NCBI GenBank assembly: GCA_035624615.1
Contig: DASPRE010000066.1
Coordinates: 16,555 to 80,554, forward strand
DNA: 64,000 bases
Direction: 5' to 3'
Source: Burkholderiales bacterium
Lineage (GTDB): Bacteria; Pseudomonadota; Gammaproteobacteria; Burkholderiales; JAHFRG01
Shown here: positions 1-64,000 of the stretch, piece by piece
How the letters are laid out: each line of letters opens with the position of its first letter
Position numbering within the stretch: position 1 is the first letter of the stretch
The notes under the pieces: model-generated
Told to the model about the DNA's origin: nothing
What the model saw: the letters and a program-made list of their open reading frames with translations, nothing else
Database searches by the model: none
Translations under genes and position numbers: made by a program

Positions 1-1
1 A

Positions 2-817
2 AAACTGGAACCGTTGCGCAACCGGATTAATGACCTGCGCCTCAAGGAGCAGGAAGCCCGCCTCAATGAAGAGCAATATGCCGAGCAGCTTCGGGCAGCC
101 GACGAAGAACAATTGAGCGCTTTGCTGCAGAAAGGCGCAAAAGCCAGCGCGTTACAATTGGAAATTGCACGTCTTGAACAGGCAATTTCTGCTTTGGGTG
201 CAGTCAATTTGGCAGCACTGGAGGAACTGCAAAGCGCCACTGAGCGCAAAACTTATCTTGATGGCCAAGCACAAGATCTTGACGAAGCCGTTCAAACTTT
301 GGAGAGCGCGATCCGCCGCATTGATCGCGAAACTCGGGCCCGGCTTATGGAAACCTTTGACGCCATCAATCGGCATCTTGAGGAAATGTTTCCCCTGCTG
401 TTTGGCGGTGGCAAGGCACGTCTGGTCTTGAGCGGTGACGAGGTGCTCGAAAGCGGGGTGCAAGTAATAGCCCAACCGCCAGGTAAGAAGAATTCCACAA
501 TTCATTTGTTATCGGGTGGAGAAAAGGCGCTAGTTGCCATAGCTCTGATATTCTCACTTTTTCAGCTTAATCCAGCGCCGTTTTGCATGCTGGATGAGGT
601 TGATGCGCCGCTCGACGACACGAACACCGAGAATTTTTGCAAACTGCTGAGAAAAATGTCCGAGCAAACGCAGTTTATATTCGTTAGCCATAATAAAATT
701 ACTATGGAAATCGCGCACCAGCTGATTGGCATTACTATGCAGGAATTGGGGGTGTCGCGAGTCGTTTCGGTGGACATCGAAGAAGCCATGAAACTGAGGG
801 ACGAAGCGGTTGCCTGA
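2..817 (+). CDS. smc: Chromosome segregation protein SMC, C-terminal fragment (5' end lies off the window)
   Basis: The open frame runs from the window edge. A coiled-coil-like E/L/Q/A-rich stretch is followed by the ABC signature LSGGEKALVAIAL and the Walker B/D-loop FCMLDEVDAPLDDTN. The smc-zipA-ligA order is conserved synteny. Confidence 0.85.
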   Translation, partial: KLEPLRNRINDLRLKEQEARLNEEQYAEQLRAADEEQLSALLQKGAKASALQLEIARLEQAISALGAVNLAALEELQSATERKTYLDGQAQDLDEAVQTLESAIRRIDRETRARLMETFDAINRHLEEMFPLLFGGGKARLVLSGDEVLESGVQVIAQPPGKKNSTIHLLSGGEKALVAIALIFSLFQLNPAPFCMLDEVDAPLDDTNTENFCKLLRKMSEQTQFIFVSHNKITMEIAHQLIGITMQELGVSRVVSVDIEEAMKLRDEAVA

Positions 818-828
818 GGCTACAGCTA

Positions 829-1908
829 ATGAGTGACTTGCAGCTCAGCCTTTTACTTATCGGCATATTGATTGTTGTGGCAACCTATTTCTTCAACCGG
901 TTTCAGGAACGAAAATACCGGCGTAAATCCGAATCGGCTTTCGAAAACGATATGCAGGACGTGTTGCTAGGGCCCCAGGGAGCCGCTGGCCCCGTTGACG
1001 ACAGAGTCGAACCACAGTTGCGGGAGCCGGTCATCGCAGAGAAGGACACTGCACTTGAAAAACCGGCCCCAGTTGCTGACAAAGCGCCGGCAGTGCTGGA
1101 CCCGGAAATTATGTTTGTCGCAGAGATGAGCCGGGCCGAGGTGTTTCCTCCAGACGTCGTAAAAACGCTTTTGAAATATATCTTGGAATTTGGACGCCGG
1201 ATTACCTGCCTTGGTTACCGCCAAAAAAATACAACTTGGGAAAAACTTGAGGACGTTACCGAGGCCAAATATACCCGCATAAAGATCGGCCTGCAGCTTG
1301 CAGATCGCTCCGGATTTGTGAACGAGTCGCAGCTCGCGTTATTTTGCGATATGTTGCAAGGTTTCGCAGAGAATTCCGGCGCAGCCATCCAGTTTCCCGA
1401 GCGCAAGACTGCGCTTAGCACTGCGGTGGAACTCGACAAATTCTGCGCGGAGGTGGATATTTCCATCGGGCTGAATGTTATTGCCCAGGAAGGTCAGACC
1501 TTCCATGGAACCAAGCTGCGCGCCTTGAGCGAGGCCGCCGGATTGAGACTTCAGGAAGATGGTGTTTTCCATTGTCTCGACGAACACGGTGAAAGCATGT
1601 TTACTCTGAGCTGCCACGAGGCGGTTTCGTTTACCCCTGAGCAAATCAAAAACCTATCTGTCAGCGGTGTTACGTTTTTGCTGGACGTGCCACGTGTCGC
1701 CTCCGGAATTCGCGTATTTGACCAAATGCTGACGTGCGCCAGACAATTTGCGGCATCGTTGAACGGAATTCTTGTGGACGATAACCGCATTCCGCTGAAC
1801 GACTCGGGTATCGAAACAATTCGTCAACAGTTACGTGCCGTTTACACGGCAATGGATCAGCGCAATATCAGCGCCGGCAGCTCCCGCGCCCTAAGACTGT
1901 TCTCCTGA
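829..1908 (+). CDS. zipA: Cell division protein ZipA
   Basis: It has an N-terminal TM anchor (LSLLLIGILIVVATYFF) followed by a basic patch, a P/A/E-rich linker and a C-terminal globular domain. It sits between smc and ligA, as in beta- and gammaproteobacteria. Confidence 0.75.
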   Translation: MSDLQLSLLLIGILIVVATYFFNRFQERKYRRKSESAFENDMQDVLLGPQGAAGPVDDRVEPQLREPVIAEKDTALEKPAPVADKAPAVLDPEIMFVAEMSRAEVFPPDVVKTLLKYILEFGRRITCLGYRQKNTTWEKLEDVTEAKYTRIKIGLQLADRSGFVNESQLALFCDMLQGFAENSGAAIQFPERKTALSTAVELDKFCAEVDISIGLNVIAQEGQTFHGTKLRALSEAAGLRLQEDGVFHCLDEHGESMFTLSCHEAVSFTPEQIKNLSVSGVTFLLDVPRVASGIRVFDQMLTCARQFAASLNGILVDDNRIPLNDSGIETIRQQLRAVYTAMDQRNISAGSSRALRLFS

Positions 1909-3930
<2,022 letters not shown>

Positions 3931-3931
3931 C

Positions 3932-4849
3932 ATGGAATTAAAAAAGAAAACCCCCAATCGAATCCGCAAAGCGGTATTTCCGGTCGCCGGTATGGGCACC
4001 CGTTTTTTGCCGGCGACCAAGGCCAGCCCCAAGGAAATGTTGCCCGTTGTCGATAGGCCCTTGATTCAATATGCGGTTGAGGAAGCGCTGCAGGCGGGAA
4101 TTATCGAATTGGTGTTTATTACCGGCCGAGGCAAACGCGCCATTGAGGACCATTTCGACGAAGATGATGCCATCGAAGCGAAGCTGCAAGCAAAGGGCAA
4201 ACAGGAGCTGCTCAAATCGGTGCAAAACATCATACCGAAATACGCCAGCTGTACTTATGTCCGTCAACCCAGGGCGCTCGGGTTAGGGCATGCCGTGCTG
4301 TGTGCAGCAAACGTCATTGGCGATGAGCCTTTCGCGGTGATCCTTGCAGATGACCTGATAGACAGCAATCCGTCCGCAATTGAGCAGATGACAAAAATTT
4401 ACCGCGCTCATAGGTGTTCAGTATTAGGCGTGCAAAAGGTCACGCAGCAGGACGCCTCGCAATACGGGATCGTTAAAAGCAGGTTACTCGCGGCTCCAAG
4501 ACTTCATGTAATCGCCGGTATCGTGGAAAAACCTAAGCCCGGCAAAGCGCCTTCGAACCTCGGCGTGGTGGGTCGCTACATTCTGACACCGCGGATATTT
4601 CACCACTTGCGTAGAGTGAAACCTGGCACGGGCGGAGAAATTCAACTCACCGATGGAATCGCCTCGTTGCTTAAGGAGGAAAAAGTATTTGCGTATGAAT
4701 TTGACGGCACACGCTACGACTGCGGTTCCAAGCTGGGCTACCTGAAGGCCACCTTGGCGTATGCGGTAAAACATCCTGAGGTGGGAGAAGAATTCAGCTC
4801 CTATCTTTCGTCACTGGGCTGTCGTTTGCCTAAATCGGGTCGGGTATAA
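3932..4849 (+). CDS. galU: UTP--glucose-1-phosphate uridylyltransferase
   Basis: It has the N-terminal motif [34 protein letters not shown], plus [13 protein letters not shown] and VEKP, all typical of GalU. Confidence 0.9.
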
Positions 4850-4879
4850 TTTGCAAGCCCAACTTCTGCTGTCGCTCGA

Positions 4880-5425
4880 GTGAAGCTTACCTACCAAAAA
4901 GCTCGGGATATTCTCAAATCCTCGGAACAGGTGTGCTCTGCGGCTGTTGTGTCTGAAGCGGTAAAGCGCGTGGCAACGGAGATTTCCGCGAAACTTTCCG
5001 AAAAACAGCCACTGGTATTGAGCGTGATGGGGGGATCGGTGGTGTTTACAGGGCATTTGCTTCCGCTACTCAATTTTCCGATGGATTTTGATTACATTCA
5101 CGTATCGCGGTACGACGACGATACCCGTGGTGGAGAAATTGACTGGAAGGTCGTGCCGCGGGAAAACGTAAAGGGAAGGACGATATTGGTGCTGGACGAC
5201 ATTCTCGATGAAGGACAGACACTTGCCGCGATTCGCGACAGAATCTTGGGCGCCGGTGCAACTTGCTTTTTCAGCGCAGTGCTTGCCAATAAAGACACCG
5301 GAAAACCCAAGCCGATACAGGCGGATTTTGTGGGAGTAACCGTGCCCAACCGCTATGTTTTCGGATACGGCATGGACGTTTACGGGGCGTGGCGCAATTT
5401 GCCGGCCATCTATGCGCTAAAATAA
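4880..5425 (+). CDS. hpt: Hypoxanthine/guanine phosphoribosyltransferase-family protein
   Basis: 181 aa with a GTG start. It has the PRPP-binding motif TILVLDDILDEGQTL and type I PRTase architecture. It lies next to an MTAP-family phosphorylase, forming a purine salvage pair. Confidence 0.75.
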   Translation: MKLTYQKARDILKSSEQVCSAAVVSEAVKRVATEISAKLSEKQPLVLSVMGGSVVFTGHLLPLLNFPMDFDYIHVSRYDDDTRGGEIDWKVVPRENVKGRTILVLDDILDEGQTLAAIRDRILGAGATCFFSAVLANKDTGKPKPIQADFVGVTVPNRYVFGYGMDVYGAWRNLPAIYALK

Positions 5426-5458
5426 ACGGTTTTCTAATTCTTCACGGGTTACCTCAGC

Positions 5459-6205
5459 ATGCTCGCAATTATCGGCGGGACCGGTCTCACCCGACTCGCC
5501 AACCTAGAAATGCCGCACCAAAGAGTAATTCGCACCCCTTATGGTGAACCGTCGGGCGCGCTGACTTTCGGCAAGATCAGAGGGCACGACGTGATCTTTC
5601 TGGCGCGTCACGGTTATGGCCATACCATACCGCCGCATCAGGTGAATTACCGGGCCAATATCTGGGCGCTGCATACGCAGCACGTCACTCACGTGGTATC
5701 GGTGGCTTCAGTTGGCGGTATTCGCCCAGATTTGACGCCGGGCACTATCGCCATTCCCGCGCAAATAATCGATTACACCCACGGGCGCCAATCGACTTTT
5801 TTTGACAGCACGGAAAAACCGGTCACGCACATAGATTTCACCTGGCCATATTGCGAACCGTTGCGTCAGCGACTGATAATTGCGGCAGAAAACGCCAAAC
5901 AAAAAACAGTGAATGGCGGTGTGTATGGCGCCACTCAGGGTCCGCGCCTAGAAAGCGCCGCGGAGATTAGCCGCCTTGAAAGGGACGGTGCTGATATGGT
6001 GGGCATGACCGGCATGCCCGAGGCGGCGCTCGCCAAGGAACTAGAGATGTGCTATGCGACTATTGCAGTGGTGGCGAATTACGCCGCAGGCAAGGGTGCA
6101 AGTAAACGGGAAATCCAGTTCGAAAACCTCGAGTCCACCATGCAAGAATCGTTGGATCGGGTGAAAACTATTCTTGAAAAATTAATTGAGCGCAATGGCG
6201 GTTAA
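5459..6205 (+). CDS. MTAP-family purine nucleoside phosphorylase (S-methyl-5'-thioadenosine/thioinosine phosphorylase)
   Basis: It shows [32 protein letters not shown] and [15 protein letters not shown], all typical of the MTAP/PNP family. Confidence 0.8.
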
Positions 6206-6728
6206 AACGGTATTGAAAATGGGCGATCCGCGCCTGCTTGAACTTTCGAAACCAGTCACGGCATTTGACAAGCCGGAGTTGCACCAGCTGATTCAGGACA
6301 TGCGCGATACCATGGACGCTCTGAACGGCGCGGGACTTGCGGCGCCGCAAATCGGCATCAGCCTCCAGGTAGTGATTTTTGGTGTGACTCGCAACCCGCG
6401 GTATCCAGACGCCGAAGAAGTGCCATATACGGTGCTAATTAATCCCAACATCGAGCCTTTGGACCAGGAAATGGAAGAGGAGTGGGAAGGTTGCCTGAGC
6501 ATTCCCGGAATGCGCGGCCTGGTGCCCCGTTACAGGCACTTGCGCTATCAGGGTTATGATCAGTATGGCAAGATCATAGAGCGCACTGTGAGCGGATTTC
6601 ATGCGCGTGTCGTGCAGCATGAATGCGATCACGTACAGGGAATACTCTATCCGATGCGAATCCGGGACATGCGCAATTTTGGCTACAGTGAAGTGCTGTT
6701 TCCTGGCCAGCTCGCCCAGGAGGAGTAG
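6195..6728 (+). CDS. def: Peptide deformylase
   Basis: It has the motifs [16 protein letters not shown] and QHECDH. The start was moved to ATG 6195 (the ORF track begins at TTG 6186). It overlaps the upstream gene by 11 nt. Confidence 0.9.
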
Positions 6729-6735
6729 GCGTTTT

Positions 6736-9330
6736 CTAGACTGATAGCGCTTCCAACAGATCGGCTTCCAGCCGTACCACGGCTTTGGAATCGATGAGCA
6801 CGTCTCCGCTGATGAGAAATACGTCTTCGGCCCGCTCGCCGAGCGTGTTAATTTTCGCAGAGTGAACGTCGATGCCGTGATTCACAAGAACTCGCGCAAT
6901 ACTGTAGAGCAACCCCGGGCGGTCTCCCGCAGTGACGGAAAGCACGTGGTAGGCGCCTCTCTCGTCCTGCCTGATGCTCACTTCAGGCGCAATGGGAAAA
7001 TGTTTCACATGGCGGCTCAAGCGACCTTTGACCGGCGGCTCCAGCGGCGCCTGTACTGCAATGCGTCGGGCCAGTTCACTCTCAACGAATCCAATCAGAT
7101 CCCGATAATGACCGGTCTTATTCAAGGGATCGAGCACCAGGAAGCTGTCGAGCGCATAGTTGTGGCGCGTGGTATGGATCTTGGCTTCAACGATATTGTA
7201 ATTGATGCGCTCAAAAAATCCGCAGATACGCGCAAACAATCCTTGCTGGTCAGGCGTATAAATCAATACCTGCAAGCCTTCGCCGATGGGCGAGAGCCGT
7301 GCTTTAACCACTGGTGACTGCGTGCGCACCTTCGCCCAAAGTTGTCGTGTATGCCAGGCAATTTCTTGGGCGTCATGGTGCAGGAAATAAGCAGTGTCGA
7401 GCTCCGACCACAGCGCTTCATGCGCATCGTCGCGCAAAGCATAAAGGCGGATTATTTCAAGCGCATCGGTTTGCCGCGATTGCAAATGCATATCGTGCGG
7501 CGCGGTGTCTCCGCTTAACCGCCGGCGCGTCGCCCAAAACAAATCTTCCAGGAGCTTGGCTTTCCAGGCATTCCACACATGGGGGCTGGTGCCCCGGATA
7601 TCTGCCACGGTGAGCAGATATAAGGCAATAAGCCGGCGCTCGCTGCCGGCACGTGAGGCAAACGTGGATATCACTTTGGGGTCGGACAAGTCATTTTTCT
7701 GCGCCGTAGATGACATGACCAGGTGATTTTCCACCAGCCATGCTACCAGATCGGTGTCTTCGGTACTTAGTCCGTGCTGCTTGCAGAAGCGCTTGGCGTC
7801 AACACTGCCCAGATGCGAATGGTCGCCGCCGCGGCCTTTGGCGATGTCGTGAAACAAACCGGCGAGAATCAACACTTCCTGCCCTTGAAACTCGCTCATC
7901 AGGCGGCTGCACAAAGGGTACTCATGAGCGAATTCCGACATGGTAAAGCGCCGCAGGTTGCGCACCACCCGCAAAATGTGTTCATCGACGGTGTAAACAT
8001 GGAACAAGTCATGCTGCATCTGGCCGACGACTCGCCCGAATGCCGGGAGGTAACGCCCAAGAATACCGTACCGGTTCATTCTGCGGAGTTCACGAGTAAT
8101 ACCGGTGGGCTGGCGCAATATTTTCATGAAAACCACCCGGTTTCTCGGGTCGCGCCGAAAGGCTTGATTGACTTTTCCCCTGGCGCGCCACAGCGCGCGC
8201 AGGGTCGGGGCGTTCATATCCTTAAGTTCCGGATATTGCTGCAGCAGCAAGAAACTTTCTAATATCGCTGAAGGCTCTCGTACGAATAAACCCTCGGAAC
8301 GAGCTTCCAGCAGCTCGCCGCACTGCTGGAAACGCTCATTGAGTTGCACGGCAGGGACCGAAACAGTGGGAGTGATTCTGGAGCGCAGGTTTTGCAGTAA
8401 TATAGTATTGAGCTGGGCGACCGATTTGGCGGTGCGGTAGTAATGCTGCATCAAAATTTCGCTGGCACGGTAATTGGTGGTATCGCTCAAACCCAATTGC
8501 TGGGCCAGTGCGCCCTGGTAATCGAACAATAGACGGTCTTCCCGGCGGCCGGCAAGGTAGTGCAGGCGGATTCTCAGATCTTGCAGGAACAATTCGTGGT
8601 CTTTGATTTGTCGCGCTTCGTGCAGGGTAATCAAGGCATGCTTGGCCAAGGCTTGCCAGGACGTGCCCAAACCGCAGGCCTGGCTGATCCATAAAATATT
8701 CTGCAGATCTCGCAAGCCTCCGGGGCTTTCCTTTAGGTTAGGTTCCAAGTTATTTGCGGTATCGTAAAAACGCGCGTGGCGCTGATCCTGTTCCAGTTGT
8801 TTGGCGTGGAAAAAAACTGTGCTGTCCATTACTGTGAGCATTGCATCCGAGAACTTCTTAAATAGCCCAGGACTGCCGTAGAGCAAACGCGCTTCCATCA
8901 ATGTGGTTTGAACAGTAACATCTTTCCGCGCTTGTTCCTGACATTCTGGTATCGTGCGCACGCTGTGGCCCACTTCCAAGCCAATGTCCCACAGCAGGCT
9001 GATGAACCTCTCCAATTGTCCCCGCAAGATTAGGTCCGCGTCGTTCCTGAGCAGAACCAGCAGGTCGATATCCGAATAAGGGAAAAGCTGCTTGCGCCCG
9101 TAACCACCTACCGCGAGTAACGAAAGTGTTCTGGGTAAATCCAAAACCCGGCAAATGTTTTGCAATATTCCATCTATCAATCGGCGGTGAGCATTAGTCA
9201 GGCGCGGAGGAAAAGGGTGACTTTGGTACTCGCCTTGCAGTGCCGATCTCCGCTCAACGAGGAGTTGCTTCCACTGGCTCAGCGTGATTCCGGTCTCTGC
9301 CGCTGCGGAAAGAGAGCTTGATGTGAGCAT
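6736..9330 (-). CDS. glnD: [Protein-PII] uridylyltransferase/uridylyl-removing enzyme GlnD
   Basis: 864 aa. It has a nucleotidyltransferase domain (GGYGRKQLFPYSDIDLLVL), an HD domain (LFHDIAKGRGGDHS) and two C-terminal ACT-like domains. Confidence 0.95.
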   Translation of the reverse strand: MLTSSSLSAAAETGITLSQWKQLLVERRSALQGEYQSHPFPPRLTNAHRRLIDGILQNICRVLDLPRTLSLLAVGGYGRKQLFPYSDIDLLVLLRNDADLILRGQLERFISLLWDIGLEVGHSVRTIPECQEQARKDVTVQTTLMEARLLYGSPGLFKKFSDAMLTVMDSTVFFHAKQLEQDQRHARFYDTANNLEPNLKESPGGLRDLQNILWISQACGLGTSWQALAKHALITLHEARQIKDHELFLQDLRIRLHYLAGRREDRLLFDYQGALAQQLGLSDTTNYRASEILMQHYYRTAKSVAQLNTILLQNLRSRITPTVSVPAVQLNERFQQCGELLEARSEGLFVREPSAILESFLLLQQYPELKDMNAPTLRALWRARGKVNQAFRRDPRNRVVFMKILRQPTGITRELRRMNRYGILGRYLPAFGRVVGQMQHDLFHVYTVDEHILRVVRNLRRFTMSEFAHEYPLCSRLMSEFQGQEVLILAGLFHDIAKGRGGDHSHLGSVDAKRFCKQHGLSTEDTDLVAWLVENHLVMSSTAQKNDLSDPKVISTFASRAGSERRLIALYLLTVADIRGTSPHVWNAWKAKLLEDLFWATRRRLSGDTAPHDMHLQSRQTDALEIIRLYALRDDAHEALWSELDTAYFLHHDAQEIAWHTRQLWAKVRTQSPVVKARLSPIGEGLQVLIYTPDQQGLFARICGFFERINYNIVEAKIHTTRHNYALDSFLVLDPLNKTGHYRDLIGFVESELARRIAVQAPLEPPVKGRLSRHVKHFPIAPEVSIRQDERGAYHVLSVTAGDRPGLLYSIARVLVNHGIDVHSAKINTLGERAEDVFLISGDVLIDSKAVVRLEADLLEALSV

Positions 9331-9336
9331 AAGCCA

Positions 9337-10131
9337 TTAATGCGCCGGCTTTGCGGGCGCACCCTCCGATAGCGTCAGCACCTCGTAGCCTGTTTCAGTT
9401 ACCAATACCGTGTGCTCCCACTGCGCTGACAAGCTATGATCCTTGGTAACGATGGTCCATCCGTCCTTAAGCTGGCGAATGTCGGGCCTTCCGGCATTGA
9501 TCATCGGCTCAATCGTGAAAGTCATGCCTGGCGTAAGCGGCAAACCCGTTCCCGGCCTGCCATAATGCAGGATCTGCGGTTCCTCGTGAAAGTTCTGGCC
9601 TATCCCGTGCCCACAGAATTCGCGTACCACGCTGTAGCCGTTACTTTCTGCGTGGAATTGGATGACATAGCCAACATCTCCTAAATGGGCTCCGGGTTTA
9701 ACTGCTTCTATTCCAAGCCACATGCACTGATAAGTGACTTCGCACAGTCTTTTCGCCTGAATCGAGGGCTCACCCACGCAGAACATGCGACTGGTATCGC
9801 CATGGTAGCCGTCTTTGATTACCGTAATGTCGATATTGAGGATGTCTCCGGGCTTCAGTCTTTTGTCGCCAGGGACGCCATGACACACCACGTGATTCAC
9901 TGAGGTGCAGATGGAGCGTGGATAAGGCGCGTAACCAGGCGGCGCGTAATTCAGCGGAGCCGGCACGGTTTGCTGAATGTTGACCATATAATCGTGGCAC
10001 AGATGGTCCAGTTCAGCGGTCGTAATTCCCGGCTTTACAAATGGAGTGATGTAATCCAGCACTTCGCCAGCGAGTCTTCCAGCAACACGCATTTTTTCGA
10101 TTTCGTCCCGGGATTTGATACTGATTGCCAT
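9337..10131 (-). CDS. map: Methionine aminopeptidase, type I
   Basis: 264 aa. The metal-ligand context is present (VCHGVPG, LNIDITV, GHGIG, FTIEPM, WEHTVLVT). The glnD-map pair is divergent from rpsB, which is conserved synteny. Confidence 0.95.
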   Translation of the reverse strand: MAISIKSRDEIEKMRVAGRLAGEVLDYITPFVKPGITTAELDHLCHDYMVNIQQTVPAPLNYAPPGYAPYPRSICTSVNHVVCHGVPGDKRLKPGDILNIDITVIKDGYHGDTSRMFCVGEPSIQAKRLCEVTYQCMWLGIEAVKPGAHLGDVGYVIQFHAESNGYSVVREFCGHGIGQNFHEEPQILHYGRPGTGLPLTPGMTFTIEPMINAGRPDIRQLKDGWTIVTKDHSLSAQWEHTVLVTETGYEVLTLSEGAPAKPAH

Positions 10132-10240
10132 ATCCGCTGTTTGCCAAAAGTTTTAAGAATAGTGCAACGTACCAGAGAAGGCAATTTAAGTGGCGCACCG
10201 GAAATTGACCGGGCTCCAACCCACCGCTGCCGCATCGTTA

Positions 10241-10270
10241 TTGAGCCTTAGGGCTAAGAAATGTTATAAT
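10241..10270 (+). promoter_or_regulatory. Candidate sigma70 extended -10 promoter for rpsB-tsf
   Basis: TTGAGC (10241-10246), an 18-nt spacer, then TGtTATAAT (10262-10270). It lies in an AT-rich tract about 175 nt upstream of the rpsB ATG. Confidence 0.45.
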
Positions 10271-10280
10271 TTTTAATTAA

Positions 10281-10318
10281 TTTAGCTTTGTATCGGAAGT
10301 ATTATCAGCAAAGCTAAA
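10281..10318 (+). repeat. Perfect 10-bp inverted repeat (hairpin) at the start of the putative rpsB leader
   Basis: TTTAGCTTTG (10281-10290) and CAAAGCTAAA (10309-10318) are exact reverse complements separated by 18 nt. Confidence 0.7.
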
Positions 10319-10443
10319 AATTCCCACACCCGCAAGGTACAGGGTGCTCGTTCGCGAGTGATGATGATTGGGCGGGTGGAGGCCCGGAGCCCCAGACGAG
10401 GACGAACTCACAGGCTCCCTAACCCTTACAGGAGAACTTTGTC

Positions 10444-11190
10444 ATGTCGGTCACTATGCGGCAGATGCTGGAAGCCGGTGTTCATTTTGGGCATCAAACT
10501 CGATACTGGAATCCCAAAATGGCGCCTTATATCTTCGGCCATCGCAACAAAATTCATATCATCAACCTAGAAAAATCCTTAGTGCTTTACCAGGAAGCAC
10601 TCAAGTTTTTGCGTGATCTCGCAGCCAACAAGGGAACGATATTGTTCGTCGGCGCCAAACGCCAAGCGCGGGAAATTATCAAGGAAGAAGCGTTGCGCTG
10701 CGGCGCTCCTTATGTAGATTACAGGTGGCTGGGCGGCATGCTGACCAATTTCAAGACCGTGAAGCAGTCCATCAAGCGCCTCAAAGAAATGCAAAACATG
10801 GCGCAGGACGGTACTCTTGACAAGATGCCCAAGAAAGAAGCTCTTGGCTACCAGCGTGAAATGGCGAAACTCGAGCGCAGCCTCGGCGGTATCAAGGACA
10901 TGAATGGCCTTCCGGATGCATTGTTCGTGATCGACATCGGCTACCAGAAAGGCGCGGTGGCGGAAGCTAACAAGCTTGGCATCCCCGTGGTTGGTGTTGT
11001 AGATACCAACCACAACCCGGAAAACATTGCTTACGTAATACCCGGAAATGATGATTCAAGTCGTGCGATACGCCTTTATGCCCGTGGGGCGGCCGATGCC
11101 ATTTTGGAGGGACGCAGCCAGATTATCCGTGAGATTGTCAGCGACGAATTCGTGGAACTCGAGCCCGCAGAAGAACGATCCATTGAGTAA
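10444..11190 (+). CDS. rpsB: 30S ribosomal protein S2
   Basis: The N-terminus is [25 protein letters not shown]. An AGGAGA Shine-Dalgarno precedes the ATG. The gene is followed by tsf. Confidence 0.97.
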
Positions 11191-11192
11191 AC

Positions 11193-11218
11193 AAAAAAGG
11201 GGCGTAGGCCCCTTTTTT
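11193..11218 (+). terminator. Rho-independent terminator/attenuator between rpsB and tsf
   Basis: An A-run is followed by the stem GGGGC (11199-11203), the loop GTAG, the stem GCCCC (11208-11212) and T6 (11213-11218). It starts 3 nt after the rpsB stop. Confidence 0.7.
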
Positions 11219-11241
11219 AAAATGTACATCCGGAGCAAAGC

Positions 11242-12123
11242 ATGGCACAAGTCACCGCAAGCATGGTGAAAGAGTTACGCGAAATGACAGGGCTCGGCAT
11301 GATGGAGTGCAAAAAAGCGCTCGCCGAAGCGAACGGCGACATTAAAGCGGCGGAAAACCTGCTGCGCATTAAGAGCGGCGCGAAAGCAAGCAAGGTGGCC
11401 GGGCGCATTGCGGCGGAAGGCGCGGTTGGTGCCTACGTGAGCCCAGGAGGAAAAACAGCAGCACTGGTGGAAGTGAACTGCGAGACCGATTTTGTGGCGA
11501 AAGATACCCATTTCAAGGATTTTGTCTCAACGGTAGCGCAATGCATTGCAGAAACGAACCCGGCGACTAATGAGGTACTTGCTGAAACCAAGCTTAGTTC
11601 GGGAGAAACGGTCGAGGGCGCACGCAAGGCGCTGGTGATGAAGCTCGGTGAAAACATCAATGTCCGCCGCTATGCTCGGGTGCAGACTGCGGGCCATGTG
11701 TCGTTCTACGTGCATGGTAATAAGATCGGTGTGCTCGTGGATTACCAGGGCGGCGACGAGGTTCTGGGCAAGAACTTAGCGATGCATATTGCGGCGAATA
11801 AGCCGCTTTGCGTATCCAAACAGCAGGTGCCTGCCGAGATCATCGCCAAAGAACGCGAAATCTACTTGGCACAGGCAGCGGAGTCCGGGAAACCCGCAAA
11901 CATCATTGAAAAAATGGTGGACGGGAAAATTGCCAAGTACCTCGCCGAAGTCACCTTGCTCGGCCAGCCTTTTGTGAGAGACCCAGAGCAAACCGTGGAG
12001 AAGCTGCTCGCAGCAAGGGGCGCCCGCGTAAACGCATTTTATCTTTTCGTGGTAGGCGAGGGTATTAAGAAGAAAAGCGGCGATTTTGCAGCCGAAGTCA
12101 TGGCGCAAGTTGGGCGTGCATGA
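11242..12123 (+). CDS. tsf: Elongation factor Ts
   Basis: It has the UBA-like N-terminus [19 protein letters not shown] and the conserved [13 protein letters not shown]. Confidence 0.97.
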
Positions 12124-12842
12124 CCTCGACTGCCCCGGCATACCGGCGCATCCTGCTGAAACTCAGCGGAGAAGCGTTAATGGGGGACGATAGGTACGGC
12201 ATCAATCGCGCCACGCTAGAGCGCATCGTCTCGGAAATTGACGAAGTAGTAAAACTCCGGGTGCAGGTGGCGGTGGTGATTGGCGGAGGAAATATCTTTC
12301 GCGGTGTCGCTCCCGGCGCATCCGGCATGGACCGTGCGACCGCGGATTACATGGGCATGCTAGCCACCGTCATTAACGCGCTTGCATTGCAGGACGTGAT
12401 GCGCCAAGCAGGACTCAACAGTCGAGTCCAATCAGCACTCAACATTGAACAGGTGGTCGAGCCTTATATCCGAGGTAAGGCCATACGCTACCTTGAGGAG
12501 GGAAAAGTAGTGATATTCGCCGCAGGAACGGGTAATCCGTTTTTTACCACTGATACCGCGGCGGCACTGAGAGGCATGGAAATGAATGTGGACATTGTGC
12601 TGAAAGCGACCAAGGTGGACGGTGTATACACGGAAGATCCGAAGACCCACTCGGATGCGATGCGCTATCAGAAACTTTCTTTTGACGAAGCTATTGTTAA
12701 AAACCTGAAAGTGATGGACGCAACCGCGTTGACGCTTTGCCGCGATCAGAAACTCCCGGTCAACGTGTTCAGCATTTTAAAACCCTGTGCACTAAAACGC
12801 GTCGTGTTGGGTGAAGACGAGGGAACACTAGTACACTCCTGA
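12120..12842 (+). CDS. pyrH: UMP kinase
   Basis: It shows [24 protein letters not shown] and DGVYTEDP. There is an ATGA overlap with tsf. Confidence 0.95.
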
Positions 12843-12885
12843 TCCTCAGGCTGGGCTATAATCCCGGTAACGATAAGGAAGTAGC

Positions 12886-13443
12886 ATGACTGCGGATGTG
12901 AAGAAATCAGCAGAGCAGAAAATGCAGAAGACGCTGGAGACGCTTAGAGCCGATCTCGGCAAGGTTCGGACTGGGCGAGCGCATGCTGGCATCCTCGATC
13001 ACGTGATGGTGGATTATTATGGGACGCAGATGCCGGTCAATCAGGTGGCGAATGTGACGCTGCTCGATGCGCGCACTGTCAGTGTTCACCCTTGGGAAAA
13101 AAAAATGGTGAACGTCATCGAAAAAGCGATTCGTGAATCCGATTTGGGTCTGAATCCGGCAACAGCCGGCGACGTGATACGGGTGCCTATGCCACCGCTC
13201 ACAGAGGAGCGCCGCAGGGATTTGATAAAAGTCGTAAGGCATGAAGCGGAGAATGCGCGGGTGGCGGTACGCAATATCCGGCGCGATGCCAACAATGCAA
13301 TGAAGGACCTCCTCAAGCAAAAAACTATTTCCGAAGACCAGGAGCGACGCTCACAAGTCGAAATACAGAAGCTCACCGACAGTTTTATTTCCGAGATAGA
13401 TAAGGCCCTGCAAAGCAAAGAAGCCGAGCTGATCGCGGTGTAA
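12886..13443 (+). CDS. frr: Ribosome recycling factor
   Basis: 185 aa. It shows [20 protein letters not shown] and [16 protein letters not shown]. Confidence 0.95.
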
Positions 13444-13447
13444 GCCA

Positions 13448-14269
13448 GTGACCCTATTCCCCAATTCAACCAAGCAAATCCCGCAGGCAGGCAAAATTCC
13501 GCGCCACATCGCCATAATCATGGACGGAAACGGCAGGTGGGCCAAGCGCCGTTTTTTGCCCCGTGTGGCTGGCCACCGGCGGGGGGTCGAAGCGGTGAGA
13601 GAAGTTATCAAGGCCTGCGCTAAACAAGGCGTCGAGTTTCTCACGTTGTTTGCCTTCAGTAGCGAAAACTGGCGCCGCCCAAAGGAAGAAATCTCAGTGT
13701 TAATGCAATTATTTATACTCGCCTTGGAGCAGGAGGTCGCCAAGCTGCATGAAAACAATATTCGTTTCAAAGTGGCGGGTGACATAAATCGTTTTGAGCC
13801 TAGACTAACCAAACTAATCCGTGAAGCGGAGGCTTTGACTGCCGACAACACCATGCTGACACTTACTGTTGCCGCGAACTACGGCGGACGCTGGGACATC
13901 ATGCAGGCAGTGCAGCGCATGCTCGTGGATCACCCGAAGCTTGCCAAGGGATTCGACGAAGACGACCTTGCGCCATACTTGGCGATGCATTACGCGCCAG
14001 AGCCTGATCTTTTCATCCGTACCGGCGGAGAGCAGCGCATCAGCAATTTTCTGCTGTGGCAGATGGCTTATACCGAGATGTATTTTACCGAGACCTTGTG
14101 GCCTGATTTCGATTCCAAATCGTTGGATCTTGCCATATTGTCCTACCAGCAACGCGAGAGACGCTTTGGCCGCACTAGCGAGCAGCTTGAACAAGCACTG
14201 TCACCCGCAGCAAAAGCTGATGCGGTGGCCTTGCCTAAACCGCTGCGGCGCGCCAAGCAGAATGCTTAA
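13448..14269 (+). CDS. uppS: Ditrans,polycis-undecaprenyl-diphosphate synthase
   Basis: It shows [27 protein letters not shown] and [19 protein letters not shown] start is inferred. Confidence 0.9.
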
Positions 14270-15092
14270 GACTCGCGTTATCACCGTACTTCTTCTGCTG
14301 CCCCCGTTTCTTGCCGCATTGTTTTATTTGCCGGTCTCCGGCTGGGTGCTGCTGACTTTTTTGATTACCGTGCTTGCTGCACGGGAATGGGCGCGGCTGG
14401 CGCAGATGCAAAAGTCCGCTGAGTTGCTGTTTATCCTTGCGGTGATCGCCAGTTGCTCGATTTTCATCTTGGTGCTGAAGCTTATGCACAATGTTGGGGT
14501 CGGTAATCTGAGTCTTGGTATTTATGCTGGGGCACTGGCATTTTGGCTGTTAGCCGTACCACTTTGGCTAGTTTACAATTGGCATCCAACCAGGACCTGG
14601 CTTGCATTGATCGGTTTATTGGTATTGGTAACCGCTTGGCTTGCGCTAGTGCAATTGCGCGAAATTGCTCCATCATTGATCTTGTGGTTGCTATCGGTAG
14701 TCTGGGTTGCCGATACCGCGGCATATTTCTGTGGCAAAAAATACGGCAAACGCAAACTTGCTCCAAATATTAGCCCCGGCAAAACCCTGGAAGGCGTATA
14801 TGGCGCTTTTGTTGCAGTGAGTGTGTACGCTATTGCCATTGTCGCGGTGAGCGGCAATCATAACCTTAGCGCATTCGGCAGGGTAGTGCCGGCTTATCTG
14901 CTCCTGATTTCGCACTGGTTTATAACCGGTTTGAGTATCATAGGGGATCTGTTTGAATCGTTGCTTAAACGGCACGCCGGGGTCAAAGACAGCGGGTCGA
15001 TTTTGCCAGGCCATGGCGGGATACTAGACCGGATAGATGGCGTGATTTCGACCTTGCCCGTGTTGGCGTTTTTTATATTTTACCGCGCTTGA
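14262..15092 (+). CDS. cdsA: Phosphatidate cytidylyltransferase
   Basis: The start was trimmed from the 407-aa ORF to ATG 14262 ([12 protein letters not shown]...). The protein is polytopic. It carries the CDS signature [28 protein letters not shown]. It overlaps uppS by 8 nt. Confidence 0.9.
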
Positions 15093-15101
15093 AAACGCAA
15101 C

Positions 15102-16307
15102 ATGCAAAACATAACCATACTTGGCTCCACTGGCAGCATCGGCCTCAATACGCTTGATGTGATCGCACGCCATCCGGATCGTTTCAAGGTCGTGGCGCTT
15201 ACTGCTGGAAACAAAGTCGAGCTTCTGTTCGAACAGTGCCGGCGCTTTGCTCCCGTTTATGCGGTGCTGCGCGATGAGAATGGGGCCGAGCAGCTGCAAA
15301 CCTTGGTGAACAAAGCGGGCCTTGCCACCCAGGTGCTACAGGGCGTGGCGGCACTCGAAAAAGTTGCAACTTTACCTGACGTAAATGGGGTGATGGCGGC
15401 GATCGTGGGCGCCGCTGGCTTGCGCCCGACTCTGGCTGCGGCCAAAGCTGGCAAACGCGTAATGCTGGCCAACAAGGAAGCGCTAGTGATGTCGGGAAGC
15501 CTTTTCATGGAAGCGGTGCGGCATAATCATGCTACTCTGCTACCGGTCGACAGTGAGCACAATGCTATTTTCCAATCATTGCCTCGCAATTTCAGTGGCG
15601 ATCTTGTGGCAGTTGGAGTTAAGCGTATTCTGCTGACTGCTTCAGGCGGCCCCTTCTGCTCCACTCCGCTCAGTGAGCTCGAGCATATTACGCCGGATCA
15701 AGCCTGCGCACACCCCAATTGGGTTATGGGGCGCAAAATTTCCGTGGATTCGGCAACTATGATGAACAAAGGCTTGGAGGTCATCGAGGCCCACTGGCTG
15801 TTTAATGCATTAGAGAATCAAATTCAAGTGGTGATACACCAACAAAGTGTAATTCACTCTCTGGTCGAGTACGTGGACGGTTCTGTAATCGCGCAACTTG
15901 GCAACCCGGATATGCGTACCCCGATTGCCTACGCCTTGGCTTATCCCGAGCGTATTGAAGCTGGAGTGCAATCATTGGATTTGTTTAAGATCGGCACTCT
16001 CAATTTCGAAGCGCCGGACTTAAACCGCTTTCCATGCCTACGACTTGCTTATCAGGCTTTGCAGCGTGGAGAGGCGGCTCCCACCATTCTAAACGCGGCA
16101 AACGAAGTCGCAGTAGCCAATTTTCTCGCTGAACGCATGCCTTACAAACATATACCGTTACTTATCGAGGCGGTGCTGGACAAGATGACTGTGAAATCCA
16201 TCGGCTGTCTTGACGACGTCCTGGAAGCAGACCGTATGGCACGCACTTTTGCCGACGAGTGGCTCGCCGCATCGCGGCCCGGGTTTGCCGCTAGGGCTGC
16301 GCGATAA
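15102..16307 (+). CDS. dxr: 1-deoxy-D-xylulose-5-phosphate reductoisomerase
   Basis: It shows [31 protein letters not shown] and [27 protein letters not shown]. Confidence 0.95.
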
Positions 16308-16350
16308 GCCTGTTTATGGTTTCCTATTAAGCTTTAATCTCGGATTCGTT

Positions 16351-17715
16351 ATGAAATTGCTGTTTACTCTGGCCGCATTTGCGCTCGCCCTCGGTTTGCT
16401 CATTGTGTTTCATGAATTGGGGCATTACTGGTTGGCGCGACTTTGCGGGGTGAAAGTTTTGCGCTTTTCGATAGGGTTCGGCAGACCGTTATGGAAGCGG
16501 CGTTTTGTGAAGGACGGCACGGAATGGGTGCTGGCGGCATTTCCGTTCGGTGGCTACGTCAAAATGGTTGACGAAAATGAAGGCGAAGTCGCGCCAAAAG
16601 ATCTGCCCCGTGCGTTTAATAGGCAGCCGGTCTACAGGCGCTTCGGCATCGTGCTGGCCGGCCCGGTGGCAAATTTTCTGCTGGCGATACTGCTGTATTG
16701 GGCCTTGTTCATCCATGGTGTGCCGGGGCTAAAGCCGATCATTGGCCCGGTTCCTGCGGCGACCCCGGCAGCGTTTGCCGGGTTCAAAGAAGAAGAAGCC
16801 ATTCTCAAGATCAATGGGGAAAACATGGCCACTTGGCAGGACGTTCGCTGGCTACTTTTGCAACAGGCTTTGCAGAGATCCGTGGTGACCGTAGAGGTCA
16901 GTAACCCGCGCGGTGAAATTACCTGGCACAAACTGGATCTAAGCAGCTTGACCGTCTCGGACCTCGATACTGATTTCATGAAAATACTTGGCTTGAGCCG
17001 ATACCAGCCCCAGGTTGAACCTATTATTGGGCAGCTGATCTCGGGTGGACCGGGTGAACGCAGCGGCCTCATGCCCGATGATGAAATTCTTGCCATCAAC
17101 GGCAAAAAAGTTGCAATTTGGGATGATGTAGTGCGAATAGTACGAAGTCACCCCTCACGAGTTGTTGAGTTTGAGATCAAACGCGGTAAACAGCGACTTA
17201 CCATTACGCTCACACCCGAAACGGTACAGGATAACGGCGAGCAAATTGGCAGAATTGGCGCGGCGCCGAAAATCGACCGCGCCGCTTTGCAAATGCTTCT
17301 TGCCGAGGAAAAGTATCCGTTCGGACTGGCCTTTTCGAAAGCGCTGAAAAAGACCTGGGAAACCTCCGCGTTCAGCCTGAAAATGCTTGGCAAAATGCTG
17401 GTCGGAGAAATTTCCTGGAAAAACGTAAGCGGACCCATCACTATCGCTGATTACGCAGGGCAGTCAGCGCAGATCGGTTGGGAGGCCTATCTGAATTTCA
17501 TTGCGTTGATCAGCATCAGCCTCGGGGTACTCAATTTGCTGCCGGTTCCGCTGCTGGATGGCGGGCACTTGATGTATTACCTTGTGGAAATTATCAAGGG
17601 AAAGCCGATCTCAGAAAAAGCCCAACAAATTGGCCAGCACATCGGCATTGCATTATTGTTTATATTGATGGCCTTCGCTATCTACAATGATATCAATCGG
17701 CTGATTGCCGGTTAA
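16351..17715 (+). CDS. rseP: RIP zinc metalloprotease RseP
   Basis: The start was trimmed to ATG 16351. It has HELGH in the first TM segment, PDZ-like central region(s) and the C-terminal NLLPVPLLDGGH motif. Confidence 0.9.
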   Translation: MKLLFTLAAFALALGLLIVFHELGHYWLARLCGVKVLRFSIGFGRPLWKRRFVKDGTEWVLAAFPFGGYVKMVDENEGEVAPKDLPRAFNRQPVYRRFGIVLAGPVANFLLAILLYWALFIHGVPGLKPIIGPVPAATPAAFAGFKEEEAILKINGENMATWQDVRWLLLQQALQRSVVTVEVSNPRGEITWHKLDLSSLTVSDLDTDFMKILGLSRYQPQVEPIIGQLISGGPGERSGLMPDDEILAINGKKVAIWDDVVRIVRSHPSRVVEFEIKRGKQRLTITLTPETVQDNGEQIGRIGAAPKIDRAALQMLLAEEKYPFGLAFSKALKKTWETSAFSLKMLGKMLVGEISWKNVSGPITIADYAGQSAQIGWEAYLNFIALISISLGVLNLLPVPLLDGGHLMYYLVEIIKGKPISEKAQQIGQHIGIALLFILMAFAIYNDINRLIAG

Positions 17716-17724
17716 TACAACATA

Positions 17725-19992
17725 ATGAAAAAAAATTGTCTGGTAATCCTGTTGCTGTGCCTTTGCACCGCAACCGCGCAGGCTATAGAACCTTTCGTGA
17801 TCAAAGATATCAGGGTGGAAGGAATACAGCGCACCGAGGCCGGCACCGTCTTCAGCTACCTGCCTGTGAAGGTGGGCGACATTATGAACGATGAAAAAGC
17901 GGCGGCGGCGATCAAGGCGCTGTTCGCTACCGGATTTTTCAAGGATGTAAGGCTGGAAGTGGAAAACGACGTGCTGATCGTTATTGTGGACGAACGGCCG
18001 GCAATTGCGCAGATAAATATTGTAGGCGCAAAAGATATTAGCAGTGATGACCTGAAAAAAAGTTTGAGGCAGGTCGGTCTTGCCGAATCGAGGATTTTTG
18101 ATAAGGCGCTACTAGACAAGGCTGAGCAAGAACTGAAGCGCCAGTACATCTCCCGTGGCAGATATGCTGCGACGGTCACCACCACAGTTACCCCCCTCGA
18201 GCGCAATCGCGTGGCAATTACTTTCAATATATCCGAAGGGGAAGTCGCCAAAATCAGGCAAATCAATATCGTCGGGAATCATGCATTTCCGGAAAAAGAA
18301 CTGGTGGATTTATTCACGCTGACGACACCGGGATTGCTTACTATTTTTACCAAGAACGACCAGTACTCCAAGCAGAAACTCGCCGGCGACCTTGAAACCT
18401 TGCGCTCGTTTTATCTCAACCGCGGATACATCGAATTCAACATTGATTCCACGCAGGTTTCAATTACTCCCAACAAAACGGATATTTACATCACCGTCAC
18501 CATAACCGAAGGTCCAAAATTTACGGTATCCGATATCAAACTCGCGGGGGAACTGCTGTTGCCGGAAGCAGAGCTACGTGAACTAATCCAAATTAAGCCG
18601 GGCGATGTTTTCTCGCGAGAAAAGCTTACTGAATCCAGCAAGTTGATTGCGGACAAACTGGGCAATGAAGGATATGCGTTTGCCAATGTAAATGCCGTGC
18701 CCGACCTCAATAAAGCAAAACGACAGGTCGCTTTTACTTTCTTTATCGATCCAGGGCGCAGGGTGTACGTGCGCCGCATCAATATAATAGGCAACACGCG
18801 CACCCGTGATGAAGTGATACGGCGTGAAATAAGGCAACTCGAGGGGGGCTGGTATAACGCAGGTCTCATCAACCGTTCCAAACAGCGTATAGACAAACTG
18901 GGTTATTTTTCCGACGTGAATGTTGAGACTCCGGCGGTGCCCGGCACCACCGATCAGGTGGATGTGAATTTCAGCGTCACTGAAAAAGCAACCGGCAACA
19001 TTTTGCTCGGCGTAGGCTATTCCGACGCGGAAGGCATCATCCTTACCGCATCGGTGTCGCAAAACAATATCTTCGGTTCCGGTAACTTTGTTTCAGCACA
19101 GGTCAACAGCGGCAGCGTAAACAAGGTGTATTCTCTGTCTTTCACCAACCCATATTTCACCATAGATGGGGTAAGCGCCGGTTTTGATATTTACAAGCGC
19201 AACGTTGACACGTCGTCGCTAACTACCGCCCCATACGAGACTTCAACACTTGGCGGGGCGGTTCGCTTTGGCATCCCGGTCACCGATTTTGACACCATCA
19301 ATTACGGTCTTGGTTGGGAAGAAACCAGCACGACGGTTTTCCCAACCAGTCCGCCGGATTATATTAATTTTGTCCGGGAATTTGGCAGCGTCACGACGAC
19401 CTTGCTGGGGTCTATTGGTTTTGCGCATGACGGCCGCGACAGCGTGATCTACACGACCAGCGGCGGGTTGCTCAGGCTCGGGGCGGAAATAGGCTTGCCA
19501 GGCGCGGCGCTGCAATATTACAAACTTTCATATCAGCAGCAGCATTATTTTCCAATCACCAAATTTTTTACCCTGTTGCTCGACGGAGAACTGGGCATGG
19601 GGGACGGTTACAGCGGCCAGTCGTTGCCTTTCTACAAGAACTTTTTTGCTGGTGGCAGCACCTCAGTGCGCGGATTTGATACCAATTCTATCGGCCCAAA
19701 GGACATTCAGGGCAACGCGGTGGGGGGCACGCGCCGCATAGTAGGCAGTGCTGAAGTTCTGTTCCCTATGCCCGGTTTTACTGAAGTGAAGGCATTGAGA
19801 CTCGGTACTTTTGTGGACACGGGCACGGTGGCCGATACGTGGCATTTCAGCACCTTGCGCGTTTCAACAGGGTTGAGTGTTTCATGGAGCTCGCCTTTTG
19901 GACCGCTCAAATTCAGCATTGCAGAGCCACTGCGGACCTTTAACGGTGATAAAATACAGCATTTCCAGTTCACATTTGGAACTTCGTTCTAA
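17725..19992 (+). CDS. bamA: Outer membrane protein assembly factor BamA
   Basis: 755 aa with a signal peptide. It has POTRA repeats ([12 protein letters not shown]..., IRQINIVGN..., [20 protein letters not shown]) and a C-terminal beta-barrel ending FQFTFGTSF. Confidence 0.95.
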
Positions 19993-20015
19993 GCCTGAAA
20001 GTAAGGAGATTTAAG

Positions 20016-20525
20016 TTGAAAATTTTAAATTTTGCCGTGGCCGCCGCATTGGCTTTTGGCGCCATCAACGTCGAAGCTGCCGACCAGCTTAAGATCGGCG
20101 TAGTGAATCTCGAGCGCGTGTTGCGAGAAGCCGTCCCGGCAATTAACGCCCAAAAGAAACTCGAAAAAGAATTTGCCACGAGGGAACAGGAGCTGCAGAA
20201 GGTCAGTAAGCAGATCAAAGACCTTCAGGCTGCTCTCGATAAGGAAAATCCAACCATGAGCGAACCGGAGCGACGCGCCAAGGAGCAAGATCTCGCCAGG
20301 ATGAATCTTGATTTTCAGCGTATGCAGCGGGAATACCGGGAGGACGCCAACCTGCGCAGAAATGAAGAGCTGGCTTCGGTGATTGAGCGCGCGAACAAAG
20401 TAGTTCAGGAAATCGCCACGACCGAAAAATTCGACTTAATCTTGCAGGACGCGGTATACATCAGCCCCCGAATCGATATAACCGACAAGGTAATTAAGGC
20501 GCTGGCCGAGCCGCCCTCCAAATGA
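20016..20525 (+). CDS. skp: Periplasmic chaperone Skp (OmpH family)
   Basis: 169 aa. A TTG start follows an AAGGAG Shine-Dalgarno. It has a signal peptide and a K/E/Q-rich coiled-coil body. It sits between bamA and lpxD. Confidence 0.8.
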   Translation: MKILNFAVAAALAFGAINVEAADQLKIGVVNLERVLREAVPAINAQKKLEKEFATREQELQKVSKQIKDLQAALDKENPTMSEPERRAKEQDLARMNLDFQRMQREYREDANLRRNEELASVIERANKVVQEIATTEKFDLILQDAVYISPRIDITDKVIKALAEPPSK

Positions 20526-20541
20526 GCAGCAACTTTGTTTG

Positions 20542-21591
20542 ATGGCTTCCAGGGAAAAGGGTCACAGCTTAGGCAGCATCGTCGAGCGCTTCGGTGGCGA
20601 AGTCATCGGCGACAAGAACCTCTCCGTCACGCAAGTTGCTCCGCTGGACCTTGCACAACCCTGGCATTTGTCTTTCCTTTCGCAACCCAAATACCGTAGC
20701 CAGCTGGAAACGACTAGGGCTGGAGCAGTGATTCTCGGACGGGAATTACGCGATTTGACCTCGCTGCCGCGCATCGTCTGCGACGACCCTTATGTTTATT
20801 TCGCAAAAGTTTCTGCTTTTTTCAACCCGGCAAAAATACCGCCGCCTGGGGCGCATCCCAGCGCAGTGGTATCAACCAGCGCGCGAATTCCCGCTTCAGC
20901 AACAGTCGGTGCCCATGCGTGCATCGGAGAAAATGCGGTTCTCGGGGAGGGCACGGTAATAGGTTCCGGTTGTTTCGTAGGTGACGGCGTGAAGATAGGA
21001 GACGCATGTTATTTGCACCCTCGTGTAGTGATTTACCATCAGTGCACAATCGGAGACCGAGTGATTCTCCAATCCGGTGTGGTGATCGGAGCCGATGGTT
21101 TCGGAATTGCCATGGACCAGGGGCGTTGGATTAAGATTCCGCAAATCGGTAGGGTGATTATCGGCAGCGACGTGGAGATCGGAGCCAACACTACCGTGGA
21201 CCGGGGCGCAATGGGAGATACGGTAATTGAAGACGGGGTCAAGCTGGATAATCTGATACAAGTAGGCCATAACGTGCGCATCGGGGCGCATACCGCTATC
21301 GCAGGCTGCGTTGGCATTGCCGGCAGTACAAAAATCGGACGCTACTGTAAAATTGGCGGCGCAGCGATGATAAGCGGGCATTTGCAAATCGCCGATAACG
21401 TGACCATTTCAGGAGCTACCGGGGTTGGCAAAACGATAACCAAAGCCGGCATATATACTTCGGCCTATCCGGCCGAGCCACACCATGAATGGCTGAAGAA
21501 CGCTGTGCACCTGCGCCACTTGCACGAATTGGCAAGAAAAATCCAAAATCTCGAGCAACAGAGCAAAAAATCGAAGAGGAAAATAAAGTGA
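20542..21591 (+). CDS. lpxD: UDP-3-O-acylglucosamine N-acyltransferase
   Basis: It has a left-handed beta-helix with hexapeptide repeats across the central region. Its position in the skp-lpxD-fabZ-lpxA block supports the call. Confidence 0.9.
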   Translation: MASREKGHSLGSIVERFGGEVIGDKNLSVTQVAPLDLAQPWHLSFLSQPKYRSQLETTRAGAVILGRELRDLTSLPRIVCDDPYVYFAKVSAFFNPAKIPPPGAHPSAVVSTSARIPASATVGAHACIGENAVLGEGTVIGSGCFVGDGVKIGDACYLHPRVVIYHQCTIGDRVILQSGVVIGADGFGIAMDQGRWIKIPQIGRVIIGSDVEIGANTTVDRGAMGDTVIEDGVKLDNLIQVGHNVRIGAHTAIAGCVGIAGSTKIGRYCKIGGAAMISGHLQIADNVTISGATGVGKTITKAGIYTSAYPAEPHHEWLKNAVHLRHLHELARKIQNLEQQSKKSKRKIK

Positions 21592-21596
21592 GCGGT

Positions 21597-22031
21597 ATGG
21601 ACGTCAGCGAAATCATGCAGTACTTGCCACATCGCTATCCATTCCTGCTGGTGGACCGTGTCATTTCCATTGAGCCGGGTAAGAGCATAGTTGCCATCAA
21701 AAATGTCACTATCAACGAGCCGTTTTTTGTGGGCCATTTTCCCCAGCAGCCAATTATGCCTGGCGTGATGATTCTCGAGGCTTTGGCACAGGCTTCTGCC
21801 ATCCTTTCATTCAAAACGGACAATTTTAAAGTCAACGACGAATCGGTCTATTATTTTGTCGGAATTGACAACGCGCGCTTCAAGAAGCCGGTTGTGGTAG
21901 GAGATCAATTACTTCTTCACGCTACTCTTACACGGCATATCAAGGGTTTTTGGAAATTTACCGCTCAGGCTAAGGTCGGCGACGAGGTGGTCGCCGAAGC
22001 AGAGTTGATATGTGCTGTGCGGGCGAAATGA
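21597..22031 (+). CDS. fabZ: 3-hydroxyacyl-ACP dehydratase FabZ
   Basis: It shows [13 protein letters not shown] and [26 protein letters not shown] 21597 was chosen, with GTG 21588 as an alternative. Confidence 0.9.
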
Positions 22032-22798
22032 TTCACTCGACTGCAATTATTCATCCTGGGGCCAAGCTTGCGCCGGATGTCGAAGTGGGTGCCTATACAA
22101 TTATTGGAGATAATGTGGAAATCGGCGCGGGCACGCGGATTGGTCCACATGCTGTGATTCTGGGGCCAACCCGCATCGGCTTAAATAACCGGATATACCA
22201 GTTTGTCTCCCTCGGGGATGTTCCACAGGACAAGAAATATGGCGGGGAAGCGACTTGGCTCGAAATCGGCAACGGCAATACCATCCGCGAGTTCTGCACC
22301 TTTAACCGTGGCACAGTGCAGGATGTCGGTGTCACCCGGGTCGGCGACGACAACTGGATTATGGCTTACGTGCACTTGGCGCACGACTGCCAGATTGGCA
22401 GCCATACCATTTTCGCCAACAACGTGCATCTTGCCGGTCACATTCATGTGGGTGACTACGCCGTGCTCGGCGGATTTGTAGGCGTTCACCAGTTCTGTCA
22501 CATAGGAGCGCACAGCATGTTGGGAGCCGGCAGCATCGTAAGGCAAGACGTTCCGCCATATGTCACAGCTTCAGGAAATACCGCCAAACCCCATGGGATC
22601 AACTCCGAGGGGTTGAAACGGCGCGGGTTCGCATCAGAGTCTATCGCCGCCATCAAGCGCGCTTATAAGACTTTATATAAATCCGGGCTGGCTCTGGACG
22701 AAGCTAAACAAGCGATAGCAGCAGAACTACCACAATGCCCGGAGCTTGGCCTATTTGTCGAATTTCTTGATCAAAGCCAGCGCGGCCTCATCCGCTGA
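22028..22798 (+). CDS. lpxA: Acyl-ACP--UDP-N-acetylglucosamine O-acyltransferase
   Basis: The N-terminus is [14 protein letters not shown], followed by hexapeptide repeats. There is an ATGA overlap with fabZ. Confidence 0.9.
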
Positions 22799-22804
22799 AA
22801 TTTC

Positions 22805-24007
22805 ATGAATCCAGCGCAATCTCCGCGCCCCAGCATCGGCATGGTAGCTACGGAAGCATCGGGAGACCAACTCGGCGCTCACTTGATTTGCGCGTTGAAA
22901 GCACATCTTCCACAAGCGCAATTTGTTGGCATAGGCGGGCCCAAAATGTTGGCAGCGGGAATAGATTCGCTGTTTTCCATGGATAAACTCGCTAGGCATG
23001 GTTACGTGGAAATTTTGCGTCATTTGCCGCAAATCATTTGGATCCGACGAAAGCTTCGGAATTACTTTTTGCGGCACCGACCGCAGATCTTGATTGGGAT
23101 AGACTCGCCGGATTTCAACCTTGGCCTGGAGGAAAAACTAAAGAAACGCGGCGTACCCACGGTTCATTTCGTAAGCCCTTCAATCTGGGCTTGGCGCGCT
23201 GAACGAATTCATAAAATCAAGCGAGCGGTGTCGCATATGCTGACATTATTTCCTTTTGAGGCTCCGATTTATGAAAAAGCCGGAATACCGGTGACCTATG
23301 TCGGCCATCCGCTTGCCGAATTGCTTCCTGATGCGCCTGACCGCGAAGCTGCGCGCGAGCAAATGCGCCTGACGCCTAACGCGAAAATCTTTGCGCTATT
23401 GCCGGGAAGCAGACAAAATGAATTGCAATATATGGCAGATACGTTTATTGAAACTGCAAAGCGCATTTTGCAAGAGCAGGCCGACGCGCATTTTCTCGTA
23501 CCACTGCACAGCCGCGAAACACGCGACCAGTTTGAAGTCGCCTTATACCGAAACAATGCGCAGGATTTACCTCTGACTATATTATTTGGGCACACGCATA
23601 ACGCCCTGACAGTTGCTGACGCCGCACTAATTGCTTCCGGAACAGCTACTCTGGAAGCGCTGCTGCTCAAGTGTCCGATGGTTATCACTTACAAGGCCAA
23701 TGAGCTTAGTTTTCGCATGGTCAAGAGCAAGTATCACTTGCCGTATGTAGGCCTGCCTAACATCTTGGCTGGCGAATTCATCGTTCCGGAAATCCTGCAA
23801 CGCGACGCAACCCCAGAAAATCTGGCGCAAGCTCTACTGAACTTGGCCGCAGACCAGACCGTGGTCGAGCGCTTGCGTCGGAAATTCAGCGCGATTCATG
23901 CGAAGTTGAGACAAAACACCGCACAGCGTGCAGCGCAGGCCATATTGCCGTATCTTGAAAGCCAGGGAGTGACATGTGATCCAGCGGCCGATTTGCGGGG
24001 TGGATGA
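22805..24007 (+). CDS. lpxB: Lipid-A-disaccharide synthase
   Basis: 400 aa. It shows [30 protein letters not shown] and ASGTATLEA. Confidence 0.9.
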
Positions 24008-24554
24008 GGCGGGGAGGGGGCCGCTTGCCGGCCCGGTATACGCTGCTTGTGTCATGTTGAACCCGCGCCGCAAAATATACGGCCTAGCGGATTCCAAGCA
24101 GTTGAGCGCGGTGAGGCGCGAACAGCTCGCCTCAGAAATCAAGTCCTGCGCGCTGGCCTGGGCGATTGCCTCGGCGAGCGTCGAGGAAATCGACCGTATA
24201 AATATCCTGCAGGCCAGCCTGCTTGCAATGAAGCGCGCAGTAGAAAATCTTTCGATGGAACCGGTAGAAGTATTAATTGACGGTTTGCATTGTCCGCGGC
24301 TCGAATACCCCACACGCGCTATCGTCAAAGGGGATCAAAAAATTCCTGAGATAATGGCTGCCTCGATACTGGCCAAAACGGCGCGCGACGCGGAAATGCT
24401 TGCACTGCACTGGCAATTTCCGCAATATGGTTTTGACCGGCACAAGGGTTACCCGACCTTGCAGCATCTCGCCGCATTGCAAATCTACGGTGTGAGTGAA
24501 ATACACCGACGCAGCTTTGCGCCGGTGAGGGTCTTGGTCAAGGCATACGGATAA
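23976..24554 (+). CDS. rnhB: Ribonuclease HII
   Basis: It shows [21 protein letters not shown] and [12 protein letters not shown] start overlaps the lpxB end by 32 nt. Confidence 0.9.
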
Positions 24555-24557
24555 AAT

Positions 24558-25013
24558 ATGGCTTTCGCCAGGCTTCTGCATGTATTTGGAATCGTAGTAT
24601 GGGTAGGCGGAATGTTTTTCGCCTACTTGGCACTGCGCCCCGCAGCTATGCAGGAGCTTGAGCCGGCACCAAGGCTCAAGCTGTGGCAGGGCGTGTTGAA
24701 GAGGTTCTTTTTCTGGGTGTGGTTTGCTGTTGCGCTGTTACTCGGCAGCGGCTTATACATGATGCGGCATTTGGGCAGCATGAGCGTGCCAATTTACGCC
24801 TATTTGATGATGGTCACAGGACTACTCATGGTTTTAATTTTCATGCATGTGTTCTTCGCTCCGTTTCGACGCCTGCGGCTCTCAGTTGCTGCTCAAGACT
24901 GGAGCACTGCCGGTACTGCATTGAACCAAATTCGCATTTTAGTGGCTGCCAATTTGATTTTGGGCCTAATTAATATCGCGGTAGCCACCCTTGGCCCAAC
25001 CATTGCCGCTTGA
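24558..25013 (+). CDS. Small integral membrane protein, CopD/HemJ-like
   Basis: 151 aa with about 4 hydrophobic segments. The N-terminal motif LLHVFGIVVWVGGMFF resembles the H-x6-W-xGG motif of the CopD/HemJ-type families. The function is not established. Confidence 0.45.
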   Translation: MAFARLLHVFGIVVWVGGMFFAYLALRPAAMQELEPAPRLKLWQGVLKRFFFWVWFAVALLLGSGLYMMRHLGSMSVPIYAYLMMVTGLLMVLIFMHVFFAPFRRLRLSVAAQDWSTAGTALNQIRILVAANLILGLINIAVATLGPTIAA

Positions 25014-25956
25014 TTTCCGCAAGCAACACTTCAAGACTCTCGGACTCGCATTTTTCCTGAACTAGTGGCAAGCGCTTCTGGCATTGATTTTTGAGAGCCT
25101 TGCAAAAATCAGGATCGGTCTCCAGCCGCTGGAGCAACGCGGCAAGTTGGCGTTCGTCTTCGACCGCGTAATAACCTTTATAACTTTCACCCAGCATTCC
25201 AATGTTGCCCGGAATTCGCGAGGCGATCACCGGCACATCTGCTGCAAGCGCTTCGGAAATGACGTTAGCACCACCCTCCATGCGCGAACTTATGACCATC
25301 GCGCGGCTGCGGGCGAGCCTCTTGAGCACCTTCCAATGCGGGATTTCACCTATCCAGCGGTAACGCGGCTCGCGCGCCATCCACTTCCGAGCCTCGTTAT
25401 CCATTTCAGCGTTCATTGCGCCACCGATGTGGCAAATTCGAATGCGCGAGTTTGGAGGCAGATAGGCTAAAGCCATCGCGCAGCGAAAAGGGTCTTTTTC
25501 CTCCCGCAAATGGCCAATTACAGAGATTTCAAAATGGTTTTTAATCGGTGCCGCGGGTTTAGTGGGTTTCGCAGATTGATAAACGACCCGCGCTTTATCC
25601 CGCATATCCGCTGAAAGTTCGTTCAGGCCCATTTCTTGCAGCACGATTATCCGTGATGCTAATTTCAGCGACTCTTGTGCCGATGCGTCGGTTTTTATGT
25701 CGCGGTACAAATCAGTGCCGGTCAGGCAGACAATCAAAGGCGCCCGAGGCAGGAGGGTGGCAAAGCGTTTAATTGAGGCGTGGCTCTTGCGTGCGTGCAA
25801 AGCGATCATCATGTCGGCCGGGTCGCCATCCCATTCCGTTTGAATCTTGACGTTATGACCGGAATGTTTCAGGAAACGGCCCCATCTTTGCGCGGTATTA
25901 AGATTGCCGCCGAGAGCCGGGGCCGCAGCAGGTGTAATGATGGCAATGTTCATCAA
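24970..25956 (-). CDS. GT-B fold glycosyltransferase (GT1 family), possible SenB-like enzyme
   Basis: 328 aa. The C-terminal half has a GT1-type sugar-nucleotide-binding region (SSRMEGGANVISEALAADVPVIAS). It is divergent from an EgtB-type gene only 54 nt away. Confidence 0.6.
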   Translation of the reverse strand: MMNIAIITPAAAPALGGNLNTAQRWGRFLKHSGHNVKIQTEWDGDPADMMIALHARKSHASIKRFATLLPRAPLIVCLTGTDLYRDIKTDASAQESLKLASRIIVLQEMGLNELSADMRDKARVVYQSAKPTKPAAPIKNHFEISVIGHLREEKDPFRCAMALAYLPPNSRIRICHIGGAMNAEMDNEARKWMAREPRYRWIGEIPHWKVLKRLARSRAMVISSRMEGGANVISEALAADVPVIASRIPGNIGMLGESYKGYYAVEDERQLAALLQRLETDPDFCKALKNQCQKRLPLVQEKCESESLEVLLAEIKRQWLGQGWLPRY

Positions 25957-26010
25957 GTAATAAACTTGCGATAATGATTGCAGCTATTTTTCAGATCGTC
26001 CCAGATTATA

Positions 26011-27315
26011 ATGAACGCGCCATTATCTCTTCGTGAGGCGGAACTCGGCAAGCAGTTGCGAGACGCTAGGGAACGCACGCTGGCTCTAGTCGGCGATCTC
26101 GACGGGACCCAATGGCTTGGGCCGAAGCTCGCCATTGTCAATCCGCCATTGTGGGAACTGGGACATGTAGGCTGGTTCCAGGAACGCTGGTGCCTGCGTC
26201 ATAACGGCTCAGCGGTGTTATCACCGTCCATCATGCCCCATGCCGACAAACTTTATGATTCGGCCACGGTTGCGCATGACACCCGGTGGGACCTGCCGTT
26301 GCCCAAGCTCGACCAGACGCTGGTTTATTTGGAGGAAGTATTGCAACGCGTTCTCGACAAATCCACGCGCGGCGACCAGAAATTGAATTATTTCGCGCAG
26401 CTCGCGCTGTTTCATGAGGACATGCACGGCGAGGCAATTTTCTACACCCGGCAAACTCTGGGTTACCCCAAGCCCAGACATGCCCGCATTCCCCAAATCG
26501 CAAGTGCAGGGGACGTTGACGCTAAAGATTTAGCAATACCTGGGGGCACTATGATGCTGGGTGCTGCACCCAACGATGGATTTGTATTTGACAATGAAAA
26601 ATGGGCCCATGAAGTCCAGGTTAAACCATTCTGCATTTCCAGCACCACTGTGAGCAACGGAGATTTCGCCCGATTTGTAGATGACGGGGGTTACCAGCGC
26701 CGCAAATTATGGTCGGAGCAGGGCTGGCAGTGGAAAGAAATGGCCCATGCCGAGGCTCCTGCGTACTGGGTAAAAGCCGACGGCGAATGGTTGTTGCGGC
26801 GTTTCGACAACTGGGTACCATTGCCTCGCAACAATGCGATGATTCACGTCAACTGGTTCGAGGCCGACGCCTATTGCCGCTGGGCCAAACGGCGTCTACC
26901 TACTGAGGCAGAATGGGAAATGGCGGCGGCAACGGCGTCCAATGATACTTTACTAAAGAGACGCTATCCCTGGGGAAACGATCCTCCCTCTGAGGAACGT
27001 GCCAACCTGGATGGCTTTATGGCCGGCAGCGCTCCCGTTGCGGGATTTCCTGAAGGCGATAGCGCATGGGGTTTAAGGCAGATGATGGGTAATGTATGGG
27101 AGTGGTCCGCGGATTGGTTTCTTCCCTACCCGGGATTCGTAGTGGACCCCTACGCGGAGTACTCCTTGCCATGGTTTGGGAATCATAAAGCGCTGCGCGG
27201 AGGATGTTTCGCCACGCGAGCGAGGCTGTTGCGAAATACCTGGCGCAACTTTTACACGCCAGACCGACGCGACGTGTTTGGCGGTTTTCGCACGTGCGCT
27301 ATCGAGCCCTCGTGA
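26011..27315 (+). CDS. EgtB/SenA-type non-heme-iron enzyme (DinB-like domain plus FGE-sulfatase/SUMF1 domain)
   Basis: The N-terminal DinB-like region carries His ligands (WELGHVGWF, FHEDMHGE). The C-terminal FGE-type domain shows HVNWFEADAYCRW, GNVWEWSADWF and RGGCFAT. The start was trimmed to ATG 26011. Confidence 0.75.
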   Translation: MNAPLSLREAELGKQLRDARERTLALVGDLDGTQWLGPKLAIVNPPLWELGHVGWFQERWCLRHNGSAVLSPSIMPHADKLYDSATVAHDTRWDLPLPKLDQTLVYLEEVLQRVLDKSTRGDQKLNYFAQLALFHEDMHGEAIFYTRQTLGYPKPRHARIPQIASAGDVDAKDLAIPGGTMMLGAAPNDGFVFDNEKWAHEVQVKPFCISSTTVSNGDFARFVDDGGYQRRKLWSEQGWQWKEMAHAEAPAYWVKADGEWLLRRFDNWVPLPRNNAMIHVNWFEADAYCRWAKRRLPTEAEWEMAAATASNDTLLKRRYPWGNDPPSEERANLDGFMAGSAPVAGFPEGDSAWGLRQMMGNVWEWSADWFLPYPGFVVDPYAEYSLPWFGNHKALRGGCFATRARLLRNTWRNFYTPDRRDVFGGFRTCAIEPS

Positions 27316-27322
27316 AGCACGC

Positions 27323-28108
27323 GTGAAGCACATTTCGTCGCGCGATAACGCGCAGTTCCGGTTGCTTTTGAAGCTCGCGCATTCATCAAGAGCAAGAAGA
27401 AAAACCGGCAAAGCCGTGCTTGACGGTCCTCATCTCGTTTCCGCTTACTGTTCAGCGTTCGGCGCGCCGGAAACCGTGGCGGTAAGCGCCAGCGGGATGA
27501 ATCACAATGAAATTCGCAGCTTGCTGCGGCGAATCCCCAAGCCCAATCTGTTCGAGCTACCCGACTCCCTTTTCAATGAAATTTCTCCAGTTATAACACC
27601 GACCGGGATTCTCGCCATCATCGACGTTCCAGTGTCACGAATGCGGCCGGAGAAATCCCGATTCGGAGTGCTGCTGGACGACATTCAAGATGCGGGAAAC
27701 TTGGGCTCGATACTGCGCTCAGCTGCGGCAGCAGGCGTAGATTGCGCTTTCCTTTCAAAAGGCTGTGCTTTTGCTTGGTCACCCAAAACACTGCGCGCCG
27801 CCATGGGGGCGCACTTCCGGCTGCCGATTATCGACGACGCCGATCTTCCGGCCGTGGCAAAGAATTTCAGAGGCAAAATCATTGCGACAGACTCGAACGC
27901 AAAAAAAACACTGTATCAAACCGATTGCCGCGGGCCGGTTGCCTTTGTCATTGGCAATGAAGGAGTGGGGGTGTCACCGATTTTGTTGAAATCTGCCCAT
28001 GAGCGCATCATGATACCGATGCCAGGAAAAGTGGAATCGTTGAACGCTGCTGCAGCCGCAGCAGTCTGCTTGTTTGAAAAAATCAGGCAGGAACAAAACT
28101 TTGACTGA
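27323..28108 (+). CDS. TrmH/SpoU-family RNA 2'-O-methyltransferase
   Basis: It has the SpoU motifs DAGNLGSILRSAAAAG, VIGNEGVGVS and IPMPGKVESLNAAAAAAVCLFE. A GTG start at 27323 is inferred. The longer ORF overlaps the upstream gene in another frame. Confidence 0.8.
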   Translation: MKHISSRDNAQFRLLLKLAHSSRARRKTGKAVLDGPHLVSAYCSAFGAPETVAVSASGMNHNEIRSLLRRIPKPNLFELPDSLFNEISPVITPTGILAIIDVPVSRMRPEKSRFGVLLDDIQDAGNLGSILRSAAAAGVDCAFLSKGCAFAWSPKTLRAAMGAHFRLPIIDDADLPAVAKNFRGKIIATDSNAKKTLYQTDCRGPVAFVIGNEGVGVSPILLKSAHERIMIPMPGKVESLNAAAAAAVCLFEKIRQEQNFD

Positions 28109-28114
28109 ATGAAG

Positions 28115-28939
28115 CTAATAGATGTGCCGTTCCAAGTTCGCTTTGTGCAAAATAGTGGTGGCGATTTCCTCGATCGATTTGGTCGTAGTATCGATGTAAT
28201 TAATGCCTTCCTGATGCATCAGCGCTTCCGCCTCCTTGACTTCAAACTGGCAGTTGGCAAGCGTGGCATAGCGGCTGCCCGGCTTGCGTTCGTTACGAAT
28301 GTGTTGAAGACGTTCCGGATTGATGGTCAGCCCGTAAAGCTTGTTGCGGAATGGCTTAAGCTGAGCGGGCACGGTCATTGAACTGAAATCCTCAGGCAAT
28401 AGGGGGTAATTGGCGGCACGCACGCCGAACAGCAGAGCCAGGTACAGGCAGGTGGGTGTCTTGCCACAGCGCGACACGCCAATCAAAATCACATCTGCTT
28501 GATTCAAGTCACGGGTAGAAACACCGTCATCGTGACCTAGTGCGTAGTTAACGGCTTCGATGCGGGCCTGGTAACCGTAGCTGTTACTGAAGCTGTGCGA
28601 ACGGCCGATAATATGCGAGGATTTAACTCCCAGTTCCTTTTCCAAAGGGTTGGTAAACACTTGGAAAAAATCCATAAAAAGGCCATTTGCACCTGCGACC
28701 ATCGCGCTGATTTCAGGATTTACCAGAGTGCTGAATACCAGCGGACAACTTCCTTCCGTGAGGCTCACTTGGTTGATCTGGTTTGCAACTTCGGCGGCTT
28801 TTTCTACTGTATCCACGAACGGTATCGTGATTTGTTTGAACTCGACCCCGTCAAACTGGGTAAGCAGGCTGTGCCCTAGCATCTCCACGGTGATGCCGGT
28901 GCGGTCGGAAATAAAAAAAGCCGTGCGTTTGTTGCGCAT
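28115..28939 (-). CDS. ppsR: PEP synthase regulatory protein (bifunctional kinase/pyrophosphorylase, DUF299)
   Basis: 274 aa. It shows FFISDRTGITVEMLGHSLLTQF and the P-loop GVSRCGKTPTCLYLA. Confidence 0.85.
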   Translation of the reverse strand: MRNKRTAFFISDRTGITVEMLGHSLLTQFDGVEFKQITIPFVDTVEKAAEVANQINQVSLTEGSCPLVFSTLVNPEISAMVAGANGLFMDFFQVFTNPLEKELGVKSSHIIGRSHSFSNSYGYQARIEAVNYALGHDDGVSTRDLNQADVILIGVSRCGKTPTCLYLALLFGVRAANYPLLPEDFSSMTVPAQLKPFRNKLYGLTINPERLQHIRNERKPGSRYATLANCQFEVKEAEALMHQEGINYIDTTTKSIEEIATTILHKANLERHIY

Positions 28940-29081
28940 GATTACGCCAGATATAAGACAGCGAAGAAATAAAATATACGATTTGCGCGCTTATTACAAT
29001 TTCGGGAAAAGATAAATAGCTCACGCGTGGCCACGGCAGGCGAATCGCGGCTGCATGTTGTCGAGGCTGCGGCAAAACTAA

Positions 29082-29522
29082 ATGCTTAACATCCGCTTTA
29101 AACCATCTAAAAACCTGGCTTTAATGCTTGCCGCAGCCCATGCCACCGCCATAGGGCTCATTTTGGTTCTGCCGCTGCCGGTATGGTTGAATCTGGTTGC
29201 TATAGTCGTATTTTGTATAAATTTTGCGTTTTACTTCAGGCGGAACGCGTGGCTTTCTGCGCCGGATTCAATAGTTGCATTGGAGATTAAGGAAGATTGT
29301 ACCTGCGCGGTGCAAACAAGTAGCGGAAAGCGCTTACCATGTATTGCGCTGCCCACAAGCTATGTATCTGCCTCGCTTACCATATTAAATCTCAAGGTCG
29401 GTGGCGAGCGTCTGGCAAGGCATTTGGTAATTCTGCCGGACGCGTTAAGTGCCGAAGATTTCCGCAAACTCCGCGTTTTGCTTCGCTGGAGATTCAAGGC
29501 CAAACCGCTTGGCGCTATATAG
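29082..29522 (+). CDS. YgfX/CptA-family small membrane protein
   Basis: 146 aa. It has two adjacent TM segments after a short N-terminus, and a C-terminal [19 protein letters not shown] that resembles the YgfX family tail. Confidence 0.5.
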
Positions 29523-31122
29523 CTCGTAATGCTTGACCCATAACCTCGGTTTTCTGCTGCAGGACGGTATTGCGGCCTTCCGGGAGGAGGTCCGGGTAAT
29601 CGCGGCTGAAGTGCAGACCGCGGCTCTCATGACGCAGCAAGGCGCTTTGAACTATAAGATCAGCTGTCATCACTAGGTTGCGCAATTCCAGCAAATCGCC
29701 GCTTACCCGGAAATTGGCGTAATACTCGTCGATTTCTTCGTGTAATAAGCGGATGCGGCGTTGCGCCCTTTCCAGACGCTTGGTGGTGCGCACAATGCCG
29801 ACATAATCCCACATGAAACGGCGCAGTTCGTCCCAGTTATGGGAGATCACAATTTCCTCGTCGGCGTCCGTCACCCGGCTTTCGTCCCATTCAGGGAGGC
29901 TGACGTGCGATTTGCCTGGTTGCGCTAGGATATCCTGCGCCACGGCCTGGCCCAAAACCAGACATTCCAAAAGCGAATTACTGGCAAGCCGATTTGCGCC
30001 GTGCAAGCCGGTATAAGCAGTCTCTCCAATCGCATATAAGCCGGGTAAATCGGTCCGTCCACGGCGGTCGGCAACCACTCCGCCGCAGATATAATGTGCT
30101 GCAGGCACTACCGGAATCGGTTGGCGGGTCATGTCTATGCCCAGTTCTAGGCAGCGAGCGTGGATGGTCGGAAAATGCTCAATAATAAAATTCGCCGGCT
30201 TGTGCGAAATATCCAGATAGACACAATCCAGGCCTCGTTTTTTCATCTCAAAGTCGATGGCGCGTGCCACAACATCGCGTGGCGCAAGCTCTGCGCGGTG
30301 GTCATGCGCGGGCATGAAGCGAGTGCCATCAGGAAGGCGTAACATCCCACCTTCGCCCCGCACGGCCTCAGAAATGAGAAAAGACTTGGCATGCGGGTGG
30401 TAAAGGCAAGTAGGGTGGAATTGGATGAATTCCATATTGGCGATACGGCACCCCACGCGCCAAGCCATAGCGATGCCATCCCCTGTTGCAGTATCTGGAT
30501 TGGTGGTGTACAGATAAACTTTGCCTGCTCCGCCCGTCGCCAGAACAATGTGATCCGCAGCGATGGTTTTGACCTTGTCAGCACGACTATCCAGAACGTA
30601 GATACCGCAACAGCGATGGTCGGGTAGCCCGATTTTTCTACCACTAATGAGGTCCACCGCCATATAGTGCTCGAGCACCGTGATATTGGGATGAACCTTG
30701 ATTTTGGCCTCCAGAGTGGTTTGCACTGCGTGTCCCGTCGCATCTGCCGCATGAATCACTCTGCGGTGACTGTGCCCGCCTTCGCGGGTAAGGTGATACC
30801 CACTGTCGCTTTCCGCGTCAGTGGTGAACCGCACTCCTTGGTCAATCAGCCATTGCACGCTCTCTCGGCCCCGCTCAACAACGTAGCGGGTCAACGCCTC
30901 ATCGCACAAGCCGGCGCCAGCTGCCAAGGTATCCTGAATATGCTCCTCAATCGAGTCGTCATTACCCAGAACCGCGGCAATTCCGCCCTGCGCCCAATCG
31001 CTCGCCCCGGCAATCAAGTGTTTCTTGGTGACGAGGCCGATGTTTTTGCGGTCAGCGAGATTCAGTGCCGCTGTGAGGCCGGCAAGCCCGCTGCCAATGA
31101 TTACCACATCAAAGCGCTGCAA
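29515..31122 (-). CDS. nadB: L-aspartate oxidase
   Basis: 535 aa. It has the FAD fold [17 protein letters not shown], plus [14 protein letters not shown] and RGEGG. A TTG start is preceded by GAGGA. It is divergent from rpoE, as in E. coli. Confidence 0.95.
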
Positions 31123-31215
31123 TTTCAGTCCTCGTTTAATCCGTAGTTAATAATATAGCAGACGTGGCATTAGAGGCGCAGCCATATCAAGCCGGAAATA
31201 ACCCTAGTCGGAAAT

Positions 31216-31243
31216 GAACTATTGAACAGTGATGCTGTCTTGA
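31216..31243 (+). promoter_or_regulatory. Candidate sigmaE/AlgU-type autoregulated promoter upstream of rpoE
   Basis: GAACTA (31216-31221), a 16-nt spacer, then TCTTGA (31238-31243). This compares with the ECF sigmaE consensus GAACTT-N16/17-TCTGA. It lies about 130 nt upstream of the rpoE ATG. Confidence 0.45.
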
Positions 31244-31374
31244 GTGCTATGTGTTGGTGTGCGCATTCTTAAGAGAAAGCTGAACTAGGGTATACTAGCC
31301 CGCTGCTCAAGAATTGCTGGTAGGCTACAGCGTTTGCAAGTATAACGAGCAGTATTAGGGAATGTACGCTGCAC

Positions 31375-31974
31375 ATGGGTGATCGTGAAATCGACCAGCA
31401 GCTGGTTGAACGCGCACAACACGGAGATAAACATGCCTTTGAGCTGCTGGTAATCAAATACCAGCGCAAACTTGGAAGGTTGTTATCTCGCTTCATACGT
31501 GATGCCGCAGAAATAGAGGATGTCACGCAGGAAGCATTTATAAAGGCGTACCGCGCTCTGCCGTCGTTCCGGGGCGATAGCGCGTTTTATACCTGGCTGT
31601 ATCGGATCGGTATCAATACAGCCAAGAACTACCTGGTGGCAATAGGGCGGCGAGCGCCTACCACGACAGAGTTCGATGTAGCAGATGCTGAAACATTTGA
31701 CGACGGAGAGCAACTGAAGGACGTGAATACACCCGAGAATGAATTAATGAGCAAGCAGATCGCCAAAACAGTGAATCAAACACTGCAGGACCTGCCTGGC
31801 GAGCTGAGAACGGCAATTACACTGCGTGAGATTGACGGTTTGAGTTATGAGGACATTGCAACGATAATGGGCTGCCCGATTGGCACCGTGCGTTCTAGGA
31901 TATTCCGGGCGCGCGAGGCAATAGCCGAGAAGCTTCGCCCCATGCTCGGCACCAGCAAAGACAAGAGGTGGTGA
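31375..31974 (+). CDS. rpoE: ECF RNA polymerase sigma factor RpoE (sigma-24/AlgU)
   Basis: It shows DQQLVERAQHGDKHAFELLVIKYQ, region 2 DVTQEAFIKAY and region 4 LSYEDIATIMGCPIGTVRSRIFRAR. Confidence 0.9.
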   Translation: MGDREIDQQLVERAQHGDKHAFELLVIKYQRKLGRLLSRFIRDAAEIEDVTQEAFIKAYRALPSFRGDSAFYTWLYRIGINTAKNYLVAIGRRAPTTTEFDVADAETFDDGEQLKDVNTPENELMSKQIAKTVNQTLQDLPGELRTAITLREIDGLSYEDIATIMGCPIGTVRSRIFRAREAIAEKLRPMLGTSKDKRW

Positions 31975-31976
31975 TT

Positions 31977-32495
31977 ATGAAACAAGATATATCAGCCCTT
32001 ATGGACGGCGAACTTGACCACAACGCTGCAAAATCGGTGCTCACCGAGCTCAAACGAAATAACGAGCTGCGTGACGCTTGGTTTGATTACCATCTGATTC
32101 GCGATGTAATCGGGCAGACCGGTATTATTTCATGCAATATCAGCGAACGTTTCGAACAGAAATTGGCCGGGGAACCGGTAATTTTCACTCCTCGAAGGCC
32201 GATGCTGATACAAACCAAGATTGCGGCATTCTCCGTTGCCGCTTCGGTGGCTGCAATTGCTATGGTTGTGTGGGTGGTACTGCAAAGCAGTGCCGACAAG
32301 GCGAAAGAAAACGTAGCAGCCACGCCGCAATCAAAAGCCGCAGCCATGCTCGCCAGCCTTCCTAGATATCCCTTCAACAGCACATTCCACGAATACTTGT
32401 TAGCCCACCAGGAATTTTCGCCCAGCACAACTATGCAGGGCGTTGCCCCTTATATACGTACAGTCTCAGACGGCGGCGAGGAAGCTAGCCGATGA
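31977..32495 (+). CDS. rseA: Anti-sigma-E factor RseA/MucA-like
   Basis: The N-terminal anti-sigma domain is ISALMDGELD...W..YHLIRD. It has a central TM segment (IAAFSVAASVAAIAMVVWVVL). It lies immediately after rpoE. Confidence 0.7.
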   Translation: MKQDISALMDGELDHNAAKSVLTELKRNNELRDAWFDYHLIRDVIGQTGIISCNISERFEQKLAGEPVIFTPRRPMLIQTKIAAFSVAASVAAIAMVVWVVLQSSADKAKENVAATPQSKAAAMLASLPRYPFNSTFHEYLLAHQEFSPSTTMQGVAPYIRTVSDGGEEASR

Positions 32496-33463
32496 GAATC
32501 CTGCTGCTTGGCCTGTTTCTCGTCTCGCCCGCAACCCTGTTGGCAGAAACCCCGGCGACCTCTACTGATGGAATTGCCTGGTTGCAGAAGATCGCAACCG
32601 CGGCACACCAGCTCAATTACAGCGGCACGTTCATATACCAGTACGGCAGCCACGTCGAAACCTCTCGAATTGTGCATGCGGTGGACAGTTCGGGTGAACA
32701 CGAGAAACTTGAAATCCTGAATGGCTTGCCGCGCGAAATTGTTCGCAATAATGACGAAGTGCAATGTTTTCTACCGAGTACCAAGACAGTAAAAGTGGAA
32801 AAACGAATTCAGAGGAAACCTTTTCCTGCGCTCCTTCCAGAAGAGCTGAATAGTCTTAATGAAAGTTATCTGATCAAACTGGGCGACCGAGAGCGGATCG
32901 CGGGGTTCGATTGTCAAACGTTGCTGCTTGAACCCAAGGATGGCTTGCGCTACGGACACCGGTTCTGGGCTGAGAGCAATTCCGGATTACTGCTCAAAGC
33001 CAGCATGCTGGACGAAAAAAATGAAGTTGTGGAGCAGATGGAATTTACTCAGCTAAATATTGGCGGACCGATAGATGAGGAAATGCTCAAACCGAAATAT
33101 CCGGTCAAAACCGCGGGATGGCATTATGATCTCTCCCAGCAGCCTGAACCAATTTCCACTGAAAGCGGGTGGGAAATCAGAAACCCGCTTGCGGGCTTCA
33201 AGAAGATTCTAGAAGCAAAGCGCATAATAAGCGGCAAATCCACCCCTATCTCACATATCGTTTACTCTGACGGACTCGCAGCGGTTTCGATATTCATTGA
33301 ACCGCTCGCTTCTGGAGACAAGCCTCGAAAAGGCGTGTCGAAGCGGGGCGCTCTTAATATTTATGCCAGACCCTTGGATGATTACCAGGTAACAGTGCTC
33401 GGTGAAGTACCGATGATGACGGTGATGGAATTAGGGAATTCAGTGTACTTTGCCGGTAAGTAA
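32492..33463 (+). CDS. rseB: Sigma-E regulatory protein RseB/MucB
   Basis: 323 aa with a signal peptide. There is an ATGA overlap with rseA. It occupies the position and has the size of MucB/RseB in the rpoE operon. Confidence 0.8.
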   Translation: MRILLLGLFLVSPATLLAETPATSTDGIAWLQKIATAAHQLNYSGTFIYQYGSHVETSRIVHAVDSSGEHEKLEILNGLPREIVRNNDEVQCFLPSTKTVKVEKRIQRKPFPALLPEELNSLNESYLIKLGDRERIAGFDCQTLLLEPKDGLRYGHRFWAESNSGLLLKASMLDEKNEVVEQMEFTQLNIGGPIDEEMLKPKYPVKTAGWHYDLSQQPEPISTESGWEIRNPLAGFKKILEAKRIISGKSTPISHIVYSDGLAAVSIFIEPLASGDKPRKGVSKRGALNIYARPLDDYQVTVLGEVPMMTVMELGNSVYFAGK

Positions 33464-33561
33464 AAGGCCAAAAAAAAGCGACTGTTTTTCTGTTCTAGAA
33501 TTACTCTATAATTCTCCCATTGCGGTGTTGCCGTTTTTGTACTGACGAAGGGTCTCGATCA

Positions 33562-34941
33562 ATGAAAAAGCTGTTGGTAACGTTTGCCTTTTCGATTTGG
33601 TTTATCGCGCCTGTTTTAGCCAAGGAATTGCCCGATTTCACCGAATTGGCGGAAAAACAGGGGCCATCCGTGGTCAATGTGAGCACCACTCAAACCGTAC
33701 AAGCCGAGCAGGGTATGCCACAGCTGCCTTTTTCCGAAGATGACCCGTTCTATGAATTCTTCAAACGCTTTGCGCCCCCCATGCCGCGCGAATTTGAATC
33801 GAAGTCCCTCGGTTCCGGCTTTATCATCAGTTCTGACGGTTATATCCTCACCAATGCGCATGTGGTGGCCGAGGCGGATGAGGTGACCGTCAAATTGACC
33901 GACAAACGTGAATTCAAGGCCAAGGTGATCGGCAGCGACCGCCGTACCGATGTCGCGCTACTCAAAATCGATGCGACCGGTTTGCCCAAAGTGACTATGG
34001 GTAACCCAGCGAAGCTCAAGGTGGGGGAATGGGTGGTTGCCATTGGTTCGCCATTCGGTTTCGAAAACAGCGTGACTGCCGGAATAGTTAGCGCGAAAGG
34101 TCGTTCGCTTCCCCAGGAAAGTTTTGTGCCCTTTATCCAGACCGACGTCGCCATCAACCCTGGGAACTCGGGCGGGCCATTGTTTAACCTGAAAGGCGAA
34201 GTCGTCGGGATCAACTCGCAGATTTACAGCCGTACCGGCGGTTTCATGGGCCTATCTTTCGCCATCCCCATCGATGTCGCAATGGACGTCACCGAGCAAT
34301 TGCGTACCTCCGGGAGAGTAAGCCGAGGGCGCATCGGCGTGGTGATTCAGGAAGTGACCAAGGAGCTTGCGGAGTCGTTCGGTCTGAGCAAACCGGTCGG
34401 AGCACTTATCAATTCCGTAGAAAAAGGGAGCCCCGCCGACAAAGCGGGACTCGAGCCCAGTGACGTCATACTCAAATTTGACGATAAGACGGTCGAAAGC
34501 TCGGCTGATCTGCCAAGGATTGTTGGCGCCACCAAGCCGGGATCTAAAGTAACGGTGGAGATATGGCGCAAAGGCGCGACCAAGGACGTGACGTTGACGG
34601 TTGGAGAACTCCCGGCTGATGAGAAAATGGCGCAGCGTCCCGGCAAACGCGGCAAAACGCTAGAGAGCCGCCTGGGAATGGCTTTGGCTGATTTGACGCC
34701 CGACCAGCGCAGCGAATTAGGAATCCGGGGTGGGATACTCGTTGAGGACGTACAGGGTGCTGCGGCGCGTGCCGGGATACGCCGCGGCGACGTAATTCTG
34801 GCGGTAAATAACCAGGATGTTAAGTCGGTTGATCAGTTCACCCAACTGCTCAATAAACTGGGGAAAGGGCGCGCTATTGCATTGCTCGTCCGAAGAGGCG
34901 ACAGTGCCTTGTACATTCCGCTACGCACCGATGGCAACTGA
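33562..34941 (+). CDS. degP: Periplasmic serine endoprotease DegP/MucD (Do family)
   Basis: It has a signal peptide and the catalytic triad context (TNAHVV, DVALLK, GNSGGPL). Two PDZ domains follow. Confidence 0.9.
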   Translation: MKKLLVTFAFSIWFIAPVLAKELPDFTELAEKQGPSVVNVSTTQTVQAEQGMPQLPFSEDDPFYEFFKRFAPPMPREFESKSLGSGFIISSDGYILTNAHVVAEADEVTVKLTDKREFKAKVIGSDRRTDVALLKIDATGLPKVTMGNPAKLKVGEWVVAIGSPFGFENSVTAGIVSAKGRSLPQESFVPFIQTDVAINPGNSGGPLFNLKGEVVGINSQIYSRTGGFMGLSFAIPIDVAMDVTEQLRTSGRVSRGRIGVVIQEVTKELAESFGLSKPVGALINSVEKGSPADKAGLEPSDVILKFDDKTVESSADLPRIVGATKPGSKVTVEIWRKGATKDVTLTVGELPADEKMAQRPGKRGKTLESRLGMALADLTPDQRSELGIRGGILVEDVQGAAARAGIRRGDVILAVNNQDVKSVDQFTQLLNKLGKGRAIALLVRRGDSALYIPLRTDGN

Positions 34942-35082
34942 AGACTGTTGCAAATAATTAGAAAGTAACAAGCAAGAAATATTGCCACTTTTGCGAGTAT
35001 ATGATTGTCGCGATGCTTGGGCTTCTGAGTTGATGCCCACACGGCCATCCCGAAATCAGCTAGAATTCAGTCCGCATAGGCT

Positions 35083-35107
35083 AAAGGGCACTGTAGTGCC
35101 CTTTTTT
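35083..35107 (+). terminator. Rho-independent terminator after degP, ending 5 nt before the lepA ATG
   Basis: The stem AAAGGGCAC (35083-35091) is followed by the loop TGTA, the stem GTGCCC (35096-35101) and T6 (35102-35107). Confidence 0.65.
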
Positions 35108-35112
35108 GATTT

Positions 35113-36903
35113 ATGAATCACATTCGTAACTTTTCGATTATTGCTCACATCGATCATGGCAAATCCACACTTGCGGACCGCTTCATTCACGTTTGTGGAG
35201 GTTTGAGCGAGCGCGAAATGGGCCCACAGGTGCTGGACTCGATGGAATTGGAGCGCGAGCGCGGAATTACCATCAAGGCGCAAACTGCGGCGCTCAACTA
35301 CCGGGCGCGTGACGGCCGCGTTTATCTTTTAAACCTGATTGATACCCCCGGCCATGTGGATTTCTCATACGAGGTATCGCGCTCCCTTGCCGCGTGCGAA
35401 GGAGCGTTGCTGGTTGTCGATGCCTCGCAAGGAGTGGAAGCCCAGACTGTGGCAAATTGCTATACCGCGATAGAGCAGGGGGTGGAAGTTGTGCCGGTGT
35501 TGAATAAGATAGATTTGCCTTCCGCTGAGCCGGAAAGGGTTATAAAAGAAATTGAGGATATCATCGGCATATCTGCCAAGGACGCGGTGCAAGCAAGCGC
35601 GAAAACCGGCCAAGGTGTGGAAGATGTCCTGGAAGCCGTGATACACCGCATTCCGCCTCCCAAAGGCAACGCGGACTCGCCACTTAAGGCGTTGATCATC
35701 GATTCCTGGTTTGATAACTATGTCGGCGTGGTAATACTGGTCCGTGTGGTGGATGGGATGCTCAAACCCAAGAACAAGATTCTGCTGATGTCCTCTGGAG
35801 CAAGCTACCTGTGCGAACAGGTGGGCGTGTTTACGCCAAAGTCCAAACTGAAGGATTCATTATCTGCGGGCGAAGTGGGATTTGTTATCGCCGGGATCAG
35901 AGAACTCGAGGTTGCAAAGGTTGGCGATACGATCACGCTTACCAGCAATCCAGCCAAGCAGGCTTTGCCAGGGTTCAAGGAAATCAAACCGCAGGTCTTT
36001 GCCGGTCTTTTCCCGGTGGATTCAAACGAGTATGATGCGCTGCGCGATGCTCTGGAAAAACTGCGGCTCAACGATGCCTCGCTGCACTACGAACCAGAAA
36101 CCTCCCAAGCTTTGGGGTTCGGATTCCGCTGCGGTTTTCTGGGATTGCTGCACCTCGACATCGTCCAAGAAAGGCTGGAACGTGAATACGGGGTGCAATT
36201 GATAACCACTGCACCCACTGTGGTCTACCAAGTCCTGCTGCGCAACGGCAAAGTAATGGAAATCGAGAATCCTTCAAAAATGCCCGATACCTCGAAAATC
36301 GAGGAAATACGCGAACCCATTATTAACGCCACCATTTTCGTACCGCAAGATTACGTCGGTCCGGTCATTACGCTATGCATCGAAAAACGCGGGGCACAAA
36401 AGAACCTGCAGTACCTGGGCCGTCAGGTGATGCTGACTTATGAGCTGCCCCTTAACGAAGTGGTTATGGATTTCTTTGACAAGCTCAAATCGCTAAGCCG
36501 CGGCTATGCTTCGCTCGATTACGAGTTTAAGGAATTCCGCAGCGCGGATCTGGTCAAGCTAGATATTTTAATTAACGGTGACCGAGTCGACGCATTGTCG
36601 TTGATTGTGCACCGCTCCAATAGTCAATACCGCGGACGCGAGCTTGCTGAAAAAATGCGTGAGCTGATCCCACGGCAAATGTTTGACGTCGCCGTGCAGG
36701 CGGCCATCGGCTCGCATATTATTGCTCGCGAAACCGTCAAGGCCTTGCGCAAGAACGTGCTGGCGAAATGCTACGGCGGAGATGTGACGCGCAAGAGGAA
36801 ACTACTGGAAAAGCAAAAAGCGGGCAAGAAACGGATGAAACGGGTTGGCAATGTTGAAATACCCCAAGAAGCTTTTTTGGCGATCCTGGGAGTGGAGAAG
36901 TAA
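35113..36903 (+). CDS. lepA: Elongation factor 4 (LepA)
   Basis: It shows [28 protein letters not shown] and NKID, plus the LepA-specific C-terminal domain. Confidence 0.97.
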
Positions 36904-37706
36904 TGAATTTCGCGCTTCTGATGTTCATTCTTCTGGTCGTCACCGGCTGCATTGGATTGATTGACCATTTTTGGCTTAAAGCGAGACGCGGGTCTAAATC
37001 CGCCGAACCATGGTGGGTGGAGTATCCGAAAAGTTTTTTTCCGGTAATATTGGTGGTATTCCTGCTGCGCTCTTTCCTCGTGGAGCCGTTCAAGATTCCG
37101 TCTGGGTCCATGATCCCCACATTGCTGGTTGGGGATTTCATCTTGGTCAACAAATATACTTACGGTCTGCGTTTGCCGATCATCAACGTCAAGATCATGG
37201 ACATCAACCAGCCTAGACGCGGTGAAATAATGGTATTCCGTTATCCGGAAAACCCATCTCTAGACTACATCAAGCGCGTGGTGGGCGTGCCCGGGGACAA
37301 GGTGGTTTACCGCAACAAGAGATTGTGGATCAATGGGAAAGCGGTGAAAACCGAACCCGACGGAGAGTATGATTACGTTGAATCCGGCTTGAATTTTGTG
37401 GAAGCCAAGCGCTTTACCGAAAACCTAGGTAGCCACCCACATCCGATCCTGATTCAGTCCGCGGTGCCTCCGATTCAAATCGGTGGAGTGCGGCAATACC
37501 CGTTTCGGGAGAATTGCGTCTACAATGAAGAGGGCTTCAGTTGTACCGTTCCCGCCGGACATTACTTGATGCTAGGCGACAATCGAGACAGCAGCAGCGA
37601 CAGCCGTTATTGGGGATTTGTCCCACAACAGAACATTGTCGGCAGGGCGTTCATGATCTGGTGGAATTTTGATAACCTGAGGCGCATCGGCAAATCTGTC
37701 GAATAG
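36903..37706 (+). CDS. lepB: Signal peptidase I
   Basis: It shows PSGSMIPTLLVGD, YIKRVVGVPGD and GDNRDSSSDSRYWGFV. There is a 1-nt overlap with the lepA stop. Confidence 0.92.
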   Translation: MNFALLMFILLVVTGCIGLIDHFWLKARRGSKSAEPWWVEYPKSFFPVILVVFLLRSFLVEPFKIPSGSMIPTLLVGDFILVNKYTYGLRLPIINVKIMDINQPRRGEIMVFRYPENPSLDYIKRVVGVPGDKVVYRNKRLWINGKAVKTEPDGEYDYVESGLNFVEAKRFTENLGSHPHPILIQSAVPPIQIGGVRQYPFRENCVYNEEGFSCTVPAGHYLMLGDNRDSSSDSRYWGFVPQQNIVGRAFMIWWNFDNLRRIGKSVE

Positions 37707-37715
37707 GGAGGTTTT

Positions 37716-38078
37716 ATGAAGCGAGAGCGGGGCTTAACGATGACAGGCTTTCTGACATTATCGATTGTGTTAATCTTCGCGGCTTTTCTCGTTTTCAGGC
37801 TACTGCCCCCTTATCTTGAATACTTTGCTGTGCAAAAAGCTGTGGACGGCGTGGCCAGGGACCTAGACTTGCAAACCGCGACATCCAGAGACGTTCGTGG
37901 TGCATTCGACAAGCACGCTCTCATTGACAATATTACAACGATTACTGGCGAGGACCTGGAAATCGTCAGGCAGGGCGACGACGTGGTGGTTAACGCAAAC
38001 TACTCAGTAAAGGTGCCCATTATTGCCAATGTCGCCGCCTGTATTGATTTTCAGGCGTCCAGCGCAAAACGGAGATAA
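37716..38078 (+). CDS. DUF4845-like small membrane-anchored protein
   Basis: 120 aa. A GGGAGG Shine-Dalgarno precedes the start, and it has a single N-terminal TM segment. It occupies the conserved slot between lepB and rnc seen in betaproteobacteria. Confidence 0.55.
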   Translation: MKRERGLTMTGFLTLSIVLIFAAFLVFRLLPPYLEYFAVQKAVDGVARDLDLQTATSRDVRGAFDKHALIDNITTITGEDLEIVRQGDDVVVNANYSVKVPIIANVAACIDFQASSAKRR

Positions 38079-38092
38079 TCGGCTAAAGATAA

Positions 38093-38764
38093 ATGGATAG
38101 CCAAAGCGTATCCCGTCTTCTCGGCTATGTATTCCGCAAGCCAGAGCTTTTGCGCCAGGCATTAACTCACCGCAGCTATGGGGTTCCGCACAACGAGCGT
38201 TTGGAATATCTCGGCGATAGCGTTCTCAATTGCATCATTGCACATGCCTTGTTTCAGCGTTTCCCTAATTTAAGCGAAGGCGAGCTTTCCAGGCTGCGCG
38301 CCAATCTAGTCAACCAGCAGACCTTGTTTGAACTTGCGCAACGACTAAACCTTGGAGAACAGATGCTGTTGGGAGAAGGCGAACTTAAAAGCAACGGCTT
38401 CCGTCGCCCATCAATCCTTGCTGATGCTTTAGAAGCGTTGCTTGCCGCAGTATATCTAGACGGCGGCTTTGAGCGCGCGCAGGAGGTCATAAACACCTTA
38501 TACGGCCCATTGTTGGGGGAAATCGACCCGAATAACCCAACCAAAGACGCCAAAACCATGCTGCAGGAATTGCTGCAGGGAAGAAAGCTTGCTTTGCCAC
38601 TATACAGCGTGATTTCCACCGAAGGCGAGGCACATCAGCAGTTTTTTCGCGTGGAATGCTTCATACCTGAACTAAAAATCCGCGCTTTAGGTTCAGGAGC
38701 TAGCCGCCGCAGCGCGGAGCAGGATGCAGCCAAACAAGCGTATCGACTCGCTGCCGCGGTGTAA
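38093..38764 (+). CDS. rnc: Ribonuclease III
   Basis: It has the signature [11 protein letters not shown] and a C-terminal dsRBD ([10 protein letters not shown]...[14 protein letters not shown]). Confidence 0.95.
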
Positions 38765-38765
38765 C

Positions 38766-39653
38766 GTGGGAAACGCTTCCTTTCGGACTGGCTTGATTGC
38801 CATTGTCGGTCGTCCCAATGTCGGTAAATCAACTTTGCTCAATCGTTTGGTTGGGGAAAAAATCAGCATTACATCGCGCAAACCACAAACGACGCGTTAC
38901 CGGGTTACTGGTATCCTGACTCATGAGGATACTCAGTTTATATTTGCGGATACCCCCGGTTTTCAGTTGGAGCACAACAGCGCTCTCAATCAGGCGATGA
39001 ATCGTTGCGTAGCGCAAAGCCTTCAGGGCGTAGACGCCGCCCTGCTTGTTGTCGACTCCCTGCAGTTTAACGACCAGGACCGCCGGGTTCTGAATTTGGT
39101 ATCTGGCTGTCCGAAATTGCTGGTGATCAATAAAATAGACAAGCTGACCGATAAGAAACAACTATTGCCGTTCATCAAAAATGTGTCCGGCGAACACCGC
39201 TTCGAGGCGATTGTGCCGGTAAGTGCAAAGAAAAACCTGCAGCTCAAAGAATTATTGCAAACGCTGCGTGAACTTCTGCCGGAGAGCCCCCCTATATTCC
39301 CGGCCGATGAAATTACTGATTGTAGCGAGCGCTTTCTTGCCGCAGAGTTGCTCAGAGAGAAGGTTTTCCGGCTGTTGGGGGAAGAAGTCCCTTATGCGGT
39401 CAGCGTTATGATTGATGACTACGTATTGGAACGTGGCCTGCGCCGCATTCGGGCTTCCGTCATTGTAGACAAATCGAGTCAGAAAGCTATCATCATCGGC
39501 GCCAAAGGGGAAAAACTGAAGACGATTGCAACCCAGGCGCGCCAGGACATGGAGGAGCTATTTGAAGGTAAGGTATTTCTTAAAGTCTGGGTGAAGGTAA
39601 AAAGGGGCTGGGCAAATAATAGCCTGACACTGAAAAAACTGGGTTATGAATGA
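38766..39653 (+). CDS. era: GTPase Era
   Basis: It shows [20 protein letters not shown] and NKID, plus a C-terminal KH domain. A GTG start at 38766 is inferred, 2 nt after the rnc stop. The ORF track ATG at 38724 would overlap rnc by 41 nt. Confidence 0.9.
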
Positions 39654-40398
39654 TGATCGACTGATCAGGCCTTTAAGAGTGCATGAAAAGGGGCTGCAGG
39701 ATTCGCAGCCTGGTTTTGTCCTGCACAGCTATCAGTACCGCGAAACCAGCCTGCTGGTGGAGACGTTTACCAAGAATTTCGGCCGCATTGCATTGGTGGC
39801 ACGTGGTGCGCGGCGGCCAAGGTCTACGTTTAGAGGCGTGCTGCCGGCGTTCCAACCGCTATTGCTGTTCTGGTCGGGCAAATCAGAATTACGCACATTG
39901 CGGCGCGTGGAGTGGGAGGGGCAGCCAGTTCGGCTAATTGGAATGTCGCTGATTTGCGCGTTTTACCTGAATGAGCTGCTCCTCAAATTACTGGCGCGAG
40001 ACGATCCGCATGAACAGTTGTTCACCTATTACCAGGAAGTGTTGGCAGCTCTCACTACACAAAAAAATCTTTCCCCGACCTTGCGCCGCTTTGAAACGCG
40101 CCTGCTTAAAGAGCTGGGCTACGCCCTGACTTTGGAACAGGACGCGGATACGGGTGCGGCGGTGCAGCCGAATTATTACTACCGTTATGTCGTCGAGCGC
40201 GGACCCGTTGCGGCCGAGAACGCCGAGAATGAGTTGCGGTTCCTGGGAAAAACATTCTTGGACATGGCCTCCGATGATTACAGCGACCCGCTGACCTTGC
40301 AACAGAGCAAGACTCTAATGCGAATCATTATTGCTCATTATCTGGGCGACCAAACACTGCATACCAAGCAGCTGCTAATGGACATGCAGCATCTCTAG
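39646..40398 (+). CDS. recO: DNA repair protein RecO
   Basis: 250 aa. The OB-fold N-terminus is [32 protein letters not shown]. It overlaps the era end by 8 nt. Confidence 0.85.
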
Positions 40399-40449
40399 AC
40401 CCATGAGTCGCCATTGATAAAGATATAATTTAATTTTGCAAAATAAAAA

Positions 40450-41175
40450 ATGATACGTTTAGGTGTCAACATTGATCACGTCGCTACGCTGCGCCAACTG
40501 CGCGGTACCGCTTATCCTGACCCAATCAAGGCGGCCTTGCTTGCCGAAAAAGCCGGAGCCGACGCCATTACCCTGCATTTGCGCGAAGACCGCAGGCACA
40601 TTCAGGATGAAGATGTGGAAACGTTGCGCAGGAAATTACACGTTCCGATGAACCTGGAAATGGCCGCGACTCGGCAAATGCTGCAAATTGCGCGGCGCAT
40701 TCACCCGCAGCATGCTTGCTTGGTTCCAGAGCGACGCCAAGAGCTCACCACTGAAGGCGGCCTTGACGTGCTAAGGCATTTTAAGCGCATTAAGCACGCG
40801 TGTATGCTTTTGGCGGATGCCGGGGTGCGCGTTTCGCTGTTCATCCTCCCCGATATAAAGCAATTGGATGCCGCAATAGCTGCCGGAGCACCGGATGTAG
40901 AAATCCATACCGGGCATTATGCCGACGCCCCCACTGAAGCCCGGCAAAATAAAGAACTCGAGCGCATACGTTCTGCGGTGGCTTACGGAAATAAGCTGGG
41001 ATTAAAGGTGAATGCAGGACACGGATTGCATTACCAGAACGTGCAAAAAATAGCCGCGATACCGCATGTCGCTGAACTTAATATTGGTCACGCGATAGTC
41101 GCTCATGCGCTGTTTGCCGGATGGCAACCTGCAGTTAGAGAAATGAAGGACATCATACTTAAGGCGGCACGGTGA
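40450..41175 (+). CDS. pdxJ: Pyridoxine 5'-phosphate synthase
   Basis: It shows [28 protein letters not shown] and EIHTG. Confidence 0.93.
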
Positions 41176-41552
41176 TTTATGGAATTGGCGTAGACTTGGT
41201 GGAAAAAGGGCGCATCGCGCGACTATTGGAAAAGTACGGAGAGCGTTTTGCGCAAAGGGTGCTGACCCAAATTGAGCGACAAGAATTCAGTACCAGCAAA
41301 CAACGCGCCGCGTTCCTCGCTGTAAGTTTTGCCGCCAAAGAGGCTTTTGCCAAAGCTGTCGGGAGCGGATTCCGTTATCCCGTAATTTTGAGTTACATCA
41401 CTATCGCACATGACCGTTTGGGTAAACCGGAATTACGTTTCCATCCGGTACTCGAACACCACCTAAATGAACTTAACATCGGGCGCCATTACCTCAGTCT
41501 GAGCGACGAGAATAACCTGGCGTGCGCCATGGTGGTCCTGGAAAGGCAATGA
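41172..41552 (+). CDS. acpS: Holo-[acyl-carrier-protein] synthase
   Basis: 126 aa. It shows [10 protein letters not shown] and AAKEAFAKA. There is a GTGA overlap with pdxJ. Confidence 0.88.
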
Positions 41553-42652
41553 CATCTGCAACCATGATGCCACTAGGTCCAGTAATCGTGGATATTGGTG
41601 GCGCGCAACTTGCGTCCGTGGAAAAAGAGCGGCTATTGAGGCCGCCGGTTGGCGGAGTAATTTTGTTTAGTCGCAATTATCAATCACCGCAACAACTTGC
41701 CGAACTTACAGCGGAAATCCGCGCTTTACGGAATCCGCACCTGCTAATTGCAGTAGACCATGAAGGTGGAAGGGTGCAGCGCTTCCGTGAGGGCTTCACT
41801 AGGCTTCCGGCAATGCGCGAGTTGGGCAAGATATGGGATCTGAACGCGCAACACGCTAGAAATCTGGCTCACATGATAGGATTTGTCCTTGCCGCGGAAT
41901 TGCGCGCTTGCGGCGTTGATTTAAGTTTTACTCCAGTTCTGGACGTAGACCACGGCGCAAGCAGCGTCATTGGCGACCGCGCATTCCACAACGATCCTCG
42001 GGCGATAACCGAATTAGCGCACAGCCTGACGCAAGGACTCAAGCAGGGCGGAATGGCGGCAGTAGGAAAACACTTTCCCGGGCATGGTTTCGTCAGGGCG
42101 GATTCCCATCTTGAAATTCCGGTTGATGAGCGCAGTTTGCAGGAGTTGGAGGTGGGTGATCTGCTGCCTTTTATTCAAATGATAAGCTACGGATTGAACG
42201 CGGTCATGCCGGCTCACGTGATTTATTCCAAAGTAGACAAGGTTCCTGCAGGTTTCTCCAGCATCTGGCTTAAGGATATCCTGCGCCGCCGACTTGGTTT
42301 CCAAGGCGTGGTATTCAGTGACGATTTGTCCATGGAAGGTGCAAGCATCGCGGGAGGGATTGTGCAACGTGCCGAAGCGTCGCTCAACGCCGGATGCGAC
42401 ATGGTACTGGTATGCGCTAACGACCCGGCGGCGGTGGATGGGTTGCTTGACAAATTGCATTCTGAGATGCCACCGACCAGTCTGGCCCGAGTCGCGCAGC
42501 TTCACGGCAGACCGCACCCTGCTACGCTATTGCGCCTTCGCGAAGATGCTTATTATGCTAAAGCCGTGCACCAAGTTGCGAGTATTGGCTTGCGCAGTGG
42601 CGATCTCGCGTTAAGCAAGAGCAGGGATGTTGGCACCGATGAAATCTCCTAG
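41549..42652 (+). CDS. nagZ: Beta-N-acetylhexosaminidase NagZ
   Basis: GH3 motifs are present (GGVILFSRNY, IAVDHEGGRVQRF, KHFPGHG, VFSDDLSM). There is an ATGA overlap with acpS. Confidence 0.88.
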   Translation: MTSATMMPLGPVIVDIGGAQLASVEKERLLRPPVGGVILFSRNYQSPQQLAELTAEIRALRNPHLLIAVDHEGGRVQRFREGFTRLPAMRELGKIWDLNAQHARNLAHMIGFVLAAELRACGVDLSFTPVLDVDHGASSVIGDRAFHNDPRAITELAHSLTQGLKQGGMAAVGKHFPGHGFVRADSHLEIPVDERSLQELEVGDLLPFIQMISYGLNAVMPAHVIYSKVDKVPAGFSSIWLKDILRRRLGFQGVVFSDDLSMEGASIAGGIVQRAEASLNAGCDMVLVCANDPAAVDGLLDKLHSEMPPTSLARVAQLHGRPHPATLLRLREDAYYAKAVHQVASIGLRSGDLALSKSRDVGTDEIS

Positions 42653-43535
42653 TTTTCATTCCCTAGAAATAATCCAACGCATGCGTTGGGCAATGCTAAT
42701 TACTTCAGCCTTTGCGTTGTTAGAGGCCGCTGGCGGATGGTGGTCGGGCTCGCTTGCATTGTTAAGCGATGCCGGCCACATGTTTTCCGACAGTGTCGCG
42801 TTGGGCCTGACCGCATTCGCCAGCTGGATTGCGACTCGTCCTCCGACCCGTCGTCACTCCTACGGTCTGTTACGCGCCGAAATCATCGGCGCGCTGGTGA
42901 ACGGTTTGATCATGCTGCTAGTGATTTTGTTCATTGTGGTGGAGGCCGTTTCTAGATTGCGCGAGCCGCGGCCTGTCGCTGGCGCGGTGGTGATGGCGAT
43001 CGCCGCTGCCGGACTTGTCGTTAACATCTTTGTCGCGCTGCTACTGAGTCGTGGGGAGCAGACGCTTAATTTGCGCGCCGCATTACTGCACGTGATGGGC
43101 GATTTGCTCGGGTCGGTAGCCGCTTTGATCGCAGGCGCCGTGATTTATTTTACCGGCTGGTTGGCGGCAGACCCGATACTGTCATTGGCGGTGGCGGGGC
43201 TTATTTTGTTTTCCACGATCACGCTGCTGCGCGAGGCGCTCCACGTACTCATGGAGGGTGTGCCGCACAATTTGCAAATAGAATCGGTGGGACAACGAAT
43301 GGCAGGTATTGAAGGAGTGCGTTCGGTACACGACTTGCATATCTGGACCCTGGCTTCCGGCAGGATCGCGCTGTCAGCCCATTTGGAAGTGAATGATCTC
43401 GACGTTTGGCCCAAAATACTCGAAGCAACTCGAATCATGCTGCGCCGGCAATTCGATATCGATCATGTCACGCTGCAGCCCGAAGTCCAGCAACGCCAGC
43501 GCTATCCGGGCTCCATTCGCATTTACCCGAAATAA
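42627..43535 (+). CDS. Cation diffusion facilitator family transporter (CzcD/ZitB-like)
   Basis: It has six TM segments. It shows SLALLSDAGHMFSD and LHVMGDLLGS, plus a C-terminal cytoplasmic domain (VHDLHIW). ATG 42639 is an alternative start. Confidence 0.85.
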   Translation: MLAPMKSPSFHSLEIIQRMRWAMLITSAFALLEAAGGWWSGSLALLSDAGHMFSDSVALGLTAFASWIATRPPTRRHSYGLLRAEIIGALVNGLIMLLVILFIVVEAVSRLREPRPVAGAVVMAIAAAGLVVNIFVALLLSRGEQTLNLRAALLHVMGDLLGSVAALIAGAVIYFTGWLAADPILSLAVAGLILFSTITLLREALHVLMEGVPHNLQIESVGQRMAGIEGVRSVHDLHIWTLASGRIALSAHLEVNDLDVWPKILEATRIMLRRQFDIDHVTLQPEVQQRQRYPGSIRIYPK

Positions 43536-43567
43536 CCTCGCATACAGCCGGTGAGATTATTGTCACG

Positions 43568-44134
43568 TTAGACTCTTTCGATATACTCGCCTGAATCGGT
43601 GTTGATCTTGATTTTTTCGCCTTCGATCACAAACGGCGGCACCATCACGGTCAATCCGGTTTCAGTTTTGGCGGGTTTATAGGAGCCAGTCGCTGTCGCG
43701 CCTTTGAGGTTTGGTTCGGTTTCGGTCACGGTCAGAACTACGCTGGGTGGCAGTTGCAACCCGATCACGCGCCCGTTGTGAAAATTCATCTGCACATTGG
43801 TATTAGGCAATAAATACTCTACCTGCCCCTCGAGAAAATCCGCAGGCAAACTGAGTTGTTCGTAATTTTCCTTGTCCATGAACACTAGATCGCCACCGTC
43901 GTTATACAAATATTCCATTTCACGGCTGTCCACAAATGCGCGCTCCACCTTCTCCTCGGTCCGGAAACGCTGGTTAAGCTTGGTGCCGCTTTCCACATCT
44001 TTCATCTCCACCTGCATGAAAGCGCCCCCGCGGCCGCCTACATGAACGTGGTAGCATTTAAGCACGCGCCAAACGCGGTTTTCGAATTCGATAAGATTAC
44101 CGGCCCTGATTTCGGTCGCAAGAACTTTGGACAT
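43568..44134 (-). CDS. efp: Elongation factor P
   Basis: 188 aa. It shows the motif VHVGGRGGAFMQVEMKD around the modified loop, plus KGATATGSYKPAKTETG. Confidence 0.95.
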   Translation of the reverse strand: MSKVLATEIRAGNLIEFENRVWRVLKCYHVHVGGRGGAFMQVEMKDVESGTKLNQRFRTEEKVERAFVDSREMEYLYNDGGDLVFMDKENYEQLSLPADFLEGQVEYLLPNTNVQMNFHNGRVIGLQLPPSVVLTVTETEPNLKGATATGSYKPAKTETGLTVMVPPFVIEGEKIKINTDSGEYIERV

Positions 44135-44181
44135 AAACCCGGTGTTCCCCTTTCATAAAAAGAGCGTAATTCTACTATAGA

Positions 44182-44850
44182 GTGAAGAAAATAAGAAAAC
44201 TACCGGATAGCGCTTTCTGCGCGGAATGCAAAGATTGCGAACGGCTTGCTCGCTACCTTGATCAAGTCAAGCGGGATCGGCCAGATTTTTTCGCAAGGCC
44301 CGTCCCGCCATTTGGTGACGCCGACGCAAGATTGCTGATTGTAGGATTGGCGCCGGGAATGAACGGCGCAAACCGCACAGGTCGACCGTTTACCGGTGAC
44401 TATGCCGGGATTTTGCTGTTCGAAACGCTGTACCGTTTCGGTCTTGCCAACAAGCCAATAGCGACTGACGCGAAGGATGGCTTGCAGCTTATCGGTTGCC
44501 GTCTCACCAATGCGGTGAAATGCCTGCCCCCATACAACAAGCCAAGCCATGATGAAATATTGTGTTGTAACAAGTACTTGTCATTTGAAGTTAAACCTAT
44601 GAGTAAAGACTCCGTAATACTTGCCCTCGGAGTCATTGCGCATCGGGCTGTGCTGTTGGCATTTGATCTTAGGATGAAGGATTTCGCATTCGCGCACGGC
44701 GCAACACATACGCTGCCTAATGGCGCTACGCTATACGATAGCTATCACTGCAGCCGCTATAATATCCAGACCAAGCGTCTGAATCCTGGTATGTTCGAAA
44801 CAATATTTTCCCGTATATGCCAACAACTCGCAGCACACGAGGAGATTTGA
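44182..44850 (+). CDS. Uracil-DNA glycosylase family 4/5 protein
   Basis: It shows LLIVGLAPGMNGANRTGRPFTGD and N-terminal Cys residues (CAECKDC) consistent with an Fe-S UDG. A GTG start is inferred. Confidence 0.8.
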   Translation: MKKIRKLPDSAFCAECKDCERLARYLDQVKRDRPDFFARPVPPFGDADARLLIVGLAPGMNGANRTGRPFTGDYAGILLFETLYRFGLANKPIATDAKDGLQLIGCRLTNAVKCLPPYNKPSHDEILCCNKYLSFEVKPMSKDSVILALGVIAHRAVLLAFDLRMKDFAFAHGATHTLPNGATLYDSYHCSRYNIQTKRLNPGMFETIFSRICQQLAAHEEI

Positions 44851-45055
44851 AGCCTCACGCGAGCATTCGTAGTGCGGGGTTCTCAGCCGCGAACAAAGCC
44901 GCAAGGCCGCCGATGAAGTCACGGGTACCTTTCAGCGCATTACAAGTAAACCGATGTCCGATACTTATGTCGTTTTTGAAGGGCTACAGCAGAGGAATAG
45001 GAGATTGCAGGCAAGCTGCCGGATAGTAAGAAGCCGATCCTGAATTCTCGAATAC

Positions 45056-46855
45056 ATGTTTAACGTTAAGGATACTCTTTCAGGATTGCCGCAATTGCCG
45101 GGTGTGTACCGCATGCTGAATGGGGCAGGGAAGGTAATTTATGTCGGCAAGGCGCTGAACCTAAAAAAGCGTGTTTCTTCGTATTTTCAGAAAACCGCGC
45201 TTTCTCCGCGTACCCAGTTAATGATCACGCAGGTTGCACAGGTCGAAACTACAGTTACGCGTTCCGAAGCCGAGGCGCTGCTACTCGAAAACAACTTGAT
45301 AAAAAGTTTAGCTCCTCAATATAACATCTTGTTTAGAGACGATAAGTCATATCCGTACATTGTGCTCAGCGAGCATCGCTTTCCGCGTCTGGGCTTTTAC
45401 CGTGGAACGCTAGAAAGGAAAAACCAGTACTTCGGCCCTTATCCGAACGCCGGTGCGGTGCGAGAGAGCATTCAGCTGCTACAAAAAGTGTTTCGCCTTC
45501 GCACATGCGAAGACAATGCATTTAACAATCGCTCGCGTCCCTGCCTGCTTTACCAAATCAAACGTTGCACTGCACCCTGTGTGAATCTGATTGACCAGGC
45601 CACTTACCGTGCAGACGTGGAAAACGCGATGCTGTTTTTGCAGGGCAAGCAACACCGCGTGTTGCAAATACTCGGGCAGAAAATGCAGAAAGCGGCCGAC
45701 GGGCGGAACTACGAACTTGCTGCGCTATACCGTGACCAACTGCAGTCGCTGAGTAAAATTCAGGAAAAGCAGTTTGTGACCAGCCATCACGAGGTGGATG
45801 CGGACATCGTGGCCTGTGTTGCACGCCTTGGTTTACTGTGTGTCAATGTGGTAATGATAAGGGGCGGTATGCATTTGGGTGACAAAAGTTTCTTTCCGCA
45901 AAATGCGGAGGGATATGAACCCGCGGCAGCGCTCGAAGCGTTCCTCATGCAGCATTATTTGGACCACAAAGCACCACAAACCATAATCGTCAACCAACCG
46001 ATAGACGGGAACACCATGGAAGCCGCATTGAGCGAGCATGCAGGGCATAAAGTGCAAATTTTCTCTCGGACCGTCGGCGAACGGAAGGTTTGGTTGAACA
46101 TGGCGATACAAAATGCGACGCTCGCCACCGAACAAAAAAGTAGCAGCCAAGCCGCTCAAGACGCGCGTATGCAAAGCCTGCTTCAGGTTCTGGAATTGCC
46201 CGCGAGCGTACAGCGGATTGAGTGTTTTGACATCAGTCATACCATGGGCGAAGCCACCATTGGCTCGTGCGTAGTATTTGACAATTTATCGATGCAAAGC
46301 GGTGAATACCGCCGTTATAATGTCGAGGGAATCACACCGGGTGATGATGTAGCGGCAATTCGCGAAGTATTGACTAGGCGCTACCGGAAAATAGCGGCAG
46401 GCGAGGGAAAGGTCCCGGACCTGATTCTGGTCGATGGCGGCAAAGGGCAGGTGAACGCTGCGAAGGATATCCTCGCTGAGCTTGGATTAAATGATGTCTA
46501 TTTAATTGGTGTCGCAAAAGGCGAGGAACGTAAGCCGGGCATGGAGCAGCTGGTTTTCCCCGGAAGGGAAAAGCCTCTGCAGTTAGGTAGCGACAGTTCA
46601 GCTTTGCATCTGATTCAGCAGATTCGCGATGAAGCACACCGTTTCGCAATTCAGGGACATCGTGCCAAACGCGCCAAATCGAGAATTACTTCTTCTCTTG
46701 AGCAAATAAGTGAAGTAGGGTCCAAGCGCAGGCAAAAGCTATTGGCGCGTTTTGGCGGCCTGCGAGGAGTACTTGCGGCAAGCGTGGATGATTTAACCCT
46801 CGTTGATGGCATCAGCCGCAGGCTCGCGGAAAAAATATATCGGGAACTGCATTAG
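45056..46855 (+). CDS. uvrC: Excinuclease ABC subunit C
   Basis: 599 aa. It has a GIY-YIG N-terminus (GVYRMLNGAGKVIYVGKA), a UVR domain, an endonuclease V-like domain and C-terminal HhH motifs. Confidence 0.95.
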   Translation: MFNVKDTLSGLPQLPGVYRMLNGAGKVIYVGKALNLKKRVSSYFQKTALSPRTQLMITQVAQVETTVTRSEAEALLLENNLIKSLAPQYNILFRDDKSYPYIVLSEHRFPRLGFYRGTLERKNQYFGPYPNAGAVRESIQLLQKVFRLRTCEDNAFNNRSRPCLLYQIKRCTAPCVNLIDQATYRADVENAMLFLQGKQHRVLQILGQKMQKAADGRNYELAALYRDQLQSLSKIQEKQFVTSHHEVDADIVACVARLGLLCVNVVMIRGGMHLGDKSFFPQNAEGYEPAAALEAFLMQHYLDHKAPQTIIVNQPIDGNTMEAALSEHAGHKVQIFSRTVGERKVWLNMAIQNATLATEQKSSSQAAQDARMQSLLQVLELPASVQRIECFDISHTMGEATIGSCVVFDNLSMQSGEYRRYNVEGITPGDDVAAIREVLTRRYRKIAAGEGKVPDLILVDGGKGQVNAAKDILAELGLNDVYLIGVAKGEERKPGMEQLVFPGREKPLQLGSDSSALHLIQQIRDEAHRFAIQGHRAKRAKSRITSSLEQISEVGSKRRQKLLARFGGLRGVLAASVDDLTLVDGISRRLAEKIYRELH

Positions 46856-46877
46856 ACGCTGGTATTTTAACCTCCAC

Positions 46878-47471
46878 ATGAAATTAAACGTACCTAACCT
46901 AATTACGTGGCTGCGCATTCTTCTGATTCCGCTGTTTGTCGGAATCTTCTGGATTTCCGATACCGCCCTGAGCATGCATAACAAGAACCTGCTCGCAACG
47001 GCGATTTTTGCCGTGGCTGCAATTAGCGACTGGCTCGATGGTTATCTCGCGCGCACGCTCAACCAGACTTCGGCCTTTGGTGCATTTCTCGATCCAGTCG
47101 CAGACAAACTTATGGTAGTGGCAGCATTGATCATCTTAGTTTCGCTCAAAGACAATCAAGACGGCAGCAGCCGCGTAGATGTGCTGATCGCATTCATCAT
47201 TATCGGACGTGAGATCACGGTATCCGCGCTGCGTGAATGGATGGCCAAGATCGGCGCAAGCAAAAGCGTGGCAGTGTCTTTCCTGGGAAAGATCAAAACC
47301 GTTTCACAAATGGCGGCAATACTTCTGCTGCTTTATCACGATAAATTATTCTCGGTGATGGATACCCAGTTGATTGGCACATGGTTGATTTACGTTGCCG
47401 CAGTTTTGACTTTGTGGTCAATGGCCTACTATTTAAAGAAAGCCGTGCCGCGGGCGTTGAAACACTCATGA
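46878..47471 (+). CDS. pgsA: CDP-diacylglycerol--glycerol-3-phosphate 3-phosphatidyltransferase
   Basis: The start was trimmed to ATG 46878 (MKLNVPNLITWLRI). It has the CDP-alcohol transferase motif DWLDGYLAR...GAFLDPVADK. Confidence 0.92.
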   Translation: MKLNVPNLITWLRILLIPLFVGIFWISDTALSMHNKNLLATAIFAVAAISDWLDGYLARTLNQTSAFGAFLDPVADKLMVVAALIILVSLKDNQDGSSRVDVLIAFIIIGREITVSALREWMAKIGASKSVAVSFLGKIKTVSQMAAILLLLYHDKLFSVMDTQLIGTWLIYVAAVLTLWSMAYYLKKAVPRALKHS

Positions 47472-47521
47472 CCATCCTTGACTTTAACGACCGGCTTCAT
47501 ATAATGCAAAATCTGTTTTTT

Positions 47522-47596
47522 GCGGGAATAGCTCAGTGGTAGAGCACAACCTTGCCAAGGTTGGGGTCGCGAGTTCGAGCCTCGTTTCCCGCTCCA
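47522..47596 (+). tRNA. tRNA-Gly (anticodon GCC)
   Basis: The cloverleaf was folded by hand. The acceptor is GCGGGAA/TTCCCGC, the anticodon loop is CTTGCCAAG, the T-loop is GTTCGAGC, and CCA is encoded. Confidence 0.9.
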
Positions 47597-47602
47597 ATTC
47601 CA

Positions 47603-47639
47603 GGGAAAACGAACAAAACTATCGAAATTTCGTTTTCCC
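47603..47639 (+). other. Perfect 11-bp inverted repeat hairpin in the tRNA-Gly/tRNA-Cys spacer
   Basis: GGGAAAACGAA (47603-47613) and TTCGTTTTCCC (47629-47639) are exact reverse complements with a 15-nt loop. They are followed by CTTTTCAATTTT. Confidence 0.6.
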
Positions 47640-47666
47640 TTTTCAATTTTGATGATAAATAAATAC

Positions 47667-47740
47667 GGCGGGGTGGCAGAGTGGTCATGCAGCGGCCTGC
47701 AAAGCCGTGGACGCCGGTTCGATTCCGACCCCCGCCTCCA
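47667..47740 (+). tRNA. tRNA-Cys (anticodon GCA)
   Basis: The acceptor is GGCGGGG/CCCCGCC, the anticodon loop is CCTGCAAAG, the T-loop is GGTTCGATTCC, and CCA is encoded. Confidence 0.9.
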
Positions 47741-47885
47741 GTACAATTGAAATTATCACGACCTGGATGGAGCAAGTGACAAGTCACCGCAAAAACTCCG
47801 AGCAGCGATAAAAAGCGGACGTATTCGCTTGCGTCATTCATCCCAATGGAATTCGCTTCCAGAGCTCTCGTAGAATCACATTTTT

Positions 47886-47976
47886 GCCCGGATGGTGGAA
47901 TTGGTAGACACAAGGGACTTAAAATCCCTCGGGCTCTAACCAGCCCGTGCCGGTTCGACTCCGGCTCCGGGCACCA
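47886..47976 (+). tRNA. tRNA-Leu (anticodon UAA), class II with long variable arm
   Basis: The acceptor is GCCCGGA/TCCGGGC. The anticodon stem-loop is AGGGA-CTTAAAA-TCCCT. The variable arm is GGGCT...AGCCC, the T-loop is GGTTCGACTCC, and CCA is encoded. Confidence 0.85.
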
Positions 47977-48095
47977 AACCAGCCTTCAGTAACTTCTTAT
48001 TTATCAGGCTCTGACATTCGGCCGACGATGGTAACTTTGCACCCGGTGTCCGATTGGAAGCAGTCTGGCCGTTAAAACTATACTCGACGGGTTTT

Positions 48096-50543
48096 TTATG
48101 ACTTTGCCAGCCGTGACCTATAAACAAGCGCCGCAGGCAGCAGTAATACAGCGGTAAGCAGGCACATGATCTCTCCGAGTACCGCAACGATTCCAAAAGA
48201 GAAAAGAGCTTGATTCCTTGCGGCAAGCAAGGATCCGTAGCCGAGTATGGTAGTGAAGGAGCAGAGTGCTACTGCGCCACCGGTCTTGCTTACGATCGCA
48301 GCGACATCTGAGGGATTCTCGCGAAATCGCTGCAGCACATTGATGGCGTATTCGACACCAATGCCAAAAGTAATCGGAAACGCCATGAAGTTGAGAAAGT
48401 TGATGCGGATATCAAGCGCGATGACGGCTCCAGCGAGCAGTGTCACACCGGCCAGAAGTGCTGCCAGCACATTCAGTGCTTGACGGCGCACTCGAAAGAG
48501 CACTAACACGACAACAACTACGCCGGCAAACGAGGCCAAGGTGGTAGGTAACGCCTCACGATTGAGAGCTTCCAAAATCTCGGCAGACACGAAGAAGCCG
48601 CCCGCTATCTGCGCCGGTGGCTTCACGCTGTCCGCGATATTCCGCAACGCGGTTGCCGCGTGTATCGTCAGAGCCCCATCCCACGTGGATCCGTTTAGGC
48701 TCTGCAAAAGGATGGAGGTTCGCCCAAACCGCCCGTCCTTTTCCCGCAAACCCAGCGCCAATAGCTCGGGCAGGTCTGCAGCCGAGATCGCTGGCGCATC
48801 AGCGCTCGCCACCATGGACGCCAGTGGTGCCTTGGCATCGCCGGGAAGCGCCGCGCGCACTGCCGGAGTAAGAAGTTTCGCGATGGCCTGAAGTTCTTGG
48901 CGACGTTGTTCCTGATCTGGCGGCAGCATGTCGTCGGGGGTGATCACCAGCGATGTGATCGACAACAATGGCTCATGGCGCGCGTCCTGGCGCAGACGCG
49001 CCGCGATGAGCTGCGCATCTGCTTTAGTGTCGGACATAACAGCAACTGCTGTGAAATTGCGGCCCAACACCGCGTCCATTTTACGCGACCAGTAGGCTTC
49101 ACCATGTATCGCGGAGTCACGGCTACGCAACTTGCTCATGTCGTATTCGATGCGAGAGCTGTTAAATTGAGACGCAGCCAGCAACGATGCCAGCAGTGCA
49201 ACTCCGCCGGCCAAGAGAATCGCACGCGACCGGTATACGACCAGATGTTCAAGCCAATTGCCCAGGGCGGTTGCTAACCCGCGAGTTCGTTCGGGAACTT
49301 GGGAACGGCGATCAATCATGACAAGCATAATGGGCAGCAACAGATAAGTCGCGCACCAACAGGCCAACATACCCAATGAGCCGATAACAGCAAACTCGTT
49401 GAATCCGCGAAATGTCGTGGTCAGGAGCGATGCATAACCCACCGAGGCCGCCACCGTGGCCGCAAGTGTCGCTGACCACGTGCATCGCACGGCCATAATG
49501 ACCGCTTCTGTCGGCGTCGCGCCGCGGCGGCGTTCATCCGTATAGCGAGCGGTCAAAATGATGCCGGAATTAATGCCGTTGCCAGCAACGATGGATCCGA
49601 GGAATGCGGTGCTGCTGCAGAGTGACTTGACAAATAGGGAAGCAATACCAAAACCCCAGGACGTGCCGATTGCGAGCGGAAACGCAATGCACAGAAGCGC
49701 GCCCCACCACCTAAAGAACAGAACGACCGCGCCTGCTATCCCGAAGATTACCAGTACCGCTGAAACACCGATGTCCGATTTCAATGCAGAAAGTTCTTCT
49801 ACGGCGATGGCAACGTCTCCCGCATAGCCAACTTGTAGTCCTTGGGATTCCCGAGCTAGTGAGGCGACCTCCTTCTTGATGTGTTCAAACATCGGCCCGA
49901 TCGTTTCCACACCTGTATCTGCAGTGGCGAGAAACACCAGGACAATGGCCGTGCGACCATCGTTGGAAACGAGACGATCCGCGGGAAAACGACCGGCAAA
50001 AGGGTCCTGTTTCTTCACGCGGTCATGCAGAACCGAAAGGGCTGATTCAGTATTCACAGCGGTTTCAAGCGAAGGGAAAAGCAGTGACGCGCCACTTCGC
50101 TGGAACTCAACTAGATTTGCCATTTGCTCATTCAATTGGCGAAGATCTTTGAGCGGAATATAAAGTGGACCGTATTTACGTACGAATCGCCGCTCGGCGC
50201 TCACATCGGTACGAACGCTGAGAATGAGGTCGGGTCGTGTCGTCGCGTATGCGCGGATGCGGTCGCCCAACTCGGTCGCAAACGCTAGCGGCGGGCCACT
50301 GCTGGTGCCACTTATCACGATTCCCAGATGCTGAGAGCCTTCCATACGCTTGCGCAGCGTCTGGGCACCGCGAACCGCGGGCGAATCGGCCGGCAAGAGT
50401 GCTTCGAGATCAGACCTTAGGTTCGCGTACAGGCGCACGGCGGCGAGTCCAGCTGGAACTGCAGTTGCGAGGGCCAATCCGAGTACGGTGACGCGCAAGC
50501 GGCGGCTCGTCACGAGTTTTTGAATCCACACTGACGCTTTCAT
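48096..50543 (-). CDS. MMPL/RND-superfamily membrane exporter (HpnN-like lipid transporter)
   Basis: 815 aa from ATG 50543. It has two blocks of about 6 TM helices, each preceded by a large soluble loop, which is the MMPL/RND topology. Its ATG overlaps the upstream stop (ATGA). Confidence 0.75.
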   Translation of the reverse strand: MKASVWIQKLVTSRRLRVTVLGLALATAVPAGLAAVRLYANLRSDLEALLPADSPAVRGAQTLRKRMEGSQHLGIVISGTSSGPPLAFATELGDRIRAYATTRPDLILSVRTDVSAERRFVRKYGPLYIPLKDLRQLNEQMANLVEFQRSGASLLFPSLETAVNTESALSVLHDRVKKQDPFAGRFPADRLVSNDGRTAIVLVFLATADTGVETIGPMFEHIKKEVASLARESQGLQVGYAGDVAIAVEELSALKSDIGVSAVLVIFGIAGAVVLFFRWWGALLCIAFPLAIGTSWGFGIASLFVKSLCSSTAFLGSIVAGNGINSGIILTARYTDERRRGATPTEAVIMAVRCTWSATLAATVAASVGYASLLTTTFRGFNEFAVIGSLGMLACWCATYLLLPIMLVMIDRRSQVPERTRGLATALGNWLEHLVVYRSRAILLAGGVALLASLLAASQFNSSRIEYDMSKLRSRDSAIHGEAYWSRKMDAVLGRNFTAVAVMSDTKADAQLIAARLRQDARHEPLLSITSLVITPDDMLPPDQEQRRQELQAIAKLLTPAVRAALPGDAKAPLASMVASADAPAISAADLPELLALGLREKDGRFGRTSILLQSLNGSTWDGALTIHAATALRNIADSVKPPAQIAGGFFVSAEILEALNREALPTTLASFAGVVVVVLVLFRVRRQALNVLAALLAGVTLLAGAVIALDIRINFLNFMAFPITFGIGVEYAINVLQRFRENPSDVAAIVSKTGGAVALCSFTTILGYGSLLAARNQALFSFGIVAVLGEIMCLLTAVLLLPAALVYRSRLAKS

Positions 50544-51889
50544 GAGATGTAATCCATGAGGCGCATGGCGGCAGCCACCGCTCGAACCGCGAGCCCGTGT
50601 AGGGGCTTGCACGGCAGCTTGGGCAGATCGTCTCGGAACCACGCGAGTCCGCCTTCACCCGTGACCGCATCGCTGCGAGCCAGCCGGTCGCTAATCCAGC
50701 TGCCAGCGGCTACGCCCAATGCGAGACCGTGCCCGCACCATCCGATGGCGTGAAGAATATTTGGAGCTTCCGAACACCTGCCGATGGCCGGCAATCCGTC
50801 GAGGACATAGCCGATGGTGCCGCTCCAGCCATGCGAGACCCGGATGCCTTCGCGAGCCAAGTCTGGAAAAGTTGCGAAGAGAAGGTGCCGCAGGCCTTTT
50901 AACGTGCGCGCCGGAATTCGTTCCGCGCGCGCGTTTTCGACCGGGCAGAACCGTGGCGGACCTCCACCGAAAATGAGGCGATTATCGCTCGATAGCCGAA
51001 AGTAACTGAATATTCGACGCGCCTCCACTACGCCCTCCCGGCCGGCCCATCCAATGTTGGCCAGCAAGGTGGTGGGTATCGGCTCAGTAGCGAGCGCCTG
51101 CAATTGCAGCGCTATGATGCGACGACAAGGCCGCCCCAAATTGGGCGCGTAACCGGCGGTGGCAAGCACAGCCTGATCGGCAATCACCTTTCCGCCACCC
51201 ACTAGCGACAAGCATGCCTTGCCGTCGTCGGCACCACCGGTCAAAGCGCGCACCGGGCTGCATTCAAAAATGCGCGCACCACGAACTGTCGCTGCCCTGG
51301 CGAGTCCAGCCACCAGCTTTCCGGGATGCACGATCCCAGCAAGGGGCAGCCGAAGCGCCGCGGGCCCGTCAATTCCATTGCCCGGTCTAGGAGGCAACCG
51401 TATGTATTTCGCCAAGCGGTTGTCAAATAGCGACTCGACCAACAATCCGCGGGCGTTAAGCCAATCTGCCTGAGCGGATAGGCGGCGACGCCCGGCGGCG
51501 GAACGCGCCCAAAGAATCTGACCGGTAAGAGACAGGTCGCAATCGATATGTTCCGTTGCGATAAGATCGCCAACCATTTTGACGGCGCGCAGTGTGGCTC
51601 GATAGAGCGCCTCCGCACCGACATCGCCTAGCCGCTTGATCAATGCGAGCAGATCTTGGCCTACCCCGGGCCCCAACATACCGGTGTTGCGACCCGAGGC
51701 ACCAGAACCTACAGTCCCGGCCTCCAGCACTACCACGTGAAGAGTCGGATAACGTAACAGCAAGTGATAAGCGGTCGACAACCCGGTGACGCCGCCACCT
51801 ACAATCGCGACGTCGGCACGAATGGTTTCCTGCGGGAAACTCTCATACCGCACGCGCGAAATCTCGTTCCAAACAGGAGACTCAATCAT
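50540..51889 (-). CDS. FAD-dependent oxidoreductase, DAO (glycine/D-amino-acid/amine oxidase) family
   Basis: 449 aa. It has the N-terminal dinucleotide fold ADVAIVGGGVTGLSTAYHL...LEAGTVGSGASGRNTG and the C-terminal GHGLALG typical of the DAO family. Confidence 0.75.
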   Translation of the reverse strand: MIESPVWNEISRVRYESFPQETIRADVAIVGGGVTGLSTAYHLLLRYPTLHVVVLEAGTVGSGASGRNTGMLGPGVGQDLLALIKRLGDVGAEALYRATLRAVKMVGDLIATEHIDCDLSLTGQILWARSAAGRRRLSAQADWLNARGLLVESLFDNRLAKYIRLPPRPGNGIDGPAALRLPLAGIVHPGKLVAGLARAATVRGARIFECSPVRALTGGADDGKACLSLVGGGKVIADQAVLATAGYAPNLGRPCRRIIALQLQALATEPIPTTLLANIGWAGREGVVEARRIFSYFRLSSDNRLIFGGGPPRFCPVENARAERIPARTLKGLRHLLFATFPDLAREGIRVSHGWSGTIGYVLDGLPAIGRCSEAPNILHAIGWCGHGLALGVAAGSWISDRLARSDAVTGEGGLAWFRDDLPKLPCKPLHGLAVRAVAAAMRLMDYIS

Positions 51890-51977
51890 GGCGATTCCCG
51901 GGTAAAATGTGGATTCCGAAAATTCGCTGCCACCAGATACTCATCTTGTGTCTGCGATAGTCAACCGGCTTCCAAAT

Positions 51978-52913
51978 TCATCGCACCTTTATCCGTAGCG
52001 ACCGCGGAAGAAGTCTTAACTGGGCCGGCAGGCGGCCAACACTTTCGCCGTCAAGCTCCAGCAGCACCCGGGAAGGACTTGTGGCAGCCACTTGGCACGC
52101 TCGAAATAGTTGGGTGCCTGCTTCGTGAACATGAGCACCGTTGTATAAGGATCGTCGCTTGCTGATAAAATCCAGCACGCCGAAACCTGACCACAGTGTC
52201 ACATCGAATTTCCCATCATCGATCGAGGCATGCGGGGCGACATTTATGCCACCACCGAAATACTGGCCATTGCAAATCGCGCAGTTGGTAACTGAATATT
52301 CGTGTGCTGGTTCGTCGTTCAAAGCTACTGTGACGATTTGATCGTGGTAGACGAGCAAGCTCCGCACTGTCGCCAGAGTAAAAGCTAATGAGCCGCTGGC
52401 GCGCTTGAGCGTCGGAGTGACCACGCGGGCGACTTGTCCGCTGCAGCCAAATGAAGCAACGTTGAGAAAGACTCTCTCCACGGTCTTTCCGTTGTGATCG
52501 ATGTAACTGGCGTGTCCCACATCAATGGATCTGTTCTCGCGACCACCTAGTCGTGCACACGCCTCGTGGAGGCTGGATGCGCCGAGGGTCCTGGCAAAGT
52601 CGGAACCCGTGCCCTGTGCGACAATTCCCAGAACCGCAGCCGGTGCTACTGCGCGACCATCCTGAAAGAAGCCGCACACGACCTCGTTTAAGGTTCCGTC
52701 CCCGCCAACCGCCACAATCATCTCAAAGCCGTCTTGAAGTGCCCGGTTGGCTAAACTCGTCGCGTGTAATGGTCCTGCGGTAAAGGCGTGCTCGAAAGGG
52801 CCAATCGCGTCGCCAATCAATGAACCTATTTGTCCCCAACGTCGGCCGGTGGCGCCGCCGGCAGAGGCCGGATTGACGATGACCATCGCGCGCAGTCTGT
52901 CCCCGTTGGACAT
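51978..52913 (-). CDS. Diacylglycerol-kinase-family lipid kinase (YegS/BmrU/sphingosine-kinase-like; same family as VlmJ)
   Basis: 311 aa. It has the DAGK catalytic domain (AMVIVNPASAGG..., IVAVGGDGTLNEV, LGIVAQGTGSDFAR). Confidence 0.8.
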   Translation of the reverse strand: MSNGDRLRAMVIVNPASAGGATGRRWGQIGSLIGDAIGPFEHAFTAGPLHATSLANRALQDGFEMIVAVGGDGTLNEVVCGFFQDGRAVAPAAVLGIVAQGTGSDFARTLGASSLHEACARLGGRENRSIDVGHASYIDHNGKTVERVFLNVASFGCSGQVARVVTPTLKRASGSLAFTLATVRSLLVYHDQIVTVALNDEPAHEYSVTNCAICNGQYFGGGINVAPHASIDDGKFDVTLWSGFGVLDFISKRRSLYNGAHVHEAGTQLFRACQVAATSPSRVLLELDGESVGRLPAQLRLLPRSLRIKVR

Positions 52914-52919
52914 CGCAAC

Positions 52920-54011
52920 TTATAAGGACCGAGTCAGGAATAGAAGATCAAAGACGGCGCGCACCGATAAAGGATTAGCGGCCAGGTATTCGCGCTCAAT
53001 AATGTCCGGTGTCCACTTGAGCTTATAGTGTGCTTGGCTCGCCGCCGGATAGATGGCAGCCCCATACCGGTACAGGAGGGGCACTGCCCAGGCGGCCAAG
53101 CGGTTCGCACCCGGAAACTCAGGGCCTCCTACGACAAATGGCGTGAAGCCAAAATGCAGATACGGCGCACCCTCAGAGATCATGACCTCGATCGCCCGTG
53201 CATTACAAAGTTCCAGGGCACCGGGCGGAGCGGAGGGTAGCCGCCGACTTAGGTCATGCAGGTAACCCGGTGCGCGCCCCCAGGAGGGAACGTAGGTGAT
53301 GAAGGCCACGCACCGGTCAGTCGGATCAATGGCTGCAAAAATCCGCCGACGCGCGTCTTCTGGCGGACCGATCTCGCCAATCATGAAATCAAGTTCCTTC
53401 TTGTTCTTGGCCTTGAGCCACTCCGCACTTACTTCATGCAGCTCGCCGAACGTCATTTCGTTGCGAGGCCAATCCACGCCAAACTCAACGGCCCTCAGGC
53501 CAGATGCCCGGGCACGACTGATTTTGTTGCGCAACTGCATTTTCCTTGTGCCGCGGAGCGTGAAGTTTCTCAGTGAAAGGCCAAAACTAGTGCCGACCTG
53601 GTTGATCGAGAATCCGCGATCGCTAAACAGCTGCACCTGCTCAGCACGCAACTGAACAACCAGCACGCGCCGCCGGCGGCTGGACGCAAAGGCGAGTAAA
53701 TGGTCAAGCAAAACGCCCCGCTGTGATTGGGGCGCCTGGACTCCACCCAGGGCAATCACATGTCGCCCCTGTTCCCTAAAGGAAATGAATCCGCTGATTC
53801 CCGGTACTGTGAAATGTTGATTCCTCGAAGAAAGCGTAAGAAAGCCGGATGGATGATCAATCAGATCCTCCATGGATTCCTCGCGTCGGGGCAAAATCAT
53901 ATTACTGGTCGCGAGCGCCACATCCTGCTCCTTGGTGGTGATGAATGGCCGAGCATGCGTTCTGAAAGGCTGTGGATAGGTGGCCGGACGGGACTTTTGG
54001 GTCGTCAGCAT
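52920..54011 (-). CDS. Standalone MprF C-terminal-type domain protein (DUF2156/LPG_synthase_C; aminoacyl-tRNA-dependent transferase fold; same family as VlmA)
   Basis: It aligns by eye with the S. aureus MprF C-domain, recalled from memory. The aligned segments are NFTLRGTRKMQLRNKISRARASG, VSAEWLKAKNKKELDFMIG, HDLSRRLPSAPPGALE and HYKLKWTPD..REYLA. There are no TM/flippase segments. ATG 53873, preceded by GAGGAA, is an alternative start. Confidence 0.8.
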   Translation of the reverse strand: MLTTQKSRPATYPQPFRTHARPFITTKEQDVALATSNMILPRREESMEDLIDHPSGFLTLSSRNQHFTVPGISGFISFREQGRHVIALGGVQAPQSQRGVLLDHLLAFASSRRRRVLVVQLRAEQVQLFSDRGFSINQVGTSFGLSLRNFTLRGTRKMQLRNKISRARASGLRAVEFGVDWPRNEMTFGELHEVSAEWLKAKNKKELDFMIGEIGPPEDARRRIFAAIDPTDRCVAFITYVPSWGRAPGYLHDLSRRLPSAPPGALELCNARAIEVMISEGAPYLHFGFTPFVVGGPEFPGANRLAAWAVPLLYRYGAAIYPAASQAHYKLKWTPDIIEREYLAANPLSVRAVFDLLFLTRSL

Positions 54012-54065
54012 CGGGCACAGGCGTGCTAACCCAGCAGCGATAATCCCTCGGTCGGATAATTAGCA

Positions 54066-55130
54066 TCAGCGCCCAACTGCACCAACATTAAGTGCCTGCG
54101 CCAATGCCGGCGTTCGACGCACGCGCCAGATTCTGGCGTCAACTAGGTAGTGGTGAAACGCGACCCCCCAACACAGGCCAAGCACAACGTTACGGGCCGT
54201 TTCATTAGTCAGGGCGACCGCGGCAGGGACTCGTAGCCCATACCAAACGAGGCCAAGCAGTAATCCGCCCGCAAGGTAAGGGACGAGGCCACCCAAGGGG
54301 CGGCGGCCGCGACCCGCTTCGTACTGCCAAACGATGCGATGGTATTGGAGGTTGTGGAAAATGGTGAGCGTGGCGAGGATAGTGAGCAAATGAGAGAGCA
54401 GAGCGAATACCAGCACGTGAAACACGATCACAATGGTCAGCAGCAAGTGTTTTGGCCCAGGACGGAACTGCCCGTATCGGCCAGTAACTGCAAGCAACAC
54501 GGCCGCTCCCATTAACAAGCAGAACGCCACATCCAAAATGAATGCTAATTGGGGCAGAAGAGCAACGGGGACGAGTTGCGGCAGCCCACTGTGAAGGTAT
54601 GCTTCGCTAAGAGAAAAGCGCAAAAACGGATAAAGGCAGCCGACCCAAAGAATAAAGGAATCGAGCAATTGGCCGCGCCGATTATTTTCGCCGGCTCGCC
54701 TGCGATAAAGCACGAGAAAACCGTAATGCTGCCTCACTAGATGCCAGTAGGCCCATAGGTAGGCAGCGAGGAGAAAATAGCTGAATAGTGCCCCCCGCAG
54801 CTGTAGCGCTGCATCGGCGACTGCGAGAGCCGGGCCAAGCGCGAAGATCAGCCACCACCGGGGCTTGGGAATTCCGGCTCTGGAATTCGTGTCGGGAGCG
54901 AGATAGCTGCGCGCATAAGTGGCCCAAACGTGCGTGCCATCGAACAGCACCCCCCATAAAAAGACGACAAGAATGACCGGATCGCTCGGGGAAAGCTGCG
55001 CACTATCGGGAAAGGGAGCGGCAGCAAAAAAGGCCAGCAGAATAATCCCGGCAATGACCGAGCCCTGAAACCAGAGCAAGTCATCGCGCCGCGAAATTAT
55101 CCATGGCGAGGAAGGGTCATTGCTAACCAT
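54066..55130 (-). CDS. Polytopic membrane protein of unknown function with four conserved-looking His/Trp motifs
   Basis: 354 aa from ATG 55130, with an 8-nt overlap onto the upstream gene. It has about 8-9 hydrophobic segments. The motifs are FDGTHVWATY, WHLVRQHYGF, FHNLQYHRIVW and FHHYLVDARIWR. Confidence 0.6.
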   Translation of the reverse strand: MVSNDPSSPWIISRRDDLLWFQGSVIAGIILLAFFAAAPFPDSAQLSPSDPVILVVFLWGVLFDGTHVWATYARSYLAPDTNSRAGIPKPRWWLIFALGPALAVADAALQLRGALFSYFLLAAYLWAYWHLVRQHYGFLVLYRRRAGENNRRGQLLDSFILWVGCLYPFLRFSLSEAYLHSGLPQLVPVALLPQLAFILDVAFCLLMGAAVLLAVTGRYGQFRPGPKHLLLTIVIVFHVLVFALLSHLLTILATLTIFHNLQYHRIVWQYEAGRGRRPLGGLVPYLAGGLLLGLVWYGLRVPAAVALTNETARNVVLGLCWGVAFHHYLVDARIWRVRRTPALAQALNVGAVGR

Positions 55131-56340
55131 ATTGAGGCTCCGGACTAGTTGCAAAGGAGGACCAAATCCGATCTTGAACGAAGGACCCCAGCGGTGACGA
55201 AGCGAACGCAAAGGCGCAGCGATGCAAGGCATTGCCGACCGGGCCGCCAAGGGCAAATAGCAGACTCATCCAGTGCGAATTGCGGATAATTGCGGCATTG
55301 TGAGGGCGTCGTTCCCGTTCGTAGGCGGCAAAGCAGGAGTCGATTTCGGCGGTCGTGGCGTTGTTCTGGAGGGCAATGCCCAGATGGCGGGCAATCGATG
55401 CAGCGTCCTCTATCGCCATCGTCATTCCCTGCGCCATTACTGGGTTGATGACGTGCACTGCGTCGCCGAGCAGCACTGCGCCGTGCGCCGAATAGCTCGG
55501 CGCATGTGCGCGCCACAGCTTGTACAGATGAGCCCCTTCGGCAACCGGGCGGCGGTCGGCTAGCAGAGGGGAGCGATGCTCGATGTGCGAGTATTTCTTG
55601 TCTATTGAACCGGAACGAAACAAGTATTCATGCTCCGAGCGAATTATCGCCGCGAGACCGAGACGGTTGACACCCGGAACGACCAACACGCCGCCATCGG
55701 GATGCAATTCAGTGCGCAGTACATCGGGCATGCCGACGGGCCGGTCGATGTCCACAATGAATAAACTGTGGTTATAGGGAGCGCGGCGAACTTCGATCCC
55801 TAGTCCTTCCCGGACGATTGACTTCGCGCCGTCGGCGCCAATTACCACCCGGCAGCTCAGCTCCTGCTCGTTTCCGTCGCTTCCCTTAATCAAGACGCCT
55901 TGGACACGACCGTCTTCTTTGATCAGCGACAACACCCGCGTGCCGTAGCGGACTTCAACTCGCCCAGTTGCTATTGCCGACTCGACAAAAGCGCGCTCGA
56001 CTTTGGGGTGTGGCAGCACGAGATACGGATCGGCGACGTTGGGCAAAGCCAGTGGAACATTCAGCACCAGGCCATCGCGATAATGGAAAAATTGCATCGT
56101 GTTTATCGGGCGAGCCCCCGCCGTGTAACATCGGTCCAATGCACCCCATCCCCTAAGAAGCGCGGTCACTGGGGGAAGCAGGCTTTCACCGCGGTTGATA
56201 TTGCCTGCGCCCGGATGCCGTTCGATGAGCAGCACGCGAAGTGCGCGGTCGTGCACAAGAGCCAAGGCGCAGGCCGTGCCCCCGACTCCGGCTCCGACAA
56301 TGATGACATCGTAATCGAACTGCTGAACGGCGCTGCTCAT
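55123..56340 (-). CDS. FAD-dependent monooxygenase (group A flavoprotein hydroxylase, UbiH/PF01494-like)
   Basis: 405 aa from ATG 56340. It shows YDVIIVGAGVGGTACALAL, a central DG motif region and GDAVHVINPVMAQGMTMAIEDA. Confidence 0.8.
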   Translation of the reverse strand: MSSAVQQFDYDVIIVGAGVGGTACALALVHDRALRVLLIERHPGAGNINRGESLLPPVTALLRGWGALDRCYTAGARPINTMQFFHYRDGLVLNVPLALPNVADPYLVLPHPKVERAFVESAIATGRVEVRYGTRVLSLIKEDGRVQGVLIKGSDGNEQELSCRVVIGADGAKSIVREGLGIEVRRAPYNHSLFIVDIDRPVGMPDVLRTELHPDGGVLVVPGVNRLGLAAIIRSEHEYLFRSGSIDKKYSHIEHRSPLLADRRPVAEGAHLYKLWRAHAPSYSAHGAVLLGDAVHVINPVMAQGMTMAIEDAASIARHLGIALQNNATTAEIDSCFAAYERERRPHNAAIIRNSHWMSLLFALGGPVGNALHRCAFAFASSPLGSFVQDRIWSSFATSPEPQYG

Positions 56341-56350
56341 TGGTCGTCTC

Positions 56351-56764
56351 CTATCGCTCTGGTCGCTTATTGGGTTCGAAGGGCAGCGGCCAGGGTTTCG
56401 AAAAATTGCCCAGCAAACCGCGATCGCCAGACAGGTGAATCGGCACTGCGACCATTGCCCATTCCGGGCCTCCGGAGGCCAGCATCCAGAGTGCGACGAT
56501 GGCGCCCTCGACAACGTAGCTATGGGTTAGGTTGTAGAGCAGATGATAGATGCGCGGGATCCGTTGGCCCCCGGAACTGCGAAACGCCACTGCCCCTGGC
56601 AAATAGCCGACTAAATCGATAAGTAAAAATGCGGCGATAAACCGGCTCCAGGAGATATCCTCAAAATGCGCGACCGCCAGGGACGTGAAAATTGCGACTA
56701 TGGCAACGTGTTCGGCGCGCATCCACCATGAAGCGCCTCGATCCGGGACAAATGCTGTGCTCAT
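56351..56764 (-). CDS. DUF4260-like small membrane protein
   Basis: 137 aa with 3-4 hydrophobic segments. It shows IDLVGYLPG, YNLTHSY and IHLSGDRGLLGN, which resemble the DUF4260 pattern. Confidence 0.45.
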   Translation of the reverse strand: MSTAFVPDRGASWWMRAEHVAIVAIFTSLAVAHFEDISWSRFIAAFLLIDLVGYLPGAVAFRSSGGQRIPRIYHLLYNLTHSYVVEGAIVALWMLASGGPEWAMVAVPIHLSGDRGLLGNFSKPWPLPFEPNKRPER

Positions 56765-56773
56765 TGCTGCTCC

Positions 56774-59254
56774 TCAGGCCGCATCCATGACAAGCGTCGG
56801 GTCTTGGTCGGGCGAATAGTCGCGCGTAGGCCGTGGTGAAGCGAGATGGAAACCGTGGCGGCTGGCGAGCGTGAGTATGTGATCCACTTCTGCCAACGAC
56901 ACGTTGTAGCCGACACCAAAATCACGGGTTTCTCCCGCCAGAGCCAACAGAATTGTTTCCGCCAGGCAGGCGAGCGTGACGCCGGGAGGCAAGTTGTTGA
57001 GATTTCCGACTCCGAACTTGATATTGGGATCTGGCAACGCGACCTGTCCGCCATCAAAAACGAAGAGATCATGTCGGGCGCGAGTTGCCGCGGACGTGTC
57101 AGGCGGCTTGGCCACGTCGCAGATGATTGTGCCTGGCGCGAGCGATGCGGCTTCGAGCGCCGGCCGAGCAGCAGCTGTGGCCGTCAAAATGATTTGGCAG
57201 TCTTTGAGTACCGAAGTGTCGTTAGCAATTTCAACTGCGGGAAGTTTGATTCTTAGTTCATTGGCCAAGGTTTGCAGTGCTATCACTGTTCGACTCGGGT
57301 TGCCTACCAGCACCAGGCGCCCGAGTTGCTCGCGCGCAAGCAAGCGCGCACAAAGGCTGCCAACCGAGCCGCGAGCCCCAACCACAGCGACGCAAGTTTG
57401 GCTCAGCCGCAAACGCCGAGCTTTCGCTGCGGCCAATATTGCTTTTACCGCCATTCCCGCGGTAAGCGCATTGCCGGTCGTAATTGCGGGTCCACGTCCG
57501 CAGGCTGAAAGCCCGCGCCGGCTATAGGGGGCGGTATGCCCGCCGAGACCGACGATGCGTGCCCCCAGGCTTGCTGCCAGATCGACCGCCCTGTTGATTT
57601 CCTGTGCGGTTCGGCGCAGGCCTCGCGACGCCATTTCCTCAGGCAGGATTGGCAGAGCCAAGATGAGTCCGTCGACGCTCTCGCCAGTAGCCGAAAAGAT
57701 AGTTGGCGCACGCATGACCACTCCCGGAGCGAATGCGCTGGTGTAGGCGCATACGCGCCGCAGAGCCTCATCATTGAAACCGCGAAGCGATGGGTTGGTC
57801 ACTTCGATATCCTCAGGACGAGTGTAGTGCCCCAACCACGCGTACTGCGGTTTCGGTGCGTCTTTGGGTAAGCGTGTGAGCAATAGCGGGGCGGGGCCCG
57901 GATATTCGGTGTCAACTACGGAGGGATAGCCATCAAACGCGCCGATTGCCCGCAGGATGGTGCCGGTCGTGTCCTGCTGAAGCGCACGGAAAACTCCATC
58001 GATCATCTCGAGTGCCATCTCCAGTTCTTGCTGCGAGATGATGAGGGGAGGTGTTATCCGAATCACGTCGGAATTCCCAAGAGTTGGAAGGACCAGGACA
58101 GAGCCTAATTCGGCGACCGTTGCCGCCACTGCATAGCTGTATAAACCCTGATTCGCGAGAAACGACAGAAATGTGCCCTGTTCTTCGCCAGGGGAGCGTA
58201 ACTCGATAGCGCTCATTAGCCCGCGACCGCGCACGGCAGCAATAAACTTCGGATAACGAGCGGCCATCTGATTGAGATAGTCCAACAGAATTTTGCCCCT
58301 GCGTTCGACGTCTGCGCAAAACCCGTCGTTCGTCAGTATTTCCAGTACCTTCAAACCGACTCGGCAGGCAACATTATTGTTGGCGAACGTGGAGGAGTGC
58401 AGGAGCGAAAACTGTTCATCCGAGAACGCGAGCGAGCTGAAACAGCCGCTGAGTGGGAATAGACCGCCGCCAAGCGCTTTGCCGAGCAACAGTACGTCTG
58501 GCTCGATCCCATCGTGTTCGCAGGCAAAAAGTCGCCCAGTCCTGCCGAGTCCTGTTTGAATTTCATCCAGGACCAGCGCTACGCCGTACTGTGAACACAA
58601 ATTGCGGACTCGCTTGAGATAACCAGGTGGTGGAAGATGAACGCCGCGTTCTCCCTGAATGGGCTCAATGAAAAAAGCGGCAATCTTGTCCCCGTCGTGG
58701 CTCAATCGATCCTGGAGCGCATCGGCATCGCCGAACTCAAGGAATTCAACGCCCGATGGCGATGGACCAAATGGGTCGGCATATTGCCGCTGCCCGGTAA
58801 GTGCGAGAGCTCCCATGGTCTTGCCATGAAAGGACCCTCTTGCAGCCAGAATGATGGACCGCCCGGCCCGCCTACGGACCAGCTTGATCGCCGCCTCAAC
58901 GGCTTCCGCCCCCGAAGTTGTGAATATGCCACGGGACAAATTTCCCGGAGCCAGTTCGCCAAGCCTGCGGGCAAGTGCTTCAGCGTGACGGGCACGATAT
59001 GGCTGAATCATGGCTGGTTCGCCACTGTCCAGCGCGGTTCGCGCTGTGTCTATTATTTGGGGTGCATTGTGTCCAAAGGCCAGCACTCCGTATTGGGCAT
59101 AGCAATCCAGGAAATGCCTGCCGTCTGCGTCGATCAACCAGACTCCATCGGCGTGCTCCCATATACGGTCCATTCGTAGCAGCGCGAACAGCCTGCGAAG
59201 TGTGGGATTCAGTCGACTGTGGCTTTTGGACTCACTTTGTACTCGTTCAAGCAC
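56774..59254 (-). CDS. Fusion protein: class-III (PLP) aminotransferase N-terminal domain plus acyl-ACP-reductase (AAR)-like NAD(P)-dependent C-terminal domain
   Basis: The N-terminal half shows GHNAPQ, LVLDEIQTGLGRTGRLFACEH and LLLGKALGGG (PLP Lys). The C-terminal half aligns end to end with cyanobacterial AAR (ITTGNALTA, VAVVGARGSVGS, LACLAETIL with the catalytic Cys, ASRHGF). The start is placed at GTG 59254, preceded by GAGG. The ORF-track ATG 59380 adds 42 Arg/Ser/Thr-rich residues. Confidence 0.8.
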   Translation of the reverse strand: MLERVQSESKSHSRLNPTLRRLFALLRMDRIWEHADGVWLIDADGRHFLDCYAQYGVLAFGHNAPQIIDTARTALDSGEPAMIQPYRARHAEALARRLGELAPGNLSRGIFTTSGAEAVEAAIKLVRRRAGRSIILAARGSFHGKTMGALALTGQRQYADPFGPSPSGVEFLEFGDADALQDRLSHDGDKIAAFFIEPIQGERGVHLPPPGYLKRVRNLCSQYGVALVLDEIQTGLGRTGRLFACEHDGIEPDVLLLGKALGGGLFPLSGCFSSLAFSDEQFSLLHSSTFANNNVACRVGLKVLEILTNDGFCADVERRGKILLDYLNQMAARYPKFIAAVRGRGLMSAIELRSPGEEQGTFLSFLANQGLYSYAVAATVAELGSVLVLPTLGNSDVIRITPPLIISQQELEMALEMIDGVFRALQQDTTGTILRAIGAFDGYPSVVDTEYPGPAPLLLTRLPKDAPKPQYAWLGHYTRPEDIEVTNPSLRGFNDEALRRVCAYTSAFAPGVVMRAPTIFSATGESVDGLILALPILPEEMASRGLRRTAQEINRAVDLAASLGARIVGLGGHTAPYSRRGLSACGRGPAITTGNALTAGMAVKAILAAAKARRLRLSQTCVAVVGARGSVGSLCARLLAREQLGRLVLVGNPSRTVIALQTLANELRIKLPAVEIANDTSVLKDCQIILTATAAARPALEAASLAPGTIICDVAKPPDTSAATRARHDLFVFDGGQVALPDPNIKFGVGNLNNLPPGVTLACLAETILLALAGETRDFGVGYNVSLAEVDHILTLASRHGFHLASPRPTRDYSPDQDPTLVMDAA

Positions 59255-59709
59255 GATAGCTCGCCTCGTTGACCTCGTTTCGGTCGATCGTGGTCGACTT
59301 CTACAGAAGAGTTCCGGTCCAAAAATGTGCAGACGTGCAGATGTGCTTTTTTCGGATACGGCCGCTGGCCGGCAGAGCAAAAGGGCGCGCGCGAAAGTTA
59401 TAGAGTTCAGAACGGAACTGAGCCGTTACCATCAGCCGCAAGCAAATGAATGCGGTTTGTAAAGAATATAAAAACATGCTCCTCCTGATATTGTGGCTTT
59501 TCTGCCGCCAGCGGTTGCGCTGGGTTTGGCCATTACTCTGTCGCATGGCGCATTACGGATGGGTAACGATTCGGTAACAGATTGCTTACTTGTTTACCAC
59601 CGCTGCTTGTAAGCGATTTGTAACCGATACGTTAGCGATTGGTAAGTCACGGTTTGGTACCGTGTTTATCGGCAATAAGACAGCCATTTGCACTAAATGC
59701 AAATTCAAT

Positions 59710-61047
59710 ATGACTTTTAGCGCAATTCGAATTCGAAACACGGTCGAGCTACTGGAGTACATAACCGTGAGTGCCGGCATGATGTTCGGGGCTTCCTGTT
59801 TTTTGGTCCTTGGATTCATCGCCGGATCCAACTCTATCCGCGACATAGTCTTGGCAATCGTCATTGCGGCGACTCTATGTCTATCTGTTGCTTATGCCGT
59901 TGGCGAAATGGCCAGCCGCTTTCCTTCGGCGCCCGGCATTCGCACCTACATTAAATGCGCATTCGGGGACGAGGCCAGCCTCTTTTTTACTTACCTATCG
60001 TTATTGGTCACTATTCTTTTTGCGGGCATCGAGATGAAGGTGTTTTGGGACGCCTTGTGGCCGGGAACTTCACCGCATGCGCACGCAGTAGCGACGTTCG
60101 CGATGATTGGCGTATTGGCTTATCTGAATATCACCGGGCGCGAGCTGCCGCGCCTGATTCAGGTGCTTTTTTGCTCGGCGCTTGTGACAGCGACCATTGC
60201 GGTATCCTGGGTTACCATGACGAGAATTGACACGACGCTTGGCTACGTGCCAATTGGTCCGCAAGCATCGTTGATATCTGCGATCGGCATATCTTTCTTT
60301 GTTTTTATTGGTTTCGAATGGGTCACGCCGATTGCCAAGTCGCCGGAAGCGTCGCGACAGCTAATCCCAGTAAGCATGATTATTGCAATTGCAACACTGG
60401 CGATAACCTACCTGCTTTTTGCGATGGCTCTGAATTTGGCCTTGCCACATGCCGACTTGCTGCAGTCCAAGGCGCCTCATATATTGCTAGGCGCGTGGCT
60501 GTTTCCGGCTCACGGATTGCTGATGATGCAGTGCCTGTCCGTTCTGGCATTGGTAACTATTTTAAACGCTGGAGTCATTGGGGCTTCCCGCCTGCTTTAT
60601 TTCTTAGCTCGAGACCGATCATTCTTTGGGTGGTTAAATGAGCGCTTGTCGATCCTTAATTCCAAAGGTGTTTCGTCCGCCAGCGTCGCGCTGCTGTGCG
60701 GTCTTTGCTTGCTGTCTTGCCTATTGGAGATTTATCTGGACGCTGCCCAGATCATTGCTCAGGTATGTGCTGGCCTCTACTGCCTGGTCTACTGCGCGTT
60801 TCTTGCGTCACACATCCGGCTGCGCAGACAACCCGTGGATAGGGCTTTGTTTCGCAGCCCATTGCCGATCAGCCTTTATTATGTATTAGCGGCTTTCCTG
60901 TTAATGCTTGGCATTGCGACGTTTCTTGGTTCAGTGAATCAAATTCCAATTAGGCTTCCGTGGCTCGCCCTGATAGTCTTTCTGTCCGGTGCCGCAGCTA
61001 TTCGCGTCGCCAAGTCACGGCGCATCGCAGCATATCGAAGGACCTGA
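59710..61047 (+). CDS. APC-superfamily amino acid/polyamine permease
   Basis: 445 aa from ATG 59710. It has about 12 TM segments. The N-terminal MFGASCFLVLG, GEMASRFPSAPG and FIGFEW are typical of APC permeases. Confidence 0.8.
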   Translation: MTFSAIRIRNTVELLEYITVSAGMMFGASCFLVLGFIAGSNSIRDIVLAIVIAATLCLSVAYAVGEMASRFPSAPGIRTYIKCAFGDEASLFFTYLSLLVTILFAGIEMKVFWDALWPGTSPHAHAVATFAMIGVLAYLNITGRELPRLIQVLFCSALVTATIAVSWVTMTRIDTTLGYVPIGPQASLISAIGISFFVFIGFEWVTPIAKSPEASRQLIPVSMIIAIATLAITYLLFAMALNLALPHADLLQSKAPHILLGAWLFPAHGLLMMQCLSVLALVTILNAGVIGASRLLYFLARDRSFFGWLNERLSILNSKGVSSASVALLCGLCLLSCLLEIYLDAAQIIAQVCAGLYCLVYCAFLASHIRLRRQPVDRALFRSPLPISLYYVLAAFLLMLGIATFLGSVNQIPIRLPWLALIVFLSGAAAIRVAKSRRIAAYRRT

Positions 61048-61059
61048 TGAGGCATCACC

Positions 61060-61428
61060 ATGTCAGCACGATCATCAGCGCCGTCATTGTCAGAAACACT
61101 TGAGAAATTTCGCTCGACGGTAAACGGCGATTCTCGCTTGACGAATATTTTGCGAGGTTGGGAGCCAGTGATCATGATCGAGGTACCCAACGCAGGGTGG
61201 AGGCGATATCTTCCCGTTCACGAATGTCGCATTGCCGAGATTACATCGGATTTCAAAGACGCTTCGCATATTGTCCGATTGCGATCTTCCGAGGAAACAT
61301 TAATTGCGATCTTTGACGGTCGATACAACCCGGTGGAGGCTTTTTTTAACGGAGAATTAGAATTATTTGCGACCGACAATGACCAAGTTAAGCTTGACGC
61401 CATCAGCCTAGTGCTGTGGGGCACATAG
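61060..61428 (+). CDS. SCP2 sterol/lipid-binding domain protein
   Basis: 122 aa. The C-terminal pattern LIAIFDGRYNPVEAFFNGELELFATDNDQVKLDAI matches the SCP2 signature (..G.l.p..Af..Gkl...Gd...a.kl). Confidence 0.65.
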   Translation: MSARSSAPSLSETLEKFRSTVNGDSRLTNILRGWEPVIMIEVPNAGWRRYLPVHECRIAEITSDFKDASHIVRLRSSEETLIAIFDGRYNPVEAFFNGELELFATDNDQVKLDAISLVLWGT

Positions 61429-61442
61429 ATCCTATCTTACCA

Positions 61443-62408
61443 ATGAATCCGGAACCCATTATGAACTCCAGCAATTCAGACCGGCAGCTCGACGCCGAGG
61501 CCGTGCCCAGTCGAGAGACACCGACATATAGCGTTCAAAATTGGGCCAATGGCAGGTGGGATATTCAGCAGTGGCTCGAACGGACCGCATGGCGAACGTT
61601 GAAGGATACAGAATATGGGCGTCCGAGGGTAGAGAATGGCATCTTACCCGAGCTATTCAGCGACGGGCTGCTGCGACAGGTTTATTTGATCGATATCGCT
61701 ACGTTCATCGAAGCGGAGCGGACATCGTTTGAGGCAGTTGCCGGTCTGCTGCGCTGTGCTCCGGATGAGAACAGTAAAATTTATCTCGGTACCCAAGTGA
61801 TGGACGAGTGCCGGCATTTTGAGGTCTTTTGCCGCCGCATGGCTGATTTTGGTATTTCTCCCGAACTGCGCAACACGCTTGTCAGACGTTATGCGACTCC
61901 CGCGATCAGGAAGTTTTACGACTTGGTGCTCGAGCAGGTGGATAAACGGGATTTTATTGCAGGTTGCCTGGCGCAGAACATTGTGATGGAAGGCATGTCC
62001 TACCCGGTCTATCGATATGAGATCAAGTACTGGTCGAGGATCGACCCCTCTTTAAGTCGGATCATTCGTGGTGCTTTTGCCGATGAAGTGCACCATGTTT
62101 CCTATGGAGAAGCAATCATCAAGGATCATATAAAAGGACTCGATCCAGCCAAGAAATCAAGGCTGCAGGCTCTAATAAGGGAATTTTCAGGACTGATGAC
62201 GGAAGCGTTCGAGCAGGTGATCAGTCACTATATCGGCTTGTACCAGGAATGTGCGAACCAGCATATGTCGCTGATGGGCAATGTAGAAATTTTTCCGGGA
62301 AAACTCATGTCTTCGGTATCGGAGGAAGATCAGGCACGTCTGCTCCTCAGGGAGATAACGCGCGAGCATGCTCAGCGCGCAGCCCGAATTGGACTTTCCC
62401 CAATCTGA
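61443..62408 (+). CDS. Ferritin-like non-heme diiron protein (oxygenase/oxidase type)
   Basis: Two E...ExxH pairs have canonical spacing (ORF-track numbering): E99/E101, E131-C-R-H134, E192, E224-V-H-H227. The start is ambiguous (GTG 61416, ATG 61443 or ATG 61461). Confidence 0.6.
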   Translation: MNPEPIMNSSNSDRQLDAEAVPSRETPTYSVQNWANGRWDIQQWLERTAWRTLKDTEYGRPRVENGILPELFSDGLLRQVYLIDIATFIEAERTSFEAVAGLLRCAPDENSKIYLGTQVMDECRHFEVFCRRMADFGISPELRNTLVRRYATPAIRKFYDLVLEQVDKRDFIAGCLAQNIVMEGMSYPVYRYEIKYWSRIDPSLSRIIRGAFADEVHHVSYGEAIIKDHIKGLDPAKKSRLQALIREFSGLMTEAFEQVISHYIGLYQECANQHMSLMGNVEIFPGKLMSSVSEEDQARLLLREITREHAQRAARIGLSPI

Positions 62409-62481
62409 TCCCGCCAGAGGTGAAGACGTGGTAGAACAACTCCTTTGCCAGGGCTAGTGGAGTAACTACCTAGAGGGCGCC

Positions 62482-63039
62482 ATGGGAAAATTCCTTTTGT
62501 TGATGCTTTTGTGGCTGCCAGCCTGTCTGCTGTTCCTGGCCTTCTACGAGTACGTGGCTCACCGATGGCCTCTGCACGAGCTGAATCGGCATACGTGGCG
62601 CCTCGAATTCGTATCGGACCACAAGGTGCATCACCGCCTCTACGCCCATCGGTTCCAGGGCGACGAGGTGCCGGCCTGGTATGACGCCCTGCACGTACGC
62701 GGCCTGATCGCGTTGCTTTGGTCGGGCCTTCTCATGGTGCCGGTCTATGCCTGGTGGTCGAGGCCGCTAGCCGTTACATTCGTGCTGTCAGCGGTCGCGC
62801 ACGGAATTTTCTTGCAGTGGATCCACGTGCAGATGCACCAGCCGAGCTGCGCCTGGCTTACGGCGACCCGCTATTACCGCTTCGTCCGGGACTTCCACAC
62901 GGCTCATCACCGGCAGGCGCGAAGCAACTACGGCTTCGTGTTCGCGCCGCACTTCGACCGACTTTTCGGCACAGAGGCAAGGAATCGCGTCGTGGACTCC
63001 GTCAGTTCGCCGCCAGTCCGATGCGGCGGCCGCGAATAG
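62482..63039 (+). CDS. Fatty acid hydroxylase/sterol desaturase-superfamily membrane protein (CrtZ-sized)
   Basis: 185 aa and membrane-embedded. It has His boxes HRWPLHE, HKVHHRLY, HVQMHQ and HTAHHRQ, which is the HxxxxH/HxxHH pattern of the superfamily. Confidence 0.7.
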   Translation: MGKFLLLMLLWLPACLLFLAFYEYVAHRWPLHELNRHTWRLEFVSDHKVHHRLYAHRFQGDEVPAWYDALHVRGLIALLWSGLLMVPVYAWWSRPLAVTFVLSAVAHGIFLQWIHVQMHQPSCAWLTATRYYRFVRDFHTAHHRQARSNYGFVFAPHFDRLFGTEARNRVVDSVSSPPVRCGGRE

Positions 63040-63152
63040 GGTTTAGATCTTCCGGTCGTCTGCGCGTCCAAATAAACCAAATTCCCCGTGTGGAGTTATT
63101 GAGCGCGATAACGCCCCGCTCTTGTTAGATGCTTTGCCAATTGATTCACTGT

Positions 63153-64000
63153 TTACGCTCGTACCGGAGGCACACGGGTTGCCAGAAACACGATAGCAGC
63201 GCGCGCAGCACGATCGGTTTCATCGGTAAGTTTGCGCAACCGGTCGCTGATTTTTACCGGGTAGGGCGAACGTTGGTCCAGCGCCTTCAATTCGGCGGGC
63301 AAGTGTTGCAGGGCAGCCCCGCAGTGGGCGCGCGACTCAGCAAGCGATGGCACGGGTGGAAGGCGGCTTCCCCCGCGCATTACCGGGACGATTAGCGGTA
63401 CACCTTTGCATTGATCGCCTTCTACGGTTATTACATCGCCGCTTGCATGCCCGCGCTCATCGAAGTGCCGAAATACCTGCTTTCGACCAGGCCAAGTGGC
63501 CTTGCCCTCCGAACGTTTCCTGCGAGGACGTCCAGCGTACTCCTGCAACTTATATGCACAGTCCAGCGCCGGTGCATCTTCTGAGGTTACTAGGCTGGTT
63601 CCGACGCCGAATCCATCAATCGGTGCTCCCTCCGAAACCAGGCGATTTATGAGTTGTTCGTCGAGACCCCCGCTCGCGAATATGTGGATCTGCTGCAAGT
63701 CCGCTTCATCTAGGATTTGTCGCACGCGCTGCGCATGTTCCGCGAAATTGCCGCTATCGATTCGCACTCCTCGGACCGTAATGCCCTCACGTTCCAGCTT
63801 GCGGGCCAGTTCGACAACTTTCGCAGCGGCGGCCTCGGTGTCGTAGGTGTCGATTAGCAGCACAGTGTTTTGGGGATGAGCGCGCGCGAAGCGCTCAAAA
63901 GCAAAGAATTCGTCGTCGTGCGCCTCAATGAACGAATGCGCCATGGTGCCGTAGAGCGGTATACCGAATCGTTTTCCGGCAAGCACAGTAGCGGTTCCGC
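63153..64000 (-). CDS. pncB: Nicotinate phosphoribosyltransferase, C-terminal part (5' end lies off the window)
   Basis: It shows GIPLYGTMAHSFIEAH, LLIDTYDT, GVRIDSG and IFASGGLDE. The reading frame stays open to the window edge. Confidence 0.8.
   Translation of the reverse strand, partial: GTATVLAGKRFGIPLYGTMAHSFIEAHDDEFFAFERFARAHPQNTVLLIDTYDTEAAAAKVVELARKLEREGITVRGVRIDSGNFAEHAQRVRQILDEADLQQIHIFASGGLDEQLINRLVSEGAPIDGFGVGTSLVTSEDAPALDCAYKLQEYAGRPRRKRSEGKATWPGRKQVFRHFDERGHASGDVITVEGDQCKGVPLIVPVMRGGSRLPPVPSLAESRAHCGAALQHLPAELKALDQRSPYPVKISDRLRKLTDETDRAARAAIVFLATRVPPVRA

Follow-up and report, generated by a model that had tools for sequence, protein, structure and literature searches.

Among the closest known counterparts of the locus reported here is senABC, the Variovorax paradoxus gene cluster for the selenium antioxidant selenoneine (Kayrouz et al. 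2022, 10.1101/2022.04.13.486033), in which the three genes lie in one direction and for which structures are available for SenA (8k5i and 8ryz) and SenB (8jjq and 8fbx). In that founding study, SenA was distinguished from the ergothioneine enzyme EgtB by the replacement of EgtB Arg87 and Asp416 by His and Phe/Tyr, SenA used thioglucose very poorly, and three-gene clusters, with egtB and selD within 5 kb, were counted for 827 of the 2,353 TIGR04348 (senB) genes. For SenB, mutagenesis has pointed to N20/T23/E231, K158, E239, and the selenophosphate pocket H58/T83/T85/R155 as important (PMC10891094), and EGGAHV has been reported as a conserved donor-binding motif of betaproteobacterial SenB-like enzymes. 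A second relevant system is the ovs (ovoselenol) pathway, which comprises OvsA, the N-pi-methyltransferase OvsM, and selenosugar genes in a senBC-like cassette (PMC11030361; structures 8u41, 8u42, and 8ux5); the clusters known so far are almost all from aquatic gammaproteobacteria, in contrast to the Burkholderiales studied here, and its genes are reported to be sometimes separated on the chromosome. SenA and OvsA can be told apart at three positions, i.e., Y366/N395/F396 in SenA versus Met/Gln/Ala (M401/Q430/A431) in OvsA (PMC11030361). The third is the ergothioneine pathway egtABCDE, represented here by the type I EgtB of Mycobacterium thermoresistibile (4x8b).

The locus under study is contained in a 64-kb stretch of DNA (the window) from a Burkholderiales metagenome-assembled genome (MAG), where it adjoins the lipid A genes lpxD-fabZ-lpxA-lpxB. 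It probably constitutes a functional two-gene selenoneine module of an uncultured Burkholderiales, with senB and senA arranged divergently between rnhB and a copD-like gene on one side and an RNA methyltransferase gene on the other. The features, in window coordinates, are as follows.

22805-24007: lpxB, upstream of the senB-senA pair
23976..24554, plus strand: rnhB (RNase HII), upstream backbone gene; PF01351 in the public gene call
24558..25013, plus strand: CopD-family membrane protein gene; PF05425, 40.4 bits (cutoff, 32.1)
24970..25956, minus strand: senB, predicted selenosugar synthase (Se-glycosyltransferase); 328 aa from TTG 25956
25957..26010, no strand: divergent senB/senA intergenic region; 54 bp, read from the sequence
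26011..27315, plus strand: senA, predicted selenoneine synthase (non-heme iron selenoxide synthase); 434 aa, DinB+FGE
27323..28108, plus strand: SpoU/RlmB-like RNA 2'-O-methyltransferase, downstream backbone gene; PF00588 plus an MRM3-like substrate-binding domain

An alternative senB start at ATG 25953, one codon in, gives the 327-aa product of the public gene calls and a gap of 57 bp between the two genes. The open reading frame (ORF) containing senA spans 25978-27315 on the plus strand; the ATG at 26011, from which the 434 aa are read, is the start in the public gene calls, and the alignments of several relatives also begin there. At its 3' end senB overlaps the convergent CopD-like ORF by 44 nt. 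The methyltransferase most likely starts at GTG 27323, only 7 nt past the senA stop, and hence is probably cotranscribed with senA. The 54-bp gap is presumed to hold a promoter region shared by senB and senA. Promoter and terminator consensus sites showed no excess over shuffled sequence between 24400 and 28300, and an Rfam search of the whole window returned three tRNAs only, with nothing in the gap and neither a riboswitch nor any other RNA close to the pair.

A previous annotation made from the letters alone (the sequence-only reading) had described a 328-aa GT-B glycosyltransferase and a 434-aa DinB+FGE enzyme diverging across 54 bp and resembling senB-senA. The ORF list and Pfam (Glycos_transf_1 for the senB product; DinB_2 [PF12867] and FGE-sulfatase [PF03781] for the senA product) confirmed the description, and the NCBIfam comparison that it had proposed for SenA and SenB versus EgtB showed more than a look-alike, with both proteins above the curated equivalog cutoffs, as orthologues of the Variovorax enzymes, and with the diagnostic residues in place. 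The senA product scored 512.1 bits on the SenA family NF041186 (whole protein; cutoff, 420, i.e., 92 bits above) and fell below the cutoff of the EgtB family TIGR03440 (330.4 versus 360 bits), whereas the senB product scored 425 bits on the SenB family TIGR04348 (cutoff, 300) and 113 bits on the next family, a GT4. The pair is already known as such: GenBank entries HXZ96821.1 and HXZ96820.1, named SenA and SenB and both from a Burkholderiales MAG, are identical to the two products, and the product of the CopD-like gene is HXZ96819.1, named "CopD family protein."

The senA product shares with type I EgtB the DinB plus FGE architecture and the three-His iron site; the motifs ELGHVGW and FHEDMHGE align with the iron-binding His residues of EgtB, as had been read from the GH...HEDMH context. 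The iron triad H52/H135/H139 corresponds to EgtB H51/H134/H138 and the catalytic Y381 to EgtB Y377, and the Asn of the hercynine site (EgtB Asn414) is also kept. The EgtB thiol-binding pair, by which EgtB holds gamma-glutamylcysteine, is in contrast exchanged in the manner described for SenA, with H89 for Arg87 and Y415 for Asp416, and there are two further substitutions, Met for Gln137 and Phe for Trp415, at an overall identity to EgtB of 36.8%. Variovorax SenA has the same triad, catalytic Tyr, His plus Tyr/Phe replacement, and N-F hercynine contacts; the window enzyme is longer by about 50 residues (310-358), and identity is 43.6%. The resulting composite motif, HHRHMHYYNFY, is shared without change by all 27 lpxB-type sequences and by many of those linked to selD or egtD, and it differs both from EgtB (R87, Q137, W415, and D416) and from OvsA (M, Q, and A). 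SenA proteins encoded beside selD (L056, 519 bits) or egtD (L036, 521 bits) scored similarly to the window SenA. By family and diagnostic residues, the DinB+FGE enzyme is thus predicted to be a genuine SenA, not a look-alike.

The family score needs to be read together with the residues, because OvsA itself reaches 423.8 bits on NF041186, just over the cutoff of 420 and about 90 bits under the window SenA. This overlap bears on the possibility that the senA product belongs to the ovoselenol pathway as a 5-selenohistidine synthase of the OvsA type, which would use histidine and would explain the missing egtD. OvsA shares with the window enzyme the fold and the (here predicted) activity of a selenosugar-dependent non-heme iron selenoxide synthase, and the top matches among solved structures are indeed OvsA (319 bits, the highest raw score, and 309 bits) rather than Variovorax SenA (269 bits). 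The best of these matches, however, is the engineered OvsA-YNF variant, and Variovorax SenA scores lower because the segment of about 50 residues is missing from it; by identity, the order is reversed (43.6% of 362 positions to Variovorax SenA versus 40.6% of 416 to OvsA). At the three positions whose exchange converts OvsA to SenA behavior, the window enzyme has Y384/N413/F414, the hercynine (C2) type, and not the M/Q/A of the histidine (C5) type. It also carries the C-terminal signature TIGR04373 at 93.5 bits, which was not reported for OvsA at an E value of ≤1e-20. No OvsM-type methyltransferase is present at the locus, the only methyltransferase nearby being the backbone SpoU RNA enzyme. 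An OvsA assignment is therefore highly improbable.

The senB product matched the solved SenB structures 8jjq, 8k5u, and 8fbx at 212 bits and retains the active-site residues N18, T21, H54, T79, T81, D82, Q127, R151, K154, E227, and E235. Variovorax N20/T23/E231, K158, and E239 are represented by N18/T21/E227, K154, and E235, and the selenophosphate pocket H58/T83/T85/R155 by H54/T79/T81/R151; these mutagenesis-tested residues were invariant in the 25 extractable lpxB-type and 10 selD-linked SenB sequences. Three contact positions differ from Variovorax, with K57 for R61, E153 for V157, and N231 for H235, so that the sugar preference of the window enzyme may differ from that of the Variovorax protein. 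The donor-binding motif reads EGGANV instead of EGGAHV. Since all 72 related SenB sequences, the selD-linked ones included, have Asn there, EGGAHV appears to be confined to a Variovorax-like subgroup.

The proximity of lipid A genes, together with the 330 bits still obtained on the EgtB model, could suggest a conventional sulfur-using EgtB of ergothioneine synthesis lying by chance next to an unrelated LPS/EPS glycosyltransferase. An ordinary LPS/EPS GT1 was also the outcome that the sequence-only reading had named as speaking against its proposal. The data contradict this at both genes: SenA stands well above its own cutoff and EgtB below, the thiol-binding Arg87/Asp416 pair is replaced by His and Tyr, and the glycosyltransferase scores at most 113 bits on families other than SenB. 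In addition, senA and senB stay adjacent in related loci from phyla without nearby lpx genes. The explanation, refuted by the HMM scores and residue tests, retains hardly any likelihood.

What sets the locus apart from Variovorax is the divergent orientation and the lack of an adjoining senC (selD). As the sequence-only reading had stated, the window encodes neither selD/senC nor egtD (tblastn with verified seeds found no SelD or EgtD match). The same was true of further flanking sequence, about 8 kb and 9 kb long, taken from public contigs at least 98% identical that were reached via the window's LigA (8 kb) and fatty-acid hydroxylase (9 kb), for a total coverage of about 81 kb. A look-up of ZipA on public contigs led only to a 3.3-kb contig. 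None of egtA, egtC, egtD, and egtE is found near the pair, and the three-gene sen cluster, defined by a selD homologue within ~5 kb of both senB and the egtB homologue, does not occur at this locus.

This absence had been considered noteworthy, but comparison with related loci, with gene content scored by tblastn using defined queries, shows it to be the usual state among the closest relatives and no anomaly. The layout lpxB-(rnhB)-senB/senA-rlmB is common to 25 of 80 related species-level genomes, and in none of the 25 does selD or egtD lie within 10 kb; among fully flanked related loci, selD was nearby in only 2 of 35. The close relatives are all uncultured MAGs except for one Pelomicrobium isolate genome. 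In ORF clustering, fusion ORFs among the related loci linked SenA, SenB, and EgtD into one cluster, and spurious long ORFs occurred in high-GC loci. Literature on TIGR04348, on sen gene distribution, and on Pelomicrobium and selenium yielded nothing past the founding and structural papers.

The same counts could be taken to indicate that the SenB/SenA-type chemistry operates here with noncanonical partners, in a genome and perhaps a clade without selD and/or egtD, for example with hercynine scavenged from the environment or with another chalcogen donor giving a thio-analogue. Besides the 0 of 25 lpxB-type genomes and the empty ~81 kb, the existence of related loci with SenA, EgtD, and an uptake-type ABC transporter but no SenB shows that parts of the pathway are shuffled in nature. 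Against this, the SenB selenophosphate pocket and the SenA residues of the selenosugar and hercynine type do not differ from those of the relatives linked to selD or egtD, thioglucose was used very poorly by SenA in the founding study, selD is commonly unlinked in the published counts, and no alternative donor enzyme is conserved beside the pair among the related loci. We consider noncanonical partners unlikely. The specific version in which the whole rnhB/methyltransferase senBA clade lacks selD and/or egtD and runs on scavenged hercynine or a non-SelD selenium or sulfur donor is very unlikely; if true, it would mean that a Burkholderiales clade makes a seleno- or thio-imidazole independently of selD. 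Of the two options left by the sequence-only reading, a split sen locus is favored, and there is no sign of other partners or of another product.

The pair and the CopD-like gene had also been thought to interrupt a widespread lpxB-rnhB-methyltransferase arrangement as an accessory insertion. With RnhB as the anchor for comparing metagenome loci, the methyltransferase directly followed rnhB, without senBA, in 18 of 57 informative loci. The rnhB-methyltransferase adjacency is hence indeed common, and the methyltransferase, which scored 108 bits on the RlmB family TIGR00186 (under its cutoff), is not a sen gene. The CopD-like gene does not belong to the insert: L086, L096, and L128 carry it after rnhB and have no senBA, and it was detected in only 4 (L002, L004, L005, and L009) of 25 related senBA loci, identifying it as local backbone. 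Nor is the insertion recent. GC and GC3 of senB and senA are within the range of their neighbors, with no compositional sign of recent transfer; around the pair there are neither insertion-sequence ends nor att-like repeats, the only repeats being short matches attributable to chance; and all lpxB-type loci fall in one clade of the SenA tree. These data show that the insertion is an old one, fixed across a single clade, rather than a recent accessory acquisition.

Both genes are under purifying selection. The dN/dS values for senA and senB against L002, L082, and L083 were 0.10 to 0.14, near those of lpxB, rnhB, and rlmB, these ratios being rough given that dS is close to saturation (~1.2 to 1.4) in most comparisons. 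The absence of nearby selD and egtD could otherwise fit a decaying relic whose partners and function have been lost, but such values are like those of housekeeping neighbors, both reading frames are intact with all catalytic residues kept, and the arrangement is maintained in 25 species-level genomes at 53 to 75% SenA identity, leaving next to no room for a relic.

For a functional selenoneine module, the substrates and product of the two enzymes are predicted by analogy, the expected mechanism being taken over from the characterized Variovorax enzymes. SenB would join selenophosphate and a UDP-sugar (UDP-GlcNAc or UDP-Glc) through a C-Se glycosidic bond, with inversion, and Lys154 (Variovorax Lys158) would promote hydrolysis of the Se-P bond to give a 1-seleno-beta-sugar. 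SenA, with Fe(II) held by H52/H135/H139 and with O2, would then couple the selenosugar to C2 of hercynine, and the resulting selenoxide would lose the sugar to yield selenoneine. As neither input is encoded at the locus, selenophosphate and hercynine would have to come from a SelD and an EgtD presumably encoded elsewhere in the genome.

The finding assigns genes for selenoneine biosynthesis to an uncultured Burkholderiales lineage of soil or peat and in itself adds little that is new. A caution for product prediction is that the NCBIfam SenA model admits OvsA near its cutoff, so that the Y/N/F versus M/Q/A positions should be checked first. Across the 80 species-level genomes, the form commonly seen in the closest relatives is a two-gene senBA with neither selD nor egtD adjoining, and mining rules that require a three-gene cassette therefore undercount potential selenoneine producers.

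The ORF list and Pfam matches placed both genes of the divergent glycosyltransferase/EgtB-like pair where the sequence-only reading had located them, separated by a 54-bp intergenic gap read from the sequence:

24558-25013, convergent with senB: CopD-like gene, 151-aa ORF (PF05425, 40.4 bits)
24970-25956, minus strand: senB glycosyltransferase, 328 aa from TTG (Pfam Glycos_transf_1)
26011-27315, plus strand: senA, 434 aa from ATG 26011 (Pfam DinB_2 and FGE-sulfatase)
from 27323 (GTG, most likely start): methyltransferase downstream of senA (Pfam SpoU_methylase)

An ATG one codon inside the senB TTG gives a 327-aa product and is the start chosen in public gene calls. The methyltransferase GTG, 7 nt past the senA stop, is favored because, in the longest ORF, the substrate-binding domain begins only near residue 60, and because relatives measure 258 to 280 aa. 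The CopD-like gene and senB overlap at their 3′ ends by 44 nt (24970-25013); in the related locus L002, the corresponding aligned regions overlap by only about 5 nt.

Judged by family assignment, the pair is a genuine senB-senA locus of the common two-gene type. The senB product scored 425 bits (cutoff, 300) with NCBIfam TIGR04348, “selenoneine biosynthesis selenosugar synthase SenB,” against 113 bits for the second-best family, a GT4, thus ruling out an ordinary LPS/EPS GT1 enzyme. The senA product reached 512 bits (cutoff, 420) with NF041186, “selenoneine synthase SenA,” compared to 330 bits for EgtB TIGR03440, under the cutoff of 360, and 155 for OvoA, which disposes of a canonical EgtB; the proposed resemblance to senB-senA was therefore borne out for both genes. 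The annotation is already known: by exact-sequence look-up, the GenBank records of a Burkholderiales MAG with third-party annotation contain proteins identical to the window's SenA, SenB, and CopD, named “selenoneine synthase SenA” (HXZ96821.1), “selenoneine biosynthesis selenosugar synthase SenB” (HXZ96820.1), and “CopD family protein” (HXZ96819.1).

Among solved structures, the window SenA matched OvsA (319 and 309 bits) above Variovorax SenA (269) and EgtB (244), the top match being 8ux5, the engineered OvsA-YNF. Since OvsA, the 5-selenohistidine synthase in ovoselenol biosynthesis, uses histidine and would fit the absence of egtD, this alternative needed resolving. NF041186 by itself fails to separate the two enzymes, as characterized OvsA (sequence from 8u41), run as a control, scored 423.8 bits, barely above the cutoff of 420; automated annotation can thus name OvsA-type enzymes SenA. 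The 512 bits of the window protein are comparable to the scores of SenA from the selD-adjacent locus L056 (519) and the egtD-adjacent locus L036 (521). Specificity is decided by three residues, M401/Q430/A431 in OvsA versus Y366/N395/F396 in SenA, and the OvsA-YNF triple mutant uses hercynine and selenylates C2 (PMC11030361). In structure alignments, the window protein carries Y384, N413, and F414 at these positions. It also has H89 and Y415 where EgtB has its thiol pair Arg87/Asp416; every SenA protein carries His and Phe/Tyr at these two positions (10.1101/2022.04.13.486033). The weaker score against Variovorax SenA is attributable to some 50 residues (query 310-358) that the latter lacks, splitting the alignment; the identities to Variovorax SenA, OvsA, and EgtB were 43.6, 40.6, and 36.8%, respectively. 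An OvsA identity was consequently rejected, and on these residues the senA product is a SenA, predicted to use hercynine.

In Variovorax SenB, K158 is required for Se-P cleavage, N20/T23/E231 contact the sugar donor and E239 the ribose, and N20, H58, R61, T83, T85, and R155 form the selenophosphate pocket (PMC10891094; PMC11237966). The window equivalents are K154; N18/T21/E227; E235; and H54, T79, T81, and R151, with three differences from the Variovorax enzyme: K57 for R61, E153 for V157, and N231 for H235. Catalytic and pocket residues were invariant across 72 related SenB sequences, among which no active-site feature distinguished the selD-less loci; all 72, including those from the ten selD-adjacent loci, have Asn at the H235 position. 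Because E153 and N231 contact the sugar site, the enzyme might favor a different UDP-sugar than Variovorax SenB does. By homology with the characterized system, SelD encoded elsewhere would provide selenophosphate, which SenB would join to a UDP-sugar, K154 hydrolyzing the Se-P bond to yield a 1-seleno-beta-sugar. SenA, with Fe(II) and O2, would then couple the selenium to C2 of hercynine, made by an EgtD also encoded elsewhere, and the selenoxide would shed the sugar to give selenoneine.

The pair and the CopD-like gene had been proposed to interrupt, together, a widespread lpxB-rnhB-methyltransferase arrangement. In RnhB-anchored metagenome contigs, the methyltransferase directly followed rnhB in 18 of the 57 loci with enough downstream sequence, confirming the arrangement as widespread and identifying senBA as an insert at a junction whose content varies. 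senB lay downstream of rnhB in five, two of which (L082 and L083) are the closest relatives. In three others (L086, L096, and L128) a CopD-like gene followed rnhB without senBA, so that this gene belongs to the backbone and not to the insert. In L086 (8099-12263 of a 539-kb metagenome contig), copD is separated from the methyltransferase gene not by senBA but by motA, motB, an HDOD-domain gene, and a weak methyltransferase match, again pointing to a variable site downstream of rnhB/copD. The insertion itself is old, to judge from sequence comparisons: SenA proteins of loci with the window layout (lpxB-type) form one clade in a neighbor-joining tree (53 to 75% identity), GC and GC3 of senB and senA match those of their neighbors, a repeat search found no flanking repeats around the pair, and dN/dS (0.10 to 0.14, with dS near saturation in most comparisons) resembles that of lpxB, rnhB, and the methyltransferase gene.

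Elsewhere in the window, a tRNA-Gly/Cys/Leu cluster (47522-47976), just after which GC climbs from 0.525 to 0.566, precedes a block of genes resembling an island for lipid or aminolipid modification (47522-64000). The block encodes an MMPL transporter, two FAD oxidoreductases, a DAGK/YegS-like kinase, an LPG_synthase_C protein, an 868-aa aminotransferase-III/dehydrogenase fusion, an amino-acid permease, an AurF-like di-iron protein, and a fatty-acid hydroxylase, and is kept in contigs sharing 98% identity or more.

Related loci showed several sen gene variants. SenA adjoins EgtD in L036 (521 bits on the SenA model), L040, L043, L047, L048, L054, and L063, and SenB was absent from the examined DNA of all seven. 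By record title these are mostly Methylomirabilis or Methylomirabilota, L036 being Poribacteria and L063 Anaerolineae. In the first five, an ABC ATPase gene and a binding-protein/permease fusion come immediately downstream, L054 has a different ABC set, and no ABC genes were detected in L063 (transporters classed by eye from L036 and L039 representative sequences). In L017 (4679-6655), a 658-aa ORF directly downstream of senA fuses an N-terminal SenB to a C-terminal EgtD. In L081 (12576-14834; TIGR03169 “Nterm_to_SelD,” 488 bits; egtD also adjacent) and L069 (11169-12650; incomplete at the contig end), the SelD beside senA carries an N-terminal pyridine-nucleotide-disulfide oxidoreductase domain.

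As the sequence-only reading had noted, selD/senC and egtD are absent from the window: seed sequences for SelD and EgtD, drawn from related loci and checked with NCBIfam (TIGR00476, 323 bits; TIGR03438, 377 and 373 bits), had no match in any of its six frames. Neither gene was found in 8,071 nt of left and 9,039 nt of right extra flank, taken from public contigs 98 to 99.9% identical to the window ends, which with the window approximate the whole GenBank contig (81,032 nt). This lack of neighboring selD/egtD is real but ordinary. Across 80 species-representative genomes encoding the closest SenA relatives, the flanking DNA examined contained selD in 10 sen loci and egtD in 13; among loci flanked on each side by 5 kb or more, the counts were 2/35 and 6/35. 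None of the 25 loci sharing the layout lpxA-lpxB-(rnhB)-(copD)-senB(−)-senA(+)-methyltransferase-PSRP(−) had either gene within 10 kb. Three-gene clusters account for 827 of 2,353 TIGR04348 genes, and hercynine is normally supplied by a separate egt pathway (10.1101/2022.04.13.486033). It is very improbable that high-quality genomes of the lpxB-type clade would prove to be without selD; if they did, the locus would gain interest.

Follow-up and report, generated by a model that had tools for sequence, protein, structure and literature searches.

A VlmB-related diiron protein in a putative N–N-bond lipid gene cluster of a Burkholderiales bacterium

We analysed a stretch of 64,000 nucleotides (hereafter the window) from a Burkholderiales bacterium (contig DASPRE010000066.1 of the assembly GCA_035624615.1). 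A preliminary description of this DNA had drawn attention to three plus-strand ORFs, corresponding to an SCP2 lipid carrier, a ferritin-like diiron protein (hereafter core B) and a membrane protein with histidine boxes. All three were confirmed at their positions (Table 1), and each of them exhibits many homologues in other genomes. The gene of a permease-like membrane protein ends just 12 nt upstream of the SCP2 gene, so that the plus-strand operon comprises four genes rather than three. A scan for promoters and terminators between 59.2 and 63.4 kb gave nothing beyond the shuffle expectation. It should also be noted that the minus-strand neighbours of VlmO, VlmA and VlmJ type, which point to N–N bond chemistry, had been overlooked in the preliminary description.

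Table 1. Genes of the cluster, in the order of their position in the window
Feature	Position	Strand	Basis
MMPL/RND-type exporter, last gene of the minus-strand operon	48096..50642	-	PF03176, E = 4.5e-25
DAO-family FAD oxidoreductase	50540..51889	-	PF01266, E = 2e-58
YegS/DAGK-type lipid kinase (VlmJ type)	51978..52913	-	PF19279, PF00781
VlmA-like aminoacyl-tRNA-dependent transferase (LPG_synthase_C / DUF2156)	52920..54011	-	PF09924, E = 8.5e-48
His/Asp-rich polytopic membrane protein	54066..55130	-	no Pfam/NCBIfam family
Class-A FAD monooxygenase (UbiH-like)	55123..56340	-	PF01494, E = 8e-40
VlmO-like small membrane protein (DUF4260-like), 137 aa	56351..56764	-	50% identity
TamH-like fusion, 868 aa: N-terminal class-III aminotransferase and C-terminal AAR-type thioester reductase	56774..59380	-	Aminotran_3, E = 1e-93
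APC-superfamily "amino acid permease"-like membrane protein, first gene of the operon	59590..61047	+	PF13520, E = 4e-24
SCP2-fold small lipid-binding protein	61060..61428	+	profile and Foldseek
Core B, ferritin-like diiron oxygenase (predicted), VlmB-superfamily paralogue	61461..62408	+	invariant ligands, VlmB match
Membrane His-box enzyme, FA_hydroxylase / sterol-desaturase superfamily, 185 aa	62482..63039	+	PF04116, 47.3 bits (cut-off 31)

The ORF of core B is open from a GTG at position 61416 (330 aa) and offers candidate ATG codons at 61443 and 61461. The homologues of core B, which are numerous and up to 90% identical, begin at the ATG at 61461, giving a protein of 315 aa; residues are numbered here on the 330-aa ORF from the GTG at 61416. 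In an alignment of 32 sequences, including a Streptomyces "VlmB-like" protein, E101, E131, H134, E192, E224 and H227 are invariant, and the same six ligands are kept in all the VlmB-superfamily clades that we compared. The preliminary description had listed these residues together with E99, at a spacing of about 30/58/32. E99 is not conserved, so that the first ligand is E101, and the spacing is 30/61/32, the first and last intervals being as proposed and the middle one being longer. Core B exhibits the features of the diiron superfamily, namely two ExxH motifs and two further glutamate residues on a four-helix core, and its AF2 model is an all-helical bundle (pLDDT 89.8). The carboxylate-bridged, ferritin-like scaffold suggested earlier is thus borne out.

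A comparison of core B with the families named in the preliminary description favoured one of them, VlmB, both by sequence and by structure. VlmB (6d9f/8wvr) is the best phmmer match in the PDB (E = 3.5e-23), and a Foldseek search with the AF2 model gave a TM score of 0.79 to VlmB (8wvr), against at most 0.64 to R2lox/ADO structures and 0.57-0.58 to ADO itself. No other solved structure comes nearly as close to core B as VlmB. The Pfam and NCBIfam models yielded only sub-threshold matches (AurF, RNR-R2, ADO, MiaE_2, R2lox, PaaA, Phenol_Hydrox), the best Pfam match being AurF (PF11583, 26.5 bits), below its cut-off of 29.6 bits. A plain Pfam/NCBIfam assignment was set aside, as these matches fail to separate VlmB orthologues from core B. 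We read core B as a member of the VlmB superfamily, a ferritin-like diiron oxygenase predicted to activate O2. The arylamine N-oxygenases AurF and CmlI, which belong to the same superfamily, typically have a seventh ligand (a third histidine) four residues ahead of the second ExxH motif. Core B shares with them a predicted oxygenation of an amine nitrogen, but differs by its score below the Pfam cut-off, by an invariant alanine (A220) in place of the extra histidine, and by a presumed aliphatic substrate.

The assignment of the small upstream protein to the SCP2 fold is upheld by two approaches, its Pfam score being marginal (20.5 bits, slightly under the cut-off of 21.3). A profile of 18 orthologues matches SCP2 structures (1c44, E = 4e-4), and all the top 35 Foldseek matches of its AF2 model (pLDDT 79) are SCP2 domains, including that of UbiJ. 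One of its homologues, in a Burkholderiales MAG, is 100% identical. UbiJ, a member of the ubiquinone hydroxylase metabolon, makes a lipid accessible to hydroxylases of the soluble flavin and diiron types; the likeness of the window protein to UbiJ is structural, with no orthology at the sequence level. The downstream membrane protein proved to be a His-box enzyme, as had been suggested: besides its PF04116 score, it exhibits ten histidine residues in four boxes (H27x4H32, H47xxH50H51, H115x3H119, H139xxH142H143), none of which varies in the 13 homologues compared, proteins of 241-321 aa encoded by related loci. Its gene is accessory, since it is found in the related locus L039 but not in L046. 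The enzyme parallels the His-box enzymes of AzdT/Ady9 or CrtZ type, and in particular the desaturase that finishes azodyrecin; AzdT, however, is a desaturase of PF00487, whereas the window gene is of the PF04116 hydroxylase type and accessory among close relatives.

On the minus strand, the AAR-like domain noted in the preliminary description is indeed present, as the C-terminal, NAD-binding part of the 868-aa fusion protein, which also matches the NCBIfam PigE model with 533 bits. The characterised PtTamH has the same transaminase-reductase architecture (PMC9594044), and we predict that the window fusion is a fatty-amine synthase. Beyond this architecture, the fusion resembles PtTamH, the fatty-amine synthase of tambjamine YP1, in its GxxGxxG motif and in having an aminotransferase domain of the PigE family. 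Unlike the PtTamH system, the window cluster contains neither tambjamine/MBC genes nor a TamA-like ANL-ACP gene, and the likeness is one of architecture.

The VlmO-like protein is 50% identical (E = 3e-43) to a protein encoded between VlmH- and VlmR-type genes in a Streptomyces azoxy-type locus. Its residues D50, H81, H110 and D114, invariant among nine homologues, match all four essential metal-binding residues of VlmO (D51/H82/H110/D114; PMC11705231), and the protein is predicted to be an N–N bond-forming hydrazine synthase. The VlmA-like protein is 41% identical (E = 1e-76) to the DUF2156 protein of that Streptomyces locus, and the lipid kinase belongs to PF19279, the family to which VlmJ has been assigned (PMC9379638). 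As these VlmO-, VlmA- and VlmJ-like genes lie in one cluster with the predicted fatty-amine synthase, the window appears to hold an N–N-bond (hydrazine/azoxy) lipid cluster. It is not a cluster of the valanimycin type, no match to VlmH or VlmR being found in the window; the VlmK dehydratase family (PF03972) was not matched by any of the cluster genes scanned, and the cluster encodes no reductase partner for core B.

Among the remaining minus-strand genes, the MMPL type recurs across related loci. The ORF of the FAD monooxygenase reaches position 56514, its likely start being at about 56340; the L039 orthologue has 405 aa. The His-rich membrane protein, which matches no Pfam or NCBIfam family, has 376 homologues, the best 120 of which share at least 57% identity with it; those few that carry a name derive from MAGs belonging to several phyla. 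Its invariant residues include D64, H67, H130, H135, H228, H259, H326, H327 and D331, and its gene is syntenic with the VlmO, VlmA and DAO genes. The three genes of the preliminary description close a cluster of about 15 kb that most likely leads from a fatty acid to a fatty amine and on to an N–N bond.

The gene content around core B is well conserved in other genomes. Among 35 genome loci with core B, tblastn detected a TamH-like gene in 32 (covering >80% of its length in 28), an SCP2 gene adjoining the diiron gene in 32 and the permease gene in 31, and a clustering of the ORFs over the genome loci gave families of 34 (TamH-like), 22 (SCP2) and 32 members (permease). For the high-GC loci (L026-L033 and L010), the gene content was taken from the tblastn/phmmer tables rather than from ORF picking. 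A core module of TamH-like amine synthase, SCP2 protein, APC permease-like protein and core B is present in 32-34 of the 35 loci. The plus-strand genes had been taken for a tailoring operon; this view is not supported for the diiron, SCP2 and permease genes, which form the core module together with the amine synthase, and only the His-box gene is an accessory one. Wherever the reductase gene falls within the DNA of a locus, it is accompanied by an aminotransferase, fused to it in most loci and encoded by an adjacent ORF in L010, L011 and L036. A VlmO gene was found in only seven of the 35 loci. Isolate genomes with a related core module include Massilia, Undibacterium, Pseudoalteromonas, Trinickia and Ampullimonas.

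Core B of the window is 26% identical to the VlmB of K. setae. Two of the genome loci, L010 and L036, encode in one operon both a core B (sharing 61% and 58% identity with that of the window, respectively) and a paralogue, B2. The B2 proteins are 46-47% identical to K. setae VlmB, against 26-30% for core B. The motifs EGMAYP and AF[AT]DE occur both in core B and in its soil counterpart, the B285 type, and VlmB orthologues differ at these places. Core B is therefore not the orthologue of VlmB, a closer relative of which coexists with it, and these comparisons place it in an orthologous group of its own. The initial reading, in which core B was nothing more than the VlmB of an azoxy cluster in a Gram-negative bacterium, lost its leading place once B2 had been found beside core B. 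In the window there is no VlmB orthologue, core B being the sole VlmB-superfamily gene, so that any azoxy group must come from another enzyme or from core B itself.

We further collected 81 metagenome loci anchored on the His-rich membrane protein, many of which are related or truncated. A B-type gene is present in 29 of these and a VlmH-like ACAD gene in seven, and no locus has both. Over all 81 loci, with many of them related or truncated, this exclusion reaches only p = 0.04 in a one-sided Fisher's test. The fused amine synthase occurs solely with B-type loci (15 versus 0), and the aminotransferases in range of VlmH-type loci are all short and stand-alone. The two gene orders map one to one onto each other (ATR onto reductase plus aminotransferase, SCP2 onto SRPBCC, B onto VlmH), and the exclusion corresponds to a swap of the whole module, not of one gene. 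A DAO gene scoring at least 100 bits is found in 56 of the 81 loci. The FAD monooxygenase occurs in both B-type and VlmH-type loci; its presence together with VlmH-like genes (L076, L077, L082) indicates that it is not a substitute for the N-hydroxylase. The argument that the FAD monooxygenase is the N-hydroxylase, and hence B the azoxy synthase, was weakened by this co-occurrence.

Three observations, namely the closer relationship of the B2 paralogue to VlmB, the constant company of TamH-like, SCP2 and permease genes, and the exclusion with VlmH, lead us to propose that core B may be a fatty-amine N-hydroxylase, a proposal that we consider evenly balanced between right and wrong. In L010, no flavin monooxygenase was found within ±10 kb, which leaves core B as the only oxygenase for the N-hydroxylation. 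Core B would thereby occupy the same slot (amine, N-hydroxylation, VlmA, VlmO) as the flavin-dependent alkylamine N-hydroxylases VlmH/VlmR and AzdH/AzdR. The suggested equivalence is one of pathway position: the two exhibit no homology, VlmH being a flavoenzyme of the ACAD fold and core B a diiron protein.

The pathway that we envisage draws on the published functions of VlmH, VlmA, VlmO, VlmB and AzdT (PMC11705231, PMC9379638, bioRxiv 10.1101/2023.10.13.562208). The TamH-like enzyme would, by homology to the characterised TamH, first make an aldehyde from a fatty acyl thioester by reduction and then transaminate this to the fatty amine. The SCP2 protein would, judging from its fold, hold the hydrophobic amine, and core B would N-hydroxylate it in place of the Streptomyces flavoenzyme VlmH/AzdH, as comparative genomics suggests. 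The VlmA-like enzyme (41% identity) would O-aminoacylate the hydroxylamine from aminoacyl-tRNA, and the VlmO-like protein, given its 50% identity and its conserved catalytic residues, would rearrange the aminoacylated hydroxylamine to an N–N bonded hydrazine. More speculatively, the His-rich membrane protein, the DAO and/or the FAD monooxygenase might oxidise this hydrazine to an azo, azoxy or hydrazone group. Equally speculative are a modification of the amino-acid side chain by the VlmJ-like kinase, a hydroxylation or desaturation of the alkyl chain by the His-box FA_hydroxylase in the manner of AzdT/Ady9, and an export of the product by the MMPL protein. We would expect this product to be a lipid-like metabolite, a long-chain alkyl hydrazine/azoxy compound. 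Taken as a whole, the scheme is a tentative one, possible rather than probable: a VlmB-paralogue diiron family acting as fatty-amine N-hydroxylase would, together with SCP2 and TamH-like proteins, feed the VlmA/VlmO cascade beyond actinomycetes, in several soil and freshwater phyla, with hydrazine/azoxy lipids leaving through MMPL and with the His-rich protein and DAO replacing VlmB in the oxidation of the hydrazine. Judging by the names of the MAGs with homologues, the groups concerned would include Burkholderiales, Acidobacteriota, Planctomycetota, Methylomirabilota and Myxococcota.

Several observations speak against the N-hydroxylase role. VlmB, the only characterised relative of core B, oxidises a hydrazine and not an amine; A220 stands where AurF and CmlI have their extra histidine; VlmO and VlmA are missing from most core-B loci of proteobacteria; the exclusion with VlmH concerns a module, in a set with kin and truncated loci and with a p value of 0.04; and the window cluster has no gene for a reductase partner.

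The main rival, which we regard as rather unlikely, takes core B for a putative azoxy synthase like VlmB/AzdB, turning the alkyl-hydrazino acid made by VlmO into azo and then azoxy compounds, with N-hydroxylation of the amine left to either the DAO or the UbiH-like FAD monooxygenase. In azdB mutants, hydrazine or azo intermediates pile up. In favour of this rival, core B has the ferritin-like fold, all six ligands and the DExRH motifs in common with the azoxy synthases VlmB/AzdB/Ady8 of valanimycin and azodyrecin (8wvr, 6d9f), VlmB being its nearest solved match in sequence and structure; VlmO- and VlmA-type genes lie close by, and the window has no second member of the superfamily. All of the 29 soil B-type loci also carry a VlmO-like gene, and in L009 and L041 the gene order is B-VlmO-VlmA, with the FAD monooxygenase divergently transcribed. 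Against this reading, a true VlmB orthologue (47%) lies beside core B in L010 and L036; the VlmH-type loci possess VlmO, VlmA, the His-rich membrane protein and DAO but never B; neither VlmO nor VlmA is present in 28 of the 35 core-B loci, which are proteobacterial or myxobacterial (flanks up to 10 kb); and the FAD monooxygenase keeps company with VlmH-like genes. Core B also differs from VlmB/AzdB/Ady8 by its low identity (26-30%), by the motifs flanking its ligands, by its tie to the TamH-like, SCP2 and permease genes and by its exclusion of VlmH; its predicted substrate is an amine, not a hydrazine.

It is improbable, in our view, that core B acts on the carbon chain, desaturating or hydroxylating an SCP2-bound fatty amine or aldehyde in the way of soluble diiron enzymes such as acyl-ACP desaturase, MiaE or Coq7. 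Such a role would fit the sub-threshold Pfam matches to the C-H-activating families RNR-R2, MiaE_2, PaaA and Phenol_Hydrox, the constant pairing with a lipid carrier, and the type I loci, where core B adjoins Fer2/FNR reductases and membrane desaturases. It leaves the mutual exclusion of B and VlmH unexplained, however, and would leave L010 without an N-hydroxylase, and the clusters already hold one to three membrane His-box desaturases/hydroxylases.

Finally, the preliminary description had put forward, as an alternative, an alkane-forming pair as in cyanobacterial AAR/ADO, in which an ADO-like core B would deformylate the aldehyde from the AAR domain; a common fold, weak ADO matches, the AAR-type reductase domain in the adjacent gene, the lipid handling and the title of PDB 6d9f ("aldehyde deformylating oxidase activity", the same protein as VlmB) agree with it, but we consider it highly improbable, because core B falls well short of the thresholds of the ADO models (PF11266, 21.6 against 28 bits; TIGR04059, 20.7 against 222.65 bits), the neighbouring VlmO and VlmA genes indicate nitrogen chemistry, and the AAR-type domain does not stand alone but forms one protein with a class-III aminotransferase, which commits the aldehyde to the amine. 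The role of core B is probably the first N-oxidation rather than alkane formation.

In the papers covered here, aliphatic azoxy/hydrazine biosynthesis by VlmH, VlmA, VlmO and VlmB has been described and mined in actinobacteria only (PMC9379638, PMC11705231, bioRxiv 2023.10.13.562208). A literature search on DUF4260 and on azoxy clusters outside actinobacteria (Burkholderiales/Acidobacteria/Proteobacteria), which did not extend to the mining scope of Shi et al., JACS 2023, found no paper on such clusters. The window adds the VlmA/VlmO core of a Burkholderiales genome, and its relatives extend the core to many lineages of soil metagenomes. In the window, this core is joined to other partners at both ends of the pathway: the TamH-like fusion, SCP2 protein, permease and diiron protein at the front, and the His-rich membrane protein, DAO and FAD monooxygenase at the back. 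If core B is an N-hydroxylase, the N-oxygenation of aliphatic amines would be added to the reactions of the VlmB family, providing a flavin-independent route to alkyl hydroxylamines that may be usable for biocatalysis in combination with TamH-type enzymes. It would also hint at lipids with N–N bonds, of a class new to science, in Gram-negative bacteria and other non-actinobacterial phyla.

The three ORFs assigned by the preliminary description to a plus-strand tailoring operon, coding for an SCP2 protein, a ferritin-like diiron protein and a His-box membrane protein, were all found in place and as described, and are real genes. The operon itself comprises four genes rather than three, since a permease gene ends just 12 nt 5' of the SCP2 gene. 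The diiron protein has 221 homologues in the database, the best of which (90% identity) comes from a Burkholderiales MAG, and VEG37_07400 of "MAG TPA Burkholderiales bacterium" matches the 122-aa protein at 100% identity. The SCP2 domain scores marginally in Pfam (20.5 vs 21.3 bits), but a profile of 18 orthologues matches SCP2 chains, and the AF2 model (pLDDT 79) finds only SCP2 domains, UbiJ among them, in the top 35 Foldseek matches. The 185-aa protein is a PF04116 FA_hydroxylase (47 bits) with ten invariant histidines in four boxes, in agreement with the proposed hydroxylase.

Genes of the cluster and at its left edge (window coordinates)
Feature	Position	Strand	Length	Remark
APC-type permease	59590-61047	+		
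SCP2-like protein	61060-61428	+	122 aa	
Diiron protein	61416-62408	+	330 aa	from GTG; likelier start ATG 61461 (315 aa, as in homologues); ATG 61443 also possible
His-box protein	62482-63039	+	185 aa	
Class-III aminotransferase + AAR-type reductase fusion		-	868 aa	first of eight; block starts at 59380
DUF4260-like membrane protein		-	137 aa	second
UbiH-like FAD monooxygenase		-		third; longest ORF 55123-56514; start near 56340 from 405-aa orthologue
His-rich membrane protein	54066-55130	-	354 aa	fourth; longest ORF 54066-55256; without known family
LPG_synthase_C protein		-		fifth
YegS/DAGK kinase		-		sixth
DAO oxidoreductase		-		seventh
MMPL exporter		-		eighth; block ends at 48096
tRNA-Gly, tRNA-Cys, tRNA-Leu	47522-47976	+		

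Most of the proposed diiron ligand set stands: E101, E131, H134, E192, E224 and H227 (numbered along the 330-aa ORF) are invariant in an alignment of 32 sequences, while the alternative residue E99 is not conserved in it. The AF2 model is helical (pLDDT 89.8, pTM 0.87). The protein falls below the cut-off of every Pfam/NCBIfam model searched (bits/cut-off: AurF 26.5/29.6, RNR-R2 23.8/33.6, ADO 21.6/28, TIGR04059 20.7/222). Against the PDB, VlmB is the clear nearest relative, both by sequence (6d9f/8wvr, E-value 3.5e-23) and by fold (8wvr, "azoxy synthase VlmB with substrate", TM 0.79), whereas R2lox and ADO reach 0.57-0.64. An ADO-like, alkane-forming role, offered earlier as an alternative, is very unlikely given these ADO and TIGR04059 scores and the poorer fold match. 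The protein lacks the seventh histidine ligand of the AurF type and has an alanine, A220, in its place. The superfamily is small, with 473 representatives (50% clustering, E-value ≤ 1e-3), 29 of them at E-value ≤ 1e-30. The same K. setae protein has been deposited twice, as "Protein 60 with aldehyde deformylating oxidase activity" (6d9f) and as "azoxy synthase VlmB" (8wvr), and some homologues of the diiron protein are already annotated "long-chain fatty aldehyde decarbonylase"; in-vitro promiscuity of the VlmB family could mislead annotation.

Eight tightly packed genes run divergently on the minus strand. Taken at full length, the ORFs of the FAD monooxygenase and the 354-aa membrane protein run about 160 and 130 nt, respectively, into the genes upstream of them; with the internal starts that match the 405-aa and 354-aa orthologues, the overlaps shrink to about 8-12 nt, a spacing that suggests translational coupling within the operon. 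The AAR-type domain noticed previously is present, fused to an aminotransferase in the architecture of PtTamH and not as half of an AAR/ADO alkane pair. The product of PtTamH, which acts on acyl-ACP, is a fatty amine (PMC9594044). In the conserved cascade leading to aliphatic azoxy compounds, VlmH/R N-hydroxylates the amine, VlmA (PF09924) performs tRNA-dependent O-aminoacylation, the DUF4260-like VlmO, with essential D51/H82/H110/D114, makes the N–N bond, and VlmB converts the hydrazine to the azoxy group; the VlmJ family is PF19279, and azodyrecin is finished by the fatty-acid desaturase AzdT/Ady9 (PMC11705231, PMC9379638, bioRxiv 10.1101/2023.10.13.562208). As reference for the window proteins we used L003, an annotated plasmid locus from Streptomyces with DUF2156, ACAD, small-membrane, flavin-reductase and "VlmB-like" genes. 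The window's VlmO-like protein matches it with 50% identity (E-value 3e-43), the VlmA-like protein with 41% (1e-76) and the diiron protein with 30% (3e-32); nine homologues of the VlmO-like protein all keep its D50, H81, H110 and D114. From the TamH architecture, these identities and the conserved VlmO residues, we infer that the cluster is a fatty-amine-based, N–N bond-forming pathway of a betaproteobacterium. No publication on VlmA/VlmO clusters outside the actinobacteria turned up in our literature search.

A scan of species-representative genomes yielded 35 loci of the diiron protein and its orthologues (core B) in Burkholderiales, Gammaproteobacteria and Myxococcota. By tblastn, the diiron gene is accompanied by TamH-like (32/35; 28 covering >80% of the gene), SCP2 (32/35) and permease (31/35) genes; by ORF clustering these families span 34, 22 and 32 loci. 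The PF04116 gene occurs in 16 of the 35, and also in the window and in L039, its close relative; about ten loci each carry PF00487 desaturases and MMPL/DUF1302 exporters. VlmO and VlmA occur together only in L009, L010 and L036, as well as in the window and L039; L004 and L005 have VlmO without VlmA. Most proteobacterial core-B loci lack both and carry ThiF-rhodanese, ThiS-like, AlkB-like and Fer2/FNR genes, which hints at a different fatty-amine product, possibly containing sulfur. Such loci (L016, L018, L020, L024, L028, L030 and others, from Undibacterium, Pseudoalteromonas, Cellvibrio, Massilia and Trinickia) have a ThiS-like protein with C-terminal GG, AlkB-like desaturases, a Fer2/FNR reductase and also a PF10118 hydrolase.

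Two Burkholderiales MAGs possess a second VlmB-superfamily paralogue, B2 (L010, 4250-5452; L036, 4563-5534), located 5' of the TamH-like gene in the operon shared with core B. B2 is 46-47% identical to the characterised K. setae VlmB, against 23-30% for the window protein and every core B, and the ligand-flanking motifs differ (EGMAYP and AF(A/T)DE in core B; EG(V/A)LAPA and (I/M)DE(V/I)RH in VlmB orthologues). The coexistence of core B with B2, the low identity and the distinct motifs show that the window protein is not the VlmB orthologue. The L010 locus contains B2, the aminotransferase and reductase as separate ORFs, SCP2, permease, core B, VlmO, VlmA, an RND pump and regulators. No flavin monooxygenase was found in it (±10 kb), which by elimination makes core B the candidate N-hydroxylase and B2 the azoxy synthase.

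The 354-aa membrane protein is polytopic and has 376 homologues, at least 57% identical among the 120 matches listed; the few named sources among these are MAGs called Burkholderiales, Gemmataceae, Acidobacteriota, Thermoanaerobaculia, Methylomirabilota and Deltaproteobacteria. It matches no Pfam/NCBIfam family, and D64, H67, H130, H135, H228, H259, H326, H327 and D331 are invariant. Of 81 metagenome loci collected with it as an anchor, 52 have VlmA-like genes and 56 have DAO genes next to it; it may be a new membrane metallo-oxidase acting in N–N pathways. A B-type gene is present in 29 loci, all 29 with VlmO, and a VlmH-like ACAD gene in seven (254-319 bits vs Streptomyces VlmH). The two never share a locus (0/81; Fisher one-sided p 0.04 over all 81 loci, this exclusion being a whole-module swap among related and often truncated contigs), and no locus of the 81 has a VlmB orthologue. 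The fused aminotransferase/reductase (ATR) accompanies B only (15 vs 0 with the VlmH type); wherever VlmH-type loci have an aminotransferase in range (6/7, plus L078), it is the short stand-alone form. The B-type order, ATR-SCP2-permease-B-VlmO-VlmA-[kinase]-[FAD monooxygenase]-membrane protein-DAO, maps module by module onto the VlmH-type order, VlmO-VlmA-membrane protein-DAO-(reductase)-aminotransferase-(SRPBCC)-VlmH, with B standing where VlmH does, and SCP2 where the SRPBCC lipid binder does. The FAD monooxygenase is found alongside VlmH-like genes (L076, L077, L082), which speaks against it as a substitute N-hydroxylase.

One metagenome locus, L042, has the order ATR-SCP2-permease-B(285 aa)-VlmO-membrane protein-DAO-VlmA-radical SAM-CDP-alcohol transferase. 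The window's ATR, VlmO, membrane protein, VlmA and DAO are 47-61% identical to their counterparts there, B only 35%, and the window permease and SCP2 give no tblastn match to it (E-value ≤ 1e-3). By these identities the window cluster is a mosaic of a minus-strand operon of soil-metagenome type and a plus-strand operon (permease, SCP2, B) of proteobacterial core type. Housekeeping genes flank the block. The tRNA genes at its left edge, the raised G+C (0.56-0.60 across 48-58 kb, the minus-strand part, vs 0.50-0.54 in most of the window) and the different right-hand flank in L039 suggest a horizontally acquired island. The VEG37 locus-tag prefix (proteins P0001, P0136) also marks another copy of the cluster, carried by a 75-kb contig, in which B is 90% and the membrane protein 88% identical; either the cluster is duplicated or one bin combines two strains.

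Judged by their characterised homologues, the TamH-like enzyme would yield a fatty amine, and the VlmA-like and VlmO-like proteins would build the N–N bond. Comparative genomics points to SCP2 presenting the amine to the diiron protein for N-hydroxylation. More speculatively, the membrane protein, DAO and FAD monooxygenase may oxidise the hydrazine, the kinase may act on the Ser-derived side chain, the His-box enzyme may hydroxylate or desaturate the alkyl chain, and the MMPL protein may export the product. We put the chance that the diiron protein is a fatty-amine N-hydroxylase at about even. The main rival, that it is an azoxy synthase, is rather unlikely yet deserves attention: VlmB is its sole characterised relative, no other VlmB-superfamily gene lies in the window, and the AurF-type seventh ligand is missing. 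The preliminary description was thus accurate in what it observed, and its interpretation holds for the diiron scaffold, the SCP2 domain and the His-box enzyme, not for the alkane pathway. The feature is best described as a putative VlmB-superfamily diiron oxygenase within a non-actinobacterial N–N bond cluster, where its step probably differs from that of VlmB.
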